Positions 1 to 55,716 of a stretch of 55,716 nt of DNA are shown here, piece after piece. The first letter of the stretch is position 1, and each line of letters begins with the position of its first letter. The notes beneath the pieces are model-generated. The model ran no database searches, had not been told where the DNA came from, and saw only the letters and a list, made by a program, of their open reading frames with translations. A program made the position numbers and the translations under genes. Source of the stretch: Acidimicrobiales bacterium. Lineage in GTDB: Bacteria; Actinomycetota; Acidimicrobiia; Acidimicrobiales; Aldehydirespiratoraceae. The stretch is taken from positions 1-55,716 of the forward strand of contig JAJCXW010000013.1 in NCBI GenBank assembly GCA_029263235.1, in the 5' to 3' direction.

Positions 1-314
1 TCCGTCGAGAGACTCCCGACTGGACGGTCTGGACCCACCCGATCATCAATGGCGAGTCCGTTGAATCGGTGGGAAGTCGGGCCGATTCCGTGATCGGCCG
101 AGCTCTGGAGATCGACGGCGACACCTGCCTGTTCGCCCACGGGCACTTCCTGCGAATCCTTGCCGCACGATGGCTCGGCCTTCCCGCCGAAGCCGGGCGG
201 CTGCTCGCATTGAACACCGCAACCGTGTCGACCCTGGGGTTCGAGCGCGAGACCCACGTTGTTCGCTACTGGAACGAGAGCTGCCACCTGATCGACATTC
301 AGTCGGCTCGGTAG
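1..314 (+). CDS. Histidine phosphatase (phosphoglycerate mutase-like) family protein, 5'-partial
   Basis: Frame open from the window start (RRETPDWTVWTHP..GES..RAD). Contains the LFAHGHFLRILAARWLG motif and the C-terminal 'LGFERE..V..WN' pattern typical of the family. Confidence 0.85.
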   Translation, partial: RRETPDWTVWTHPIINGESVESVGSRADSVIGRALEIDGDTCLFAHGHFLRILAARWLGLPAEAGRLLALNTATVSTLGFERETHVVRYWNESCHLIDIQSAR

Positions 315-1348
315 AACCTCGCAGCGTTGTCGGCAAACAGCTTCTGCTGATCGTCGATCGAGTAGTCCGACACGATTTCGAAGAAGGCGTCGTAGAGCAT
401 CTCGTAGCTGATCGACACCTTGTCCATCGGGAAGTTCGAAGCGAACATGCACCGGTCGACCCCGAACGTCTCGATGCCATGGCGAATGTGGGATCCGATG
501 TCGTCGACCACCTGCTGGGCTGATGAGGGACCGCCGTTCTCGTGATGGCCGAACCCGATGCTGCACATGTACAGACCGCTCAGCTTGAGATGAACCTGGG
601 GGTTCTCGGCCAGGCGGGCTAGGTCGTCATACCAATCCCGACGAATCGAGTCTCGCTGTTGTGGGGTCTGTCCCAAACCGCCGAACGGGCCGGCCAGTGC
701 GACCGGAGTGCCCATGTGGTCGAGAACGACCCTGGTCTCGGGGGCCTTGGCGACCAGGCGGGATAGATCACGCAGCTGGTTGGAGTAGACCCAGGCATCG
801 AAGCTGAGGTCGCGCTCACCGACTCGGCGATACCCGGACTCGAACTCGGGTGAGGTGAGTGTGGCCTCAGAGCCCGACCAGTTGTGGATCCGTTTGGAGG
901 GGTGCGCGGCCACCATGTCGCGTACTCCCACGAACCGATCGCTCGCGGCAGCGTGAGCATCGAGGAGCGCGTCGAGGTTGGCGGTGTCGCTGAGGTTCGC
1001 GTGGGCAACCAGCGAGAGCGGCGGGTCGTCGAGATCGTCAACCCACTCGGTTTCACCAACCGGTCCCAGCAGACCCTTGGCCTCCCAGCCCGCCTCCACG
1101 TGGACGTAGCCGTCCAGGTCGTACTTGCCAGCGTCGCGGTGGAAATCCTCCGGCATGTGGGCGTTGAGGACGTAGCGGGCATCGCCAACGAACTCGACCA
1201 ATGGACTGGGCATCAGGACGCGCACCGAACGGTCGAGCAACTTGGGCCACCGTCCGATCAATTTCACTAGCGGGCTCGCTGCCCGGGGTGTCGTGCGGGG
1301 GTCCCAGATGTGGACGTGGGGATCAATGATGCGAACGCGTCGGCTCAT
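299..1348 (-). CDS. Amidohydrolase_2 family metal-dependent hydrolase (L-fuconolactonase-like)
   Basis: IIDPHVHIWD (HxH), VLDHMG, LKLSG and MFASNFP motifs. Start moved to ATG 1348, with TATTGT 6 nt upstream. Confidence 0.85.
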   Translation of the reverse strand: MSRRVRIIDPHVHIWDPRTTPRAASPLVKLIGRWPKLLDRSVRVLMPSPLVEFVGDARYVLNAHMPEDFHRDAGKYDLDGYVHVEAGWEAKGLLGPVGETEWVDDLDDPPLSLVAHANLSDTANLDALLDAHAAASDRFVGVRDMVAAHPSKRIHNWSGSEATLTSPEFESGYRRVGERDLSFDAWVYSNQLRDLSRLVAKAPETRVVLDHMGTPVALAGPFGGLGQTPQQRDSIRRDWYDDLARLAENPQVHLKLSGLYMCSIGFGHHENGGPSSAQQVVDDIGSHIRHGIETFGVDRCMFASNFPMDKVSISYEMLYDAFFEIVSDYSIDDQQKLFADNAARFYRAD

Positions 1349-1464
1349 GGGTCGACAATAGACCCGCGGCTCAGCCGGCCACATGTTCGCTGGGTCCGGG
1401 CTCAGCCTTGGCCTCGGCGGAGGCCGCTGGCTACACTCCTCCGTTCGAGCGGCGGAGGGCACCG

Positions 1465-2448
1465 ATGAAGACAAGACGCGCGGCATTGGCAGCGGTTCTG
1501 GTGTGGGCAACGATCATGGCCTCGGCCGTACCGGCATCAGCGGTGCAATGCATCTCCGTGCCACCGATCCGAGCCAGCCACGGGTCGATGACGGTGTCGG
1601 TGGAGAACCAATTGACCGTACGCGGACAGATATCGAGTCTGGGGCAGGTCACCTGTCCGGTCGGCACCACAAAACTGATCTGGGAGGAATTCTACGCAGG
1701 AGATGGGGGCTATCTCCGACAGATATTCGATGCAACGAACGACCCCGAGTTCGCCACGATAGCCAGCGGTCAACCTGCGTCGATGGGCATATTCATCCCG
1801 CCGACAAGAGCCCCCGGCAATCTCGATGTCAGAATCACCTGCGTGGTCGGACAAGTCGCGTGGGCTTCCACCACAGTTGGGATGGTGGTAGCCGAGCAGT
1901 TCACCGACATCGATCCCGGCAAGTTTTATGCACCTTCGGTGGATTGGGCCCGAGCGTCAAAGATCACCACCGGTTCGACCTGCACCACCTTCTCACCCGA
2001 TGCACCCGTCTCACGGTGGCAGATGGCGGTGTTCCTGCAACGGCTCGCCAATCGTGTCGGGCTGCCAGCGGTTGGCTCCATCGATTCATTCTCGGACACA
2101 TCCGCACTCAGCACCACCGCACGTGAGGCGATCGGCTGGCTCTCTTCCTCGCGGATTACCTATGGCATAACTCCAGCCGTGTTCAACCCGAGCGGAACGG
2201 TCACCCGCTGGCAAATGGCACTCTTTCTTCAACGATTCGCCAACTTGGCCGGGCTCGACACAACCAGCGGTCCGGATGCGTTCTTGGACACCACGGAGCT
2301 CCATGCCGATTGGCGACGGGCCATTGGGTGGCTGGCCACGACTGGAGTCACCGCTGGCAAGACGCTCAACTCATTCGACCCCGACGGCGTGGTCACCCGT
2401 GCGCAGATGGTCACATTCCTCGACAGATTCGATCTGATCCTGCATTGA
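1465..2448 (+). CDS. Secreted S-layer homology (SLH) domain protein
   Basis: Signal peptide MKTRRAALAAVLV..ASA. Three SLH repeats (FSPDAPVSRWQMAVFL, FNPSGTVTRWQMALFL, FDPDGVVTRAQMVTFL). GGAGG upstream of ATG 1465. Confidence 0.85.
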   Translation: MKTRRAALAAVLVWATIMASAVPASAVQCISVPPIRASHGSMTVSVENQLTVRGQISSLGQVTCPVGTTKLIWEEFYAGDGGYLRQIFDATNDPEFATIASGQPASMGIFIPPTRAPGNLDVRITCVVGQVAWASTTVGMVVAEQFTDIDPGKFYAPSVDWARASKITTGSTCTTFSPDAPVSRWQMAVFLQRLANRVGLPAVGSIDSFSDTSALSTTAREAIGWLSSSRITYGITPAVFNPSGTVTRWQMALFLQRFANLAGLDTTSGPDAFLDTTELHADWRRAIGWLATTGVTAGKTLNSFDPDGVVTRAQMVTFLDRFDLILH

Positions 2449-2554
2449 TCGGTAGTGGCCATCGGAGCCAAACGGTTTCCGACGACGAGGCGTTACGTTG
2501 GATCTCCGATCACCCGCCTCAACCGGTGGAATCCTGATCCAACCGGGGGCCAGC

Positions 2555-3064
2555 ATGACCGACCTACGACCACCAGGGCTGCTGGCCCTCAGGTTCGATG
2601 AGCCTCTGATGGCCCAAGAGTTCGTGCTCGCCATGGGTCGGCTTGCCAAGAATTCGGTCATCGAGATCGATGACGTGGCGATTGTCAACCGATCCGACGG
2701 CCGCACCCGGATTCGCCAGACCCGCGACCTCAACACCGGCCAAGGCGCCAGTGCCGGCGTGTGGGTCGGTGCGTTGGTGGGAATGCTCGGCGGACCTCCC
2801 GGCATGCTCGCCGGCGGTGCGCTCGGGGCCACGGTCGGCGGCTTGTGGGCCAAGCTTCACGATGTGGGAGTCGACGACGACCACATGAAGGACATGGGCA
2901 ACCGTCTCAGGGACGGCGAGTCGGTGGTTTTCTTGTTGACGAAGAACTACGACGTGCGTGGTCTGGCCAAGGAACTCCGGCGATTCGATGCCGAAATCTT
3001 CGAATCGACCCTCACCGACACCGCCGACGACATGATCCGCGAGAGCCTGGCCGTCGAGATCTGA
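2555..3064 (+). CDS. DUF1269 family membrane protein
   Basis: 'IDDVAIVNR..DGRTRIRQ', glycine-zipper helices (GALVGMLGG..GALGA), 'GVDDDHMK..G..L..GES'. Confidence 0.75.
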   Translation: MTDLRPPGLLALRFDEPLMAQEFVLAMGRLAKNSVIEIDDVAIVNRSDGRTRIRQTRDLNTGQGASAGVWVGALVGMLGGPPGMLAGGALGATVGGLWAKLHDVGVDDDHMKDMGNRLRDGESVVFLLTKNYDVRGLAKELRRFDAEIFESTLTDTADDMIRESLAVEI

Positions 3065-3071
3065 CGGGTCG

Positions 3072-5150
3072 TTATCTGGGGGCGATGATGCACGGCCCGC
3101 CGCCGCAGGTGTCGATCACCACGCCATCGGGCTGCAGGAATGCTGCCACCTGGTCGTAGGCGGCTGCCGCACGACGCACGTCCTCATGCGGATCGTCCCC
3201 ATCAGCGGGTGCGATGTTGGAGGCCGGGGGGATCGCCGCGCCGCTGTCGAACATCACGGTCGCCGAACCCTCGAACGGGTACTCATCGATTCGGGGTATG
3301 CCCCAGAACGGTTCGACGTCGATCGAGCGTCCGTCGGCGTAAGCCGGCCAGTGCACGGAGGCTCCCATCGAGCGGGCCATCACATCGGCGGCGGCATTGG
3401 CCACCTGATGGTCACCGAGTGCCAGCTGCAGAAGCCCGACCTTTTCGTTGACTCCCGAAAGCGGATCGGTGAAGTGATTGACGTAACCGTTGCCCTCACC
3501 ACGGTCCCACAGCATCTGGGCCGCGAGCAGAACGATCGCCTGATCGAGCTTGTCGGGGTAGGCAGGATCAAGGACCATCTGGAACGTGGCGAAGTCGATG
3601 CTGCGGTTGAGCAGTGTGCTGTAGTTGATGCCCGGCACACCGAACACGCCGCGATCCCAGTCGAGGGCGACGGCCGTGGTTGCCGGACCCATTATCCCGC
3701 CTTGCGAAATGCCGTAGTAGTAGAGCTCGTCGGTGTTGATCAACTGGCCGTCGTCGGCCGAACGGAAGGCAGGATCCGCCGCGAACCCACCAGGGTGCTT
3801 CAACAGGCGGCCGAGGAACAAGGTATTGAGATGGCCTTGCAGGAGCCGGTCGGCGAGTGTCGGGAAGTTGCTGAAGTCGCTCAATGCCGAGATTGCGTTA
3901 CCCACGTCGGGGTTGGCCATTCCGATCAGTTCGGTGCCACAGATCACGAAACCGTGGTTCTCCGCCAGAAGCGAGGGTCCGGCGGATGTGACCTGACCGA
4001 TCTCCCCGAGCAGTCCGTGCCCGTAGAGCACTCCTGCACCGGGGCTGGCCGGTGTTGTCGTGTCGGATATCTGGCAGCGGTAGACCGCGGTGTAGAAGCC
4101 ATTCTGTGATGGGAACTCCGCACCATCGACCAGATTCAGCCCCTGGCCCGGAGATCCGTCTCCGGTGAGATACAAGGGGACCTCGTAGGTGCCCTCCATC
4201 CAGGTTCGGTTGCGATCATCCTCACGGGTCACCGTGTCGACCGTGAAGCTCGGGACATCATCGCCGAGTTGGTCGAACGCGTCGTCGCGCATGAAGAGCA
4301 GCGGCCCGGTGAGGTTCTCGGTGGAGATGACCGTGAAGTCCCAGGCGATCACCAGCTCATCGCGGACCACGCCCGCAGCCTCGAGGTCCTGAATGATCTG
4401 GTTCATGGCCGGCCGGCGGGCCTCGACCTCGGGAACAGTGCTCTCGAGGCGGTCTCGATAGGAGCGGAAGACGTCGGTTGGTTCGATCGCGGCGCCATCG
4501 TCGCCCACAAGATTGCGAATGCCGATCACGATTCGGTGACCATCCGGATAGTTCTTGGCCGGACGGATGAACAATCCGGCATCGGTGTCGGGCAACGCGT
4601 TGGAGTCGATTTCCGCCCAATGAGGCCAGAGCTCGCCGGTCGTGGCGTCGATCACCACGGTGGGCGAATCCGGCGACAGCGATGCACCGATGTCGGTGAC
4701 CGGTGTCAGGTTCGATCCCACCGGGTCGATTCCCGGGATGAGCACCAGGCCGGCCGACCCGGGGCTGAATCCATCGTTGAGGTTGAGGCGGCTCGTATCA
4801 ACCGGTGCGCCACCTGAATTGGTGGGCATTGATTCCGGCGCGATGTCGACCCTGCGACCGGTGAACGTGGAGGCATCACCGACGGTGAAATAGTTGGAAG
4901 GAAACGGCAACATGCAGCCCTCGCCCACGAACTCGCAGCGGTCAGGATGCTCGACGGCCAGCTCGATCGTTCCCGCGAACTCCGAGGTGGTAGTCGGAGG
5001 CGGAGCGGTGGTGGGAGCCGCGGTGGTGGCCACCGTGGTCGATGGCGAGGTGGTCGACGTGACGGCCCCCTCAGAATCGGAGGACCCGCCTCCGGAACAG
5101 GCCGCCGCCACCAACGAGAACCCCGCGAACACGATCGAAATCCTTCGCAT
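3072..5150 (-). CDS. Secreted lipoprotein with alpha/beta-hydrolase (lipase-like) domain
   Basis: Lipobox LVAAAC, Thr/Pro linker, PFPSN..DGFSP N-terminal domain, YGHGLLG, nucleophile-elbow motif GISQG, C-terminal DPHE. Confidence 0.7.
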   Translation of the reverse strand: MRRISIVFAGFSLVAAACSGGGSSDSEGAVTSTTSPSTTVATTAAPTTAPPPTTTSEFAGTIELAVEHPDRCEFVGEGCMLPFPSNYFTVGDASTFTGRRVDIAPESMPTNSGGAPVDTSRLNLNDGFSPGSAGLVLIPGIDPVGSNLTPVTDIGASLSPDSPTVVIDATTGELWPHWAEIDSNALPDTDAGLFIRPAKNYPDGHRIVIGIRNLVGDDGAAIEPTDVFRSYRDRLESTVPEVEARRPAMNQIIQDLEAAGVVRDELVIAWDFTVISTENLTGPLLFMRDDAFDQLGDDVPSFTVDTVTREDDRNRTWMEGTYEVPLYLTGDGSPGQGLNLVDGAEFPSQNGFYTAVYRCQISDTTTPASPGAGVLYGHGLLGEIGQVTSAGPSLLAENHGFVICGTELIGMANPDVGNAISALSDFSNFPTLADRLLQGHLNTLFLGRLLKHPGGFAADPAFRSADDGQLINTDELYYYGISQGGIMGPATTAVALDWDRGVFGVPGINYSTLLNRSIDFATFQMVLDPAYPDKLDQAIVLLAAQMLWDRGEGNGYVNHFTDPLSGVNEKVGLLQLALGDHQVANAAADVMARSMGASVHWPAYADGRSIDVEPFWGIPRIDEYPFEGSATVMFDSGAAIPPASNIAPADGDDPHEDVRRAAAAYDQVAAFLQPDGVVIDTCGGGPCIIAPR

Positions 5151-5260
5151 GGAAGTCCCTCCCTCGATGACCTGTGCCTCAGGCCTATCGCTCATTCGGC
5201 CGCCGATGCCAATTGATCACCGCGACCCTGCAGCCGACCATCGACTAACCTGACGAACGC

Positions 5261-7273
5261 ATGTTCGATGAACTCAACACCCAACAACACGCGGCGGTCG
5301 CCCACACCGGCTCGCCTCTGCTGATCATCGCTGGCGCCGGCACCGGCAAGACCAAGACACTTGTCGCCCGCGTCACGCGAATCCTTGATGATGGAGCCGA
5401 TCCCAACCGCGTGATGCTGCTCACCTTCACCCGCCGAGCCGCCGCCGAGATGCTCGGAAGAGTCGCTGCTGCCAGCCCCGACCGACAAGCCAGCCAGGTC
5501 TGGGGAGGCACCTTTCACGCCGTCGCCAACCGGCTGCTTCGCAGCTTCAGCCAAGCAGCTGGGCTCTCCTCGGGCTTCACGGTTCTCGACAACTCCGACA
5601 GCACCGACCTCATGGGCATGGTCCGCACCGAAAACGGCTTCGGCGAGAGAGGCAAGCGGTTCCCCCGTAAGGAAACGGTGGCCGCCATCTACTCCCGCAT
5701 GGTCAGCAGCCAGGCGAAGCTGTCTACCGTCCTCGACACCGACTATCCGTGGTGCGCCGATCATGGCGACGATCTTCGTACGATCTTCACCGACTACACC
5801 TCACGCAAGCGGGCCAACAAGGTCCTCGACTACGACGACATGCTCCTGTTCTGGCGAGGTCTCACCGCCGGAGCAGTGGGCGACGAGCTACGGCGGCTGT
5901 TCGACCACATCCTGATCGACGAATACCAGGACACCAACCCAGTTCAGGCCGACATCGTGCGGGGAATGTGTCGCCCCGATACCGACCTTTGCGCGGTTGG
6001 CGACGACGCCCAGGCGATCTACGGCTTCCGGGCTGCCACCGTCGAGAACATGTGGCAGTTCCCCGACCACTTCCCCGGCGCCACCACCATCACCCTCGAT
6101 CAGAACTACCGATCCACCATGCCGGTGTTGGCTGTCGCCAACGCGGTTCTCGACCAATCCAACGACCACTACGACAAGGCGTTGTGGTCCACCCGCACCG
6201 ACGGTGTGATGCCGACCCTCGTCACCCACAACGACGAAGGCGACCAGAGCCGCTACGTATCGACCGCAGTGCTCGACGCCCGTGAGAGAGGCATGGACCT
6301 GCGCGACCAAGCGGTGCTGTTCAGGGCCGGCCACCACAGCGACGGCCTCGAACTCGAACTCACCCGACGCGACATCCCCTACCGAAAGTATGGCGGCCTC
6401 AAATATCTCGAAGCGGCCCACGTGAAGGATCTGTTGTCGCTGCTTCGCATTCTCGACAATCCGGCCGATCAGCTGGCATGGCACCGAGTGCTTTCAATGC
6501 TGGAGGGAGTCGGCCCCGCGACGTTGCGCCGCCTCTCCGATGAGCTCGGCATCGATCGACAGTCCGATGAGTCGCTGTCGCTGTTCATCGACGGTGCCGG
6601 GCGTACCCCATCGGCATCCGAGCAGCAGGTCCACGAACTCCGCTGCGCCCTCTCCGACTGTTCGAGCACCGCCACCAGACCGTCCCAGGAGGTCGACCGT
6701 CTCAAGGGGTTCTGTTCCATGGTGTTCCCCACCCGCTACGAGAACTCTGCCGCCCGCATCGCCGACATCGATCAACTTGCCGCCACGGCGGCCAGCTACA
6801 CCAACCGCGGTCGCTTTCTCACCGAGCTCACACTCGACCCGCCGAGCAAGACCGGGGAACGAGCCGGGCCGCCTCATCTCGACGACGACTGGCTCACCCT
6901 CTCCACCATTCACTCAGCCAAGGGTCTCGAATGGCGGGCCGTGCATTTGATCCACGCCGCCGACGGCAACATCCCGTCTGAGATGTCGTTGGGCGACGAC
7001 ATCGGTCTGGGCGAAGAGCTACGCCTGGCCTACGTGGCGATGACCCGCGCCAAGGACGAGCTCACCGTCAACTTCCCGCTTCGCTTCCATGTCAACCGGC
7101 GGGCACTCGACGACAAACACGTCTACGCCCAGCTCAGCCGATTCGTCGATCCGATCCGGGAGCTCTTCCACGAGCCAGCCGCCACTCCGGTCTCCGAAGA
7201 TGAGATCGTCGCGCTCGCCGATGTCGGACTAGCCGACGAGGTCGACACCGCTCTCTCGTCGCTGTGGGAATGA
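5261..7273 (+). CDS. UvrD/PcrA/Rep-family SF1A ATP-dependent DNA helicase
   Basis: AGAGTGKT, LTFTRRAA, GTFHA, IDEYQD, VGDDAQAIYGFR, NYRS, STIHSAKGLEW, YVAMTRAK. Confidence 0.93.
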   Translation: MFDELNTQQHAAVAHTGSPLLIIAGAGTGKTKTLVARVTRILDDGADPNRVMLLTFTRRAAAEMLGRVAAASPDRQASQVWGGTFHAVANRLLRSFSQAAGLSSGFTVLDNSDSTDLMGMVRTENGFGERGKRFPRKETVAAIYSRMVSSQAKLSTVLDTDYPWCADHGDDLRTIFTDYTSRKRANKVLDYDDMLLFWRGLTAGAVGDELRRLFDHILIDEYQDTNPVQADIVRGMCRPDTDLCAVGDDAQAIYGFRAATVENMWQFPDHFPGATTITLDQNYRSTMPVLAVANAVLDQSNDHYDKALWSTRTDGVMPTLVTHNDEGDQSRYVSTAVLDARERGMDLRDQAVLFRAGHHSDGLELELTRRDIPYRKYGGLKYLEAAHVKDLLSLLRILDNPADQLAWHRVLSMLEGVGPATLRRLSDELGIDRQSDESLSLFIDGAGRTPSASEQQVHELRCALSDCSSTATRPSQEVDRLKGFCSMVFPTRYENSAARIADIDQLAATAASYTNRGRFLTELTLDPPSKTGERAGPPHLDDDWLTLSTIHSAKGLEWRAVHLIHAADGNIPSEMSLGDDIGLGEELRLAYVAMTRAKDELTVNFPLRFHVNRRALDDKHVYAQLSRFVDPIRELFHEPAATPVSEDEIVALADVGLADEVDTALSSLWE

Positions 7274-10200
7274 TCAGGAGGTGCGGTCGATGAGCGTGCC
7301 GACTTCTCTCGTGGCCACCAGAACCGTGGTCAGATCGGTGTGAGCCGTTCGTAGATCATCGATCGTCTGGTGGTAGCGGTCGACCGCTCCCTGATTGGCG
7401 CGAACCCAGCGATCGACCAGTTGCAGCGGGTCGGCCCCGTCCTCTGCTCCGTCGAGTACCTGCACCGTGAGATGGCGGTGATCGTTGTAGAGATCGCCGC
7501 GCAGCGACAACCTGGCCATTGTCTCCCACTGGCTGTTGCGGGGCAGCGAGAAAATTCGGTCGCGCAGGCGGGTTAGGTCGAGACGGTGCGCTATCGCGAA
7601 GTGCACGGCCGACACAGTTTCGAGCGGTGCCCCTGTGGCCGACGCCGCCAGAACGACATCAAGGGCGGCAATCGACGGGACCAGGGCAGCTGCACGAGAG
7701 GCGATCGCCTCCGGAGCACCGGTGCCGACCAACTCCTTGAACCTCCGGTTGTAGGCCGACTTGTCGGCACCCCTCAGGTGCTCCGGCAGAACCTCGATCG
7801 CCTCCTTGACCGGGGCGGCAAGATCGGCGATCGCATCGGAGGCACTGAACGGAGCCGGTCGGTTGCGGAGCATCTTCCGGGTAGCTCTCTCGGCGAGCTG
7901 CCGAGTTCGGAGATGTATCGAGAGTTGCTTCTCGACGTCGATCACGACATCGAGTGAGTTGATCTCCTCGGTGAAACGCTCGAGACCATAAATCTCCCAT
8001 GCCGCGGTGTAGGCCTCAGCAATTTCGTGACTCGGCGCCGATGTCTCACTTGACAGCCGGTACATCATTGAAACCCCGGCTCGGTCGACGACCGTATTGG
8101 CGACCCGGTTGGCGACAATCTCACGGCTCAATCGGTGGCTGCGGATTCGATCGGCGAACGTTTCTCGGAGCTCTGACGGGAAGTAGTCGACGAGCAGATG
8201 GCCGAACGCAGGATCGTCGGGGGTGGTCGACTCGATCAGGTCGGAGCTCAGAATGTTCTTCGTGTAGGCCGACAGCACCGAGAGCTCGGGGGCAGTGAGC
8301 CCCTTGCCTTCGAGGCGCCGCTCGCTCAGTTCTTCGGCTGACGGCAGATATTCGAGCTCGCGATCAATCAGACCGTCGGCGACGAGCTGTTCGAGGTAGC
8401 GCGAATCGACCTCGATCATGCTCCCCGACTCGACACGGGCGACGCTCAACGCTCGGGTCTGGTTGTAGTTGTCGGCCAGCACGAGGTCGGTCACCTCGTC
8501 GGTCATCCGCTCGAGCAGCTCGTTGCGCTGTTTGCTGGTCATGTCGCCGTCGGCGACCACCCGATCGAGCAGGATCTTGATGTTGACCTCGCGGTCGGAG
8601 CAGTCGACACCAGCGGAGTTGTCGATGGCATCGGTGTAGACCCGGCCACCATTGTGAGAGAACTCGATCCGGCCGAGTTGAGTGACTCCCAGGTTTCCAC
8701 CCTCGCCGATTACCTTGCACCGGAGGTCGCACCCATCGACGCGAATGTGGTCGTTGGCCTTGTCGCCCACCGAGGAGTTGGGTTCGCTGACCGCCTTGAT
8801 GTAGGTGCCGATTCCACCGTTCCAGAGAAGGTCGACCGGGGCCCTGAGAATCCCCGCGATCAGCTCGTCGGGGGTCATCGAATCGCCTTCGATACCGAGC
8901 GCCGATCTCATCTGCGGAGTGATCTCCACCGACTTCAACGTTCGCGGGAACACCCCGCCACCAGTCGAAATCATCGACTTCTCGTAGTCGTCCCAGGTGG
9001 ATCGGGGGAGATCGAAGAGGCGCTGGCGCTCGACGAACGACTCATCAGGGTCGGGATCGGGGTCGATGAATATGTGGCGATGGTCGAACGCTGCCAGCAG
9101 CTTGGTGTGAGGCGATCGGAGCATCCCATTACCGAACACATCGCCCGACATGTCGCCGATACCGACTGCGGTGAAGTCGTCGGATTCGACATGGACACGG
9201 AATCCGTTGAAATGGCGCTTCACCGACTCCCAGGCACCTCGAGCGGTGATCCCCATCTTCTTGTGGTCGTAGCCGTGTGATCCACCCGATGCGAAGGCAT
9301 CACCCAACCAGAATCCGCGTTCGATGGCCAGTTCGTTGGCCACGTCGGAGAATGTGGCGGTGCCCTTGTCGGCCGCCACGACCAGGTAGGCGTCGTCTCC
9401 GTCGTATCGAACGGTGCGGGCGGGCGACACGATCTCGTCGTCGACAATGTTGTCGGTGATGTCGAGCAGGCCCGACACGAACAGCTTGTAGCAGGTGACG
9501 ACCTCTTCTCGTACGGCCGCTTGGTCGGTGGCCGCCGGACTCTGTTTGAGAACGAACCCACCTTTGGCTCCGGCAGGGATGATCACCGCGTTCTTCACCA
9601 TCTGGGCCTTGGCGAGCCCGAGGATCTCGGTGCGGTAGTCCTCGGTCCGGTCCGACCATCTGAGACCGCCGCGAGCCACGAAACCGGCTCGGAGGTGCAC
9701 CCCCTCGAATCGAGGTGAGTAGACGTAGATTTCGAACATCGGCCTCGGCTCGGGCATATCCGTGATCTGGGACGGATCGAACTTGATGGCGAGGTAGGGC
9801 CGCGGCTGGCCCGAGTCGTCGAGTTGGAAGTAGTTGGTCCGGATCGCGGCACCGATGAGATTGTGGATCCGACGAATCACGCGGTCCTGGTCGAGGCTCG
9901 CCATGCCGTCCATACGTCGGACGATCTTCTCGTCGAGGCCTGCCCTGATGGCCTCCCGTTCATCGTCTTCGATATCGGGATCGAACTTGGCGATGAACAG
10001 GTCGACGAGACAGCGCGACAACTTCGGATGCTGCTCGAGGGTCTGCTCGGTGAACAACCGGCTATAGGCGAAACCGACCTGATGGAGATACCGGGCGAAC
10101 GAACGAAGTACGGCGACCTCTCTCGGGCGGACCCCGGCACCGAGCACCAACCGGTTGAATCCATCGTCGTCGACCGTGCCGGCCCATACCGATGTGAACG

Positions 10201-12103
10201 CCTCTTCAACGAGCTTGGCAACAACAGCGAACTCCATCTCGGAGCCGAAATGGTGAAGCGAGAAGTCGTAGATCCAAACCGGCGACCGGTCCCTCGGGAC
10301 AACCTCGTAGGGCCGTTCGTCGACGACCGTTACTCCGAGGTTTGTCAGGCTGGGCATCACGGACGTGAGAGAGATCCTGCCGCCTCGCCGGTAGAGCTTC
10401 AGATTGAATTCGGTGCTCGGACGACCGGGCTCGCGGTAGACCTTGATGGCGAGATCGTCGTCGTCGGCCATCTCCTCCATCTGCAGAATGTCGCCCACAG
10501 CAGTGCGAGGATCGAACGAGCCCCGGTATTCGGCCGGAAAGCCGTCGCGGTAGGTGTTTGAGATCCGAATTCCGTCTCCCTCGCCGAACTCGTGAATCGC
10601 CTGATCGTCGAAATCGTCGTCCCAGTCCTGGATCAGGGTCGTGATCCGGTTCTCGATCTCGCGTACGTCGAACGCTCCGGTGTCGTCGCCGTCGGTTCTG
10701 AGAATGATCAGAAGTCGGGCCAGGATCGACTCGGACACCCGGGCATCCCAGCTGGCGAGAGACCCTCCGAAGACATCGATCAACACGTCTTGGATGTGGG
10801 ATCGGGTGACCGTGCTGTATTGGTCGCGGGGAAGAAATACGAGACACGTGACAAACCGGCCGAACAGCTCCCGGCGGGCGAACACCCTCACCCGACGGCG
10901 TTCCTGCAGACATGAGATGGCCATGGCCGTCTCGAACAGTTCGTCGGCCTCCATCTGCAGGATCTCGTCGCGCGGATACGACTCGATCACCGACAACAGG
11001 CGTTTGGCGTCGTGGCCGCCTTCAGGTAGATCGGCACGCTCCATGACCTCGCGCACCATGCGCTGCACCTTGGGCACGACCAGGACACTGCAGGTGTAGA
11101 CCTCCGAGGTGAACAAGCCAAGGAACCGGCGTTCGCCCATCACCTCGCCGTCGGAGTCGAAGGTCTTGACCCCGACGTAGTCGAGATAAGAGGCCCGGTG
11201 GACCGTCGACTTCGAACTGGCCTTGGTGAGGTTGAGCAGCCGCTTCTCGTGAATCCGTGTCTGAACGATCGGCGGCATCGACGACAGCGGTCTCCCTGTC
11301 GACGGCGAATTCTCGTCCCGGAGAATGCCGAGCCCCGAATCCTTCACGGGCTCAAGCATCTCTACCCCGTCGGCGTGGGCGAGTCGGTACTCCCGGTAGC
11401 CCAGGAAGATGAAGTGGTCGTCGGCCAGCCAATCGAGCAGTTGTTTGGTTTCTTCGATGTCGCGTTCATCGAGAGGCACGGTGGTGGAGTCGAGGCCAGC
11501 CGACACCTCACTCAACCCGTCGCGCATGAGCTTCCAGTCCTGGACCGCGAACCGAGCGTCGGTCAGCACTCGGGCCAGGTTCGTCTCGATCTCGGCGAGT
11601 TCGGTCGAACCGGGCTGACGGTCGATCTCGAACGCGGCAAGAGACGCCAGCCGGGCATCTGACTCGGGGTGCAGGTGCGGGTCGGCGAAGTGGCCGGTCG
11701 AGTCTCGAAGGTCGAGCATCACCGGGTGCACGACCAAGTGGATTCCGACACCCAGCCGGCTCAGTTCCATGGTGACAGAATCGACCAGGAACGGAAGATC
11801 CTCGGTGACGATCATGACCACGGAGTGTGGGCTGTCCCAGCCGTCGACCTCGACCTTCGGGTTGATGGCCCTGATGGCGGTGTCGTGCTCCCAGGTACGG
11901 CCGACTTCGTGGTGATCGGCCGACATGCCGAAGAGATCTTCGGGTCGGCGGACCGCCAGATCCTCCAAATCGACGTGGGAATAGTAGTAGTGCAGATAGG
12001 CCGCGAGACCGTCGTCGAAACTCTCTGCATTGGCCTTGGCGTGGGCAACGACGCGGTCTGCAACCGCCTCGCTATCCGGGGCAGCGCTGGATGTGTCTGG
12101 CAT
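7274..12103 (-). CDS. gdhB: Large (about 1600 aa) NAD-specific glutamate dehydrogenase
   Basis: ARGGLRWSDR, KNAVIIPAGAKGGF, LVVAADKGTATFSD, GDAFASGGS, GIGDMSGDVFGNG, EGGNLG, DNSAGVDCSD. The start may be 12103 or 12148. Confidence 0.95.
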   Translation of the reverse strand: MPDTSSAAPDSEAVADRVVAHAKANAESFDDGLAAYLHYYYSHVDLEDLAVRRPEDLFGMSADHHEVGRTWEHDTAIRAINPKVEVDGWDSPHSVVMIVTEDLPFLVDSVTMELSRLGVGIHLVVHPVMLDLRDSTGHFADPHLHPESDARLASLAAFEIDRQPGSTELAEIETNLARVLTDARFAVQDWKLMRDGLSEVSAGLDSTTVPLDERDIEETKQLLDWLADDHFIFLGYREYRLAHADGVEMLEPVKDSGLGILRDENSPSTGRPLSSMPPIVQTRIHEKRLLNLTKASSKSTVHRASYLDYVGVKTFDSDGEVMGERRFLGLFTSEVYTCSVLVVPKVQRMVREVMERADLPEGGHDAKRLLSVIESYPRDEILQMEADELFETAMAISCLQERRRVRVFARRELFGRFVTCLVFLPRDQYSTVTRSHIQDVLIDVFGGSLASWDARVSESILARLLIILRTDGDDTGAFDVREIENRITTLIQDWDDDFDDQAIHEFGEGDGIRISNTYRDGFPAEYRGSFDPRTAVGDILQMEEMADDDDLAIKVYREPGRPSTEFNLKLYRRGGRISLTSVMPSLTNLGVTVVDERPYEVVPRDRSPVWIYDFSLHHFGSEMEFAVVAKLVEEAFTSVWAGTVDDDGFNRLVLGAGVRPREVAVLRSFARYLHQVGFAYSRLFTEQTLEQHPKLSRCLVDLFIAKFDPDIEDDEREAIRAGLDEKIVRRMDGMASLDQDRVIRRIHNLIGAAIRTNYFQLDDSGQPRPYLAIKFDPSQITDMPEPRPMFEIYVYSPRFEGVHLRAGFVARGGLRWSDRTEDYRTEILGLAKAQMVKNAVIIPAGAKGGFVLKQSPAATDQAAVREEVVTCYKLFVSGLLDITDNIVDDEIVSPARTVRYDGDDAYLVVAADKGTATFSDVANELAIERGFWLGDAFASGGSHGYDHKKMGITARGAWESVKRHFNGFRVHVESDDFTAVGIGDMSGDVFGNGMLRSPHTKLLAAFDHRHIFIDPDPDPDESFVERQRLFDLPRSTWDDYEKSMISTGGGVFPRTLKSVEITPQMRSALGIEGDSMTPDELIAGILRAPVDLLWNGGIGTYIKAVSEPNSSVGDKANDHIRVDGCDLRCKVIGEGGNLGVTQLGRIEFSHNGGRVYTDAIDNSAGVDCSDREVNIKILLDRVVADGDMTSKQRNELLERMTDEVTDLVLADNYNQTRALSVARVESGSMIEVDSRYLEQLVADGLIDRELEYLPSAEELSERRLEGKGLTAPELSVLSAYTKNILSSDLIESTTPDDPAFGHLLVDYFPSELRETFADRIRSHRLSREIVANRVANTVVDRAGVSMMYRLSSETSAPSHEIAEAYTAAWEIYGLERFTEEINSLDVVIDVEKQLSIHLRTRQLAERATRKMLRNRPAPFSASDAIADLAAPVKEAIEVLPEHLRGADKSAYNRRFKELVGTGAPEAIASRAAALVPSIAALDVVLAASATGAPLETVSAVHFAIAHRLDLTRLRDRIFSLPRNSQWETMARLSLRGDLYNDHRHLTVQVLDGAEDGADPLQLVDRWVRANQGAVDRYHQTIDDLRTAHTDLTTVLVATREVGTLIDRTS

Positions 12104-12172
12104 CGGTATTGAGGGTAATGCGGCCACTCCGGACGCGGGGTGAATCACGAGAATGCTCTGGCCGGGACACGA

Positions 12173-13528
12173 TCAGAGCGTGTCGAGAATCAAGCGAAGA
12201 CCTTCCACACGGGTCCGCGGACTCACGATGCAGAACCGGAGCGCCGGCTCCCCATCGATCGAAGTCGGAGTGACGAATGCCTGACCCGAATCGAGCAATC
12301 GCTGCGACCACTCGCCGTACTCGGAAGCGGTCCAGCCCTTTCTTCGGAAGGCCACGATGGACAGCGGTGGATCGACGATGAGTTCGAGTCGTTCGTCGGC
12401 GTCGATCTCGGCGGCGATCTCCTGAGCCATCGAGATCGTGTGCTCAACCGCGTCGCAGTAGGCCTCAGTGCCGTGGGTGGCGAGTGAGAACCAGAGAGGC
12501 AGACCCCGCGCTCTACGGGTGAGCACGTGGGCGTAATCGCTCGGGTTCCAGCCATCGCCAACCAGCGCATCGAGGTAGGCGGCATGCTGGGTGTGGGCGG
12601 CACGAGCGATCTCAGGGTTGCGATACAGGAGAGCGGCGCAGTCGTAGGGGGCGAACAGCCACTTGTGGGGATCGACCACCAGCGAATCGGCTCTCTCGAT
12701 ACCAATGAAATCGTCTCTCACCGAGGGAGCAGCCAGCGCCGCCCCTCCATACGCGGCATCAACGTGGAGCCAGACCCCGCTTCGGGAGCACACTTCGCCA
12801 ATACCTTCGAGGGCATCGATGATCCCGAGATTGGTCGTTCCTGCGGTGGCCACGACCGCGAACACCGACGTGCCGGAAGGTGCGTTCTCGATGGCGGCGG
12901 CCACAGCAGAACCGGTGAGCTTGCGTTGATCGTCGACTGTCGCCTCGATGATGTCGACATCCATGACCTCGGCGGCGGCCACGACCGAAGAATGGGAGCT
13001 GGAAGCCGCCACGATCGCCCACCGACGGGGCTGATGCTCGGTGACGCTCCTGACGTGATGACGTGCCGCCACCAACGCGCTCAGGTTTCCGGCGGTGCCA
13101 CCTGAAAGGAACACTCCACCGGCCTCCGGAGGGAGGCCGGCCAGATCGGCGAGCCACCGAAGTGCCTGGTTCTCGGCGTATACAGCCCCGGCGCCCTCGA
13201 GCCAGGACCCTCCGTAGAGCGACGAGGCACCGACAACCACATCGAAAAGGGCCGCGGCTTCGGTAGGGGCCGTGGGCACGAACGAGAGGTAGCGCTGGTG
13301 ATCGGTCGAGATGCACGATGGCGCCAACTCGTCGGTGAACAATTGCAGCGCCCGCACTCCACCGAGACCCTCGGCGGTGATCGTCGAACCAACCGCATCA
13401 TCCAACTCGGCCGCCGACCTGGGACCGTCGAGCGGCGGTGGATCGAGGCGAACCCGATTGAGCGCGTATCGAAAGATCTGCCACGCCAGCTCATCGGTCG
13501 ACTCGTCGTAGGAGTGCATGTCGGTCAT
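12173..13528 (-). CDS. Group II PLP-dependent amino-acid decarboxylase
   Basis: SGGTAGN, ATAGTT, WLHVDAAYGG and DPHKW (PLP lysine). Confidence 0.9.
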   Translation of the reverse strand: MTDMHSYDESTDELAWQIFRYALNRVRLDPPPLDGPRSAAELDDAVGSTITAEGLGGVRALQLFTDELAPSCISTDHQRYLSFVPTAPTEAAALFDVVVGASSLYGGSWLEGAGAVYAENQALRWLADLAGLPPEAGGVFLSGGTAGNLSALVAARHHVRSVTEHQPRRWAIVAASSSHSSVVAAAEVMDVDIIEATVDDQRKLTGSAVAAAIENAPSGTSVFAVVATAGTTNLGIIDALEGIGEVCSRSGVWLHVDAAYGGAALAAPSVRDDFIGIERADSLVVDPHKWLFAPYDCAALLYRNPEIARAAHTQHAAYLDALVGDGWNPSDYAHVLTRRARGLPLWFSLATHGTEAYCDAVEHTISMAQEIAAEIDADERLELIVDPPLSIVAFRRKGWTASEYGEWSQRLLDSGQAFVTPTSIDGEPALRFCIVSPRTRVEGLRLILDTL

Positions 13529-13564
13529 CGTCGGAAGCCTTGCTGGACGTTGCCTTTTTGGATG

Positions 13565-14002
13565 TTACGACGCGGCGGGCTCCGCACCGAAGGCTTTCTC
13601 CACGGCCGCCAACAATGAATCTGATGTCATCGGCTGAGCGATCACGATGCAGTTGGCGAAGTCGTCGGGGTATCGCTCGGCTCGCGGACCGGGGACCTCC
13701 ACCACGACGGGAAGATCAGGATGTCGCTTCTGGATCTCGAGCAACACCTCGCGATTGCGGGCCTCAGTGTGCCGCAACGCATTGACGACCACGTCGGCGC
13801 CATCGCAACCCGGACACACACCGTCGGCGACGAGGCTGCACCGGGAGTTGCTGCCGACCGGGCCATCGCAGGTCAGAACGTCGTAGCCGGCGCGTCCCAG
13901 GATTCGATTGAGGGTTTCCTGCTGAGCCCAGTCGCTCGCTTCGACCAACACGCGAGGTCCAGTCGATTCCTTCCATCGAGGCGGGCTGACAGTCTGCTTC
14001 AT
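13565..14002 (-). CDS. Atypical receiver-like (pseudo-REC) protein with a 4-Cys insert
   Basis: CheY-like pattern (RVLVE..L..IL..AGYDV..ADVVV..PDLPVVV..QP....L..AV) lacking the phospho-Asp and Lys. Carries C-x9-C-x7-C-x2-C. Start set at ATG 14002. Confidence 0.6.
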   Translation of the reverse strand: MKQTVSPPRWKESTGPRVLVEASDWAQQETLNRILGRAGYDVLTCDGPVGSNSRCSLVADGVCPGCDGADVVVNALRHTEARNREVLLEIQKRHPDLPVVVEVPGPRAERYPDDFANCIVIAQPMTSDSLLAAVEKAFGAEPAAS

Positions 14003-14051
14003 GACGCTCTTCTCATGGTGAGGGCCGACAACACGACAGTAGCCTCTGGCC

Positions 14052-14858
14052 GTGCCTGCAAATGCATCAGACCCCAGTTCCCGTCGCAGGGAACTGCGAA
14101 GTGTCGCATTGCCGCGCGAACACGGTGGCTGGAGTCTCACCATGGAGCCGGCGTTGCTCGGAATGCTGGTGGCATGGTCGGGAGCAGCGTTGGCGTTGTC
14201 GGCGGCGGCGTTGCTGATGTTCACGGCCCGGACACCCCTCAAGTACGCCTTGGTCGACCGCGTCAGGGAAAGACGCCTTTCTCGAACCCACACCGCCGAG
14301 CGTCTCGCTCTGGCCGAGTCGGCGATCATCGCCGTTTTGTTCGTCGTGGTCGCGTTCACGGCAAAGGGGCCGTTCTGGTGGCCGCTGGCCGCCGCCGCCC
14401 CCCTGCTTGGAGTCGGGCTCTGGTACGACATTCAGAGCCGGAGCCGCCGGTTGGTGCCCGAACTGGCTGGAACCATCGGAATCGCATCGATGGCCGCTGC
14501 CATTGTCGTGGCCGACGATGGCACAACCAGCCTCGCACTGGGAATGTGGCTGGTCGCATCGATGAGGTCGCTGGCCTCGGTGGTCTTCGTCCGAGTGCAG
14601 ATCAGTCGTTCTCGCCTCACCCCCCACACCGTGTGGCACAGCGATGTCGCTCAGGTCGGAGCGCTGGCCATGCTCGTGGCCGGCTACTTCGTGGTTGATC
14701 TGCCGCTTGCGGCCATCATCGCCATGGCGGTGGCGACCGTATTCCAGCTGGTGGCCGTGCGCCGTTCCGTGCCCAAGGTGGCGATCGTGGGCGCACAGCA
14801 AATGGCCATCGGCCTCGGGGTCGTGTTCACCACCGCTCTGGGTGTGCTCGCACCCTGA
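14052..14858 (+). CDS. YwiC-like multi-pass membrane protein
   Basis: N-terminal LPREHGGW motif followed by about 8 hydrophobic helices. Confidence 0.75.
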   Translation: MPANASDPSSRRRELRSVALPREHGGWSLTMEPALLGMLVAWSGAALALSAAALLMFTARTPLKYALVDRVRERRLSRTHTAERLALAESAIIAVLFVVVAFTAKGPFWWPLAAAAPLLGVGLWYDIQSRSRRLVPELAGTIGIASMAAAIVVADDGTTSLALGMWLVASMRSLASVVFVRVQISRSRLTPHTVWHSDVAQVGALAMLVAGYFVVDLPLAAIIAMAVATVFQLVAVRRSVPKVAIVGAQQMAIGLGVVFTTALGVLAP

Positions 14859-14875
14859 CGGCTACGGTCGGCGCC

Positions 14876-15955
14876 ATGACCAGCATCTCATTCGAGGTCG
14901 GACGGGACGACTACGCCTCGACCCGTCTCGTCGAGTCAAATGGCGAACTCGCCGAAGGCGAGATTCGAGCCCGCATCATCCAGTTCGCGGTCACGTCCAA
15001 CAACATCACCTACGCGACCATCGGCGAGATGCTGGGCTACTGGAACTTCTTCCCCACCGAAACGGGTTGGGGCCGGGTGCCGGCATTCGGCTTCGCGGAA
15101 GTCGAGGCGAGCCGAAGCGACCTGGTGGCGGTGGGCAGACGGCTCTACGGCTACTGGCCGATGGCGAGTCACCTCACATTGCTTCCCGGTCGGGTCACGC
15201 CACGCGGGTTTCGCGACTTGTCCGAGCACCGCCAGCCCATGGCCGACGTCTACAACACCTACACCTACACCGAGGCCGACCCGATCCACAGACCCGATCG
15301 CGAAGCACAACAAATGCTGCTTCACCCCTTGTTCTTCACAGGGTTCGTCGTCGACGACCTCTTCGCCGACAACGACATGTTCGACGCCAACACCGTGATC
15401 GCCTCGAGCGCGTCGAGCAAGACCGCCATCGCCACCGCTCACCTGTTGGCCCAGCGACCGAATCTGGAGGTCGTCGGACTCACGTCGGCCGGGAATCTGG
15501 AGTTCGTGGAGGGTCTCGGGTGCTACGACCGCACCATCAGCTACGACGCGATCGCCGACATCAAGATCGATTCGGCCATCTATGCCGACTTCTCGGGTTC
15601 GGAGACGATCAGGCGTGCGGTCCACTCTCAGCTCGGCGAGAAGCTCCGCTACAGCTGCCTGATCGGCGGCACACACTGGGACGAGACGGGCGGCCCTCAA
15701 CCCTCTGAGGAACTTTCGGGCCCGGTCCCTGAGTTCTTCTTCGCCCCGACCCAGATCGCCAAACGAACGACCGATTGGGGTCGATCCGAACTCGACCGAC
15801 GACTCGAGACAGCATGGAACCAGTTCTCGGACTGGACCGACTCCTGGCTCGAGATACGCCGCCACGAGGGGCCCGATGCCATGGCGGCACTCTGGACGCT
15901 GATGCTCAACGGAGAAGCCGACCCGAGCGAGGGCCATACCGCCACCCTCAGTTGA
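14876..15955 (+). CDS. DUF2855 family protein (MDR-like fold)
   Basis: FAVTSNNITYA..G..LGYWNFFP..GWGRVP, YGYWPMASH, PLFFTGF, SASSKTA, FFFAP. Confidence 0.8.
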   Translation: MTSISFEVGRDDYASTRLVESNGELAEGEIRARIIQFAVTSNNITYATIGEMLGYWNFFPTETGWGRVPAFGFAEVEASRSDLVAVGRRLYGYWPMASHLTLLPGRVTPRGFRDLSEHRQPMADVYNTYTYTEADPIHRPDREAQQMLLHPLFFTGFVVDDLFADNDMFDANTVIASSASSKTAIATAHLLAQRPNLEVVGLTSAGNLEFVEGLGCYDRTISYDAIADIKIDSAIYADFSGSETIRRAVHSQLGEKLRYSCLIGGTHWDETGGPQPSEELSGPVPEFFFAPTQIAKRTTDWGRSELDRRLETAWNQFSDWTDSWLEIRRHEGPDAMAALWTLMLNGEADPSEGHTATLS

Positions 15956-16907
15956 TCACCGACTGGAGTTCTCCCACGACGATCGATACCGAGGCGCTGC
16001 GACTGACCACCCCCCAGATGGTCCAGTCGTCCGGATGAGAGTTGGTGCGCTCGTAGATCGTCCACGAGACGGTCAGATCGGTGGCGTAGCCCGACGGTTC
16101 GCTCACACGTTCGAAGTTGTGGGAGCAACTGGTGGACTGCGAAGACGGATCGAGTGTTGGGTCCCAGACCTTGTCGATGTCGGAGATGCAGGTGACGACG
16201 CTGCCATCGCCAAGGGTCCAGACCGCGCTGCGAACCGCCGGATGCACTGTTGCCCAAGTATCGCCGGCCTGGGCTGAGGCGTCGGGGTACGACAACTGAC
16301 TGGCGACACCGAGCCAGGTGTCGATGCCGACGATCTGGCTGTCCGGAGGCGACAAGGCAGGTATTGGTGTCTCGAACTCGATCGAATCGATTGCGTACTG
16401 CTCAACCTCGACGATCCCGATAGCGGGCCCATCGACCGGAGCGCCCGGCACGAAACGGACGATACGCGGATAGCCGGTCAGGTTGGACTTGTCGTCGGGA
16501 TGGAAGCACCTGAGCATGTAGACCTCGTCGGGCTCGGGGAACACCGGCGTAGTGCTGTCCCAGGTCGGGTAGAACCCGGTGCCACCGATCGAGTGCCAAC
16601 TACACCGGACCCGACGACCCAACGTGGCGGACCCTGGTTGGTCGACGAGGCGCAGCGAACCGGGCTCACCGGCCTCGACCAGCAGGGTGCCGTCGCCGTA
16701 GCTGATTCCTGTCCCGGCGGCGGCCAGGTCGATGACCCTCGCGGCCGCAGCCACCGGGGTCGAATCACCGGACACGGTGAGACCTTGCAGCGATATCGGC
16801 CGAACATCGTCGGCCGCGCTCGATGATCGGGTGCAGCCGGATGCGACCAACGTCAGTGCCACCGCCAGTGCGAGCGCCGACAAGAGACTCGAGACTCTGT
16901 GACTCAC
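15948..16907 (-). CDS. Hypothetical Cys-containing lipoprotein with a PKD-like C-terminal domain
   Basis: Lipobox LVASGC. 'VGIDTWL..WTLGDGSVVTC..CSHNF..LTVSW..V.ELQSVI' resembles actinobacterial secreted proteins. Start uncertain. Confidence 0.55.
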   Translation of the reverse strand: MSHRVSSLLSALALAVALTLVASGCTRSSSAADDVRPISLQGLTVSGDSTPVAAAARVIDLAAAGTGISYGDGTLLVEAGEPGSLRLVDQPGSATLGRRVRCSWHSIGGTGFYPTWDSTTPVFPEPDEVYMLRCFHPDDKSNLTGYPRIVRFVPGAPVDGPAIGIVEVEQYAIDSIEFETPIPALSPPDSQIVGIDTWLGVASQLSYPDASAQAGDTWATVHPAVRSAVWTLGDGSVVTCISDIDKVWDPTLDPSSQSTSCSHNFERVSEPSGYATDLTVSWTIYERTNSHPDDWTIWGVVSRSASVSIVVGELQSVIN

Positions 16908-16983
16908 GAGGCATGAAACTACACGAGATTCCCTGAATACGCCAGAGGCGATCGTCCTCGACGTTGAGCGGTAGCATCGCCGC

Positions 16984-17580
16984 ATGGCCGGGCCCCTCAA
17001 GCTGACATTCCTCAGCTCCTACACAACGGTGGACGCTCTACCCCGCACCCGCTCGGAGTTGGCTCTCGTCGGCCGGTCCAACGTCGGCAAGTCGTCGTTG
17101 ATCAACGGGCTGGCCAACCGAAAGAGTCTCGCCAAGACCTCCAAGACCCCGGGGGCCACACGGCTTCTCAACGCCTACGAGATCGGTAACACCGATTCCG
17201 GTCGGTGGCTCATGGATCTGCCCGGTTACGGCTTCGCCAAGGTGTCGAAGACCGAGCAGGCCAAGTGGTCGGTGATGCTGGGCGGCTACCTCGAACAGCG
17301 CGAGAGCCTCGTTGGAGTGCTCCACCTGATCGACGGGGCGATAGGCCCCACTCCTCTCGATCTCGACATGGTCGATTGGCTTCGCGAGGTGGGGCTTCCG
17401 ATCACCTTCGTGGCCACCAAGGCCGACAAGGTGAAGTCCTCTCGGCGGTCGAAACGACGCAGCGAGGTCACGCGCAAACTCGGTGTCGAGAAGAGCGACG
17501 TGCTTTGGGTCAGCGCCGAGCGGGGGGCCGGTCTCCCCGAGCTTCGGAGCAGGATCATCAACCTGGTCGAAGCCAACTGA
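16984..17580 (+). CDS. engB: Ribosome biogenesis GTPase YihA/YsxC
   Basis: GRSNVGKSSLIN, TSKTPGAT, DLPGYGFAK, TKADK. Confidence 0.92.
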   Translation: MAGPLKLTFLSSYTTVDALPRTRSELALVGRSNVGKSSLINGLANRKSLAKTSKTPGATRLLNAYEIGNTDSGRWLMDLPGYGFAKVSKTEQAKWSVMLGGYLEQRESLVGVLHLIDGAIGPTPLDLDMVDWLREVGLPITFVATKADKVKSSRRSKRRSEVTRKLGVEKSDVLWVSAERGAGLPELRSRIINLVEAN

Positions 17581-17620
17581 GACCGTCGACAACTACTCAA
17601 CACCGACCTAGGGTCGGCCC

Positions 17621-18499
17621 ATGCTCGATCGTATGAAATTCGGCTCCACCGGCCACACCAGTTCGCGGGTCATATTTGGAGCGGCAGCCCTCGGCTCGAT
17701 GAGCCAGGAGAGGGCCGACACGACCCTCGACATCCTTCTGCAACGCGGGATCAACCACATCGACACGGCTGCCACCTACGGAGAATCAGAGCTCCGGCTC
17801 GCCCCATTCCTCCAGGATCACCGCCCTGAGTTCTTCCTCGCCACCAAGACCGACCAGCGCACCGGCGGCGGCGCTCGGGCCGGCCTCGAGTCGAGTCTGG
17901 AGCGCATGGGTGTCGATCGAGTCGATCTGATTCAGCTCCACAACCTGGTGGAGGAAGACGATTGGCGCACAGCGTTCTCGTCCGGTGGGGCGGTAGAGGC
18001 CCTCTTCCGGGCCCGCGACGAGGGCCTGTGTGGCGAAGTCGGGGTCACCGGCCACGGCCTGCGGATCGCCGGGATGCACGTACGAAGCCTCGCCGAGGCC
18101 CCCTTCGCGTCGGTCCAGCTTCCGTGGAATCACACCCTCGCCGAGTTCGACGACTACTCCGACGACTTTCGCAGGCTCAGGGCTCTGTGTGTGGAGCGGG
18201 GGGTGGCGATCCAGACAATCAAGTCGATCGCTCGTCGCCGATGGGACGACTTCAGCCAGATGCAGTACTCGTGGTACGAACCAATCAGCCAACCCGACAT
18301 CTTGGCTCGGGCGGTTCGTTTCGTGCTCGCCGATCCCAATCTGTTTCTCAACAGTTCGAGCGATGCTCGGCTTCTGGAAATGGCTCTCGACGCCGCCGTT
18401 GATCTCGGGGAACCCCCCGACCCCGATCAGCTCGCGTCGGACCGCTCCGACCACATGATGATGCCGTTGTTCGACGGCCGAGAACTCGAAACGATCTGA
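17621..18499 (+). CDS. Aldo/keto reductase
   Basis: GINHIDTAATYG, FLATK, VDLIQLHN, GVTGHG. Confidence 0.88.
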   Translation: MLDRMKFGSTGHTSSRVIFGAAALGSMSQERADTTLDILLQRGINHIDTAATYGESELRLAPFLQDHRPEFFLATKTDQRTGGGARAGLESSLERMGVDRVDLIQLHNLVEEDDWRTAFSSGGAVEALFRARDEGLCGEVGVTGHGLRIAGMHVRSLAEAPFASVQLPWNHTLAEFDDYSDDFRRLRALCVERGVAIQTIKSIARRRWDDFSQMQYSWYEPISQPDILARAVRFVLADPNLFLNSSSDARLLEMALDAAVDLGEPPDPDQLASDRSDHMMMPLFDGRELETI

Positions 18500-18523
18500 G
18501 CGGCCCGCGGGGCCACCGAGGTT

Positions 18524-18799
18524 TCAGTCGACGCTGATCTGTGCCATCAGGGTGGCGCGGGTCTCATCGAACGTGTCGAGGTCCATCTGACCGTCGTCGT
18601 AGCGACGATGCAGGTCGGCGACCTGCTCCATGATCACTTCGTTGCTCACGGTTGGGGTGGTGTCGATCTCACCAGAATCCTCGTCTTCTTCGGAGGTTTC
18701 CGGATCGCCTTCGAGTCTGCGCTCGCGCTTGGCCTGAGCCTTGGCCTTCTTGGCCATATCGCGCTGACGTTTTGCAAAGCTGGATCGACCGGTCGCCAC
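18524..18799 (-). CDS. Small hypothetical protein: basic N-terminal helix, acidic linker, SHOCT-like C-terminus
   Basis: AGGAGG upstream of GTG 18799. RSSFAKRQRDMAKKAKAQAKRERR and LHRRYDDGQMDLDTFDETRATL. Confidence 0.7.
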   Translation of the reverse strand: MATGRSSFAKRQRDMAKKAKAQAKRERRLEGDPETSEEDEDSGEIDTTPTVSNEVIMEQVADLHRRYDDGQMDLDTFDETRATLMAQISVD

Positions 18800-18925
18800 T
18801 ACATTCGCCTCCTGATGCACCCCGAGTGACCACTTGGGGCGTTCAAATGAGGCTACGCCACCGCGACGCCGTTTCCGCGTCACCCACCGCTCTACGGAGC
18901 CTGTCACGGGTACACCTACTTGACC

Positions 18926-18955
18926 ACGACATGTTAGGCATGCCTAACATGTCGT
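18926..18955. promoter_or_regulatory. Perfect 30-bp palindrome, candidate operator (TTAGG-N4-CCTAA core)
   Basis: ACGACATGTTAGGCA|TGCCTAACATGTCGT, lying between two divergent genes. Confidence 0.7.
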
Positions 18956-19038
18956 CGAACTACGGGGGTTCGCTGGCTCACCGGCAGAGCCACCTTCACA
19001 TGAGCCCGTGCACACGGGACCAACCGGAAGGAATCGGA

Positions 19039-19662
19039 ATGTACGTCACATCAAGGAATCTTCGGGCTTCATCGGGAAGCGCCATGCCCCAAGCGATCAA
19101 CTTGGTCAACTATGTGGTCACCCTCCTGAACGAGAACCATGGCGGCCAGTTCACATCTGCAACACAGGTCGGTGGCGACCCGTCGGCGATTGGCGTCCTC
19201 GGTCGCTACGAGACTTTGGGTGACTACGAACGAGTGATGGGCGGCGCGGCCGCCGACACCGAGCTACAGGGCGCGATCCAGCTGGGTGCCCACATCTTCA
19301 GCAACGAAACAGCCGACGCGATCTGGAACGTCAGGATCCCACCCGGTGAGCCAAGCACGTATTCGACCGTGAACGCCTCCCGAATTCTCATGTCGAAAGT
19401 AGGCGAGGCCATGGCCTACGCTGCAGAGGTAGCAGCAACCGTGTCGAGCATCACCGGCAATTCCGTGGGACTGGCTACAGCAGCCACCGGAGATCGATCA
19501 CGAATTGTCTGGATCGGATACAACTCCTCCATGGCCGACATGGACGGCCAGACAGCCGCTCTCGAAGCCGATGAGTCGTACATGGACCTGTTCAAGCGCA
19601 GCGAGGGACTTCTCGTTCCGAACAGCCTCCAAGGAACCATCTGGCGTTCCACAACCGCCTGA
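19039..19662 (+). CDS. Hypothetical protein, possibly a tandem NIPSNAP/dimeric alpha-beta barrel
   Basis: GGAAGG upstream of ATG 19039. Two similar halves (GGDPSAIGVLGRYETLGDYE..AADTEL and TGDRSRIVWIGYNSSMADMD..EADESY). Confidence 0.6.
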   Translation: MYVTSRNLRASSGSAMPQAINLVNYVVTLLNENHGGQFTSATQVGGDPSAIGVLGRYETLGDYERVMGGAAADTELQGAIQLGAHIFSNETADAIWNVRIPPGEPSTYSTVNASRILMSKVGEAMAYAAEVAATVSSITGNSVGLATAATGDRSRIVWIGYNSSMADMDGQTAALEADESYMDLFKRSEGLLVPNSLQGTIWRSTTA

Positions 19663-19701
19663 CAGGTCGAACGTTCACAGGTCCGGCTGGGGACGAGTCC
19701 C

Positions 19702-21537
<1,836 letters not shown>

Positions 21538-21645
21538 CGACGCAGGCTATCGACCGACGTGTCGGTCCCATCGGGTCGACCGATTCGGCCGGATCCCGGC
21601 ACCCCATGTCGCCCATTGCTCATGAACGTGTGCAACTCTGGGCCG

Positions 21646-22119
21646 ATGACCGATGCTCCCACTTCCTCAGAATCCGGCCTCGACGACGCCGACGACAGCC
21701 AGCCATCGGTCACCGATGCCGCCAAGCTGATTCGACTCGGCACGATGGTCCAGACGCTGATGGACGAGGTGCGCAGCGCCGACACCGACGAACAAAGCCG
21801 GATGATGTTGGCTCGGATACACAATGAGACCGTTGAGGAACTCTCGAAGGTCTTGTCGGCCGATCTGATGGACGAACTCTCGGAGTTCGCCGCCTGCTGC
21901 GACGACGACGGCATACCCACGGAGTCGGAGATTCGCGTGGCGCAGGCCCAGTTGGTCGGATGGATGCAAGGGCTGCTCCAGGGACTTCAGGCTTCGATGG
22001 CAGCGCAGCAGGCCGCCGCGACCAGTCAGCTCAACGAACTACAGACAGCGCGAGCCGCGCAGCAGGCGAAGCGCAGCGACTCCGGAGGCCTACCTCAGCA
22101 GACCGGCACCTATCTCTGA
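21646..22119 (+). CDS. bpa: Bacterial proteasome activator Bpa/PafE (DUF2587)
   Basis: AKLIRLGTM..L..EVR, PTESEIRVAQAQLVGW..GL..G, and C-terminal HbYX motif GTYL. Confidence 0.9.
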   Translation: MTDAPTSSESGLDDADDSQPSVTDAAKLIRLGTMVQTLMDEVRSADTDEQSRMMLARIHNETVEELSKVLSADLMDELSEFAACCDDDGIPTESEIRVAQAQLVGWMQGLLQGLQASMAAQQAAATSQLNELQTARAAQQAKRSDSGGLPQQTGTYL

Positions 22120-22128
22120 ATCCGGCCG

Positions 22129-22944
22129 CTACTTGGCCACGGTGGACAGCCCACCACCGACCGGGATCACTGTGCCGGTGACATACGCCGAGGCACGCGA
22201 AGCCAGATAGACCGCCACACCGGCGATGTCGTCGGATTGTCCGATTCGCCCCAGCGGCACATCGGCCGCTATCGCGGCACGGGTCCCCGGATCATCGAGG
22301 GCGAATCGCATCATGTTGGAATCGAATGGCCCGGGGGCGATCGCGTTCACCGTGATGTGCTCCGGCGCGAGCTGTTTCGCCAGATGCCGAGTGAGCATGT
22401 GAACGGCGGCCTTCGAGGACGAGTAGGAGAACGTGTCCATCTCGGGCGGAGTCAGACCGTTGACCGAACCCGTGTTGACAATTCTCGCCGGCGAGTCGGC
22501 TGAAGCCGCCGCCCGCAGCAACGGGAGCAGCTTCTGGGTGAGAAAGAACGGGGTCCGAACGTTGACGTTCATCACCTTGTCCCAGCCAGCGGCCGAGAAG
22601 TCATCGAGTGGCTCTCCCCACGAGGCACCGGCGTTGTTGAACAACAGGTCGAGAGAGTCCCATCTCTCGCCGACCGCCGACACCAGATGATCGACTCCCT
22701 CATCGGTCGACAGGTCGCAGGGAACCGCGATGCAAGTTCCCTTCTCCGACAGCTTGTCGGCAGCCGCCACGACCTGCTCGATCTTGCGAGCCGAGATGAT
22801 GACCTCACAGCCGGCGTCGAGCAGACCATCCGCGATCATGTAGCCGATACCCCGGCTCCCGCCGGTGACCACGGCGCGCTTGCCTTCCAAACCGAACAAC
22901 GACTGAATTCGACCTGCGTCCATGAGTATCCTCTCGCCGGCCAC
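22129..22944 (-). CDS. SDR family oxidoreductase
   Basis: TGGSRGIG, NNAG, YSSSK, NAIAPG. Confidence 0.9.
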   Translation of the reverse strand: MAGERILMDAGRIQSLFGLEGKRAVVTGGSRGIGYMIADGLLDAGCEVIISARKIEQVVAAADKLSEKGTCIAVPCDLSTDEGVDHLVSAVGERWDSLDLLFNNAGASWGEPLDDFSAAGWDKVMNVNVRTPFFLTQKLLPLLRAAASADSPARIVNTGSVNGLTPPEMDTFSYSSSKAAVHMLTRHLAKQLAPEHITVNAIAPGPFDSNMMRFALDDPGTRAAIAADVPLGRIGQSDDIAGVAVYLASRASAYVTGTVIPVGGGLSTVAK

Positions 22945-23163
22945 TCAAAGCCGGCTGTACGACCAACCGACATCATGCCCCGCCCAGCGACGACCGGCAC
23001 ATTGACAAGGTGAGCGACCCGACGTTTGTTGGTTTTGCGTCCTGCCGAGGGAATGCGGGAGCACTAGCCACACCCGAATACACAGAAAATCTGACAGACC
23101 CCTAGCCCGCAATAGGGGATACCCCGGATTGTCCGGACCCTCACAGATCGTGAAGATGGACAT

Positions 23164-24111
23164 ATGCAGATCTCTTCACTTCCGCGAAAGGCGATCGCCA
23201 TGAAGAGCTCTCTCTCGCCATTTGCCATGGGGGACCGGCGTGTCGCGGCACTGGTCGTCGTCGCTGGTGGCGTTGGGCTGGTGGTCGGTCGATTGCTGTT
23301 CGCAGTTTCCGTCGCTGACCGGACCTCTTACGGCGATCTTTGGTCCGTGTGGGCCGCGTTTGTGTTCCTTTCGCTCGGACTGAGTCTGATTCTGCTCGGG
23401 CTCGCTACCTGGCACTTCTTGCGGTTCGGGGTGGGGACGCTCGTCGCCATCGGACTGTTGGCCGTCGGGAATGTGCTGATCACGCTCAACGACCTCTTTG
23501 ACGGCGACTCGGTCTGGCCCCGCGGGTACTCGGGAAACAGACTGGTTGGGAGTTCGTTGATCATCGCGTCGTCGGTGGTGGTGCTCATCGGGGTGCTCTG
23601 GTCGGCGGAACAACACCTCACCGACGTGGCGGCCGCGGCGTGGTGGCGGAGACCATGGGTCATAGTGGTCGGCGGCGTTGTCGTGCTCTCGATCATTGGG
23701 CGCGTCAGCTTCATCTTCTTTGGGGATGAGGACCCCGTCGTGGCGATCGACATTGCGGGCGAGGGCGACGAACGCCCCGTGCAGGACGAGTGGAGCATCA
23801 CCTCCGACGGCGACATCGCCGGCAGCTACATCTTCTCGATGATCAAGACCTTCAGCCCGATGGAAGAAGCCGACATGGAAGACCTGGGTGGGCGTCTGAT
23901 CTGGCCGGAGACCGAGATCGATCTGTGCGACGTCAACATCTACTCGGCCGGCGATGGATTCGTGCAGATCGGCATCGTCTCGCCCACCATGGAGGGGTGC
24001 CCAGGCATGCTCCCGGCCTTCGAAGACCTCGGGTTGCCAGAAACCGCGTGCCTATTCATCCGGTCAGACGGCATCGACGACGAATACTGCGAGCCACTCA
24101 CCGTCGACTGA
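23164..24111 (+). CDS. Hypothetical membrane protein with an acidic Cys-containing C-terminal domain
   Basis: About 5 hydrophobic segments followed by an acidic domain with 4 Cys. Start uncertain (23164, 23200 or 23227). Confidence 0.55.
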   Translation: MQISSLPRKAIAMKSSLSPFAMGDRRVAALVVVAGGVGLVVGRLLFAVSVADRTSYGDLWSVWAAFVFLSLGLSLILLGLATWHFLRFGVGTLVAIGLLAVGNVLITLNDLFDGDSVWPRGYSGNRLVGSSLIIASSVVVLIGVLWSAEQHLTDVAAAAWWRRPWVIVVGGVVVLSIIGRVSFIFFGDEDPVVAIDIAGEGDERPVQDEWSITSDGDIAGSYIFSMIKTFSPMEEADMEDLGGRLIWPETEIDLCDVNIYSAGDGFVQIGIVSPTMEGCPGMLPAFEDLGLPETACLFIRSDGIDDEYCEPLTVD

Positions 24112-24215
24112 CCCGACGTCACAGACACAAGACTTCACCGGGTCTGGTGCGCGACGCGAACGATGCCGACGACCCGACGATGTACGGTCGTCGCCGAGCC
24201 GATGATCCTCGAACC

Positions 24216-25040
24216 ATGATTCCCCTCCGCGACGACAACCCCACCAGCCGATTCCCGATCGTCACGCTCGCTCTCATTCTGGCGAGCGTGGCCACATTCT
24301 TGTTCGTCCAGCCCTCGGCCAGCCGCAGCATCGACATGCCGGACGCGGCGCAGGTGGTCGAGGAGGTTCTCTTCACCTACGAGTACGCCGCGATTCCCTG
24401 CGAGATCGTCCAGGGTCGGCCTCTCACCATCGATGAGATCGGCGATACTCAATACCGTGGCGAGACGACGTCGTGTCGAGAATCTCCATCGGGTCGTACC
24501 CCATTTCCCGACAAGTCGATCTGGCTCTCGGTGGTGGTGTCGATGTTCCTGCACGGCGGCTGGATTCACCTGGCCGGGAACATGATCTTTCTGTGGGTGT
24601 TCGGCAACAACATCGAGGACCACCTGGGGTCGCTCGTCTACCTCGGCTTCTACGTTGCCGCCGGCACCGTGGCCACGATCGCCCATGTGATGATGCAGCT
24701 CGATTCGACCGTTCCCATGATCGGGGCCAGCGGCGCCATCGCAGGAGTGATGGGCGCCTACCTGATCTGGTTTCCCTGGGTCCGGGTGCGGACACTCTTC
24801 ATGATCGGCATCATCCCTCTGTGGCCGCGCGTACCGGCTGCCATGTTGCTCACGGTCTGGTTCATCGCGCAGTTCTTCACCGTGCCCGGAAGCGGAGTCG
24901 CCTGGGTCGCCCATGTGGGCGGGTTTGCGTTTGGTGCGGTGCTGGCCGCGGTCGCCCGCCGAGACGCGAGGTTTCGCAGACGACTTCAGCTACATCGGTC
25001 GCGGGTCAACGGGCTCAGAGCCGGCCGTGCCATTCGGTGA
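24216..25040 (+). CDS. Rhomboid family intramembrane serine protease
   Basis: MIPLRDDNP, MFLHGGWIHLAGNM, GASGA (catalytic Ser), AHVGG (catalytic His). Confidence 0.92.
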   Translation: MIPLRDDNPTSRFPIVTLALILASVATFLFVQPSASRSIDMPDAAQVVEEVLFTYEYAAIPCEIVQGRPLTIDEIGDTQYRGETTSCRESPSGRTPFPDKSIWLSVVVSMFLHGGWIHLAGNMIFLWVFGNNIEDHLGSLVYLGFYVAAGTVATIAHVMMQLDSTVPMIGASGAIAGVMGAYLIWFPWVRVRTLFMIGIIPLWPRVPAAMLLTVWFIAQFFTVPGSGVAWVAHVGGFAFGAVLAAVARRDARFRRRLQLHRSRVNGLRAGRAIR

Positions 25041-25875
25041 TGGCCGCGGCGATCTCCGGCCCGGAGTCCTCCTGGATGAAATGGATTCCCGGCACGGTCA
25101 CTTCGGACTGGTTGGGCCAGGTCCGGCAGAAGTCGCGTTGAGGACCGGTGAGGATGGTTCCGGGGTCGGCGTTGACGAACAGCTTGGGGATGTCGGACTG
25201 TGACATCCATTCGGCGTAGGCGCCGACGATCTCCACCACGTCGGCCGGCTCGCCGCTGAGGGGGATCTCCCGAGGCCAAGTGAGGGTGGGGCGACGGCCT
25301 TCCCCCGGATCACTGAAGGGGCGACGGTACTCCGCCATCTCCTCAGGTTCGAGAGTGCGTTGGATCGACGCCGGCAAGATGGCCTCGACGAACAGGTTCT
25401 TGTCGAGAATCAGCTCGTCGCCTGCCTCCGACCTCAGTGCCTCGAAGATCCCGCGCGCCGCTTCCGGCCAGGCGTCCCAGGTGACGGGCCGCACGATCGA
25501 CTCCATGTAGCAGATGCCCTTGATCTGGTCGGCGAACCGGTGGGCGCGATGGAAACCGAGGGCCGATCCCCAGTCGTGGATCACCAACGTGACGTTGACG
25601 GTGGCGCCCACTGCGTCGAACCAACCATCGAGATACTCGCGATGCTCGACGAACCGGTAGGAGCCCGGTCCGGAGTCGGGCAGCTTGTCGCTGTCGCCCA
25701 TGCCGATCAGATCGGGGGCGAGCAGGCGTCCGAGACCGGCGCAACCCTCCATGACGTGACGCCACAGGTAGGACGACGTGGGGTTGCCGTGCAGAAACAC
25801 GATCGGGTCGCCTTCACCCTGCTCGACGTAAGCCATTTGGCGGCCGTTGACCTCGACGAACTTCTTGTCAGCCAT
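25015..25875 (-). CDS. dhaA: Haloalkane dehalogenase (HLD-II, LinB/DhaA-like)
   Basis: FLHGNPTSSYLWR, PDLIGMGDSDK, IHDWGS (Asp nucleophile), WPREIP, GIHFIQED. Confidence 0.9.
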   Translation of the reverse strand: MADKKFVEVNGRQMAYVEQGEGDPIVFLHGNPTSSYLWRHVMEGCAGLGRLLAPDLIGMGDSDKLPDSGPGSYRFVEHREYLDGWFDAVGATVNVTLVIHDWGSALGFHRAHRFADQIKGICYMESIVRPVTWDAWPEAARGIFEALRSEAGDELILDKNLFVEAILPASIQRTLEPEEMAEYRRPFSDPGEGRRPTLTWPREIPLSGEPADVVEIVGAYAEWMSQSDIPKLFVNADPGTILTGPQRDFCRTWPNQSEVTVPGIHFIQEDSGPEIAAAITEWHGRL

Positions 25876-25952
25876 TCGACTCTCCCGATTCGGTGAGGGT
25901 TCAGACTTGCACAGCCCGAGCGCCTACGACACTCGACGGCGGTTCGGGAGGC

Positions 25953-27491
25953 TCAGGCCGGTGAGCCTTCGTGGATCCCGGCCATCATCAATCCCAGCGT
26001 CTCGCGGGTTGCATCCTCGATCTCGACGATGCCGATGATGCGGCCCTCGAACATGACCGCGATCCGGTCGGCGATCGCCAGCAATTCGTCGAGGTCCTCC
26101 GAGACGACCAGTGCCGCCGCGCCGGCGCCTCGCTGTTCGATGATCTGCGCGTGTATGTATTCGGCCGCTCCGATGTCGACGCCGCGGGTCGGTTGTGCCG
26201 CCAGCAGCACCGTGGGACCCGACGCCAACTCACGGGCGAGGATCAGCTTCTGAATGTTTCCACCCGAAAGGGAGGAGGTGGTGGTGTCGAGCCCCGGGGT
26301 CTTGACATTGAACCGGTCGACCAATTCCTGGCTGTGACTACGAATCATGCCGAATCGAAGTAGTCCTCTTCGTGAGAACTCCTCTGAACCATGATCGACG
26401 AGCACGAGGTTTTCGCTGACCGTGAAATCACCGATGGCACCGTCGCGCATTCGCTCCTCTGGGACATAGGCGAGTCCGGCATCGCGCGATAGACGGGCAC
26501 CCTGTCCCACCACTTCGACGCCGTTGACTTGAACCGATGAGCCGGCTCTCGCATCTCGTAGGCCCGCGATGACTTCGGCAAGCTCGCGTTGGCCGTTGCC
26601 CGACACTCCGGCGATTCCGACTATCTCCCCGGCTCTCACGTCGAGGTCGAGTCCGTCGACCGCAGTGGTGCCACGATCACTCTCGACGACGAGGTTCCGG
26701 ATCACCAGCCGGGAGTCTCCAGGCTCGATCTCAGGACGATCAGGAGCCAGCGAGACCTCGCGCCCGACCATCATCGTGGCCAACTGTTGACGATCGGATT
26801 CGGCCGGCGTGGTGTGTCCGGTGACCCGACCGTTGCGGAGAACCGTTATCTCGTCGGAGATGGCAACGACCTCCCTCAACTTGTGGGAGATGAAGATCAA
26901 TCCATGCCCGGAGCTCCTCATTTCGTTGAGAATGCCGAAGAACTCCTCGACCTCCTGAGGTGTGAGGACCGCAGTCGGCTCATCGAGAACGAGCAGTCGG
27001 GCGTCGCGGTAGAGGGCCTTGATGATCTCGACTCGTTGGCGCTCGCCCACGGCCAGCTTCCACACTTCGATCGAAGGATCGATGGCCAGACCGAACTTCT
27101 CGGAGATCTCCTCCACCCGGCGGCTCACAACCGGAAGGTCGGTGAGGGGCCACCGCGTCGAGCGGGTTCCCAACGCCACGTTCTCGGCCACCGTGAGGGT
27201 GGGAACCAGCATGAAATGCTGGTGGATCATTCCGATGCCGTGAGAGATGGCGAAGGAAGGAGACTCGACCTCGATGGCTTCGCCGTTGAGACGAATCTCG
27301 CCTTCATCGGGCTGATACAACCCGAAGAGGATCTTCATCAGGGTGCTCTTGCCAGCACCGTTCTCGCCCAGAAGGGTGTGAACCTCTCCCGAGCGAACAG
27401 TCAAATCAACCGCGTCGTTGGCCAGAACGCCCGGGAATCGTTTGGTGATTCCCCGCATTTCGAGCATCGGTATGTCGGTATCTGTGGCCAT
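25953..27491 (-). CDS. Nucleoside/sugar (CUT2) ABC transporter ATP-binding protein with two ABC domains
   Basis: [43 protein letters not shown]. Confidence 0.92.
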
Positions 27492-27523
27492 TTCTACTCA
27501 GGTCCTGTGTTGATCAGTCGGCC

Positions 27524-27557
27524 TGGTGGGCGGCCGCAGGGAAGCGACCGCCCACCA
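27524..27557 (-). terminator. GC-rich stem-loop between the BMP and ATPase genes (partial terminator or mRNA stabiliser)
   Basis: On the - strand: TGGTGGGCGGTCGC-ttccct-GCGGCCGCCCACCA, a 14-bp stem with one G-U pair. Confidence 0.6.
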
Positions 27558-27568
27558 ACCCGGTCGGA

Positions 27569-28618
27569 TCAGCCGTTGGGGTCGATCGACCCGTCGATGA
27601 TTCCGGCGATGGCGGCATCACCCGCAGCCCTCGCGTCGGCAGAAAGATCGAACCCGTCGTTGAACTCGATCTCGAGGCCGCCGTTGGCGAGGTTGATCTC
27701 GAAGGCTTCGCCCCCGAGAACTCCTGCCTCACGCTGGTCGATCATCTCTTCGAGTATGACCTCCCAGTGGTAGACCTGTGACGCAACCACGAGACTCGGG
27801 TCGAGCGAGGTCTGGTTGGCCTGGGTGCCGAACCACGGCACACCCTCATCGGACGCAACACCAACCGCACCGACGACCATCTGCGCCGACCCGGTGAGCA
27901 CATCAGCACCGTTGATGATCAGTGCAGTGGCGGCTTCGGCGGCCAGTGCCACGTCGCCGAACGAACCCGTGTAGGTGATGCTCACGTCGGTGGCTCCGTT
28001 GGCCAGAGCGCCGTTGTTGAATCCCGTGATGTAGGTCACGGCATCGCCGGCCTCGATGGGACCAACCACACCGATGGAGCCACTGGCCGAAATCGCCGCG
28101 GCCACGACACCGTTGACGTAGCCACCTTCAGCGGCGTCCGGCGAATACGCGAACACGTTGGCTAGGCCCTGCGTGTCGGTGGACGTACCCCAGAGGAAGG
28201 TGACCTCGGGGAAATCGGGGGCGATCTCGGCCAGCGAGGCACCGAACTGCGTGCCGTGGGCGACGACGATCTCATTGCCGGCCTCCGCATACCCACGGAT
28301 GGCAGCTGCGGCATCTTCGATCACGAACGTTCCATCGGTGATCGATAGATCAACCGGATCGCTCAGCGCGTTGATGGCATCCACCATGCTCTGGGTGAAC
28401 GCCAGATCGTCGGACGCGCTGGGCGCGACCAACGCGATCTTGAGAGGGGTCTCAGCTGCCGCTGTGGTGGCAGGTGCAGTGGTGGCAGGTGCAGTGGTGC
28501 CCGTTGCCTCACCATCATCGGAATCGTCGCCGCAGGCTGAAGCGAGAAGCCCCAGCGCCATCACTGCAGCCACGAACCGAAGCAACTTGAACCTTCTACT
28601 TCTGTTCTTGTTTCTCAA
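27569..28618 (-). CDS. BMP family (PnrA-like) nucleoside-binding lipoprotein
   Basis: Lipobox LASAC, TTAPA repeats, DDLAFTQS, AHGTQF, YTGSFGD. AGGAGG upstream of the TTG start. Confidence 0.9.
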   Translation of the reverse strand: MRNKNRSRRFKLLRFVAAVMALGLLASACGDDSDDGEATGTTAPATTAPATTAAAETPLKIALVAPSASDDLAFTQSMVDAINALSDPVDLSITDGTFVIEDAAAAIRGYAEAGNEIVVAHGTQFGASLAEIAPDFPEVTFLWGTSTDTQGLANVFAYSPDAAEGGYVNGVVAAAISASGSIGVVGPIEAGDAVTYITGFNNGALANGATDVSITYTGSFGDVALAAEAATALIINGADVLTGSAQMVVGAVGVASDEGVPWFGTQANQTSLDPSLVVASQVYHWEVILEEMIDQREAGVLGGEAFEINLANGGLEIEFNDGFDLSADARAAGDAAIAGIIDGSIDPNG

Positions 28619-28654
28619 CTTACTCGCCTCCTGTATTGGGTTTTCTTGGTGCGA

Positions 28655-29584
28655 CTAGTGCCGCGAGAACGGTTGCGTGAGCGCGGCCGGCGGTTTGACC
28701 CGACGTGCCAATATCACGAGAGCGCCGATGGTTATCACAGCCGGAGCCATCGCCGATATGTCCGAAAGGCTTCTGGGGATGATCCCTAGAGCCTTCCAGG
28801 TGATCACGGTGGCTTCCACCAACCCGTAGAGCAGGGCTCCAGCCATCACTCCGGGGGCTCTCCATGCCCCGAAGTAGACCAGCGCTATCGCAATGAAGCC
28901 CCTACCTGCAGTGAGGTTCGGCTGGAAGATACCCAATTCGAGAACGAGCGCCGTACCGGCCACCCCAGCCAAGGTGTTTCCGATGACAATGGCCGAGAAA
29001 CGCATCCGAGCGACCGACACCCCGAGGCTGTCGGCGGATTCCGGATTCTCACCCACCGCCCGGATGTTGGTCCCGAACGTGGTGCGGCGCAGCAGGATCA
29101 TCACCAGTGGAACCATTACGAAGGCCGTGTAGGTCATCGCCGAGTGCTGGAAGAAAGCCACGCCCACATGGGGGATGTCGGACAACAGCGGGATGTCGAC
29201 CGATGGGAGCTTGCTCGTGAACTTCGGGGTCCCCACGTTCTCCTGGAACATCAGGTCGCTGAAGCCGAGACCGAACAGGAAGATCCCGATGCCGCTGATG
29301 CCCTGCTCAGCGTGGAAGACGACAGTGATCAGCCCATAGACGACCCCCATCAGCAACCCGACCAACATGCCGACCAGCACGGCCAGCCAGAGGCTCCCGG
29401 TGGACAAGGCCGTCCAGTAGGCGAAGAACGCGCTCAGGAGCATCACTCCCTCGACCCCGAGATTCAGGACCCCGCTCTTTTGGCCGATCATCTCCCCCAG
29501 GCCCGCGAAGAGGAACGGCGTCGACAATCGGATCCCAGCGGCGAGAGTCGAGAACAGGACCGTGGCGGTGAAGAAGTCGCTCAT
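28655..29584 (-). CDS. Nucleoside ABC transporter permease
   Basis: GEMIGQKSGVLNLGVEG, RAVGENP, GRGFIAIA. Confidence 0.9.
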   Translation of the reverse strand: MSDFFTATVLFSTLAAGIRLSTPFLFAGLGEMIGQKSGVLNLGVEGVMLLSAFFAYWTALSTGSLWLAVLVGMLVGLLMGVVYGLITVVFHAEQGISGIGIFLFGLGFSDLMFQENVGTPKFTSKLPSVDIPLLSDIPHVGVAFFQHSAMTYTAFVMVPLVMILLRRTTFGTNIRAVGENPESADSLGVSVARMRFSAIVIGNTLAGVAGTALVLELGIFQPNLTAGRGFIAIALVYFGAWRAPGVMAGALLYGLVEATVITWKALGIIPRSLSDISAMAPAVITIGALVILARRVKPPAALTQPFSRH

Positions 29585-30711
29585 GTGGCCGCGACCTCCT
29601 CGGCCGGCGGGCTGCTCGTCGACTCGTTGGCGGGATGGTCGAATTCGCGGCGGGCCTTGAGGATGGCACCGATTCGATCGCGGACCTTGCTGCTGCTGAC
29701 CACGAAGATCACCACGATGCCGTTGAGCGTCACTGCCAACGCTGCTGGAACCTGCAGTACCCGCTGGAGATGATTGGCACCGGTGATCAGACCACCGAAC
29801 AGGTAGGCCGAAGGAATGGTCCAGAGTGGATGGAGCCCACCGAACAGCGCGGCGACGATTCCGTTGAATCCGGCCGACCCGGTGAATCCAGCCGACGATC
29901 CGTCGGTGATCATTCGCTGTCCTTCACTTCCGAACACGAGAATCGCTCCGGCCAGTCCGGCCAGTGACCCGCTCAACGCCAGCGCCGAGACCACGCTTCG
30001 CTCGACCGGGATACCGGCCGCTCGTGCGGCATCCGGGCTGTGCCCCACCGCACGCAGACGGAACCCGAGCGGAGTTCGCCAGAGAAGGAAATAGGCGCCC
30101 ACCGCGGCAGCAACGGCCACAGGCACACCGAGATTGAAACGGGTGCCGCTGATCAAGGTGGGCAGCGCGGCGTTGTCGGACAGGCGCTCGGTCTGGGGGA
30201 TTCGCGTGCCGCGTTCGATCTCGAGCGGATCGATCAGAGGGCTCCGCAGCATGTAGTTCATGAATTGCACGGCCACGATGTTGAGCATGATCGTGCTGAG
30301 AATCTCGTTGACCGACGCGTAGGCCTTCAACACGCCCGGGACCGCTCCCCAGATCCCGCCACCGACCAGGCCGGCAAAGAGCACCAGTGGAATGAGAATG
30401 ATCGGGGGTAGTCCCGGGAGAGCCAGGGCAGTGACAGTTGAGAGCAAGGCCCCGGCGATGATCTGGCCCTCCCCGCCGATGTTGATGACACTCGCTCTGA
30501 ACGAGATGGATATCCCCGCTCCGACCAGCACCAGAGGTACCGCCCTGACGGCGGTGGCCGACAACCGATCAACGCTGCCGAACGCACCGGTGTACATGGC
30601 CCGGAAACCCTCGAACGGGTTGGCTCCGAGGGCAAGGAGAATGATCGCCGCACAGGCGAACGCAGCAAGCGCAGCCAACATGGGGATCACTGCGCTGACC
30701 AGACGATGCAA
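29581..30711 (-). CDS. Nucleoside ABC transporter permease
   Basis: NIGGEGQ, NEILSTIMLN, GFRLRAVG, GFNGIVAA. Confidence 0.9.
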   Translation of the reverse strand: MHRLVSAVIPMLAALAAFACAAIILLALGANPFEGFRAMYTGAFGSVDRLSATAVRAVPLVLVGAGISISFRASVINIGGEGQIIAGALLSTVTALALPGLPPIILIPLVLFAGLVGGGIWGAVPGVLKAYASVNEILSTIMLNIVAVQFMNYMLRSPLIDPLEIERGTRIPQTERLSDNAALPTLISGTRFNLGVPVAVAAAVGAYFLLWRTPLGFRLRAVGHSPDAARAAGIPVERSVVSALALSGSLAGLAGAILVFGSEGQRMITDGSSAGFTGSAGFNGIVAALFGGLHPLWTIPSAYLFGGLITGANHLQRVLQVPAALAVTLNGIVVIFVVSSSKVRDRIGAILKARREFDHPANESTSSPPAEEVAAT

Positions 30712-30857
30712 CTACACGACCCCCATCTCACATAGTTGGGCGACACCGGCCGCCCGCGACGGGGGGGACTATAGAACCGATTTCACTCGGCGGCTGAACC
30801 GGAGAGCCCGAGCGGCGCGAAGATCGCTTTCGATCGTGCCTGTTCCGACAATTCAAT

Positions 30858-31316
30858 TCAGTCCTCGCCGATGTCCTCGTTCCAGAGTTCGGGCTGTGCC
30901 GCGATGAATTCGCTCATCAGTCCGACACACGTCGGGTCGTCGACCACCACGACCTCAACCCCACGCTCGGTCAACAAGTCCTCGCCCCCGACAAAGGTGG
31001 TGTTCTCCCCGATCACGACCCGGGGAATGCCGTAGAGAAGGGCAGCACCGGTGCACATGTCGCACGGCGACAGCGTGGTGTAGAGAGTTGAACGGCGGTA
31101 GTCCGAGGCAGAAAGTCGTCCGGCATTCTCCAGACAGTCCATCTCGGCATGAAGCACCACGCTCCCCTGTTGGACTCGCCTGTTGTGGCCACGGCCCACG
31201 ATCTCGCCGTCGATGACCAACGCCGAACCAATGGGAACGCCGCCCTCTCTGAGCCCAGTGTTGGCCTCCATCACCGCGGCTTCGAGACCCATCCGATCAT
31301 CGATGTTTTCCACCAT
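30858..31316 (-). CDS. Cytosine deaminase, yeast FCY1-like (CDA fold)
   Basis: GRGHN, HAE, LYTTLSPCDMC and C-terminal WNEDIGE. Start 31316 has TACGAT 6 nt upstream. Confidence 0.85.
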   Translation of the reverse strand: MVENIDDRMGLEAAVMEANTGLREGGVPIGSALVIDGEIVGRGHNRRVQQGSVVLHAEMDCLENAGRLSASDYRRSTLYTTLSPCDMCTGAALLYGIPRVVIGENTTFVGGEDLLTERGVEVVVVDDPTCVGLMSEFIAAQPELWNEDIGED

Positions 31317-31416
31317 GGACCGATCGTAGGCCACTCGGCAATCTTGACCGAGCCGCCGTTCCGACTATGTTCGTTCACGTTCCGGCCGCCGGGGGCGGCC
31401 CCAACGAGGGGGATAC

Positions 31417-32853
31417 ATGAACCAGTCGGGCCACCGATCGCGACATTCCAGCCGCTGGCTGATCGGTGTCGTCGCCGCCTTCGCCCTTCTGGGTGCAGCC
31501 TGCGGATCCAGCAACGACTCTGCGGTGACAGCCGGGCCGTCCAGCACCACTACCGCCGCGCCAACCACGACATCAGCAACGACCACTGATGCCACCACCA
31601 CCGCAGCGCCGGCAACCACACCTGCCCCAACCGACGAGCCCCGCACGGCCAGCTTCAAGGGCATCACCGAAGACACCATCAAGATCGCAGTGTCGTACCT
31701 CGACTTCGACAAACTCCAGGAACTCAACCTCTCGCCCAACGGCTGGGGGGATCAAGAACTTGTCTACCGAACCCTGATCGACGACCTCAACGCCCAGGGC
31801 GGAATCAACGGGCGCCAGATCGAAGTCGTCGCCTACGAGTCCTACAGCCCCATCGATCCGGTGGAGGCCGACGAGGTCTGCGTTCGAATGACCCAGGATC
31901 ACGACGTCTTTCTCGTGCTCGGTGGCTTCCTCGGCCCGACCGACAAGGTCAACCCCTGCATCGTGACCCTCAACGACACCGCGTTGGTGGGCGGCGCCCT
32001 CAAGCCCGAGGCCGTCGCCGATGCCACCGCACCGTGGTTCGACTTCCGGCCTGAGGAAGCATCCCAGGCCCGAGCCATGATCGACCTTCTCGATCAGACC
32101 GGACGAGCCGCTGATGCCGAGGTGTTCATCCTCACTCTCACCGGAGCAGAAGCTCTCGCTGACGACGTGCTCGAACCTCGACTCGACGAACTCGGCATCT
32201 CCGTGGCCGGCTCGGCGATCCTGAGCGTTCCCGATGGCGACCCGGCCGCCCAAGACGATGCCATGCAGCCGATCATCGCTCGCCTCCAGGCCAGCGGGGC
32301 CAACACGATCCTTCTTCCTGGCGGTGTGTCTGCAGTTCTCCGCAATCTGCTGGCTGCCGACATCTTCGACGAGTACGACATCTGGGCATTCGCCAACGAC
32401 CATCTCGCCAACATGGGAGAGTCCGTCGACCAGACCAAGGTCGGTGGCGTCATAACGATCGGCCGGCTTTCCGCGACCGAGACCTTCAACGACCCCTCGA
32501 TGGTGCAATGTCGCGCCGTATTCAACGAGGCCAACCCCGGTGTGGATGTCAAGCCGCCCGACGAGGTGCTCGAGGGCGAAGACGCTTGGTATCAGTCGCT
32601 GGGTTCGTATTGCTCGAGAGTGGCACTCATGAAGGAACTCCTGACCGCAGCCGGGGTCAATCCCACCTACGACACCTTGCAGGCCGGAGCCGACTCGATC
32701 GGAGAGTTCACGATGCCGGGGGTACCCAACGCGTCGCTGTCGCCCGGCAAGCTCGGGGCCGACGATTCGTTCCGCCTATCCGTCTGGGACCCGACTGCTG
32801 GCGAACGGGGCGACATCGTGCCGCTCACTGAGATCATCGACGCCACTCCCTGA
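31417..32853 (+). CDS. Type-1 (LIV-like) periplasmic substrate-binding lipoprotein, orphan
   Basis: Lipobox LGAAC, Thr-rich linker, GITEDTIKI, LNAQGGINGRQIE. Confidence 0.75.
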   Translation: MNQSGHRSRHSSRWLIGVVAAFALLGAACGSSNDSAVTAGPSSTTTAAPTTTSATTTDATTTAAPATTPAPTDEPRTASFKGITEDTIKIAVSYLDFDKLQELNLSPNGWGDQELVYRTLIDDLNAQGGINGRQIEVVAYESYSPIDPVEADEVCVRMTQDHDVFLVLGGFLGPTDKVNPCIVTLNDTALVGGALKPEAVADATAPWFDFRPEEASQARAMIDLLDQTGRAADAEVFILTLTGAEALADDVLEPRLDELGISVAGSAILSVPDGDPAAQDDAMQPIIARLQASGANTILLPGGVSAVLRNLLAADIFDEYDIWAFANDHLANMGESVDQTKVGGVITIGRLSATETFNDPSMVQCRAVFNEANPGVDVKPPDEVLEGEDAWYQSLGSYCSRVALMKELLTAAGVNPTYDTLQAGADSIGEFTMPGVPNASLSPGKLGADDSFRLSVWDPTAGERGDIVPLTEIIDATP

Positions 32854-32926
32854 CCCCGTCAGCGAACCTCGAGCGACGATCAGCGGGCCAGTCAAGTAGG
32901 CCCACAAGACTGCCGAAGTACCCTGC

Positions 32927-34570
32927 GTGGGAACATCTCGGTCGAGGCTGCGCGCCGCCATCACAGCCGGAGCGCTGATTGCTCCGTTGTTGGTCATCGT
33001 CGATCCCGTGCCGGTGGCCGCAGTCGACACACCGGCCGAGTGGATCGACACCAGCGATCGAGCAGCCGTCCTCGACGCCTATCGACTCGAGTTCGAACGC
33101 ACCGAACCTGAACCTGAATTCACCGGCGACGTATCCACCTGCAACGCCGGAACCACGAGTGCCGAGTTCCGCCAGAGCGTCGTTCAGCGGATCAACTGGT
33201 ACCGCCGAATGGCCGGACTGAATGTGGTGACCGATCGAGCCGACTACAACTCCGCCGCCCAGCAATCCGCTTTGATGATGGCCGCTCAGGGCTCTCTCTC
33301 CCATACCCCGGGCGCATCTTGGGCCTGCTTCACCCCCGACGGAGACACAGCGGCATCGAAGAGCAACCTCGCTCTCGGCACCTACGGAATCAGAGCAATC
33401 GACGCCTACGTGCAGGACTCGGGCGCCAACAACCTCGAAATGGGACACCGCCGAACGCTCCTCTACCCACAGTTGCAGGAAGTCGGCAGCGGTGACGTTC
33501 CGTCTGGCCCCGGCAACTGGGCCTCCAACACCTTGCGCGTCTTCGACGACAACCTCTGGGGGCCCCGACCGACCGTCCGCCAACCCGAGGGATTCGTCGC
33601 CTGGCCACCTTCGGGATACGTGCCCCCTCAAGCCGTGTGGGGTCGTTGGACGTTCTCGATCTTCGGTGGTGACTTCACCAACGCAACCGTCTCGGTGAAC
33701 GACGCCTTCGGTCCGATCCAGACATCGATCCTGGCCCGGCGGCAGTCTTCGAGTCCGACCGGACGAATTGCTCCCGAACCGTCGATCGTCTGGTCGATCG
33801 GTGCTGACAACGGCTCGGCACTCATGTCTACCCCGACCAACGGTGACAGGTGCTACGACGTCAGAGTCTCGGGGGTGACGGTCGGGGGAGCACTGCAATC
33901 CGACTACGTCTACACGAGCTGTGTGATCGACCCCACGTTCGTGATCGCTTCAGTCGGGCCGGGCTCACCCCAGGCACCCTGCACCCCGGTGACGTTCACC
34001 ACTTGGACAACTCCGTGCTGGAATCCTGTCGCGGGGAACTCCAGCTTCGTCGACGTGGTGCGAGCCTGGCAGAGACAGCCGGTCCGCTGGCTGCTGGACA
34101 ACGGGATCACATCCGGTGTGTCCATCGGGAGATTCGAACCCGAAGCGACCCTGACCCGAGCCCAGGCCGCCACCATGATCTGGCGTCTGGCCGGATCACC
34201 CACCCCACCCAAAAACGCACCGGCCTTCCAGGACGTTCCAACCGGAAGCTGGTTCCATGACTCGATCGCATGGATGGCAGCCAACAACATCACCATGGGC
34301 ACCGGGGCCGGACGATTCTCGCCGAATGCCCCGGCCTCCCGCGCCGAGATGGTCACCTTTCTCTGGCGACTCGTCGACTCCCCTGACACCGCCGGCGCCC
34401 TGCCGTTCGGTGATCTGACCGCGTCTTGGCAACACGACTCGGTGATGTGGGCCGCCGATGTCGGTGTCACCGCGGGGACCAGCGACACCACGTTCAGTCC
34501 GAATCGGCCGGTGACTCGGGGCGAATCCGCCGCACTGCTCTCTCGATTCGCCACAGCAGTCACTGCCTGA
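32927..34570 (+). CDS. Secreted CAP/SCP domain protein with three SLH domains
   Basis: RINWYRRMAGL, LSH.P, GHRRTLL; SLH repeats (FEPEATLTRAQAA, FSPNAPASRAEMV, FSPNRPVTRGESA). Confidence 0.85.
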   Translation: MGTSRSRLRAAITAGALIAPLLVIVDPVPVAAVDTPAEWIDTSDRAAVLDAYRLEFERTEPEPEFTGDVSTCNAGTTSAEFRQSVVQRINWYRRMAGLNVVTDRADYNSAAQQSALMMAAQGSLSHTPGASWACFTPDGDTAASKSNLALGTYGIRAIDAYVQDSGANNLEMGHRRTLLYPQLQEVGSGDVPSGPGNWASNTLRVFDDNLWGPRPTVRQPEGFVAWPPSGYVPPQAVWGRWTFSIFGGDFTNATVSVNDAFGPIQTSILARRQSSSPTGRIAPEPSIVWSIGADNGSALMSTPTNGDRCYDVRVSGVTVGGALQSDYVYTSCVIDPTFVIASVGPGSPQAPCTPVTFTTWTTPCWNPVAGNSSFVDVVRAWQRQPVRWLLDNGITSGVSIGRFEPEATLTRAQAATMIWRLAGSPTPPKNAPAFQDVPTGSWFHDSIAWMAANNITMGTGAGRFSPNAPASRAEMVTFLWRLVDSPDTAGALPFGDLTASWQHDSVMWAADVGVTAGTSDTTFSPNRPVTRGESAALLSRFATAVTA

Positions 34571-34638
34571 ACAGAAAGTCCGGATCGGGCGAACCGTTCG
34601 GAGGGTCAGTCTCGATAGGGGAACCAGAGGAGGTTCTC

Positions 34639-35667
34639 ATGTCGATCCAGAACCCCGAATCGAAACTTCCCCCGCCCCCGATCTCCAGCCTGGCTCCACC
34701 GCCAGGCTCGAGCCTCACCCCACCGCGACCCGTACACGGTCGTCGGTCCCCGGGGCTGATCAGATGGATCCACGTTCTGGCGCTGGCAACGATCATCCCT
34801 GCGGGTGCTGTGCTCGGCTACGGCGGGGCCGTTGGTGTGATCATTCTGTTTGTCATCATCGTCCCGTTCGAGAAGATGTTCCGGCGCCACGATCAGCCGA
34901 TTCGCCGACCCGGCCTTCGGACCGACCTCACCTACGCTCTGGTCAACACCCCTTTGACGGCGTTTGGCACGGTGGTGGCCATAGCCATAGCCCTGGTGAT
35001 GTTCCCCATCTACTTGCCGGCGCTCCTGTTTCGGCCACTCGTGACACTCCAACCGGGTTGGCTGATGGCTCTGGAGGGAGTGTTGCTGGCCGACATCGCC
35101 ATCTACTGGGCCCACCGACTCCATCACGAGATCGGCTTCCTGTGGCGATTCCATTCGGTTCACCACTCCAGCGAACGGATGGACTGGATCGCCGGGATCC
35201 GCCAGCATCCGTTCGATGGCTTCATCATCATCGGGCCGGTTGTCTTCCTGATCATCGCCGGATTTCAGGTGGAGGTGGTCGGGGCGTTCGCCGTCGTCCA
35301 GACCATTCTCGGCTTGGCCGCCCATGCCAACGTCAGGTGGAGACTCCGCCCCTTCCACCGGATCGTGATGACCCCGGAGTTCCATCATTGGCATCACGCC
35401 AACCACCCCGACGCTATCCACACCAACTACTCGGTGTTCCTGCCGGTGTGGGACATCATCTGGGGCACCTATCGCATGCCCACCGACGAACGGCCGCAGC
35501 GCTACGGCATGGATGATCCGATATCGCCGAACGTGCCGGGGCAGATGCTCCACCCCTTCACCAAGGAGAGCCGAGAGCGATATCCGCTCCCGCCCAGAGC
35601 CCAGCGCGTGGTCGCGAGACTCGGCCGATTCGTGCCCTTCCGCAGACGGGCGGCTCGGGCTTCCTAG
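34639..35667 (+). CDS. Sterol desaturase / fatty acid hydroxylase superfamily protein
   Basis: His boxes YWAHRLHH, FHSVHHS, HAN, HHWHH. AGGAGG upstream of ATG 34639. Confidence 0.88.
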   Translation: MSIQNPESKLPPPPISSLAPPPGSSLTPPRPVHGRRSPGLIRWIHVLALATIIPAGAVLGYGGAVGVIILFVIIVPFEKMFRRHDQPIRRPGLRTDLTYALVNTPLTAFGTVVAIAIALVMFPIYLPALLFRPLVTLQPGWLMALEGVLLADIAIYWAHRLHHEIGFLWRFHSVHHSSERMDWIAGIRQHPFDGFIIIGPVVFLIIAGFQVEVVGAFAVVQTILGLAAHANVRWRLRPFHRIVMTPEFHHWHHANHPDAIHTNYSVFLPVWDIIWGTYRMPTDERPQRYGMDDPISPNVPGQMLHPFTKESRERYPLPPRAQRVVARLGRFVPFRRRAARAS

Positions 35668-35668
35668 C

Positions 35669-36211
35669 ATGACCCTCGTGTCAGACGCTCCAACAGCAAC
35701 CGACGACGTCGAACTCGTTCGACTCATCGGTACCGGTGACCGCGACGCCCTGTCCGCTCTCTATGGCAGGCACGCCGGCTGGCTCACCGTGCGGCTCAGC
35801 CGCCGATGCGGCGATCCCGACACGATCGACACCGCGCTCCAGGACACCTTCCTGGCGGTATGGAAGCAAGCATCGGGCTACCGGCCGACAGGAGAGGTGG
35901 GCGCATGGATGTGGACCATCGCCCTACGGCGCCTGATCGACCAGATGCGGAAGCGGCCGCCGCCCGAACCAACCAAAGACATCGAACCCATGGCGGCGGT
36001 GATCGCCGAAGAGGTCCCACTGGCGCTGGGCCACACCGACATGGGAGCGGCATTCGCTTCGCTGGAACCACAGCTCCAGGCCGTGATGGCCGCCACCGCC
36101 CTCGACGGGCTCACCAACAGCGACGCTGCCGCCCTTCTGGGCGTGCCGGTCGGAACAGTCAAGTCGCGGCTCTCACGAGCCCGCGAACTGCTCAGGGAGG
36201 CTCTGCAATGA
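35669..36211 (+). CDS. ECF RNA polymerase sigma factor
   Basis: LQDTFLAVW, WMWTIALRRLID, GVPVGTVKSRLSRAR. Confidence 0.9.
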   Translation: MTLVSDAPTATDDVELVRLIGTGDRDALSALYGRHAGWLTVRLSRRCGDPDTIDTALQDTFLAVWKQASGYRPTGEVGAWMWTIALRRLIDQMRKRPPPEPTKDIEPMAAVIAEEVPLALGHTDMGAAFASLEPQLQAVMAATALDGLTNSDAAALLGVPVGTVKSRLSRARELLREALQ

Positions 36212-36996
36212 GCACAATCCAAGAAGTAGAGGCAGCCCTGGGTCGAGCCGGCCAGCAGCCACGCTTCCTCACCGGGTCCGGCTCTGGCCCCGACCATTCC
36301 GCTCGCATGGAGGCCAACTTCGCGGCGATATCAGCCGAGATCGACGCCCCGCGCCAAGGGTGGTTGGCGAGAATCCTCAAACGCCTCGGTGCCGACGACC
36401 GCATTGTTCCTCTGGTCACCGCCACACCAGCCCTTCGTCGATCCTGGCTCGCCGCGGTTGCCGTGGCTCTGCTCTTCGCCCTCAACGCTGCCTCGGGCAG
36501 CGCCGCCGAGGGCACCGACAGAATCGTCATCTTCCTCACGATCGCCCCTCTGGTGCCACTGCTGGGCGTGGCTCTCGCCTTCGGCCCGGCGGTCGACCCG
36601 ACCCATGAAGTGGCGGTGGCCGCACCGATGGACGGCTTCCGGCTGTTCCTCGTGAGAGCGGTGACCGTGTTCGTGGCCAGCACCGGAATCCTTCTCATCG
36701 GGTCATTGCTCGTCCCCACCGGCGGGGCCGCACGAATCGGCTGGCTACTCCCGGCCATAGCCACCACTGTCGTCGCCATGGCGGCAACCACCCGAGTCGA
36801 TGCCCGTGCCGCAGCCGGCGCGGTGGCCGCAGCATGGGTGGTGCTGGTGGTCGTCGTCTCGCAGATCACCGACCCTGGCGCCATGTTCGGTCCGATCACC
36901 CAGGTCACTTCGGTAGCGGTCGCATCCGGCGCCATAGGCGTGTTTCTCAAGAGGCGCCGCCAGCTCGACGAGCTCTCGGTCAGAGGCAATCGATGA
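36208..36996 (+). CDS. Multi-pass membrane protein, putative anti-sigma or permease
   Basis: ATGA overlap with the sigma gene. ATPALRRSW, APLVPLLGVALAFGP..DP.HE; about 5-6 TM helices. Confidence 0.7.
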   Translation: MSTIQEVEAALGRAGQQPRFLTGSGSGPDHSARMEANFAAISAEIDAPRQGWLARILKRLGADDRIVPLVTATPALRRSWLAAVAVALLFALNAASGSAAEGTDRIVIFLTIAPLVPLLGVALAFGPAVDPTHEVAVAAPMDGFRLFLVRAVTVFVASTGILLIGSLLVPTGGAARIGWLLPAIATTVVAMAATTRVDARAAAGAVAAAWVVLVVVVSQITDPGAMFGPITQVTSVAVASGAIGVFLKRRRQLDELSVRGNR

Positions 36997-37838
36997 CCGT
37001 CCCGACCATTTCCGTTGATCGGCTCAGCCATCAATACGGCCAGCAGATCGCTCTCGACGTCGACCGGCTCGTGACCGGACCCGGGGCGACAGCGGTGCTC
37101 GGCCCCAACGGATCGGGCAAGACCACCCTCCTGCAGCTCCTAGCCACTCTGATGGTGGCGCAATCGGGATCGATTCGTGTGGACGGCCTCGACCCGTCGT
37201 CCCCGCTCGAACGAACCGCCATCAGGCGGCGGCTCGGCTACGTCGCTCAGCACGACGGCCTACCCGATCGCATGAAGGTCGCTGAATACTGCGACTACGT
37301 CGCCGCTCTCAAGGAGATCGGACCGGAGCGACTTAGACGGAGATGGATTGCTTGGGCCCTCGACCGGGTCGGCCTGAGCGATGTTGCCACCGACCGGATT
37401 CGTACTCTCAGTGGAGGAACGAAGCGGCGCCTGTCGATCGCCCAAGCCCTTCTCGGCGGACCCGACGTGATGATTCTCGACGAACCGCTGGCCTCGCTCG
37501 ATGCCGAACAGCGAGGTGAGATCACCCGACTGATCGCCCAGACCGCCTCGGAGGCCAACATCGTCGTGGCGACTCACCACCCTGATGAGCTCGCTTCGAT
37601 CTGCGGGCAGGTCGTCGTTCTCGACCACGGCGTGGTTGCGTTCGTTGGATCTCCCGGCGAGCTGGCGGCCCGAGCCGAGGGCCGGGTCTGGGAAACCGCT
37701 GTACCGGACCCCAACGCCACCTGCCGGGCCGTCGGCCCCGACCGGTTCCATTGCGTGGGCGATTTCGTGCCATCCGGTGCCGCCAAGGCCACCCCGACGG
37801 TCGCCGATGGCTACCTGGTTCTGGTGCGCCACCGCTGA
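36993..37838 (+). CDS. ABC transporter ATP-binding protein (exporter type)
   Basis: GPNGSGKTT, LSGG, ILDEP, ATH. ATGA overlap with the upstream gene. Confidence 0.9.
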   Translation: MTVPTISVDRLSHQYGQQIALDVDRLVTGPGATAVLGPNGSGKTTLLQLLATLMVAQSGSIRVDGLDPSSPLERTAIRRRLGYVAQHDGLPDRMKVAEYCDYVAALKEIGPERLRRRWIAWALDRVGLSDVATDRIRTLSGGTKRRLSIAQALLGGPDVMILDEPLASLDAEQRGEITRLIAQTASEANIVVATHHPDELASICGQVVVLDHGVVAFVGSPGELAARAEGRVWETAVPDPNATCRAVGPDRFHCVGDFVPSGAAKATPTVADGYLVLVRHR

Positions 37839-37857
37839 CGCAACAGGCCGAGGGCCG

Positions 37858-39096
37858 TCAATCAGATCGTCTGACCTCGAGCGCCATCTGGTTGGTCTCA
37901 CCCACGGTCACGACCAGCAACAGCACGCCCACAGCCAGGACCACGGCCAAGGCCACCGCCGACGGGCCGAGACCGAATGCATCAGCCGACCATCCGACGA
38001 TGAGGGGGCCAAGGATGCGGCCGACGTTGGCCATCAGATTGAATCCTGCGATGAACGGCCCGGTCGCGTCGGTGGGGGCCAGATCGGCTCCGAGCGTGAG
38101 CAGTGCCCCTGCGCTCATTCCGTTGCCCACACCCATCACGATTCCGGCCAGCACCGCGGCGGTCGCCGAGTCGGCTGCTCCGAGCAACAGCAGTCCGGTG
38201 GCCATGAGAGTGAAGGCCGGGACGATCGCCCGTAGCCGGCCGAACCGGTCCATCACATAGCCGGCCAGCGGGAACAGCAACACATCGGCACCGGTGCCCA
38301 CGGCAACGAGTGCCCCGACCGCGATCGGGCTCAGACCCAGCGAGTCACCTATCAACGGAACCACCACATGGCGGCCGTCGCGTGCCGCCATGACCAGCAT
38401 CGGGCCGAGGCCCGTGGTCAGGAGACGGCGACGATGGGTGGATAGCTCGGTCCACATCGACGATTCCACGATCGGTTCGTCTTGGATCTCTCTCGGTCGG
38501 CCCTTGTGGTGAACCAACAGTGCCAGCAGACCGCTGAGGGTCAGGACTCCGCTCAGGACGAACGCCGCCTCGAAGCCCCACACTTCGACCACGAGGCCAC
38601 CGAGCAGGGGACCTATCAGCACCGACATCCGGAATGTCCCGCCTGCCATCGACATGACCCGGCCGCGTAGCCCGATGTCGACCGTGCGGGCGATGAAGGT
38701 CTGACGTGATTGAGTGACCCCGATGATCCCCATGCCGTATACGAGCCGGAATGCCACCAGTCCGAGAACGGCGGTGGTCAGACCGAGAGCAGCAGCGGTG
38801 ATCGCCATCATGATCACCGACACGACCAGCAGTAGATCTTCGCCGCGTCGATGAGCGAGGGATCCCGCCGGGATGCCCCCGAGCACCGTTCCGGCGCCCG
38901 CCGCGGCCAGGACCACCGAGATGGCGCTGAAGCTCAGCCCGCCGTCGCGCAGGTAGAGGGGGAGCACCGGAAGAAGCACGCCCGTGCCCATGCCTGAGGC
39001 CAACCACGGTATGTAGACCGGAAGAGCCAGCCGTCGGACCGTGGGCCCGAGCGGAGGTACCGGACCAGCGACGTCGGGTTGAGGCGAGTCGTTCAC
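37858..39096 (-). CDS. MFS transporter
   Basis: About 12 TM helices; motif A-like G.VMDRFGR; GPLLGG. Confidence 0.88.
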   Translation of the reverse strand: MNDSPQPDVAGPVPPLGPTVRRLALPVYIPWLASGMGTGVLLPVLPLYLRDGGLSFSAISVVLAAAGAGTVLGGIPAGSLAHRRGEDLLLVVSVIMMAITAAALGLTTAVLGLVAFRLVYGMGIIGVTQSRQTFIARTVDIGLRGRVMSMAGGTFRMSVLIGPLLGGLVVEVWGFEAAFVLSGVLTLSGLLALLVHHKGRPREIQDEPIVESSMWTELSTHRRRLLTTGLGPMLVMAARDGRHVVVPLIGDSLGLSPIAVGALVAVGTGADVLLFPLAGYVMDRFGRLRAIVPAFTLMATGLLLLGAADSATAAVLAGIVMGVGNGMSAGALLTLGADLAPTDATGPFIAGFNLMANVGRILGPLIVGWSADAFGLGPSAVALAVVLAVGVLLLVVTVGETNQMALEVRRSD

Positions 39097-40097
39097 TCTG
39101 GGGATCGTGGCGCGACGAGAACAACCACGGTCCAGTCGAGAATCGGTGTGCCGTACTCAGGAGAGTTGTCGCGGTGGGCGAAGCCTTCCACTCGTACGGC
39201 CAGCAGCCCGGCGGAGGGGGTCTCGACCGAATCCATGAGCGTGTGTCGGAACGACAGGAGATCGCCTTCGAAAGCCGGCCCTGAGTGGTTGCATTCGTGC
39301 CAGCCGAGAACGGTGGCCATGTTCGGCACCACCCGGCTCAGTGAGGCCTGCGCCAGCCCCACGACGTGGCCTCCGTAGACGAGCCTCTCGGGGTAGGGAG
39401 CCTCGGAAACGTCGCGGTGGATCATCGCCAGATTGTGAGTGAGTCGGACCAGTGAGGTGGCGCCGTCTATCACGTCGCGGGTGGGGTCGAGGACCGACTC
39501 GCCAACCTCCCACGGCGCCGGTTTGCCGAGCAGGCCGAGCTTCCACTCGGGTGGGATGATCTCGACGAACAACTCCAGGTCGAGTGGCCCGAAGCCGCCC
39601 AGGTCGTCGACGTGTCCCGGCAGGTCCGGTCCGGCCATCGGAAGCATCGGGCAGCGTTGGTATGTCGCCACGGGTTCGCCGTCGGCCGCAGTGGCGATGT
39701 CGACCAGGACCTTGCCCCGGTGGGCTCGCCCCGGCTTCGGGCTCGAATCGGCCAGCGCCGACACGACGACGGCCGTTTCAACCGTGTCGCCCACGAATAC
39801 CGGGCTGGGCAGCCGGACGTTGCGGTAGAAGAGGTTGGCGACCGCCCGCCGACTGATGGTGGTGCTCTGGCCAATCGACATCTGCATCACGAGCCCGGGG
39901 CTGACCAGCAGCCGATCGGATCCGGTCACCGCTCGACAGAGCTCGATGTCGAGGCAGAGCACCAGGCGCTCCCCCACGATCGCCTGGTGGAGTGCGGTCA
40001 CCCCGCTGTCGAGGGTGACCGCCGGTTGACGAGGTAGCCGCTGGCCCACGCTGAGGTCGTCGTAGAAGGGTCCATCGAGCGGGATGACGTCGGGCAC
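39093..40097 (-). CDS. MaoC-family double hot-dog acyl-CoA dehydratase
   Basis: GPFYDDLSVGQ, AVANLFY..PVFVGDT, HN.AMIH.D, RLVYGGH, H.GP.FEGD. Confidence 0.8.
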   Translation of the reverse strand: MPDVIPLDGPFYDDLSVGQRLPRQPAVTLDSGVTALHQAIVGERLVLCLDIELCRAVTGSDRLLVSPGLVMQMSIGQSTTISRRAVANLFYRNVRLPSPVFVGDTVETAVVVSALADSSPKPGRAHRGKVLVDIATAADGEPVATYQRCPMLPMAGPDLPGHVDDLGGFGPLDLELFVEIIPPEWKLGLLGKPAPWEVGESVLDPTRDVIDGATSLVRLTHNLAMIHRDVSEAPYPERLVYGGHVVGLAQASLSRVVPNMATVLGWHECNHSGPAFEGDLLSFRHTLMDSVETPSAGLLAVRVEGFAHRDNSPEYGTPILDWTVVVLVAPRSPE

Positions 40098-40203
40098 GGA
40101 ACGAAACTACTTCGGTGGTCGTCCCAGGGGTGTTCCGACGGCGGAAATGTACGTATCAATACCCCCTCGTTTAATCCCGACCAACTCAGTAGGGTTTCGA
40201 CTC

Positions 40204-40686
40204 ATGTTTGATCTGCTCCCCGCCCGAATCCCTTGGTACGTCGTCGGCCCCGGCCTCGGACTGCTGATCGTGGCCCTGTTCGCCATCGCCAACCAACCCC
40301 TCGGCGCCAGCGGTGCCTACATCCAGACCAGCGGCCTCCTGCGCCGAGGACGCGACGTGGCGGTCTGGCGAGTCTGGTACTTCGCCGGGATGATCGGGGG
40401 CGGACTACTCGTCACCCGCGTCCTCACCGCCGACGGACCCGGAGTCCGCTCCGGCTACGACAGCCTCCGCGACGCCTTCCCGCTCTGGGCCGTGGTGCCG
40501 CTGGTGTTCGGCGGAGCGACGATCCTCGGATACGGGGCCGGACTCGCCGGAGGATGCACCTCGGGCCACGGCCTGTGTGGCACCGCCCAACGTTCGCCCG
40601 CCAGCGCGACGGTGACCCTCACCTTCCTCAGCACCGCGATCGCCACGACATTCGCTCTGCACGTCGCCACAGGAGGCTCGCTGTGA
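40204..40686 (+). CDS. YeeE/YedE family sulfur-compound transporter subunit
   Basis: WYVVGP, LGASG, GYGAGLAGGCTSGHG. Confidence 0.85.
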   Translation: MFDLLPARIPWYVVGPGLGLLIVALFAIANQPLGASGAYIQTSGLLRRGRDVAVWRVWYFAGMIGGGLLVTRVLTADGPGVRSGYDSLRDAFPLWAVVPLVFGGATILGYGAGLAGGCTSGHGLCGTAQRSPASATVTLTFLSTAIATTFALHVATGGSL

Positions 40687-40688
40687 GA

Positions 40689-41135
40689 ATGAACACGATC
40701 GGCCTCACCATCGGAATCCTGTTCGGGGCACTGCTCGCGGGCGCCCAACTCCACGAGTACGACACCATCCACGCCATGCTCCGACTCCAAGAGGCCGACA
40801 TCTACTTCCTCATGGCCTCAGCGATCGCCGTGTCGGCACCGCTGCTCTGGCTTCTCGAACGCCGCAACCACCAGACTCCACTCGGCGGCCGCATCTCACT
40901 GTCTCGATCGATGCCCCAGCGCCATCATGTGAAGGGAGGCGCCCTGTTCGGTGTCGGCTGGGCGATCGCCGGCACCTGCCCGGCACCGGCATTGGTGATG
41001 CTGTCATCAGGAGCGTTTCTCGGCGTGATCGCCATGGCCGGAATCTTCCTGGGGTTGCATCTCAACACCACCAGGGCCAACCAGGCTGCCCCCAGCGGCG
41101 ACGGCGAACACCGAGAACTCGTCACGGTCGCCTGA
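40689..41135 (+). CDS. YeeE/YedE family (DUF6691-like) partner subunit
   Basis: GILFG, GGALFGVGWAIAGTCPAP. Confidence 0.85.
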   Translation: MNTIGLTIGILFGALLAGAQLHEYDTIHAMLRLQEADIYFLMASAIAVSAPLLWLLERRNHQTPLGGRISLSRSMPQRHHVKGGALFGVGWAIAGTCPAPALVMLSSGAFLGVIAMAGIFLGLHLNTTRANQAAPSGDGEHRELVTVA

Positions 41136-41164
41136 TCCGGCCCAGACGACTCAGGGGTCGGGAT

Positions 41165-41959
41165 TCAGGACTCGGTCTCGCCGGCGACCATCTGACGCAT
41201 CAGCTCGTCGAATCCGGCCGGATCCGTTGTCGCCACCTGGTAGGCGAGCTCGGCATCATCGGTCGGGAATGCCATTCGTTCCCGGGCCGCCACCGCGGCG
41301 TGGATCACGTCGGCAACATCGTCGGGCTCGGCCTCCTGCCCGGTGGTGCGACGAGGGCCGGTGTAGCTGCGTTTCCCGAGCATGTGGTCCTCGATGTCGG
41401 TCCGCACGAACGACGGGCAGACCACAGTCACCGACACTCCATCGGGCAGGACCTCGACTCGAAGGGTGTCGAAGAACCCATGAAGGGCGTGCTTCGAGGC
41501 CGAATAGGCCGACCGCAGCGACAGCGGAGCGAAACCGGCCACACTCGACAGCACGACGATGCGGCCACGGCGCTCGACCAGAGAGGGGAGGAATGCCGCC
41601 GTGCAGTTGACCGACCCGAAGAAGTTGATCTCGACCACCCGTCGGAAGACCGCGAGATCAGTGTCGGCGAACGGGCTGAGATGACTCACTCCAGCGTTGT
41701 TGATGAGCACATCGATCCCGCCCCAGGTGTCGGCCACGACCCGCGCCGCGGCCTGACACTCGTCCTCCGACGTCACATCGAAGTCGATGGTGAGGACCCT
41801 CTCTTCCTCATGCAGGTCATCGGCGAGTGATCTCAGACCGTCGGCGTCCACATCCAGTAGGGCCACTCTCGCCCCGCCGGCCAGGTAGCGGCGGGCCAGA
41901 GCGCTGCCGATGCCGCCCGCTGCTCCGGTTATCACGACAACGTCACCAAGCTCACTCAT
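41165..41959 (-). CDS. SDR family oxidoreductase
   Basis: TGAAGGIG, NNAG, YSASK. Confidence 0.9.
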   Translation of the reverse strand: MSELGDVVVITGAAGGIGSALARRYLAGGARVALLDVDADGLRSLADDLHEEERVLTIDFDVTSEDECQAAARVVADTWGGIDVLINNAGVSHLSPFADTDLAVFRRVVEINFFGSVNCTAAFLPSLVERRGRIVVLSSVAGFAPLSLRSAYSASKHALHGFFDTLRVEVLPDGVSVTVVCPSFVRTDIEDHMLGKRSYTGPRRTTGQEAEPDDVADVIHAAVAARERMAFPTDDAELAYQVATTDPAGFDELMRQMVAGETES

Positions 41960-42014
41960 CGGAATCCCTCTCGGCCATCCACTGTTGAGGCATTCGATCG
42001 CGTAAACATTGCCC

Positions 42015-42425
42015 ATGACCACTTCAGGTGAAATCGACTGGACCCAACTGCTCCAACAAGCCACGGAAGCAGCCAGCCACGCCTACGCCCCCTACTCCGA
42101 CTTTCCGGTCGGGGCCGCCGGGCTGACCGACGACGGGCGCATCGTCACTGGCTGCAACGTGGAGAACGCCTCCTACGGACTCGGTCTGTGTGCAGAGTGC
42201 GGGATGGTGTCGCACCTTCATCAGAGCGGTGGCGGACGACTCATTGCCATGGTCGCTGCCAATCCCGAGGGCGACAAGCTGGCCCCTTGTGGACGCTGCC
42301 GGCAGCTTCTCCATGAGGCCGGCGGGGGTTCGCTCCTGGTCGACACCGAGTCGGGGGCACGACCGCTGCGCGAGTTGCTCGTCGATGCCTTCGGGCCCGA
42401 AGACCTCGACGCCCGGAAGGGCTGA
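42015..42425 (+). CDS. cdd: Cytidine deaminase
   Basis: AYAPYS.FPVGAA, GCNVENASY, CAEC, PCGRCRQ. Confidence 0.93.
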   Translation: MTTSGEIDWTQLLQQATEAASHAYAPYSDFPVGAAGLTDDGRIVTGCNVENASYGLGLCAECGMVSHLHQSGGGRLIAMVAANPEGDKLAPCGRCRQLLHEAGGGSLLVDTESGARPLRELLVDAFGPEDLDARKG

Positions 42426-42431
42426 TCCGAT

Positions 42432-43700
42432 ATGGAGATGGTCGACCTGATCAAGACCAAGCGCGACGGTCACCGCCTTGCCGATGATCAGATCAACTGG
42501 TTCATCCAACGATTCGCCACCGGCGAGATCCCCGACGAACAGGCCGCCGCCCTCGCCATGACCATCTATTTCCGGGGCATGGAGCCCGAAGAGCTCAACG
42601 TCTGGACCCAGGCGATGATCGACTCGGGCGACACCCTCGATCTATCCGGAGTTGGCCGGCCCACCGTCGACAAGCACTCCACGGGGGGCGTGGGCGACAA
42701 AGTCTCTCTCATCCTCGTTCCTCTGGTGGCAGCATGCGGAGCAGCGGTGCCACAGTTGTCCGGGCGGGGCCTCGGCCACACCGGAGGAACCCTCGACAAG
42801 CTCGAGGCAATCTCGGGTTGGAGAGCCGAGATGACGGCGGGCACCATGGTCTCGCAGCTACGCGAGGTCGGCGGAATCATCGCCGGAGCCAGCGCCGACA
42901 TCGCCCCGGCTGATCGTCGGATGTATGCGCTCCGCGATGTCACCTCAACCGTCGACTCCATCCCGCTGATCGCCAGTTCGATCATGTCGAAGAAGATCGC
43001 CGAGGGCACAGATGCTCTGGTGCTCGACGTGAAGTACGGAGCCGGAGCATTCCTGAGAGAGATCGACAAGGCACGTGAGGCCGCCGAAACGATGGTTCGC
43101 ATCGGCAACGACCATGGCGTTCGCACCGCGGCCCTGATCACCAACATGGACACGGTGTTGGGTCGATCGGCTGGCAACGCCGTGGAGGTGCAGGAGTCGA
43201 TCGACGTGCTGGAGGGCGGCGGACCGGCCGACCTGCTGGAGGTGACGTTGGCGCTCGCCGACGAGATGCTCCAACTTGCCGGACTCGACGCCGATCCCGC
43301 CGAGGTCCTCGCGTCGGGCCGAGCCCGTGAGGTGTTCGACCAGATGATCGCTGCTCAAGGCGGCGACCTCTCAGTCGAGTTGCCCCAGGCCGCCCACCGT
43401 ACGACCGTTGATGCGACGGAGTCGGGCTACATCACCCGACTCGACGCTCTTTCGGTCGGGATCGCGGCGTGGCGACTCGGCGCCGGGCGGGCACGAAAGG
43501 AGGATCCGGTCAGCGCGGTGGCCGGCGTGATCTGCCTGCGCAAGCCGGGAGAGCGGGTGAGTGCAGGCGAGCCGCTGCTGGAGCTACGCACCGACGATCC
43601 CGAGCGATTCACCGATGCTCGGGCCGCCCTCGGCGAGGCGATCGACATCGGCCCCGAGCCGCGCTCCAGCTCACCTCTGGTGGCCGATATCATCCGCTGA
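42432..43700 (+). CDS. deoA: Thymidine / pyrimidine-nucleoside phosphorylase
   Basis: DKHSTGGVGDK, SGRGLGHTGGTLDKLE, YALRDVT, SIMSKK. Confidence 0.95.
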   Translation: MEMVDLIKTKRDGHRLADDQINWFIQRFATGEIPDEQAAALAMTIYFRGMEPEELNVWTQAMIDSGDTLDLSGVGRPTVDKHSTGGVGDKVSLILVPLVAACGAAVPQLSGRGLGHTGGTLDKLEAISGWRAEMTAGTMVSQLREVGGIIAGASADIAPADRRMYALRDVTSTVDSIPLIASSIMSKKIAEGTDALVLDVKYGAGAFLREIDKAREAAETMVRIGNDHGVRTAALITNMDTVLGRSAGNAVEVQESIDVLEGGGPADLLEVTLALADEMLQLAGLDADPAEVLASGRAREVFDQMIAAQGGDLSVELPQAAHRTTVDATESGYITRLDALSVGIAAWRLGAGRARKEDPVSAVAGVICLRKPGERVSAGEPLLELRTDDPERFTDARAALGEAIDIGPEPRSSSPLVADIIR

Positions 43701-43770
43701 ACCAAACCCGACCGACAACCGGCGACGTGATGGGGTCAGGTTTGCGGCAGCGGTTGTCGATGGGAGATGC

Positions 43771-44346
43771 GTGACGAGTTCGCCAACAGTGGTGTCGATT
43801 TCAACGATCAACGCTGCGCAGGAAGGCGACCGCGAAGCCCTGGGAACGATCTTTCGGGCCTACCAGCCGGCCCTGCTCCGCTACATCAAGGCCCGAGCCG
43901 CAGGGATGGCCGAAGATGTCGCCTCACAGACCTGGGTGTCGGTAGCCGCTTCGATCCAGAACTTCCGCGGCGACGGCGAAGCCCTCAGGGGCTGGATCAT
44001 CACGATCGGACGACGTCGCCTGATCGACGAGTTCCGCCGGCAGGGAAGACGCCCCGAGGACCCCGGCGACCTTCCCGACATCGTCGACGAGCTGACCCCC
44101 GAAGACGCCGTGCTGTCGTCGGCGGAGTGGGCGCAGAAACTGATCTCCGAACTGCCGGCCCAGCAAGCCGATGTCGTTCTGCTCAGGGTCATCGGTGGAT
44201 TGAGCGTCGAGGAGGTCGCTGAAGAGACCGGCCTCACCCGCGCCAATGTGAGGGTCCTGTCTCATCGGGGACTCGCCCGGCTCCAGGAGCTCCTCACTGA
44301 CGGACGCTCCGACGGCGAGGTCGAGGAATTCTCGAGCTTGGTGTAA
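43771..44346 (+). CDS. ECF RNA polymerase sigma factor (SigD/ECF39-40-like)
   Basis: AEDVASQTW, WIITIGRRRLID, LRVIGGLSVEEVA..NVRVLSHRGL. GGGAG upstream of GTG 43771. Confidence 0.88.
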   Translation: MTSSPTVVSISTINAAQEGDREALGTIFRAYQPALLRYIKARAAGMAEDVASQTWVSVAASIQNFRGDGEALRGWIITIGRRRLIDEFRRQGRRPEDPGDLPDIVDELTPEDAVLSSAEWAQKLISELPAQQADVVLLRVIGGLSVEEVAEETGLTRANVRVLSHRGLARLQELLTDGRSDGEVEEFSSLV

Positions 44347-44368
44347 CGCCACCGGCCCGGCCGGCGAT
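44343..44368 (+). promoter_or_regulatory. Putative ECF promoter GTAAC-N17-CGAT overlapping the sigma stop codon
   Basis: GTAAC at 44343-44347 and CGAT at 44365-44368, 9 nt before GTG 44378. Resembles the actinobacterial SigD-type consensus. Confidence 0.5.
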
Positions 44369-44377
44369 ACACCAAGC

Positions 44378-45361
44378 GTGACCGAACACGAGATCGACCC
44401 ATTCACCTCTGAACGAATCCTCGACGCCGCCTCCCGGGGCGAAGCGGTCGAAGGCTCCGACGGGCTGAGCGCTCTGCTCAGCTCGCTGCACGACCCCGCG
44501 TCGACAGCCGAGGCATCCACCACCCTGCCCGCCGCCGCTGTTGTCGCACCTCGACACCACTCGATCGGCCGCGTCACACGGCGCACGGCCGTGGCGGCTT
44601 CAGTCGCCCTGTTCGCCCTCACCGGAGCAGCTGCTGCGGTCACCGGCGGCACCGCACTCCTCGACCCGATACTCGGGTCCGATGCTCCAGAGGTCACCGA
44701 CGAGCCGGTGGAGATAGATCCGAGCGATGGCCTGTCCGATGAGGAACTCGCTCTCTTGTGCGAGACCGCAACGAGTCACGGCGAGTACGTCTCTGCGGTA
44801 GCCCGCGACACGATCACCGAGGGCTCTCACAGCAAACGAGTCGCCGCCGCCGCCCAATCCGACTGCGGCAAGACCACCGACGACCCCGATGCCGATCCCA
44901 TTCCAGATGTCGACGTAGACGTCGTTGTCGATGTCGAAGCCGGCGATGAGGTCCCCGACCCCGACGAGCCGATCGTGGTCGACGCGACCGACGGGCTGTC
45001 CGATGAAGAACTCGAGGTCCTGTGTGAGGAGGCCCGCAACCACGGCGAGTACGTCTCCGCCGTCGCTCGCGACAAGATCACCGAGGGCGCCCACAGCCGC
45101 CGAGTCACCGCCGCCGCCCAATCCGACTGCGGCAAGACCACCGACGACCCCGATACTGATCCCGATGTCGACGTGGACGTCGATGTCGTCGTACCTGCTG
45201 ACACCGTCGCCCCCGAAGTCACCGTTGAGGTCACCGTGGAGGTCACCGTCAATAGCGACGGGACCACCGAGGACACCAACGATCTCGGTTCGGGCAACGG
45301 CAAGTCCAACGGCCAGGGCAATGGTCGAGGCAACGGTCAGGGCAACAACAGCACCGATTGA
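44378..45361 (+). CDS. Putative anti-sigma: single TM helix plus two Cys/His repeats
   Basis: Directly downstream of the ECF gene. Basic stretch then TM helix (RRTAVAASVALFALTGAAAA), duplicated 55-aa unit, VD/VT repeats, GN-rich tail. Confidence 0.65.
   Translation: MTEHEIDPFTSERILDAASRGEAVEGSDGLSALLSSLHDPASTAEASTTLPAAAVVAPRHHSIGRVTRRTAVAASVALFALTGAAAAVTGGTALLDPILGSDAPEVTDEPVEIDPSDGLSDEELALLCETATSHGEYVSAVARDTITEGSHSKRVAAAAQSDCGKTTDDPDADPIPDVDVDVVVDVEAGDEVPDPDEPIVVDATDGLSDEELEVLCEEARNHGEYVSAVARDKITEGAHSRRVTAAAQSDCGKTTDDPDTDPDVDVDVDVVVPADTVAPEVTVEVTVEVTVNSDGTTEDTNDLGSGNGKSNGQGNGRGNGQGNNSTD
44726..45154 (+). repeat. Intragenic direct repeat, 2 x 165 bp (44726-44890 and 44990-45154)
   Basis: DGLSDEELALLCETATSHGEYVSAVARDTITEGSHSKRVAAAAQSDCGKTTDDPD versus DGLSDEELEVLCEEARNHGEYVSAVARDKITEGAHSRRVTAAAQSDCGKTTDDPD. 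Confidence 0.92.
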
Positions 45362-45403
45362 GCAATCGGGGACGAAGATCCGTTCATCTCGGGTTTCGTT
45401 CTC

Positions 45404-45741
45404 ATGCGATCCAGAACCGTTGTAGCGGTAGTTGCCGGAACGCTGGCCACCACCGCCATTGCCCCCACCATCAAGCTCAAGCGCGACGAGGTCGAGGCCG
45501 CGGTGCCATCAGCCGAGCTGATGGCCCTGCTTCGGCAGCGCTTCACCGAACACGGCGGGTCGACAACCGTCGCCCACACCGGTGAGTTCCGACTACGGGC
45601 GGAATCTGGAGCGCCCTTTTGGCAGTGGGGCCAGTGAAGCACGCCTTCGAGACCCACGTTCACGAGCACATGATCGAGATGGCTCTGACGGTCAGCGACC
45701 AATCGGATGCCACACCGTCTTCATCTCACAGAAGTCAGTGA
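45404..45741 (+). pseudogene. Frameshifted small gene (or assembly indel)
   Basis: Adding one G at 45597-45599 joins ..HTGEFRLR to GGIWSALLAVGPVKHAFETHVHEHMIEM.., with the stop at 45739-45741. Confidence 0.45.
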
Positions 45742-46540
45742 TCGACTGAGGACTCTCGTCGCCGACGCTGCCACGCACGACCCTCTTGACGTTGGTGGCG
45801 GCCTCATCAAGAACCGCAGGATCGAGATCGTCGGAGGCTCCGGTGAGATCGACAGCGTTGACATCGCTGTGACCGAGCATCCATGGCAGTAGTTCGTTCC
45901 TGGTGCCGGTGAGCATGTTGACCACCCCACCCGGGACATCCGATGTGGCGATCACCTCCGACAGGCTGATAGCCGGTAGCGGCGAGGTCTCGCTCGGGAT
46001 CACCACCGCGGTGTTGCCGCCCACCAAGACCGGGGCAAGGCGAGACACCAAGCCGAGAAGCGCAGGCTGATCAGGGGCGACGACCCCGACCACTCCGGTG
46101 GGTTCGGGCACGGTGAAATTGAAGAACGGTCCGGCCACCGGGTTGACGGTGCCCACGATGTGCTGGAACTTGTCGCACCAGCCCGCGTACCAGACCCACA
46201 GGTCGATGGCCTGCTCAACCTCGCGTCGAGCCGCCCGCTGCTCCACTCCACAAGTGCGCAGCTCGGCCGCGAACTGCGACCGGCGGCCCTCCATCACTTC
46301 GGCCACCCGGTAGAGAATCTGGCCTCGGTTGTAGGCGGTGCGACCAGCCCAGCCGCTCTGAGCCGACCGGGCGGCACGAACTGCATCACGCAGGTCCTTG
46401 CGAGAGGCCTTGGCCACGTTGGCAACGAACTCTCCCTCGACCGAGGACACCACTGTGGTGCGTCCCGATTCCGAACGGGGGAAGGCCCCGCCGATGAACA
46501 GCTTGTAGGTCTTTTGAACATCGAGTCGTTCGGCCATCAC
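45692..46540 (-). CDS. Truncated aldehyde dehydrogenase-like protein (NAD-binding domain only)
   Basis: KLFIGG.FPRSESGR, PEPTGVVG, GGVVN.LTG, C-terminal EMKTVWHPIG. No ELGGK motif and no catalytic Cys domain. Confidence 0.85.
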   Translation of the reverse strand: MMAERLDVQKTYKLFIGGAFPRSESGRTTVVSSVEGEFVANVAKASRKDLRDAVRAARSAQSGWAGRTAYNRGQILYRVAEVMEGRRSQFAAELRTCGVEQRAARREVEQAIDLWVWYAGWCDKFQHIVGTVNPVAGPFFNFTVPEPTGVVGVVAPDQPALLGLVSRLAPVLVGGNTAVVIPSETSPLPAISLSEVIATSDVPGGVVNMLTGTRNELLPWMLGHSDVNAVDLTGASDDLDPAVLDEAATNVKRVVRGSVGDESPQSITDFCEMKTVWHPIGR

Positions 46541-48036
46541 GAGCGTCCCTTCATCGGTGAGAGTGAAAGGTAGGGAGCGAGGCCGTGCAGGCCGCCCTCT
46601 CGGCCGAAGCCGCTCTCTTTGTAGCCACCGAAGGGGCTGGTCGGGTCGAACTGATTGAACGTGTTGGCCCAGATCACACCGGCATCGAGCCGGTCGGCCA
46701 TCCAGAGGATCTTCGAACCCTTCTCGGTCCAGATCCCCGCCGACAATCCGTAGGGGGTGTTGTTGGCCTTGGCGACCGCTTCCTCGGGAGTACGGAAGGT
46801 GAGAACCGAAAGCACCGGCCCGAACACTTCCTCTCGGGCGACTCGATGGGTCTGTTCGACGTTGCTGAGGATGGTCGGACGATAGAAGAAGCCACGATCA
46901 GGGAGAGAACAGTCGGGCTGGAAGAGCTCGGCACCCTCCCTCACTCCAACCTCCACGAGCTCAGAGATCTTGGCCAGCTGCTGCGACGAGTTGATGGCTC
47001 CGACATCGGTGTTCTTGTCGAGGGGATCCCCGACTCTCACCGTGGAGAGCCTTCGCTTCAGTCGATCGACGAACGAATCGGCGATGGATTCCTGTACCAG
47101 CAAGCGGGAACCGGCACAGCAGACATGCCCCTGATTGAAGTAGATGCCGTTGATGACTCCCTCGACGGCCTGGTCGATGGCGGCGTCCTCGAACACGATG
47201 TGGGCAGCCTTGCCTCCCAGCTCAAGGGTGACGGGCACGTTGCGGGCCAGCGCGGTGCGCTGGATCTGCTTTCCGACCGCTGTCGACCCGGTGAAGGCCA
47301 ACTTGTCGACATCACGATGCTCGACGAGAGCGGCGCCGGTTTCGCCGGCACCAGTGACGATGTTGACCACACCGGGCGGCAGACCGACGTCCTGCATCAG
47401 CTCACCCAGCAACAGCGCGGTGAGCGGTGTGGTCTCGGCCGGCTTCAGCACCACGGTGTTGCCGGCAGCCAACGCCGGGGCCAGCTTCCATGAGGCCATC
47501 ATCATCGGGAAGTTCCACGGGATGATCTGGCCAACCACACCCCTCGAGTCGTGGCGACGACCCGGATAGGCGTAGTCGAGCTTGTCGGCCCACCCGGCGT
47601 AGTAGAAGAAATGCGCCGCGGCGAGAGGGATGTCGATGTCGCGGCTTTCCTTGATCGGCTTGCCGCCGTCGAGGGTCTCCAGGACTGCGAACTCCCGGGC
47701 TCGTTCCTGGAGTTGGCGGGCGATCCGGAACATGTACTTGGCTCGTTCCTTCCCGGGCATCGAACCCCAGACATCGGTGTGGGCACGGCGGGCCGCCGAC
47801 ACGGCACGGTCGACATCGGCCGCCGAAGCCGAAGCCACGTTGGCGAGGTGTTGCTCGGTCGAGGGCGAGATCGTCGGGAAGTAGCCACCGTCGATCGGTT
47901 CCACGAACTCGCCGCCGATGAACAGCCCGTAGTCGTCGTCGATCGAAACGATCGATGTGGATTCGGGCGCCGGGGCGTAGTCGAGGCCGAAGCCGTGGGA
48001 CGGTTCGACAGGTTCGGGGTGTTTGTTGTCGGTCAC
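46537..48036 (-). CDS. Aldehyde dehydrogenase (probably acting on acetaldehyde)
   Basis: IIPWNFP, KPAE, FTGS, LELGGK, FNQGHVCCAG, EEVFGP, PFGGYKESG. Start set at GTG 48036. Confidence 0.92.
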   Translation of the reverse strand: MTDNKHPEPVEPSHGFGLDYAPAPESTSIVSIDDDYGLFIGGEFVEPIDGGYFPTISPSTEQHLANVASASAADVDRAVSAARRAHTDVWGSMPGKERAKYMFRIARQLQERAREFAVLETLDGGKPIKESRDIDIPLAAAHFFYYAGWADKLDYAYPGRRHDSRGVVGQIIPWNFPMMMASWKLAPALAAGNTVVLKPAETTPLTALLLGELMQDVGLPPGVVNIVTGAGETGAALVEHRDVDKLAFTGSTAVGKQIQRTALARNVPVTLELGGKAAHIVFEDAAIDQAVEGVINGIYFNQGHVCCAGSRLLVQESIADSFVDRLKRRLSTVRVGDPLDKNTDVGAINSSQQLAKISELVEVGVREGAELFQPDCSLPDRGFFYRPTILSNVEQTHRVAREEVFGPVLSVLTFRTPEEAVAKANNTPYGLSAGIWTEKGSKILWMADRLDAGVIWANTFNQFDPTSPFGGYKESGFGREGGLHGLAPYLSLSPMKGRS

Positions 48037-48038
48037 GA

Positions 48039-50693
48039 TCAGTCGACGCTCACGTAGTCGGGGCCGGAGTATCGGCCGGTTTCGAGTTTCTGGATCTGGA
48101 GAAGCGCATCGTTGAGCAGGCTCGACGCACCGATTCGGAACCGGGAGGCGTCGAGCCAGTCGGGCCCGAGAGTTTCGCCGACCATCACGAGGTAGTGCCA
48201 AGCCTGTTTGGCGGTGCGAATACCACCGGCGACCTTCAAACCAACCGGCTCACCGGTCTGGTCGACGTAGTCGCGAATCGCCTCTGCCATGCACAAGGCG
48301 ATCGGCAGAGTCGAGTTCTTGGAGACCTTGCCGGTGGAGGTCTTGATGAAGTCGGCACCGGCCGCCATCGCCAGCATCGATGCCCGACGAATCTGGTCGT
48401 AGGTGCCGAGTTCGCCGGTTTCGAGAATCACCTTGAGATGGGCCTGACCGCACGCGTCCTTGGCCGCCGCTATCTCGTCGAACACTCGTCCGTACTGGCC
48501 GGAGAGGAAGTCGCCGCGCCCGATGACGATGTCGATCTCGCCGGCACCAGCCGCCACTGCCTCACGAATGTCGGAGAGTCGCACCTCGAGTGACGACAAG
48601 CCGCTCGGGAAGGCGCCGGCCACGCTTGCGACCGCCACCGATGAGCCCGCGGTGTTGGCCACGGCATGGGGAACCATCTTCGGATACACGCACACCGCTG
48701 CCGTGGAGGGAACCGAAGGGTCGGACGGGTCGGGGGTGATGGCCTTCTGACACAGAGCACGGACCCGGCCCGGGGTGTCCATCCCCTCCAGTGTGGTCAG
48801 GTCGATACAGGAGATGGCGAGATCGAGCGCGGCTCGCTTCGAAGTCTTCTTGATCGAACGAGTCGTGAAGGCCTTGGCCCGAGCCTCGATGGCCACCTCG
48901 TCGACGGGTGTGACCTTCAAGCCCAGCCCGTTTCCGGAACCAGCGCTGAACCCGCTCGGGGACGAAGTCGTGTGGTCTAGTTGCCTGCTCACAGTGTCCA
49001 GTGTGCCCGTGGAATCGGGGGGACGCCCACCAATCAATTCGGCGGCGGCATCGAGAGCGCTGTGAAGTGTTTCGACCGCTGACTCTCGGGCGACAGCGAG
49101 GTCGTCGAATCCGGCCTCCACGATGGTCTCGCCGTAGAGCTTCAACTTGGGTTCGGTGCCGCTGGGCCGGAGCACCAGACGTGTGTGCGACGACAGGTCG
49201 AGGATCAGGGCATCGGTGGCGGGAAGCCCTGTTCCGGCGGCGAGCAGATCGGTCACGCAGTCGACCTCGAGGTCGCCGACCGAGACCGGCGGACGGGAAC
49301 GCATCCTCTTCATCAGGTCGCTCATTCGTTCTGAGGCATCGGAACCCTCGAATCGGAACGACCTCTGATCGCTGTGATGGACACCGTGGCGACGATGGAG
49401 ACCATCGAGCAGGTCGAGAACAGTGGTGCCGGAGGCCTTGGCCTCTGCCGCCATTTCCGCGAATGCCAGAGCCGCGCTGACGCCGTCCTTGTCTCGCACC
49501 GCATCTCCGACGGCAAACCCGAGTGCCTCCTCGAAGCCGAACGCGAACTCGAGTTCGGTGCGTTCGATCGCCGGCCGCATGATCCACTTGAAGCCGGTGA
49601 GGGTCTCCTCGAATACCACACCGTGGTCGGCGGCGATACGAGACAGCAATCGTGACGACACGACCGTGGTGGCAACCAGGCGATCGTCGCCGTCGCCCCG
49701 GGACAGGGTGTGTTCAGCGAGAAGCCCGCCGATCTCGTTTCCGGTGAGGGGCCGCCACCCGTCGCCGTTGGGCACCACCACGGCCAGGCGGTCGGCGTCG
49801 GGGTCGTTGGCGATGACGAGTTCGGCTCCCGTATCGGCGGCCAGGTCGATCGCCAGGTCGAGAACTCCGGGTTCCTCCGGATTCGGGAAGGCCGCGGTGG
49901 GGAAATCCGGATCAGGGTCTCCCTGTTCGGGCACGACATCCGGCGCCGGAAAGCCCGCTGCGGTGAAGGAGCGAAGGAAGACTTCGCGACCCACGCCGTG
50001 AACAGGCGTGTAGACCACGGCCAGATCACGCGCGGTGTCCGACGAGATCACACCGACGGCAGCCTCCACATAGGCGGCGATCAAAGAGTCGTCGGTGTCG
50101 GAGATTCGTGGGTCGTCGGCCGCGGCCAGGTCGGCGTCGGAGACCAGTCCCACCGCATCTATCTCTGTGGCTATCTCGGAATCAACGGGCGACGCTATCT
50201 GGGCACCGTCGCCCCAATAGACCTTGAAGCCGTTGTCGGCCCTCGGGTTGTGACTGGCCGTGACCATCACGCCGGCATCGGCACCGAGGCGACGAACCGC
50301 GAAAGCCAGAACCGGTGTCGGGTGGGGGCCACGAACGATCTCGACATCGAGCCCGTGGGCCGCCGCCACTCGCGCTGTGTCGTCGGCGAAGACGTCGCTG
50401 TTGTGCCGGGCATCGTGGGCGACGACGATCTTCGTGCCACCCTCGGCGATCACCCGTCGCGACACCCCAGCGGCGGTCATTCTCACCAACACCCGGTTCA
50501 TACGGGTCGGTCCGGCGCCGAGAGCACCTCGTAGCCCGGCGGTCCCGAACGCCAGCCGAGCGGCGAAACGCTCCTCCAAATCCGTGCCTCCAGCGGCGAT
50601 CAACTCCTCGAGTTCGGCGCGGGTGTCGGGATCGGGGTCGGCCGCCAACCAGGCGCGTGCCTCGCTCAGGGCTCCCCCATCGACGGCGCTCAT
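48039..50693 (-). CDS. deoC: Fused phosphohexomutase/phosphopentomutase and deoxyribose-phosphate aldolase (DeoC)
   Basis: N-terminal ~560 aa: FGTAGLRG, TASHNP, DPDADR, FEEALG, RPSGTEPK. C-terminal ~300 aa: IDLTTL, AVCVYP, EIDIVI, LKVILETGEL, FIKTSTGK, KVAGGIR, RIGASSL. Confidence 0.88.
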   Translation of the reverse strand: MSAVDGGALSEARAWLAADPDPDTRAELEELIAAGGTDLEERFAARLAFGTAGLRGALGAGPTRMNRVLVRMTAAGVSRRVIAEGGTKIVVAHDARHNSDVFADDTARVAAAHGLDVEIVRGPHPTPVLAFAVRRLGADAGVMVTASHNPRADNGFKVYWGDGAQIASPVDSEIATEIDAVGLVSDADLAAADDPRISDTDDSLIAAYVEAAVGVISSDTARDLAVVYTPVHGVGREVFLRSFTAAGFPAPDVVPEQGDPDPDFPTAAFPNPEEPGVLDLAIDLAADTGAELVIANDPDADRLAVVVPNGDGWRPLTGNEIGGLLAEHTLSRGDGDDRLVATTVVSSRLLSRIAADHGVVFEETLTGFKWIMRPAIERTELEFAFGFEEALGFAVGDAVRDKDGVSAALAFAEMAAEAKASGTTVLDLLDGLHRRHGVHHSDQRSFRFEGSDASERMSDLMKRMRSRPPVSVGDLEVDCVTDLLAAGTGLPATDALILDLSSHTRLVLRPSGTEPKLKLYGETIVEAGFDDLAVARESAVETLHSALDAAAELIGGRPPDSTGTLDTVSRQLDHTTSSPSGFSAGSGNGLGLKVTPVDEVAIEARAKAFTTRSIKKTSKRAALDLAISCIDLTTLEGMDTPGRVRALCQKAITPDPSDPSVPSTAAVCVYPKMVPHAVANTAGSSVAVASVAGAFPSGLSSLEVRLSDIREAVAAGAGEIDIVIGRGDFLSGQYGRVFDEIAAAKDACGQAHLKVILETGELGTYDQIRRASMLAMAAGADFIKTSTGKVSKNSTLPIALCMAEAIRDYVDQTGEPVGLKVAGGIRTAKQAWHYLVMVGETLGPDWLDASRFRIGASSLLNDALLQIQKLETGRYSGPDYVSVD

Positions 50694-51538
50694 AGCCGCT
50701 CCAGTACGCCGCGCAACAACGCGACCATTCTCGGCCCGGCGTCACGAGCGGCGTCGAGCACATCGGTGTGGTCGAGCAACTCGTCGGACAGTCCGGCCGC
50801 CGCGTTGGTCACGAGCGACACGCCGAGAAGCTCGGCGCCCAAGTGGCGAGCCGCAATCGCCTCCAGCACAGTCGACATGCCGACGAGATCGGCGCCCATG
50901 GTCTGGAGCATTCGGATCTCTGCCGGAGTCTCGTAGGCCCCCCCGAGCAGGCCGGCGTAGATCCCTTCGGGAAGGGTCGGATCGACGTCCAAGGCGAGGG
51001 CGCGAAGGCGAGCCGAGTACGCCTCCGTGAGGTCGACGAAGCGTGCTGGCTTGTCGTCCGGAGGCGGTGGCCCGACCATCGAGGTCGTGCCGGTGAGATT
51101 GAGTTGGTCGCACAGCAGCACCGGCTGGCCGACCGGCCATGTCGGGTCGAGACCACCGGCGGCGTTGGTGAGAACGATGGTTCGACAACCCGCGGCAATC
51201 GCAGTGCGCACACCGTGGACCACGGTGTGGACCGCGTGTCCTTCATAGAGGTGAGCTCGACCACCGAGCACCAACACGGCAAGATCGCCCACCTTGACCG
51301 ACCGAGCCAGGTTTCGGTGCCCGACCACCGTTGGGGCCGGAAAGCCGGGCAGGTCACCGAGTTCTACGTCGGCAACCACCGCACCGAGTTCGTCTGCTGC
51401 TGCGGCCCATCCCGATCCGAGCACGACCGCGGCATCGTGGCTCTCGACGCCCGTGCGACGAGCCAACTCGGCCGCGGCGTCGGCAGCCAGTTCGTAGGGG
51501 TCGGTCCCGATATTGGTTTCCACGTTCGATCCTTCCAA
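50690..51538 (-). CDS. punA: Purine-nucleoside phosphorylase (trimeric type)
   Basis: VLGSGW, GRAHLYEG, LTNAAGG, YETPAE, GADLVGMST, SLVTN. ATAG-type overlap with the mutase-DeoC start at 50690-50693. Confidence 0.93.
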   Translation of the reverse strand: MEGSNVETNIGTDPYELAADAAAELARRTGVESHDAAVVLGSGWAAAADELGAVVADVELGDLPGFPAPTVVGHRNLARSVKVGDLAVLVLGGRAHLYEGHAVHTVVHGVRTAIAAGCRTIVLTNAAGGLDPTWPVGQPVLLCDQLNLTGTTSMVGPPPPDDKPARFVDLTEAYSARLRALALDVDPTLPEGIYAGLLGGAYETPAEIRMLQTMGADLVGMSTVLEAIAARHLGAELLGVSLVTNAAAGLSDELLDHTDVLDAARDAGPRMVALLRGVLERL

Positions 51539-51586
51539 GAATGAATTCTGCTCACAACCGCTGTCGTAGGAAAGGGAGCCTCTCGG

Positions 51587-52753
51587 CTACACCCCGAGCC
51601 CGGTCAGCGCATCTTCGAGTCGGCGACCGCACTGATCGCCGAATCCAGCCCAAGTGTTGCTGGAATCGTCCATCTTCGAGTCGGCTTCCTCCCACATTTC
51701 GGCCTCCAGGGGATCGAGAGCCTCACGCACATCGACCAGCGTCTCGAGGATGACCTCGACCATGTCGCGCAGGGCCGCGAAACTCTCGACCAGTCGCAGA
51801 TCCGACAACACCGTCGGGACGCTCGATGCCACGAACGGAACATAGACACCACAGCAGGGAGATCCGACGCACGCCCAGAACCTCACGGGCCCGCCGTCGG
51901 ACGGCAAGAAGCACACCATCGACGCGGTAGTCGCCTGGTATCCCGGGATGTGCATGCAGACGGTGATGCCCGACAGGTCGTCGCCTAGCTCCGATGGAGG
52001 CAACTCAGGCCGGTCGCCTCGCCCCGGAGCCCCCCACGGAACCGTTCCATGGAATCTCAGTGTGGCGACAGCGTCGGCCGGCGACGGATCCGACAACGAG
52101 CACGCTGATGTCGCGGCCAGCCGATGATCGGCAAGGCGGGTGTCGACCGAGGTCTGATGCCAAAGCTCGACGGACTCCCCTTCGGACAGCGCTCCCGAGG
52201 AACGGGTCCAGTCGGTTCCGAGCGTGTATCGGTTGGATATGGCGGCGTGATCAACGAACGGTGCCGCCACCCAGTCGCGGCCCGATGTCTCCACCACCCA
52301 GCCAGCGGTGGCGTCCACAAGCAGGAACGACGAGTCGTAGGCATCACCTTGGTCGGGCTCCCCGCTGCCGCCCTGCCCATGACGAGCCAGCATCTCGGAG
52401 AGGACGTCGACGCCTTCCTCGGCCGAGCGGGCCCGCTCCAACGTGAGCCGAACCAGGTCCATGCCGATGAGCGCGTCAGGCCCAGTGAGGTCGCGGTTGG
52501 AGTAAACCCTCTCGTTGCCGACTGCCAAGCCGTGTTCGTTCACACCATGCTCAGCCCCCCACAACCAGGTTGGTCGGGACAGCACGGTCGGACTGGCATC
52601 GGCATCGTCGATTTGGAGGTATTGCGTGTGCAGTCTCCCCTGGGGCCGCCGAGCCGAGTTGGCCTCGATGATCTGCGGTTCGAGAGGGCCGCGATCGGAG
52701 TTCTTGGCGAACAGCGAACCAGCCGACGAGATGGAAGCGAATGTGTCGCACAT
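51587..52753 (-). CDS. Peptidase C69 / secernin-like Ntn hydrolase
   Basis: N-terminal MCDT (Cys nucleophile), FAKNSDR, WLWGAEHGVNEHG, GMDLVRL.LER, VCMH. Confidence 0.85.
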   Translation of the reverse strand: MCDTFASISSAGSLFAKNSDRGPLEPQIIEANSARRPQGRLHTQYLQIDDADASPTVLSRPTWLWGAEHGVNEHGLAVGNERVYSNRDLTGPDALIGMDLVRLTLERARSAEEGVDVLSEMLARHGQGGSGEPDQGDAYDSSFLLVDATAGWVVETSGRDWVAAPFVDHAAISNRYTLGTDWTRSSGALSEGESVELWHQTSVDTRLADHRLAATSACSLSDPSPADAVATLRFHGTVPWGAPGRGDRPELPPSELGDDLSGITVCMHIPGYQATTASMVCFLPSDGGPVRFWACVGSPCCGVYVPFVASSVPTVLSDLRLVESFAALRDMVEVILETLVDVREALDPLEAEMWEEADSKMDDSSNTWAGFGDQCGRRLEDALTGLGV

Positions 52754-52823
52754 GGCCACGACCTTAGGAGACGAATCATCCCAGACATGTAGCCACCCGA
52801 CGAGCGGGTGTAGACCAGTGGGC

Positions 52824-53714
52824 GTGAACGGCCGCATCAGCGACAGCGAACTGACAAAGGTCGAGGAGGCGATATCCGCGGCGCTCGCTTCCGACGACCA
52901 TTCCGGACTCACGATTCTGGGCTACGGAGAGGTGTCCGTGGCGGTGGGTTGGCCCAGTGGATCACCGACCTGGGCCTGCAAACGCATGCCTCCCTTCGCC
53001 GACCAAGAGACCTTCGACGCCTACCTGACCCTCGTCACCGACTACATCGCCACTCTCACCGCTGCCGGGGTGAACGTTCTCGACACCGAGGTCCGTCAGC
53101 TTCCGGGCCCCCACGGAAGCCGCATCGGCTACCTCGTGCAACCTGCCCTCGACCCGTCGCAGCTCGGCCCCAATGTGCTGCGGTCCGCCGATCCCACGAT
53201 CGGCCACCCGATCATCGAAGCGATCGTCGATTCGGTGCTGGCCTGCACCGATGGGCGTACCGGTATCGACGCTCAGATCACCAACTGGGCTTGGATCGAC
53301 GGCCGGGCCGTCAACCTCGACGTCAACACCCCGTTCACGTTCGACGAGGCCGGGCACCCGGTTCTCGACATCGACATGTTCATCGGGGCGCTGCCCTGGG
53401 CAGTGAGGGCGACCCAACGCAAGGCCGGACCGAAGATCATCGCTCGATGGGCCAAACCACGCTGGACGCTCACCGACATGGCCATGAATCTCCACAAGGA
53501 CCGTCTCGAAGAATGGATACCTCTCGTTGTGGAGGCCGCCAACAGCAGACTCGATGATCCGATCATCGAGTCCGACCTCAAGGCCGCTTACGCCAAGGAA
53601 GCGAAACTCTGGGTGAAGCTGCACCGACTGAAGCGGGTCGACCGTTGGTGGCAGCGAACGATCCGCCGACGTCGCTACCAGTTCCTCGTTCCCGAGACGA
53701 CCGACTACGCATGA
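52824..53714 (+). CDS. DUF6206 family protein (kinase-like fold suspected)
   Basis: LGYGEVS..ACKRMP, YLVQP, GIDAQITNW, LDVNTP. Start approximate (52818 or 52824). Confidence 0.65.
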   Translation: MNGRISDSELTKVEEAISAALASDDHSGLTILGYGEVSVAVGWPSGSPTWACKRMPPFADQETFDAYLTLVTDYIATLTAAGVNVLDTEVRQLPGPHGSRIGYLVQPALDPSQLGPNVLRSADPTIGHPIIEAIVDSVLACTDGRTGIDAQITNWAWIDGRAVNLDVNTPFTFDEAGHPVLDIDMFIGALPWAVRATQRKAGPKIIARWAKPRWTLTDMAMNLHKDRLEEWIPLVVEAANSRLDDPIIESDLKAAYAKEAKLWVKLHRLKRVDRWWQRTIRRRRYQFLVPETTDYA

Positions 53715-53730
53715 CCACAGGAGACATTCG

Positions 53731-54948
53731 ATGAGCGCCATCGACAGCACCTATCCCGACCGCGACGCTGTCGAGGCCTCCTATCGCGAGCACGTCGACG
53801 CCGGGCGGGTCGACACGTGGCAGCTCGCCGACATGCAACTCGTGATGGGCGAACGAGAAGGGCCACGCTTCAGCGATGCCTTCAGCGGAAAGTGGTATCT
53901 CAACTGCCACAGCAACGGCGGAGTGTTCAACCTCGGCCATCGCAACCCCCGTGTGATCGCGGCGATGCGAGAAGCAATGGATCACATCGACATCGGCAAT
54001 CACCACCTCGTGTCGACCCACCGGGCCCGGGCCGCCGAGAAGCTCGTCGAGTCAACCGGAGGGAACCTGCCTTGCGTGGTCTTCGGAACCACTGGAGGTG
54101 AAGCCATCGATCTCGCCATCAAAGCGGCCCGCCACGCCACCGGGCGAGACGGAATCGTCTCGGTCGAGGGCGCCTACCACGGCCACACCGGTCTGGCCCT
54201 GGCCACCGGCGAGGCCAAGTTCCGTGAACCATTCCGCCATGTCGTGCCGGGCTTCGCCCAAGTGCCCTACAACGATCTCGGAGCCATGGGGTCAGCCATC
54301 GACGAGTCCACGGCCGCCGTGATTCTCGAGGCGATTCCAGCCACTCTCGGTTTCCCGATGCCCGAACCCGGATACCTGGCGGAGGTGCAGGCAATGTGCC
54401 GCGATCGGGGCGCGCTTCTCATCATCGACGAGGTCCAGACCGGTCTGGGCCGCACCGGAAGCGTCTGGTACTACCAGCAGGAGTCGGTCGACCCCGACAT
54501 GTTGGTCGCCGGCAAGGGTCTGGGAGGGGGCATCTACCCGATAGCAGCCACATTGATGACCGCCGACGCACACCGGTTCACCAGCGAGGAGCCGTTCTCG
54601 CATGTCTCGACCTTCGGAGGTTCCGAACTGGGGTGCGTGGCGGCGGAGACGGTTCTCGACATCGTCACCGATCCTGTCTTCCTCGAAAGAGTGAAGGAGG
54701 TCGGTGCACGAATCGGCGACGGCCTCGCTGGAGGGCCGTTCGAGATTCGTCGGCGCGGCATGCTCACCGGCCTGAAGTTCGAGCAGACGACCGGTGGAAT
54801 GACCGCCATGAAGGCCCTATTCGACCGAGGCATCTACAGCTTCTTCGCCGGCAACGATCCCTCGGTGCTGCAGTTCAAGCCGAGCCTCATCGTGTCCGAC
54901 GACGACGTCGACTGGCTGATCTCGACCGTGCGTGAAACTCTCTGGTGA
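53731..54948 (+). CDS. Class III PLP-dependent aminotransferase family protein
   Basis: FNLGHRNP, GGEA, AYHGHT, IIDEVQTGLGRTG, GKGLGGG, STFGG. AGGAG RBS. Confidence 0.9.
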   Translation: MSAIDSTYPDRDAVEASYREHVDAGRVDTWQLADMQLVMGEREGPRFSDAFSGKWYLNCHSNGGVFNLGHRNPRVIAAMREAMDHIDIGNHHLVSTHRARAAEKLVESTGGNLPCVVFGTTGGEAIDLAIKAARHATGRDGIVSVEGAYHGHTGLALATGEAKFREPFRHVVPGFAQVPYNDLGAMGSAIDESTAAVILEAIPATLGFPMPEPGYLAEVQAMCRDRGALLIIDEVQTGLGRTGSVWYYQQESVDPDMLVAGKGLGGGIYPIAATLMTADAHRFTSEEPFSHVSTFGGSELGCVAAETVLDIVTDPVFLERVKEVGARIGDGLAGGPFEIRRRGMLTGLKFEQTTGGMTAMKALFDRGIYSFFAGNDPSVLQFKPSLIVSDDDVDWLISTVRETLW

Positions 54949-54978
54949 CCGCACCGACTCACCCGAGGATTCCCCAAG

Positions 54979-55716
54979 ATGACGACCACGGAGACGGATC
55001 TCCCCAATCCGATCAATCCTGAATTCTGGGTGAGATCCGAAGCCGCGATCGACCACGACCTGGCGGCCCTGCGATCAGCACCGTTGTCGTACCATCCGGA
55101 ACCTCCACTCCCAGTTGAGCTCGGCATTTCAGCTGGCCCCGGTTGCTGGGTGGTCACCAAGCACGCCGAGATTCTGGAGGTCTCGAAACAGCCGGAGTTC
55201 TACTCATCGGCCTCCGGCATCACGATTCTCGATGCTCCGGCTGAGTTCAACGAGTTCTTCGGCTCGATGATCTCGATGGACGATCCTCGGCACGCCCGAC
55301 TTCGCAGACTGATCTCAGCGGGCTTCACCCCCCGGATGCTCACCAAGCTCGAAGCCGGAGTAGCCGAGCAGGCCGCCCGGATCGTCGACCGGGTGAGCGA
55401 GAGAGGCGAATGCGATTTCGTGGTCGATGTGGCGGCACGGCTCCCGCTTCAGATCGTCTGCGATCTCATGGGGATTCCGGAGAGCCAGATCGATTTTGTG
55501 TTCGAACAAACCAACATGATTCTCGGCGGCGGCGACCCTGAATACGTGCCTGACGTCCACGACATTCTCACGTCGATGCTGCTTGCCGGGCAGGGCCTCT
55601 CCGATCTGATGCACGACGTGGCGCGCTCCAAGAAGGGCGGCGACTCCGACGACCTGACAACGATTCTCGTCAACGCGACCGTCGACGGGGAACAGCTCAC
55701 CGAAGCCGAAATCGCC
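54979..55716 (+). CDS. Cytochrome P450 (CYP124/125-like), 3'-partial; absent from the ORF track
   Basis: My translation from ATG 54979: GPGCWVVTKHAEILEVSKQPE, FFGSMISMDDPRHARLRRLISAGFTPR, CDFVVDVAARLPLQIVCDLMGIP. Open to the window end. Confidence 0.9.
   Translation, partial: MTTTETDLPNPINPEFWVRSEAAIDHDLAALRSAPLSYHPEPPLPVELGISAGPGCWVVTKHAEILEVSKQPEFYSSASGITILDAPAEFNEFFGSMISMDDPRHARLRRLISAGFTPRMLTKLEAGVAEQAARIVDRVSERGECDFVVDVAARLPLQIVCDLMGIPESQIDFVFEQTNMILGGGDPEYVPDVHDILTSMLLAGQGLSDLMHDVARSKKGGDSDDLTTILVNATVDGEQLTEAEIA

Follow-up and report, generated by a model that had tools for sequence, protein, structure and literature searches.

A probable mutase-DeoC gene fusion for nucleoside breakdown in an Acidimicrobiales bacterium

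A single open reading frame in an uncultured Acidimicrobiales bacterium encodes a sugar-phosphate mutase and a DeoC aldolase in one polypeptide. From comparisons of sequences, we consider it likely that the frame is truly one gene, whose product unites two enzymes of (deoxy)nucleoside catabolism, in which the mutase is a PGM2-type phosphopentomutase and the two parts were fused by a one-base insertion. The window referred to below is the whole stretch of 55,716 nucleotides that was analysed, and G000 is the genome from which it comes.

The fused gene and its two halves

The fused ORF (P0001; 48039..50693, minus strand) begins with an ATG, ends with the stop codon at 48039-48041 and encodes 884 amino acids in the order mutase, linker, DeoC. 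An AlphaFold2 model of P0001 has a mean pLDDT of 88.6, and its sole long low-confidence stretch is residues 557-589. The preliminary description of this DNA had proposed a single ORF of this length, with a complete mutase carrying TASHNP and DPDADR motifs and a complete DeoC; all of this was borne out, the domains by Pfam, TIGR00126, the AlphaFold2 model and the motifs themselves.

The mutase part, residues 1-556 (49026..50693, minus strand), is an alpha-D-phosphohexomutase of four domains that carries a helical extension at its N-terminus. PGM_PMM_I (residues 47-180), II (207-310) and III (318-426) each score above the Pfam cut-off. Domain IV gives a weak Pfam match at residues 505-523 (20.3 bits versus a cut-off of 23.1); residues 438-554, the domain IV region, are folded confidently in the model and contain the RPSGTEPK loop at 509-516. 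Foldseek, which together with Pfam domains I-III and the model identifies the four-domain architecture, matches many solved mutases with a probability of 1.00, the best solved relatives being at most 24% identical.

The alpha-D-phosphohexomutase superfamily's loops, namely the TASH phosphoserine loop (T145-P150) and the three-Asp metal loop (D297-R302), are both present. The phosphoserine of the TASHNP loop (residues 145-150) is Ser147, whose codon is at 50253..50255, and the DPDADR metal-binding loop (residues 297-302) is encoded at 49788..49805, both on the minus strand; both are invariant in alignment A1, which consists of the window protein and 15 other fused proteins. By the motif definitions in the portion of PMC5570346 used here, all four mutase loops are intact in the window protein, the sugar loop being similar, though not identical, to the published one. 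That portion describes the role of the TASHNP motif, gives DPDADR as typical of PGM2/PGM2L1 and FAFEE as the sugar loop, and reports a Ser after this loop in PGM2L1 and none in PGM2. The window protein has two features of the PGM2/PGM2L1 subgroup (CDD cd05799), DPDADR at 297-302 and a Glu in the phosphate loop RPSGTEPK; its sugar loop, FGFEE, is one substitution away from the published FAFEE and is followed by Ala, not Ser. In an older clade of fused proteins, discussed below, this loop is GYEEA. The mutase half falls under every equivalog cut-off in NCBIfam, and the ESM Atlas returned only stand-alone 'phospho-sugar mutase' clusters with a score of 0.86, which is below the lead threshold of 0.9.

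The second half starts with the structured N-terminal extension of a long-type DeoC (residues 590-620; 48834..48926, minus strand), in which the model has a helix at 599-609 and the start of a helix at 616-628. This extension is also conserved in stand-alone long DeoCs. The TIM-barrel core and C-terminal tail follow at residues 621-884 (48042..48833, minus strand), as placed by TIGR00126 and by alignment to 6z9i/1jcl. Pfam DeoC matches residues 627-833, and the TIGR00126 deoC model matches residues 628-848 with 166 bits versus a cut-off of 117.3, an assignment at the equivalog level. We take D102, K167 and K201 of Escherichia coli DERA to be the Schiff-base lysine and its catalytic partners. 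The alignment to 6z9i/1jcl pairs them with D721, K784 and K820 of the window protein, respectively, with K784 as the counterpart of the Schiff-base lysine, and all three are invariant in A1. Apart from the DeoC of the fused ORF, the window genome has no TIGR00126 match. Fusions of DeoC with an aldehyde dehydrogenase (ALDH) also occur in the long-DeoC clade.

Origin and spread of the fusion

The two halves are joined by residues 557-589 (48927..49025, minus strand), which have a pLDDT below 50 and are predicted to be disordered. A Ser/Gly-rich linker of about 35 residues had been described here; it is present as these 33 low-pLDDT residues, but it was not newly inserted. To judge by its homology with the termini of split genes, it consists of the old C-terminal tail of a mutase and the old N-terminus of a long-type DeoC.

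Four congeners (G003, G006, G001 and G005) have the mutase and deoC as two genes, with the deoC GTG start at or just after the TGA stop of the mutase; in G003 the two form a GTGA overlap. Compared with these four in a DNA alignment of the junction, the window genome and a sister species (G002) have one extra base. This base, an A at 48995 that is not within a homopolymer, belongs to the ACT codon of Thr567 (48993..48995, minus strand) and lies just 5' of a GTG, Val568 (48990..48992, minus strand). At this GTG the ancestral deoC began; the codon now lies within the fused ORF, in its frame, and the part of the old deoC that encodes the N-terminus has been kept along with it. A single base inserted directly 5' of the deoC GTG would have removed the in-frame stop and brought two genes that were translationally coupled into a shared frame, and the old mutase tail and DeoC N-terminus would thereby have become a flexible 33-residue linker. 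The gene fusion would be seen here almost as it arose, from one base inserted at an overlapping stop and start.

The four congeners are 73-78% identical to the window protein in the mutase and 78-84% in DeoC. Because they have two separate genes, the fusion, as judged from the genomes searched, happened recently and is restricted to the window genome and one sister species; it is not a property of the clade. The preliminary description had named separate genes in close relatives as evidence against its reading, and these four congeners show just that.

The architecture itself is not unique to the window. A search for relatives with both domains, which the preliminary description had called for, found at least 73 fused mutase-DeoC proteins among the 120 matches listed; 72 belong to an older clade and the 73rd is the protein of the sister species. 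Of 24 genomes sampled from the window's family, seven carry the older fusion; they belong to genera g5, g6, g9 and g10. The older clade shows that the order mutase-then-DeoC is stably tolerated. Our literature search found no paper on this older clade, which is present in sequence databases. In FastTree phylogenies, the window protein falls within a set of seven rows of its own genus, four of them split; the support is 97 for DeoC and 100 for the mutase. Common descent with the older Acidimicrobiia clade was not recovered, as each of the two domains is placed inside the split genes of its own genus. In AU tests, for which the groups were named only after the first trees had been viewed, a single clade of all fused rows was rejected for the mutase (p = 7.4e-12, log-likelihood difference 105.8) and marginally rejected for DeoC (p = 0.0375, difference 38.3). 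Since both domain trees put the window fusion among split genes and apart from the older clade, these phylogenies imply that a mutase and DeoC have been fused at least two times independently. In a class-wide tally of 201 genomes, only the G000 row spans both halves; with only four candidates scored for each genome, and the family represented by a single further genome, this tally sets no bound on how frequent the fusion is.

Since the split and fused states differ by a single base, a homopolymer or consensus error could in principle have merged two overlapping genes. Such an artefact would also fit the four split congeners and the state of G000, a metagenome-assembled draft of 266 contigs that is 86% complete. 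However, the same open frame is present in G002, a sister species in the window's genus with 94% identity, and the same extra base persists although the two genomes have a 9% nucleotide difference across the gene. The junction was also checked in Logan contigs, which are not raw reads and drop rare variants. A 434-nt contig from run X1 is identical and crosses the junction without a gap, and a 4264-nt contig from run X3, about 92% identical with a depth of 17.5, crosses it with no gap and no indel listed; X1 and X3 share a study, and the source sample itself may be X1. Run X2 gave no coverage of the junction, and run X5, from another study, covered only 49025-49161 at below 90% identity. No RNA run was listed among those containing the stretch. 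In addition, dN/dS between G000 and G002 is 0.096 at a dS of 0.33 (mutase 0.10, DeoC 0.08), the 884 codons contain no indel, and the extra A is outside any homopolymer. The fusion described earlier is thus real at the DNA level in that the sister species and contigs of two runs share it, it is probably not an assembly error, and we would give an artefact hardly any credence.

A different reading of the junction is that the ancestral GTG at Val568 is still used, so that free DeoC is made beside the fused protein and the fusion is a partly neutral read-through form of the operon junction. The GTG has indeed been kept in frame, and G000 and G002 diverge least at third positions around the junction, with two and two differences in consecutive 33-codon windows where the median is seven; all windows that low are at codons 545-596 or at 836-848, beside the ALDH start. 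However, only two genomes enter this comparison, and the pattern could stem from recombination or be due to chance. In G000, the GTG has no clear Shine-Dalgarno motif ahead of it, and the split state probably used termination-reinitiation coupling, which would be gone in the fused gene. We regard two products as improbable and prefer a single fused protein.

Pathway role of the mutase

The neighbouring genes point to nucleoside breakdown. As the preliminary description stated, punA, encoding a purine-nucleoside phosphorylase, is directly upstream (50690..51538, minus strand; NF006054, 291.5 bits versus a cut-off of 218), and its stop overlaps the ATG of the fusion by 4 nt (ATGA). Two ALDH genes had been placed downstream. 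The first is a full-length ALDH (46537..48036, minus strand; Pfam Aldedh, 536 bits), with a probable GTG start at 48036, deduced from the translation, 2 nt past the fusion stop. The second (45692..46540, minus strand) is not a full ALDH but a half-size, ALDH-like gene of 282 amino acids that covers only positions 4-233 of the Aldedh profile, which has 461. It starts at a GTG overlapping the stop of the ALDH (GTGA), and its half-size form is matched end-to-end or nearly so in nine other genomes. A frameshifted pseudogene was considered for this gene and ruled out, as the adjacent ORFs have no Pfam match and the 282-aa form is conserved in those nine genomes. A scan of 45000-53800 found no promoter-like and two terminator-like sites, fewer than in shuffled sequences.

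Elsewhere in the window are genes for a pyrimidine-nucleoside (thymidine) phosphorylase (42432..43700, plus strand; Pfam Glycos_transf_3, Glycos_trans_3N and PYNP_C), a cytidine deaminase-type protein (cdd; 30858..31334, minus strand; Pfam dCMP_cyt_deam_1) and an ABC transporter in which a Bmp/PnrA-like binding protein is accompanied by two permeases and one ATPase (25953..30711, minus strand; Pfam ABC_tran, Bmp and, twice, BPD_transp_2). The transporter would be of the nucleoside-uptake type because of its PnrA-like family name.

Together, these genes could form a pathway. PunA and the pyrimidine-nucleoside phosphorylase would release (deoxy)ribose-1-phosphate, and the PGM2-type domain would shift the phosphate from C1 to C5, which is the phosphopentomutase step. 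DeoC, recognisable as a class I aldolase domain, would then cleave deoxyribose-5-phosphate to glyceraldehyde-3-phosphate and acetaldehyde, and the downstream ALDH would presumably oxidise the acetaldehyde. The mutase half is most likely the phosphopentomutase of this nucleoside-breakdown pathway.

The canonical phosphopentomutase, DeoB (TIGR01696), is over the cut-off in none of 41 related genomes, an argument that is carried by 31 relatives with a completeness of 90% or more and a contamination of 5% or less. P0001 has no match to DeoB (TIGR01696) or Metalloenzyme (PF01676), and the window genome has no DeoB/Metalloenzyme match at E <= 0.001; since G000 is 86% complete, the absence from G000 itself is weak evidence. 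The earlier proposal that the mutase substitutes for DeoB is supported in part, by this absence in relatives, by the PGM2/PGM2L1-type loops, by the consecutive steps of the two enzymes and by the second fusion in the older clade. The two fusions, the recurrent punA neighbour and the lack of DeoB hits in the relatives would argue that the actinobacterial mutase clade is the missing phosphopentomutase. A putative singleton metagenomic fusion of DeoB with a long-type DeoC (P0029), the only fused form among 120 listed of 7960 matches and one whose named relatives are Kiritimatiellia-type, was considered as functional support and dropped, being one member on one contig.

The fusion could also be true and the mutase a phosphoglucomutase or phosphomannomutase, or a maker of a bisphosphate cofactor like PGM2L1, and not the phosphopentomutase of the pathway. 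In favour of this, some fused relatives carry the JGI name 'phosphomannomutase', and no equivalog model was passed. Pipelines currently name such proteins 'phosphomannomutase' or 'phospho-sugar mutase'. Streptomyces has sco4916, which is presumably an ortholog of the window mutase. It is still called a possible phosphomannomutase in the accessible text of PMC5982138, and the PGM2 subfamily includes a Glc-1,6-BP synthase according to Table 1 of PMC9426568. The portion of PMC5570346 used here leaves undecided if the PGM2-like mutases of bacteria act as phosphopentomutases, and says that they may have remained efficient phosphoglucomutases. Against a hexose substrate are the two independent fusions of a mutase to DeoC, the absence of DeoB in the 41 relatives and the linkage to punA, 34 of 80 named loci having a nucleoside phosphorylase at most 3 kb from the mutase. 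Counting the other way, only two of eight older-clade loci examined have an adjoining nucleoside phosphorylase, and three others have a GntR/FCD regulator instead. Three further PGM_PMM_I paralogs in the window genome could fill the hexose and hexosamine mutase roles, and the residue after the two Glu of the sugar loop is Ala, as in PGM2, where PGM2L1 has Ser. On balance, this reading seems unlikely to us, and a phosphopentomutase remains the better description.

As a phosphopentomutase joined to DeoC, the protein would most likely gain only a fixed 1:1 ratio and the proximity of two consecutive enzymes; substrate channelling is possible. A bolder view is that the nucleoside-catabolic operon of this family is being welded stepwise, under selection, into multi-enzyme polypeptides that keep the reactive intermediates deoxyribose-5-phosphate and acetaldehyde from diffusing, with the fused protein channelling, the catalytically gutted, half-size ALDH acting as a scaffold subunit, and the silent sites conserved at the junction marking an internal start that is still active and tunes the ratio of free to tethered DeoC. 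It is suggested by the two mutase-DeoC fusions, the DeoC-ALDH fusions and the conserved half-size ALDH at the end of the operon, and we think it doubtful.

Comparison with known systems

The E. coli deo system has the same pathway logic. An alignment of the window DeoC with E. coli DERA spans 240 residues, and the catalytic residues are conserved in it. However, E. coli DeoB belongs to the alkaline-phosphatase superfamily and is non-homologous to the window mutase, and in E. coli DeoB and DeoC are separate proteins. A single-chain mutase-DERA could serve nucleoside biocatalysis, although its practical value would be modest.

A phosphohexomutase fold with pentose specificity has a precedent in the phosphopentomutase (PPM) of Thermococcus kodakarensis (PDB 9ix8), as described in the accessible part of PMC11641776. 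This protein matches the window mutase in phmmer with an E value of 2.6e-19 over residues 49-310 only, and Foldseek gives 20% identity; it has 449 amino acids, is encoded by a separate gene and does not have the N-terminal extension of the window mutase. It reportedly works with a DeoC-type aldolase (DERA), in work by Rashid in 2004.

PGM2, compared by published motifs in the portion of PMC5570346 used here, resembles the window mutase in having TASHNP, DPDADR, a sugar loop in which two Glu occur and after which Ser is absent, and the phosphate-loop Glu, and the two are of a similar size class, about 560-610 amino acids. They differ in that the sugar loop is FAFEE in PGM2 and FGFEE in the window protein, and PGM2 has no fused aldolase.

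The older Acidimicrobiia fusions have the same two domains in the same order as the window protein, with the same catalytic motifs and a variable linker. Unlike the window protein, most of them have a DeoC without the N-terminal extension and C-terminal tail of the long type, and they are 49-53% identical to it and of separate origin.

Finally, the split congeners G003, G001, G005 and G006 have the same gene order, punA / mutase / deoC / ALDH, at 73-84% identity and with the half-size ALDH-like gene last. Fused and split states within one genus would make a natural matched pair for the question of tethering and flux. The congeners have two genes with a stop at or before the deoC GTG, whereas the window gene has an extra base and no stop.

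The fused gene and its neighbors

The single 884-aa mutase-DeoC ORF reported in the preliminary description is present on the minus strand at 48039..50693 and starts with ATG. Pfam places PGM_PMM domains I, II and III above their cut-offs at residues 47-180, 207-310 and 318-426, respectively, a weak domain IV match at residues 505-523 (20.3 bits vs a cut-off of 23.1), and a DeoC domain at residues 627-833. The NCBIfam deoC model TIGR00126 scores 166 bits on the ORF (cut-off 117.3). None of the NCBIfam equivalog models passed on the mutase half, the top one being archaeal GlmM (171 bits vs a cut-off of 439). The phosphoserine loop T145-P150 (TASHNP), the metal loop D297-R302 (DPDADR), the sugar-loop residue E388 and the phosphate loop R509-K516 are invariant in an alignment of the window protein with 15 other fused proteins. 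In the DeoC half, D721, K784 and K820 align with positions 102, 167 and 201 of the E. coli DERA chains, which are the catalytic residues of that enzyme. An AlphaFold2 model of the fused protein (70-row alignment) has a mean pLDDT of 88.6 and a pTM of 0.70; residues 557-589 are its sole long low-confidence stretch, and two confident helices at residues 590-628 precede the TIM barrel. As regards the suggested substrate channelling, the 33-residue linker, which is predicted to be disordered, would suggest tethering rather than a fixed tunnel.

The fused gene belongs to a tightly packed minus-strand operon. Its start overlaps the end of punA (50690-51538, minus strand; NF006054, 291.5 bits vs 218) as ATGA, and we infer that a full-length ALDH gene probably starts 2 nt past its stop. 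Two ALDH genes had been described after the fusion; the first is indeed full-length, and the second, whose start overlaps the ALDH stop as GTGA, is half-size (45692-46540, minus strand, 282 aa) and matches positions 4-233 of the 461 in the Aldedh profile. Judging from that range, the catalytic portion of an ALDH is probably missing from its product, and our guess is a non-catalytic partner subunit. A truncated ALDH was ruled out, because the adjoining ORFs have no Pfam match and the short form is conserved elsewhere, with full-length or almost full-length matches in nine other genomes (54-94% identity). Where neighbors are visible, it lies directly downstream of a full ALDH on the deoC contig.

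Other nucleoside-related genes in the window are a Bmp/PnrA-type ABC transporter (25953-30711), a cytidine-deaminase-type gene (30858-31334) and a pyrimidine-nucleoside phosphorylase (42432-43700). The gene upstream of punA (51587-52912, minus strand) has weak, sub-cut-off matches to Peptidase_C69 and C45 acyltransferase-type Ntn hydrolases. An ordinary NAD-specific glutamate dehydrogenase, 1624 aa long and with a full set of ACT and helical-motif domains, is encoded at 7274-12148 (minus strand). The named relatives are Acidimicrobiia MAGs.

Origin of the fusion

Among 41 related genomes, the frame is uninterrupted, as in the window, in a sister species of the same genus (G002, 94% identical). 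The preliminary description had held that separate genes in close relatives would count against the fusion, and four congeners (G001, G003, G005 and G006) do have two genes, which are 73-78% identical to the window in the mutase part and 78-84% in DeoC. In these split species, stop-to-stop reading and a DNA alignment place the GTG start of deoC across the mutase TGA (GTGA in G003) or shortly after it. The window's genome and G002 have one extra base at the junction, the A at position 48995, and consequently the mutase frame continues through the old deoC GTG, now Val568, into deoC. The alignment and the retained GTG indicate that the linker, correctly noted as present, is made of the old mutase tail and the old DeoC N-terminus.

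Could the extra base be an artefact? The proposed check of reads across the junction was done on contigs from two public runs of one study, one of which, X1, may be the source sample. X1 yielded a 434-nt contig with 0 differences and X3 a 4264-nt contig with 57 differences in 693 nt; both cross the junction with no gaps and no listed indels, which supports the fused frame. Between the window's genome and G002, dN/dS is 0.10 in the mutase and 0.08 in DeoC, the overall dS is 0.33, and there is no indel in 884 codons; these values imply that purifying selection has maintained the fused gene from the divergence of the two lineages onward. An artefact is very improbable, and we consider the fusion to be real.

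The mutase gene end is evolutionarily labile in this genus. In G006, the mutase gene has a 19-nt insertion near the 3' end and an early stop, and deoC follows in the same frame after two in-frame TGA codons. The split species have three forms of mutase C-terminus (G006, G003 and G001/G005), and the fused state is a fourth junction form.

The suggested search for other proteins with both domains (query residues 450-884) found 73 among the 120 matches listed. One is the sister species' protein, 95% identical to the window's; the remaining 72 have lengths of 767-942 aa, except for the truncated P0094 (542 aa), and are 49-57% identical to the window in the mutase part and 47-59% in the DeoC part. 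The genes are fused in eight of 24 other sampled genomes of the family (G002 and seven in genera g5, g6, g9 and g10) and split and adjacent in six more of the 24, and none of the 16 genomes sampled outside the family, but within the order, has the fusion.

The mutase and DeoC FastTree trees agree. Both place the window and G002 inside the split genes of their own genus (support of 100 and 97, respectively), and in each the older fusions group apart as a clade of 77 rows. With reduced sets in IQ-TREE and groups named once the first trees had been seen, a single clade of all fused rows was rejected for the mutase (AU p = 7.4e-12, log-likelihood difference 105.8) and marginally rejected for DeoC (AU p = 0.0375, difference 38.3). 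The window's DeoC is of the long type (about 318 aa), which otherwise stands alone and has both an N-terminal extension and a C-terminal tail; in the older fused clade these two features are mostly absent. The extra base is confined to the window's genome and G002, the four congeners share the shorter state, and genera g4 and g7 likewise have two separate genes; by parsimony, the split state would be ancestral and the fused one derived.

In three of eight older-clade loci examined, a GntR/FCD-family regulator is directly upstream of the fused gene (L006 4117-4749, L011 766-1455 and L035 2270-2968), with ABC permease genes nearby. This suggests that the operon of the older clade is regulated differently from the window's.

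Function of the mutase and a possible internal start

According to PMC5570346, human PGM2 and PGM2L1 are marked by a DPDADR metal loop, a FAFEE sugar loop and a phosphate-loop Glu, and a Ser after FAFEE occurs in PGM2L1 only. The window's loops are DPDADR, FGFEEA and RPSGTEPK, and so its mutase appears to be PGM2-like, with one substitution in the sugar loop. Foldseek found no close solved structure (identity at most 24%), and the match to 9ix8, a Thermococcus phosphopentomutase, is distant. The mutase had been proposed as a DeoB substitute, which the context favors: DeoB (TIGR01696) was above cut-off in none of the 41 related genomes, 31 of them with completeness of 90% or more and contamination of 5% or less, and 34 of the best 80 named loci, Streptomyces and Nocardiopsis included, have a PNP no more than 3 kb from the mutase. 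Three further PGM_PMM_I paralogs in the window's genome could serve hexose roles, and the fused DeoC is that genome's sole TIGR00126 match. Against the proposal, JGI labels the fused relatives 'phosphomannomutase', and a nucleoside phosphorylase is beside the gene in only two of the eight older-clade loci. Bacterial PGM2-like enzymes may also still be phosphoglucomutases, as noted in PMC5570346. Given that the fusion is real, we consider it likely from the context that the mutase is a phosphopentomutase.

Third-position differences between the window's genome and G002 are fewest at the junction (2 and 2 in consecutive 33-codon windows, with a median of 7), and every window that low falls within codons 545-596 or codons 836-848, the latter adjoining the ALDH start. 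Silent-site divergence is about 3.5-fold lower at ~48810-49060 (codons 545-628) and ~48050-48190 (codons 836-880) than in the rest of the gene. The old deoC initiation region could still be constrained, in which case translation would also begin inside the gene and yield a second product. RNA structure could produce the same pattern, as could chance or a recombination tract, given that only two genomes are compared.

Comparison with known systems

Other fusions occur in this pathway. P0032, P0035, P0071, P0078, P0090, P0100 and P0116 (782-807 aa) join an N-terminal long-type DeoC to a complete ALDH, the next two steps of the same pathway; the two Pfam families occur together in 16 among the 120 matches listed, and Pfam confirms P0035 and P0071. 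The metagenomic protein P0029 (697 aa) has a canonical DeoB (TIGR01696, 418.7 bits) and a long-type DeoC. This singleton (one member, one contig) is the only fused form among the 120 matches listed, of 7960, in a separate follow-up search; either a rare analogous fusion or a chimeric assembly could explain it.

The mutase and DeoC enzymes and their pathway are textbook knowledge, and proteins with the mutase-DeoC architecture are common in sequence databases. Phosphohexomutase-fold phosphopentomutases are described in mammals (PMC5570346) and Thermococcus (PMC11641776). In the full-text literature, mostly outside subscription journals, we found no description of a mutase-DeoC fusion or of a function for the actinobacterial mutase clade. 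Three things are new: the fusion has a second origin, which is recent and has a clear mechanism; a fusion that recurs serves as evidence on mutase function; and one genus offers a matched fused/split pair.
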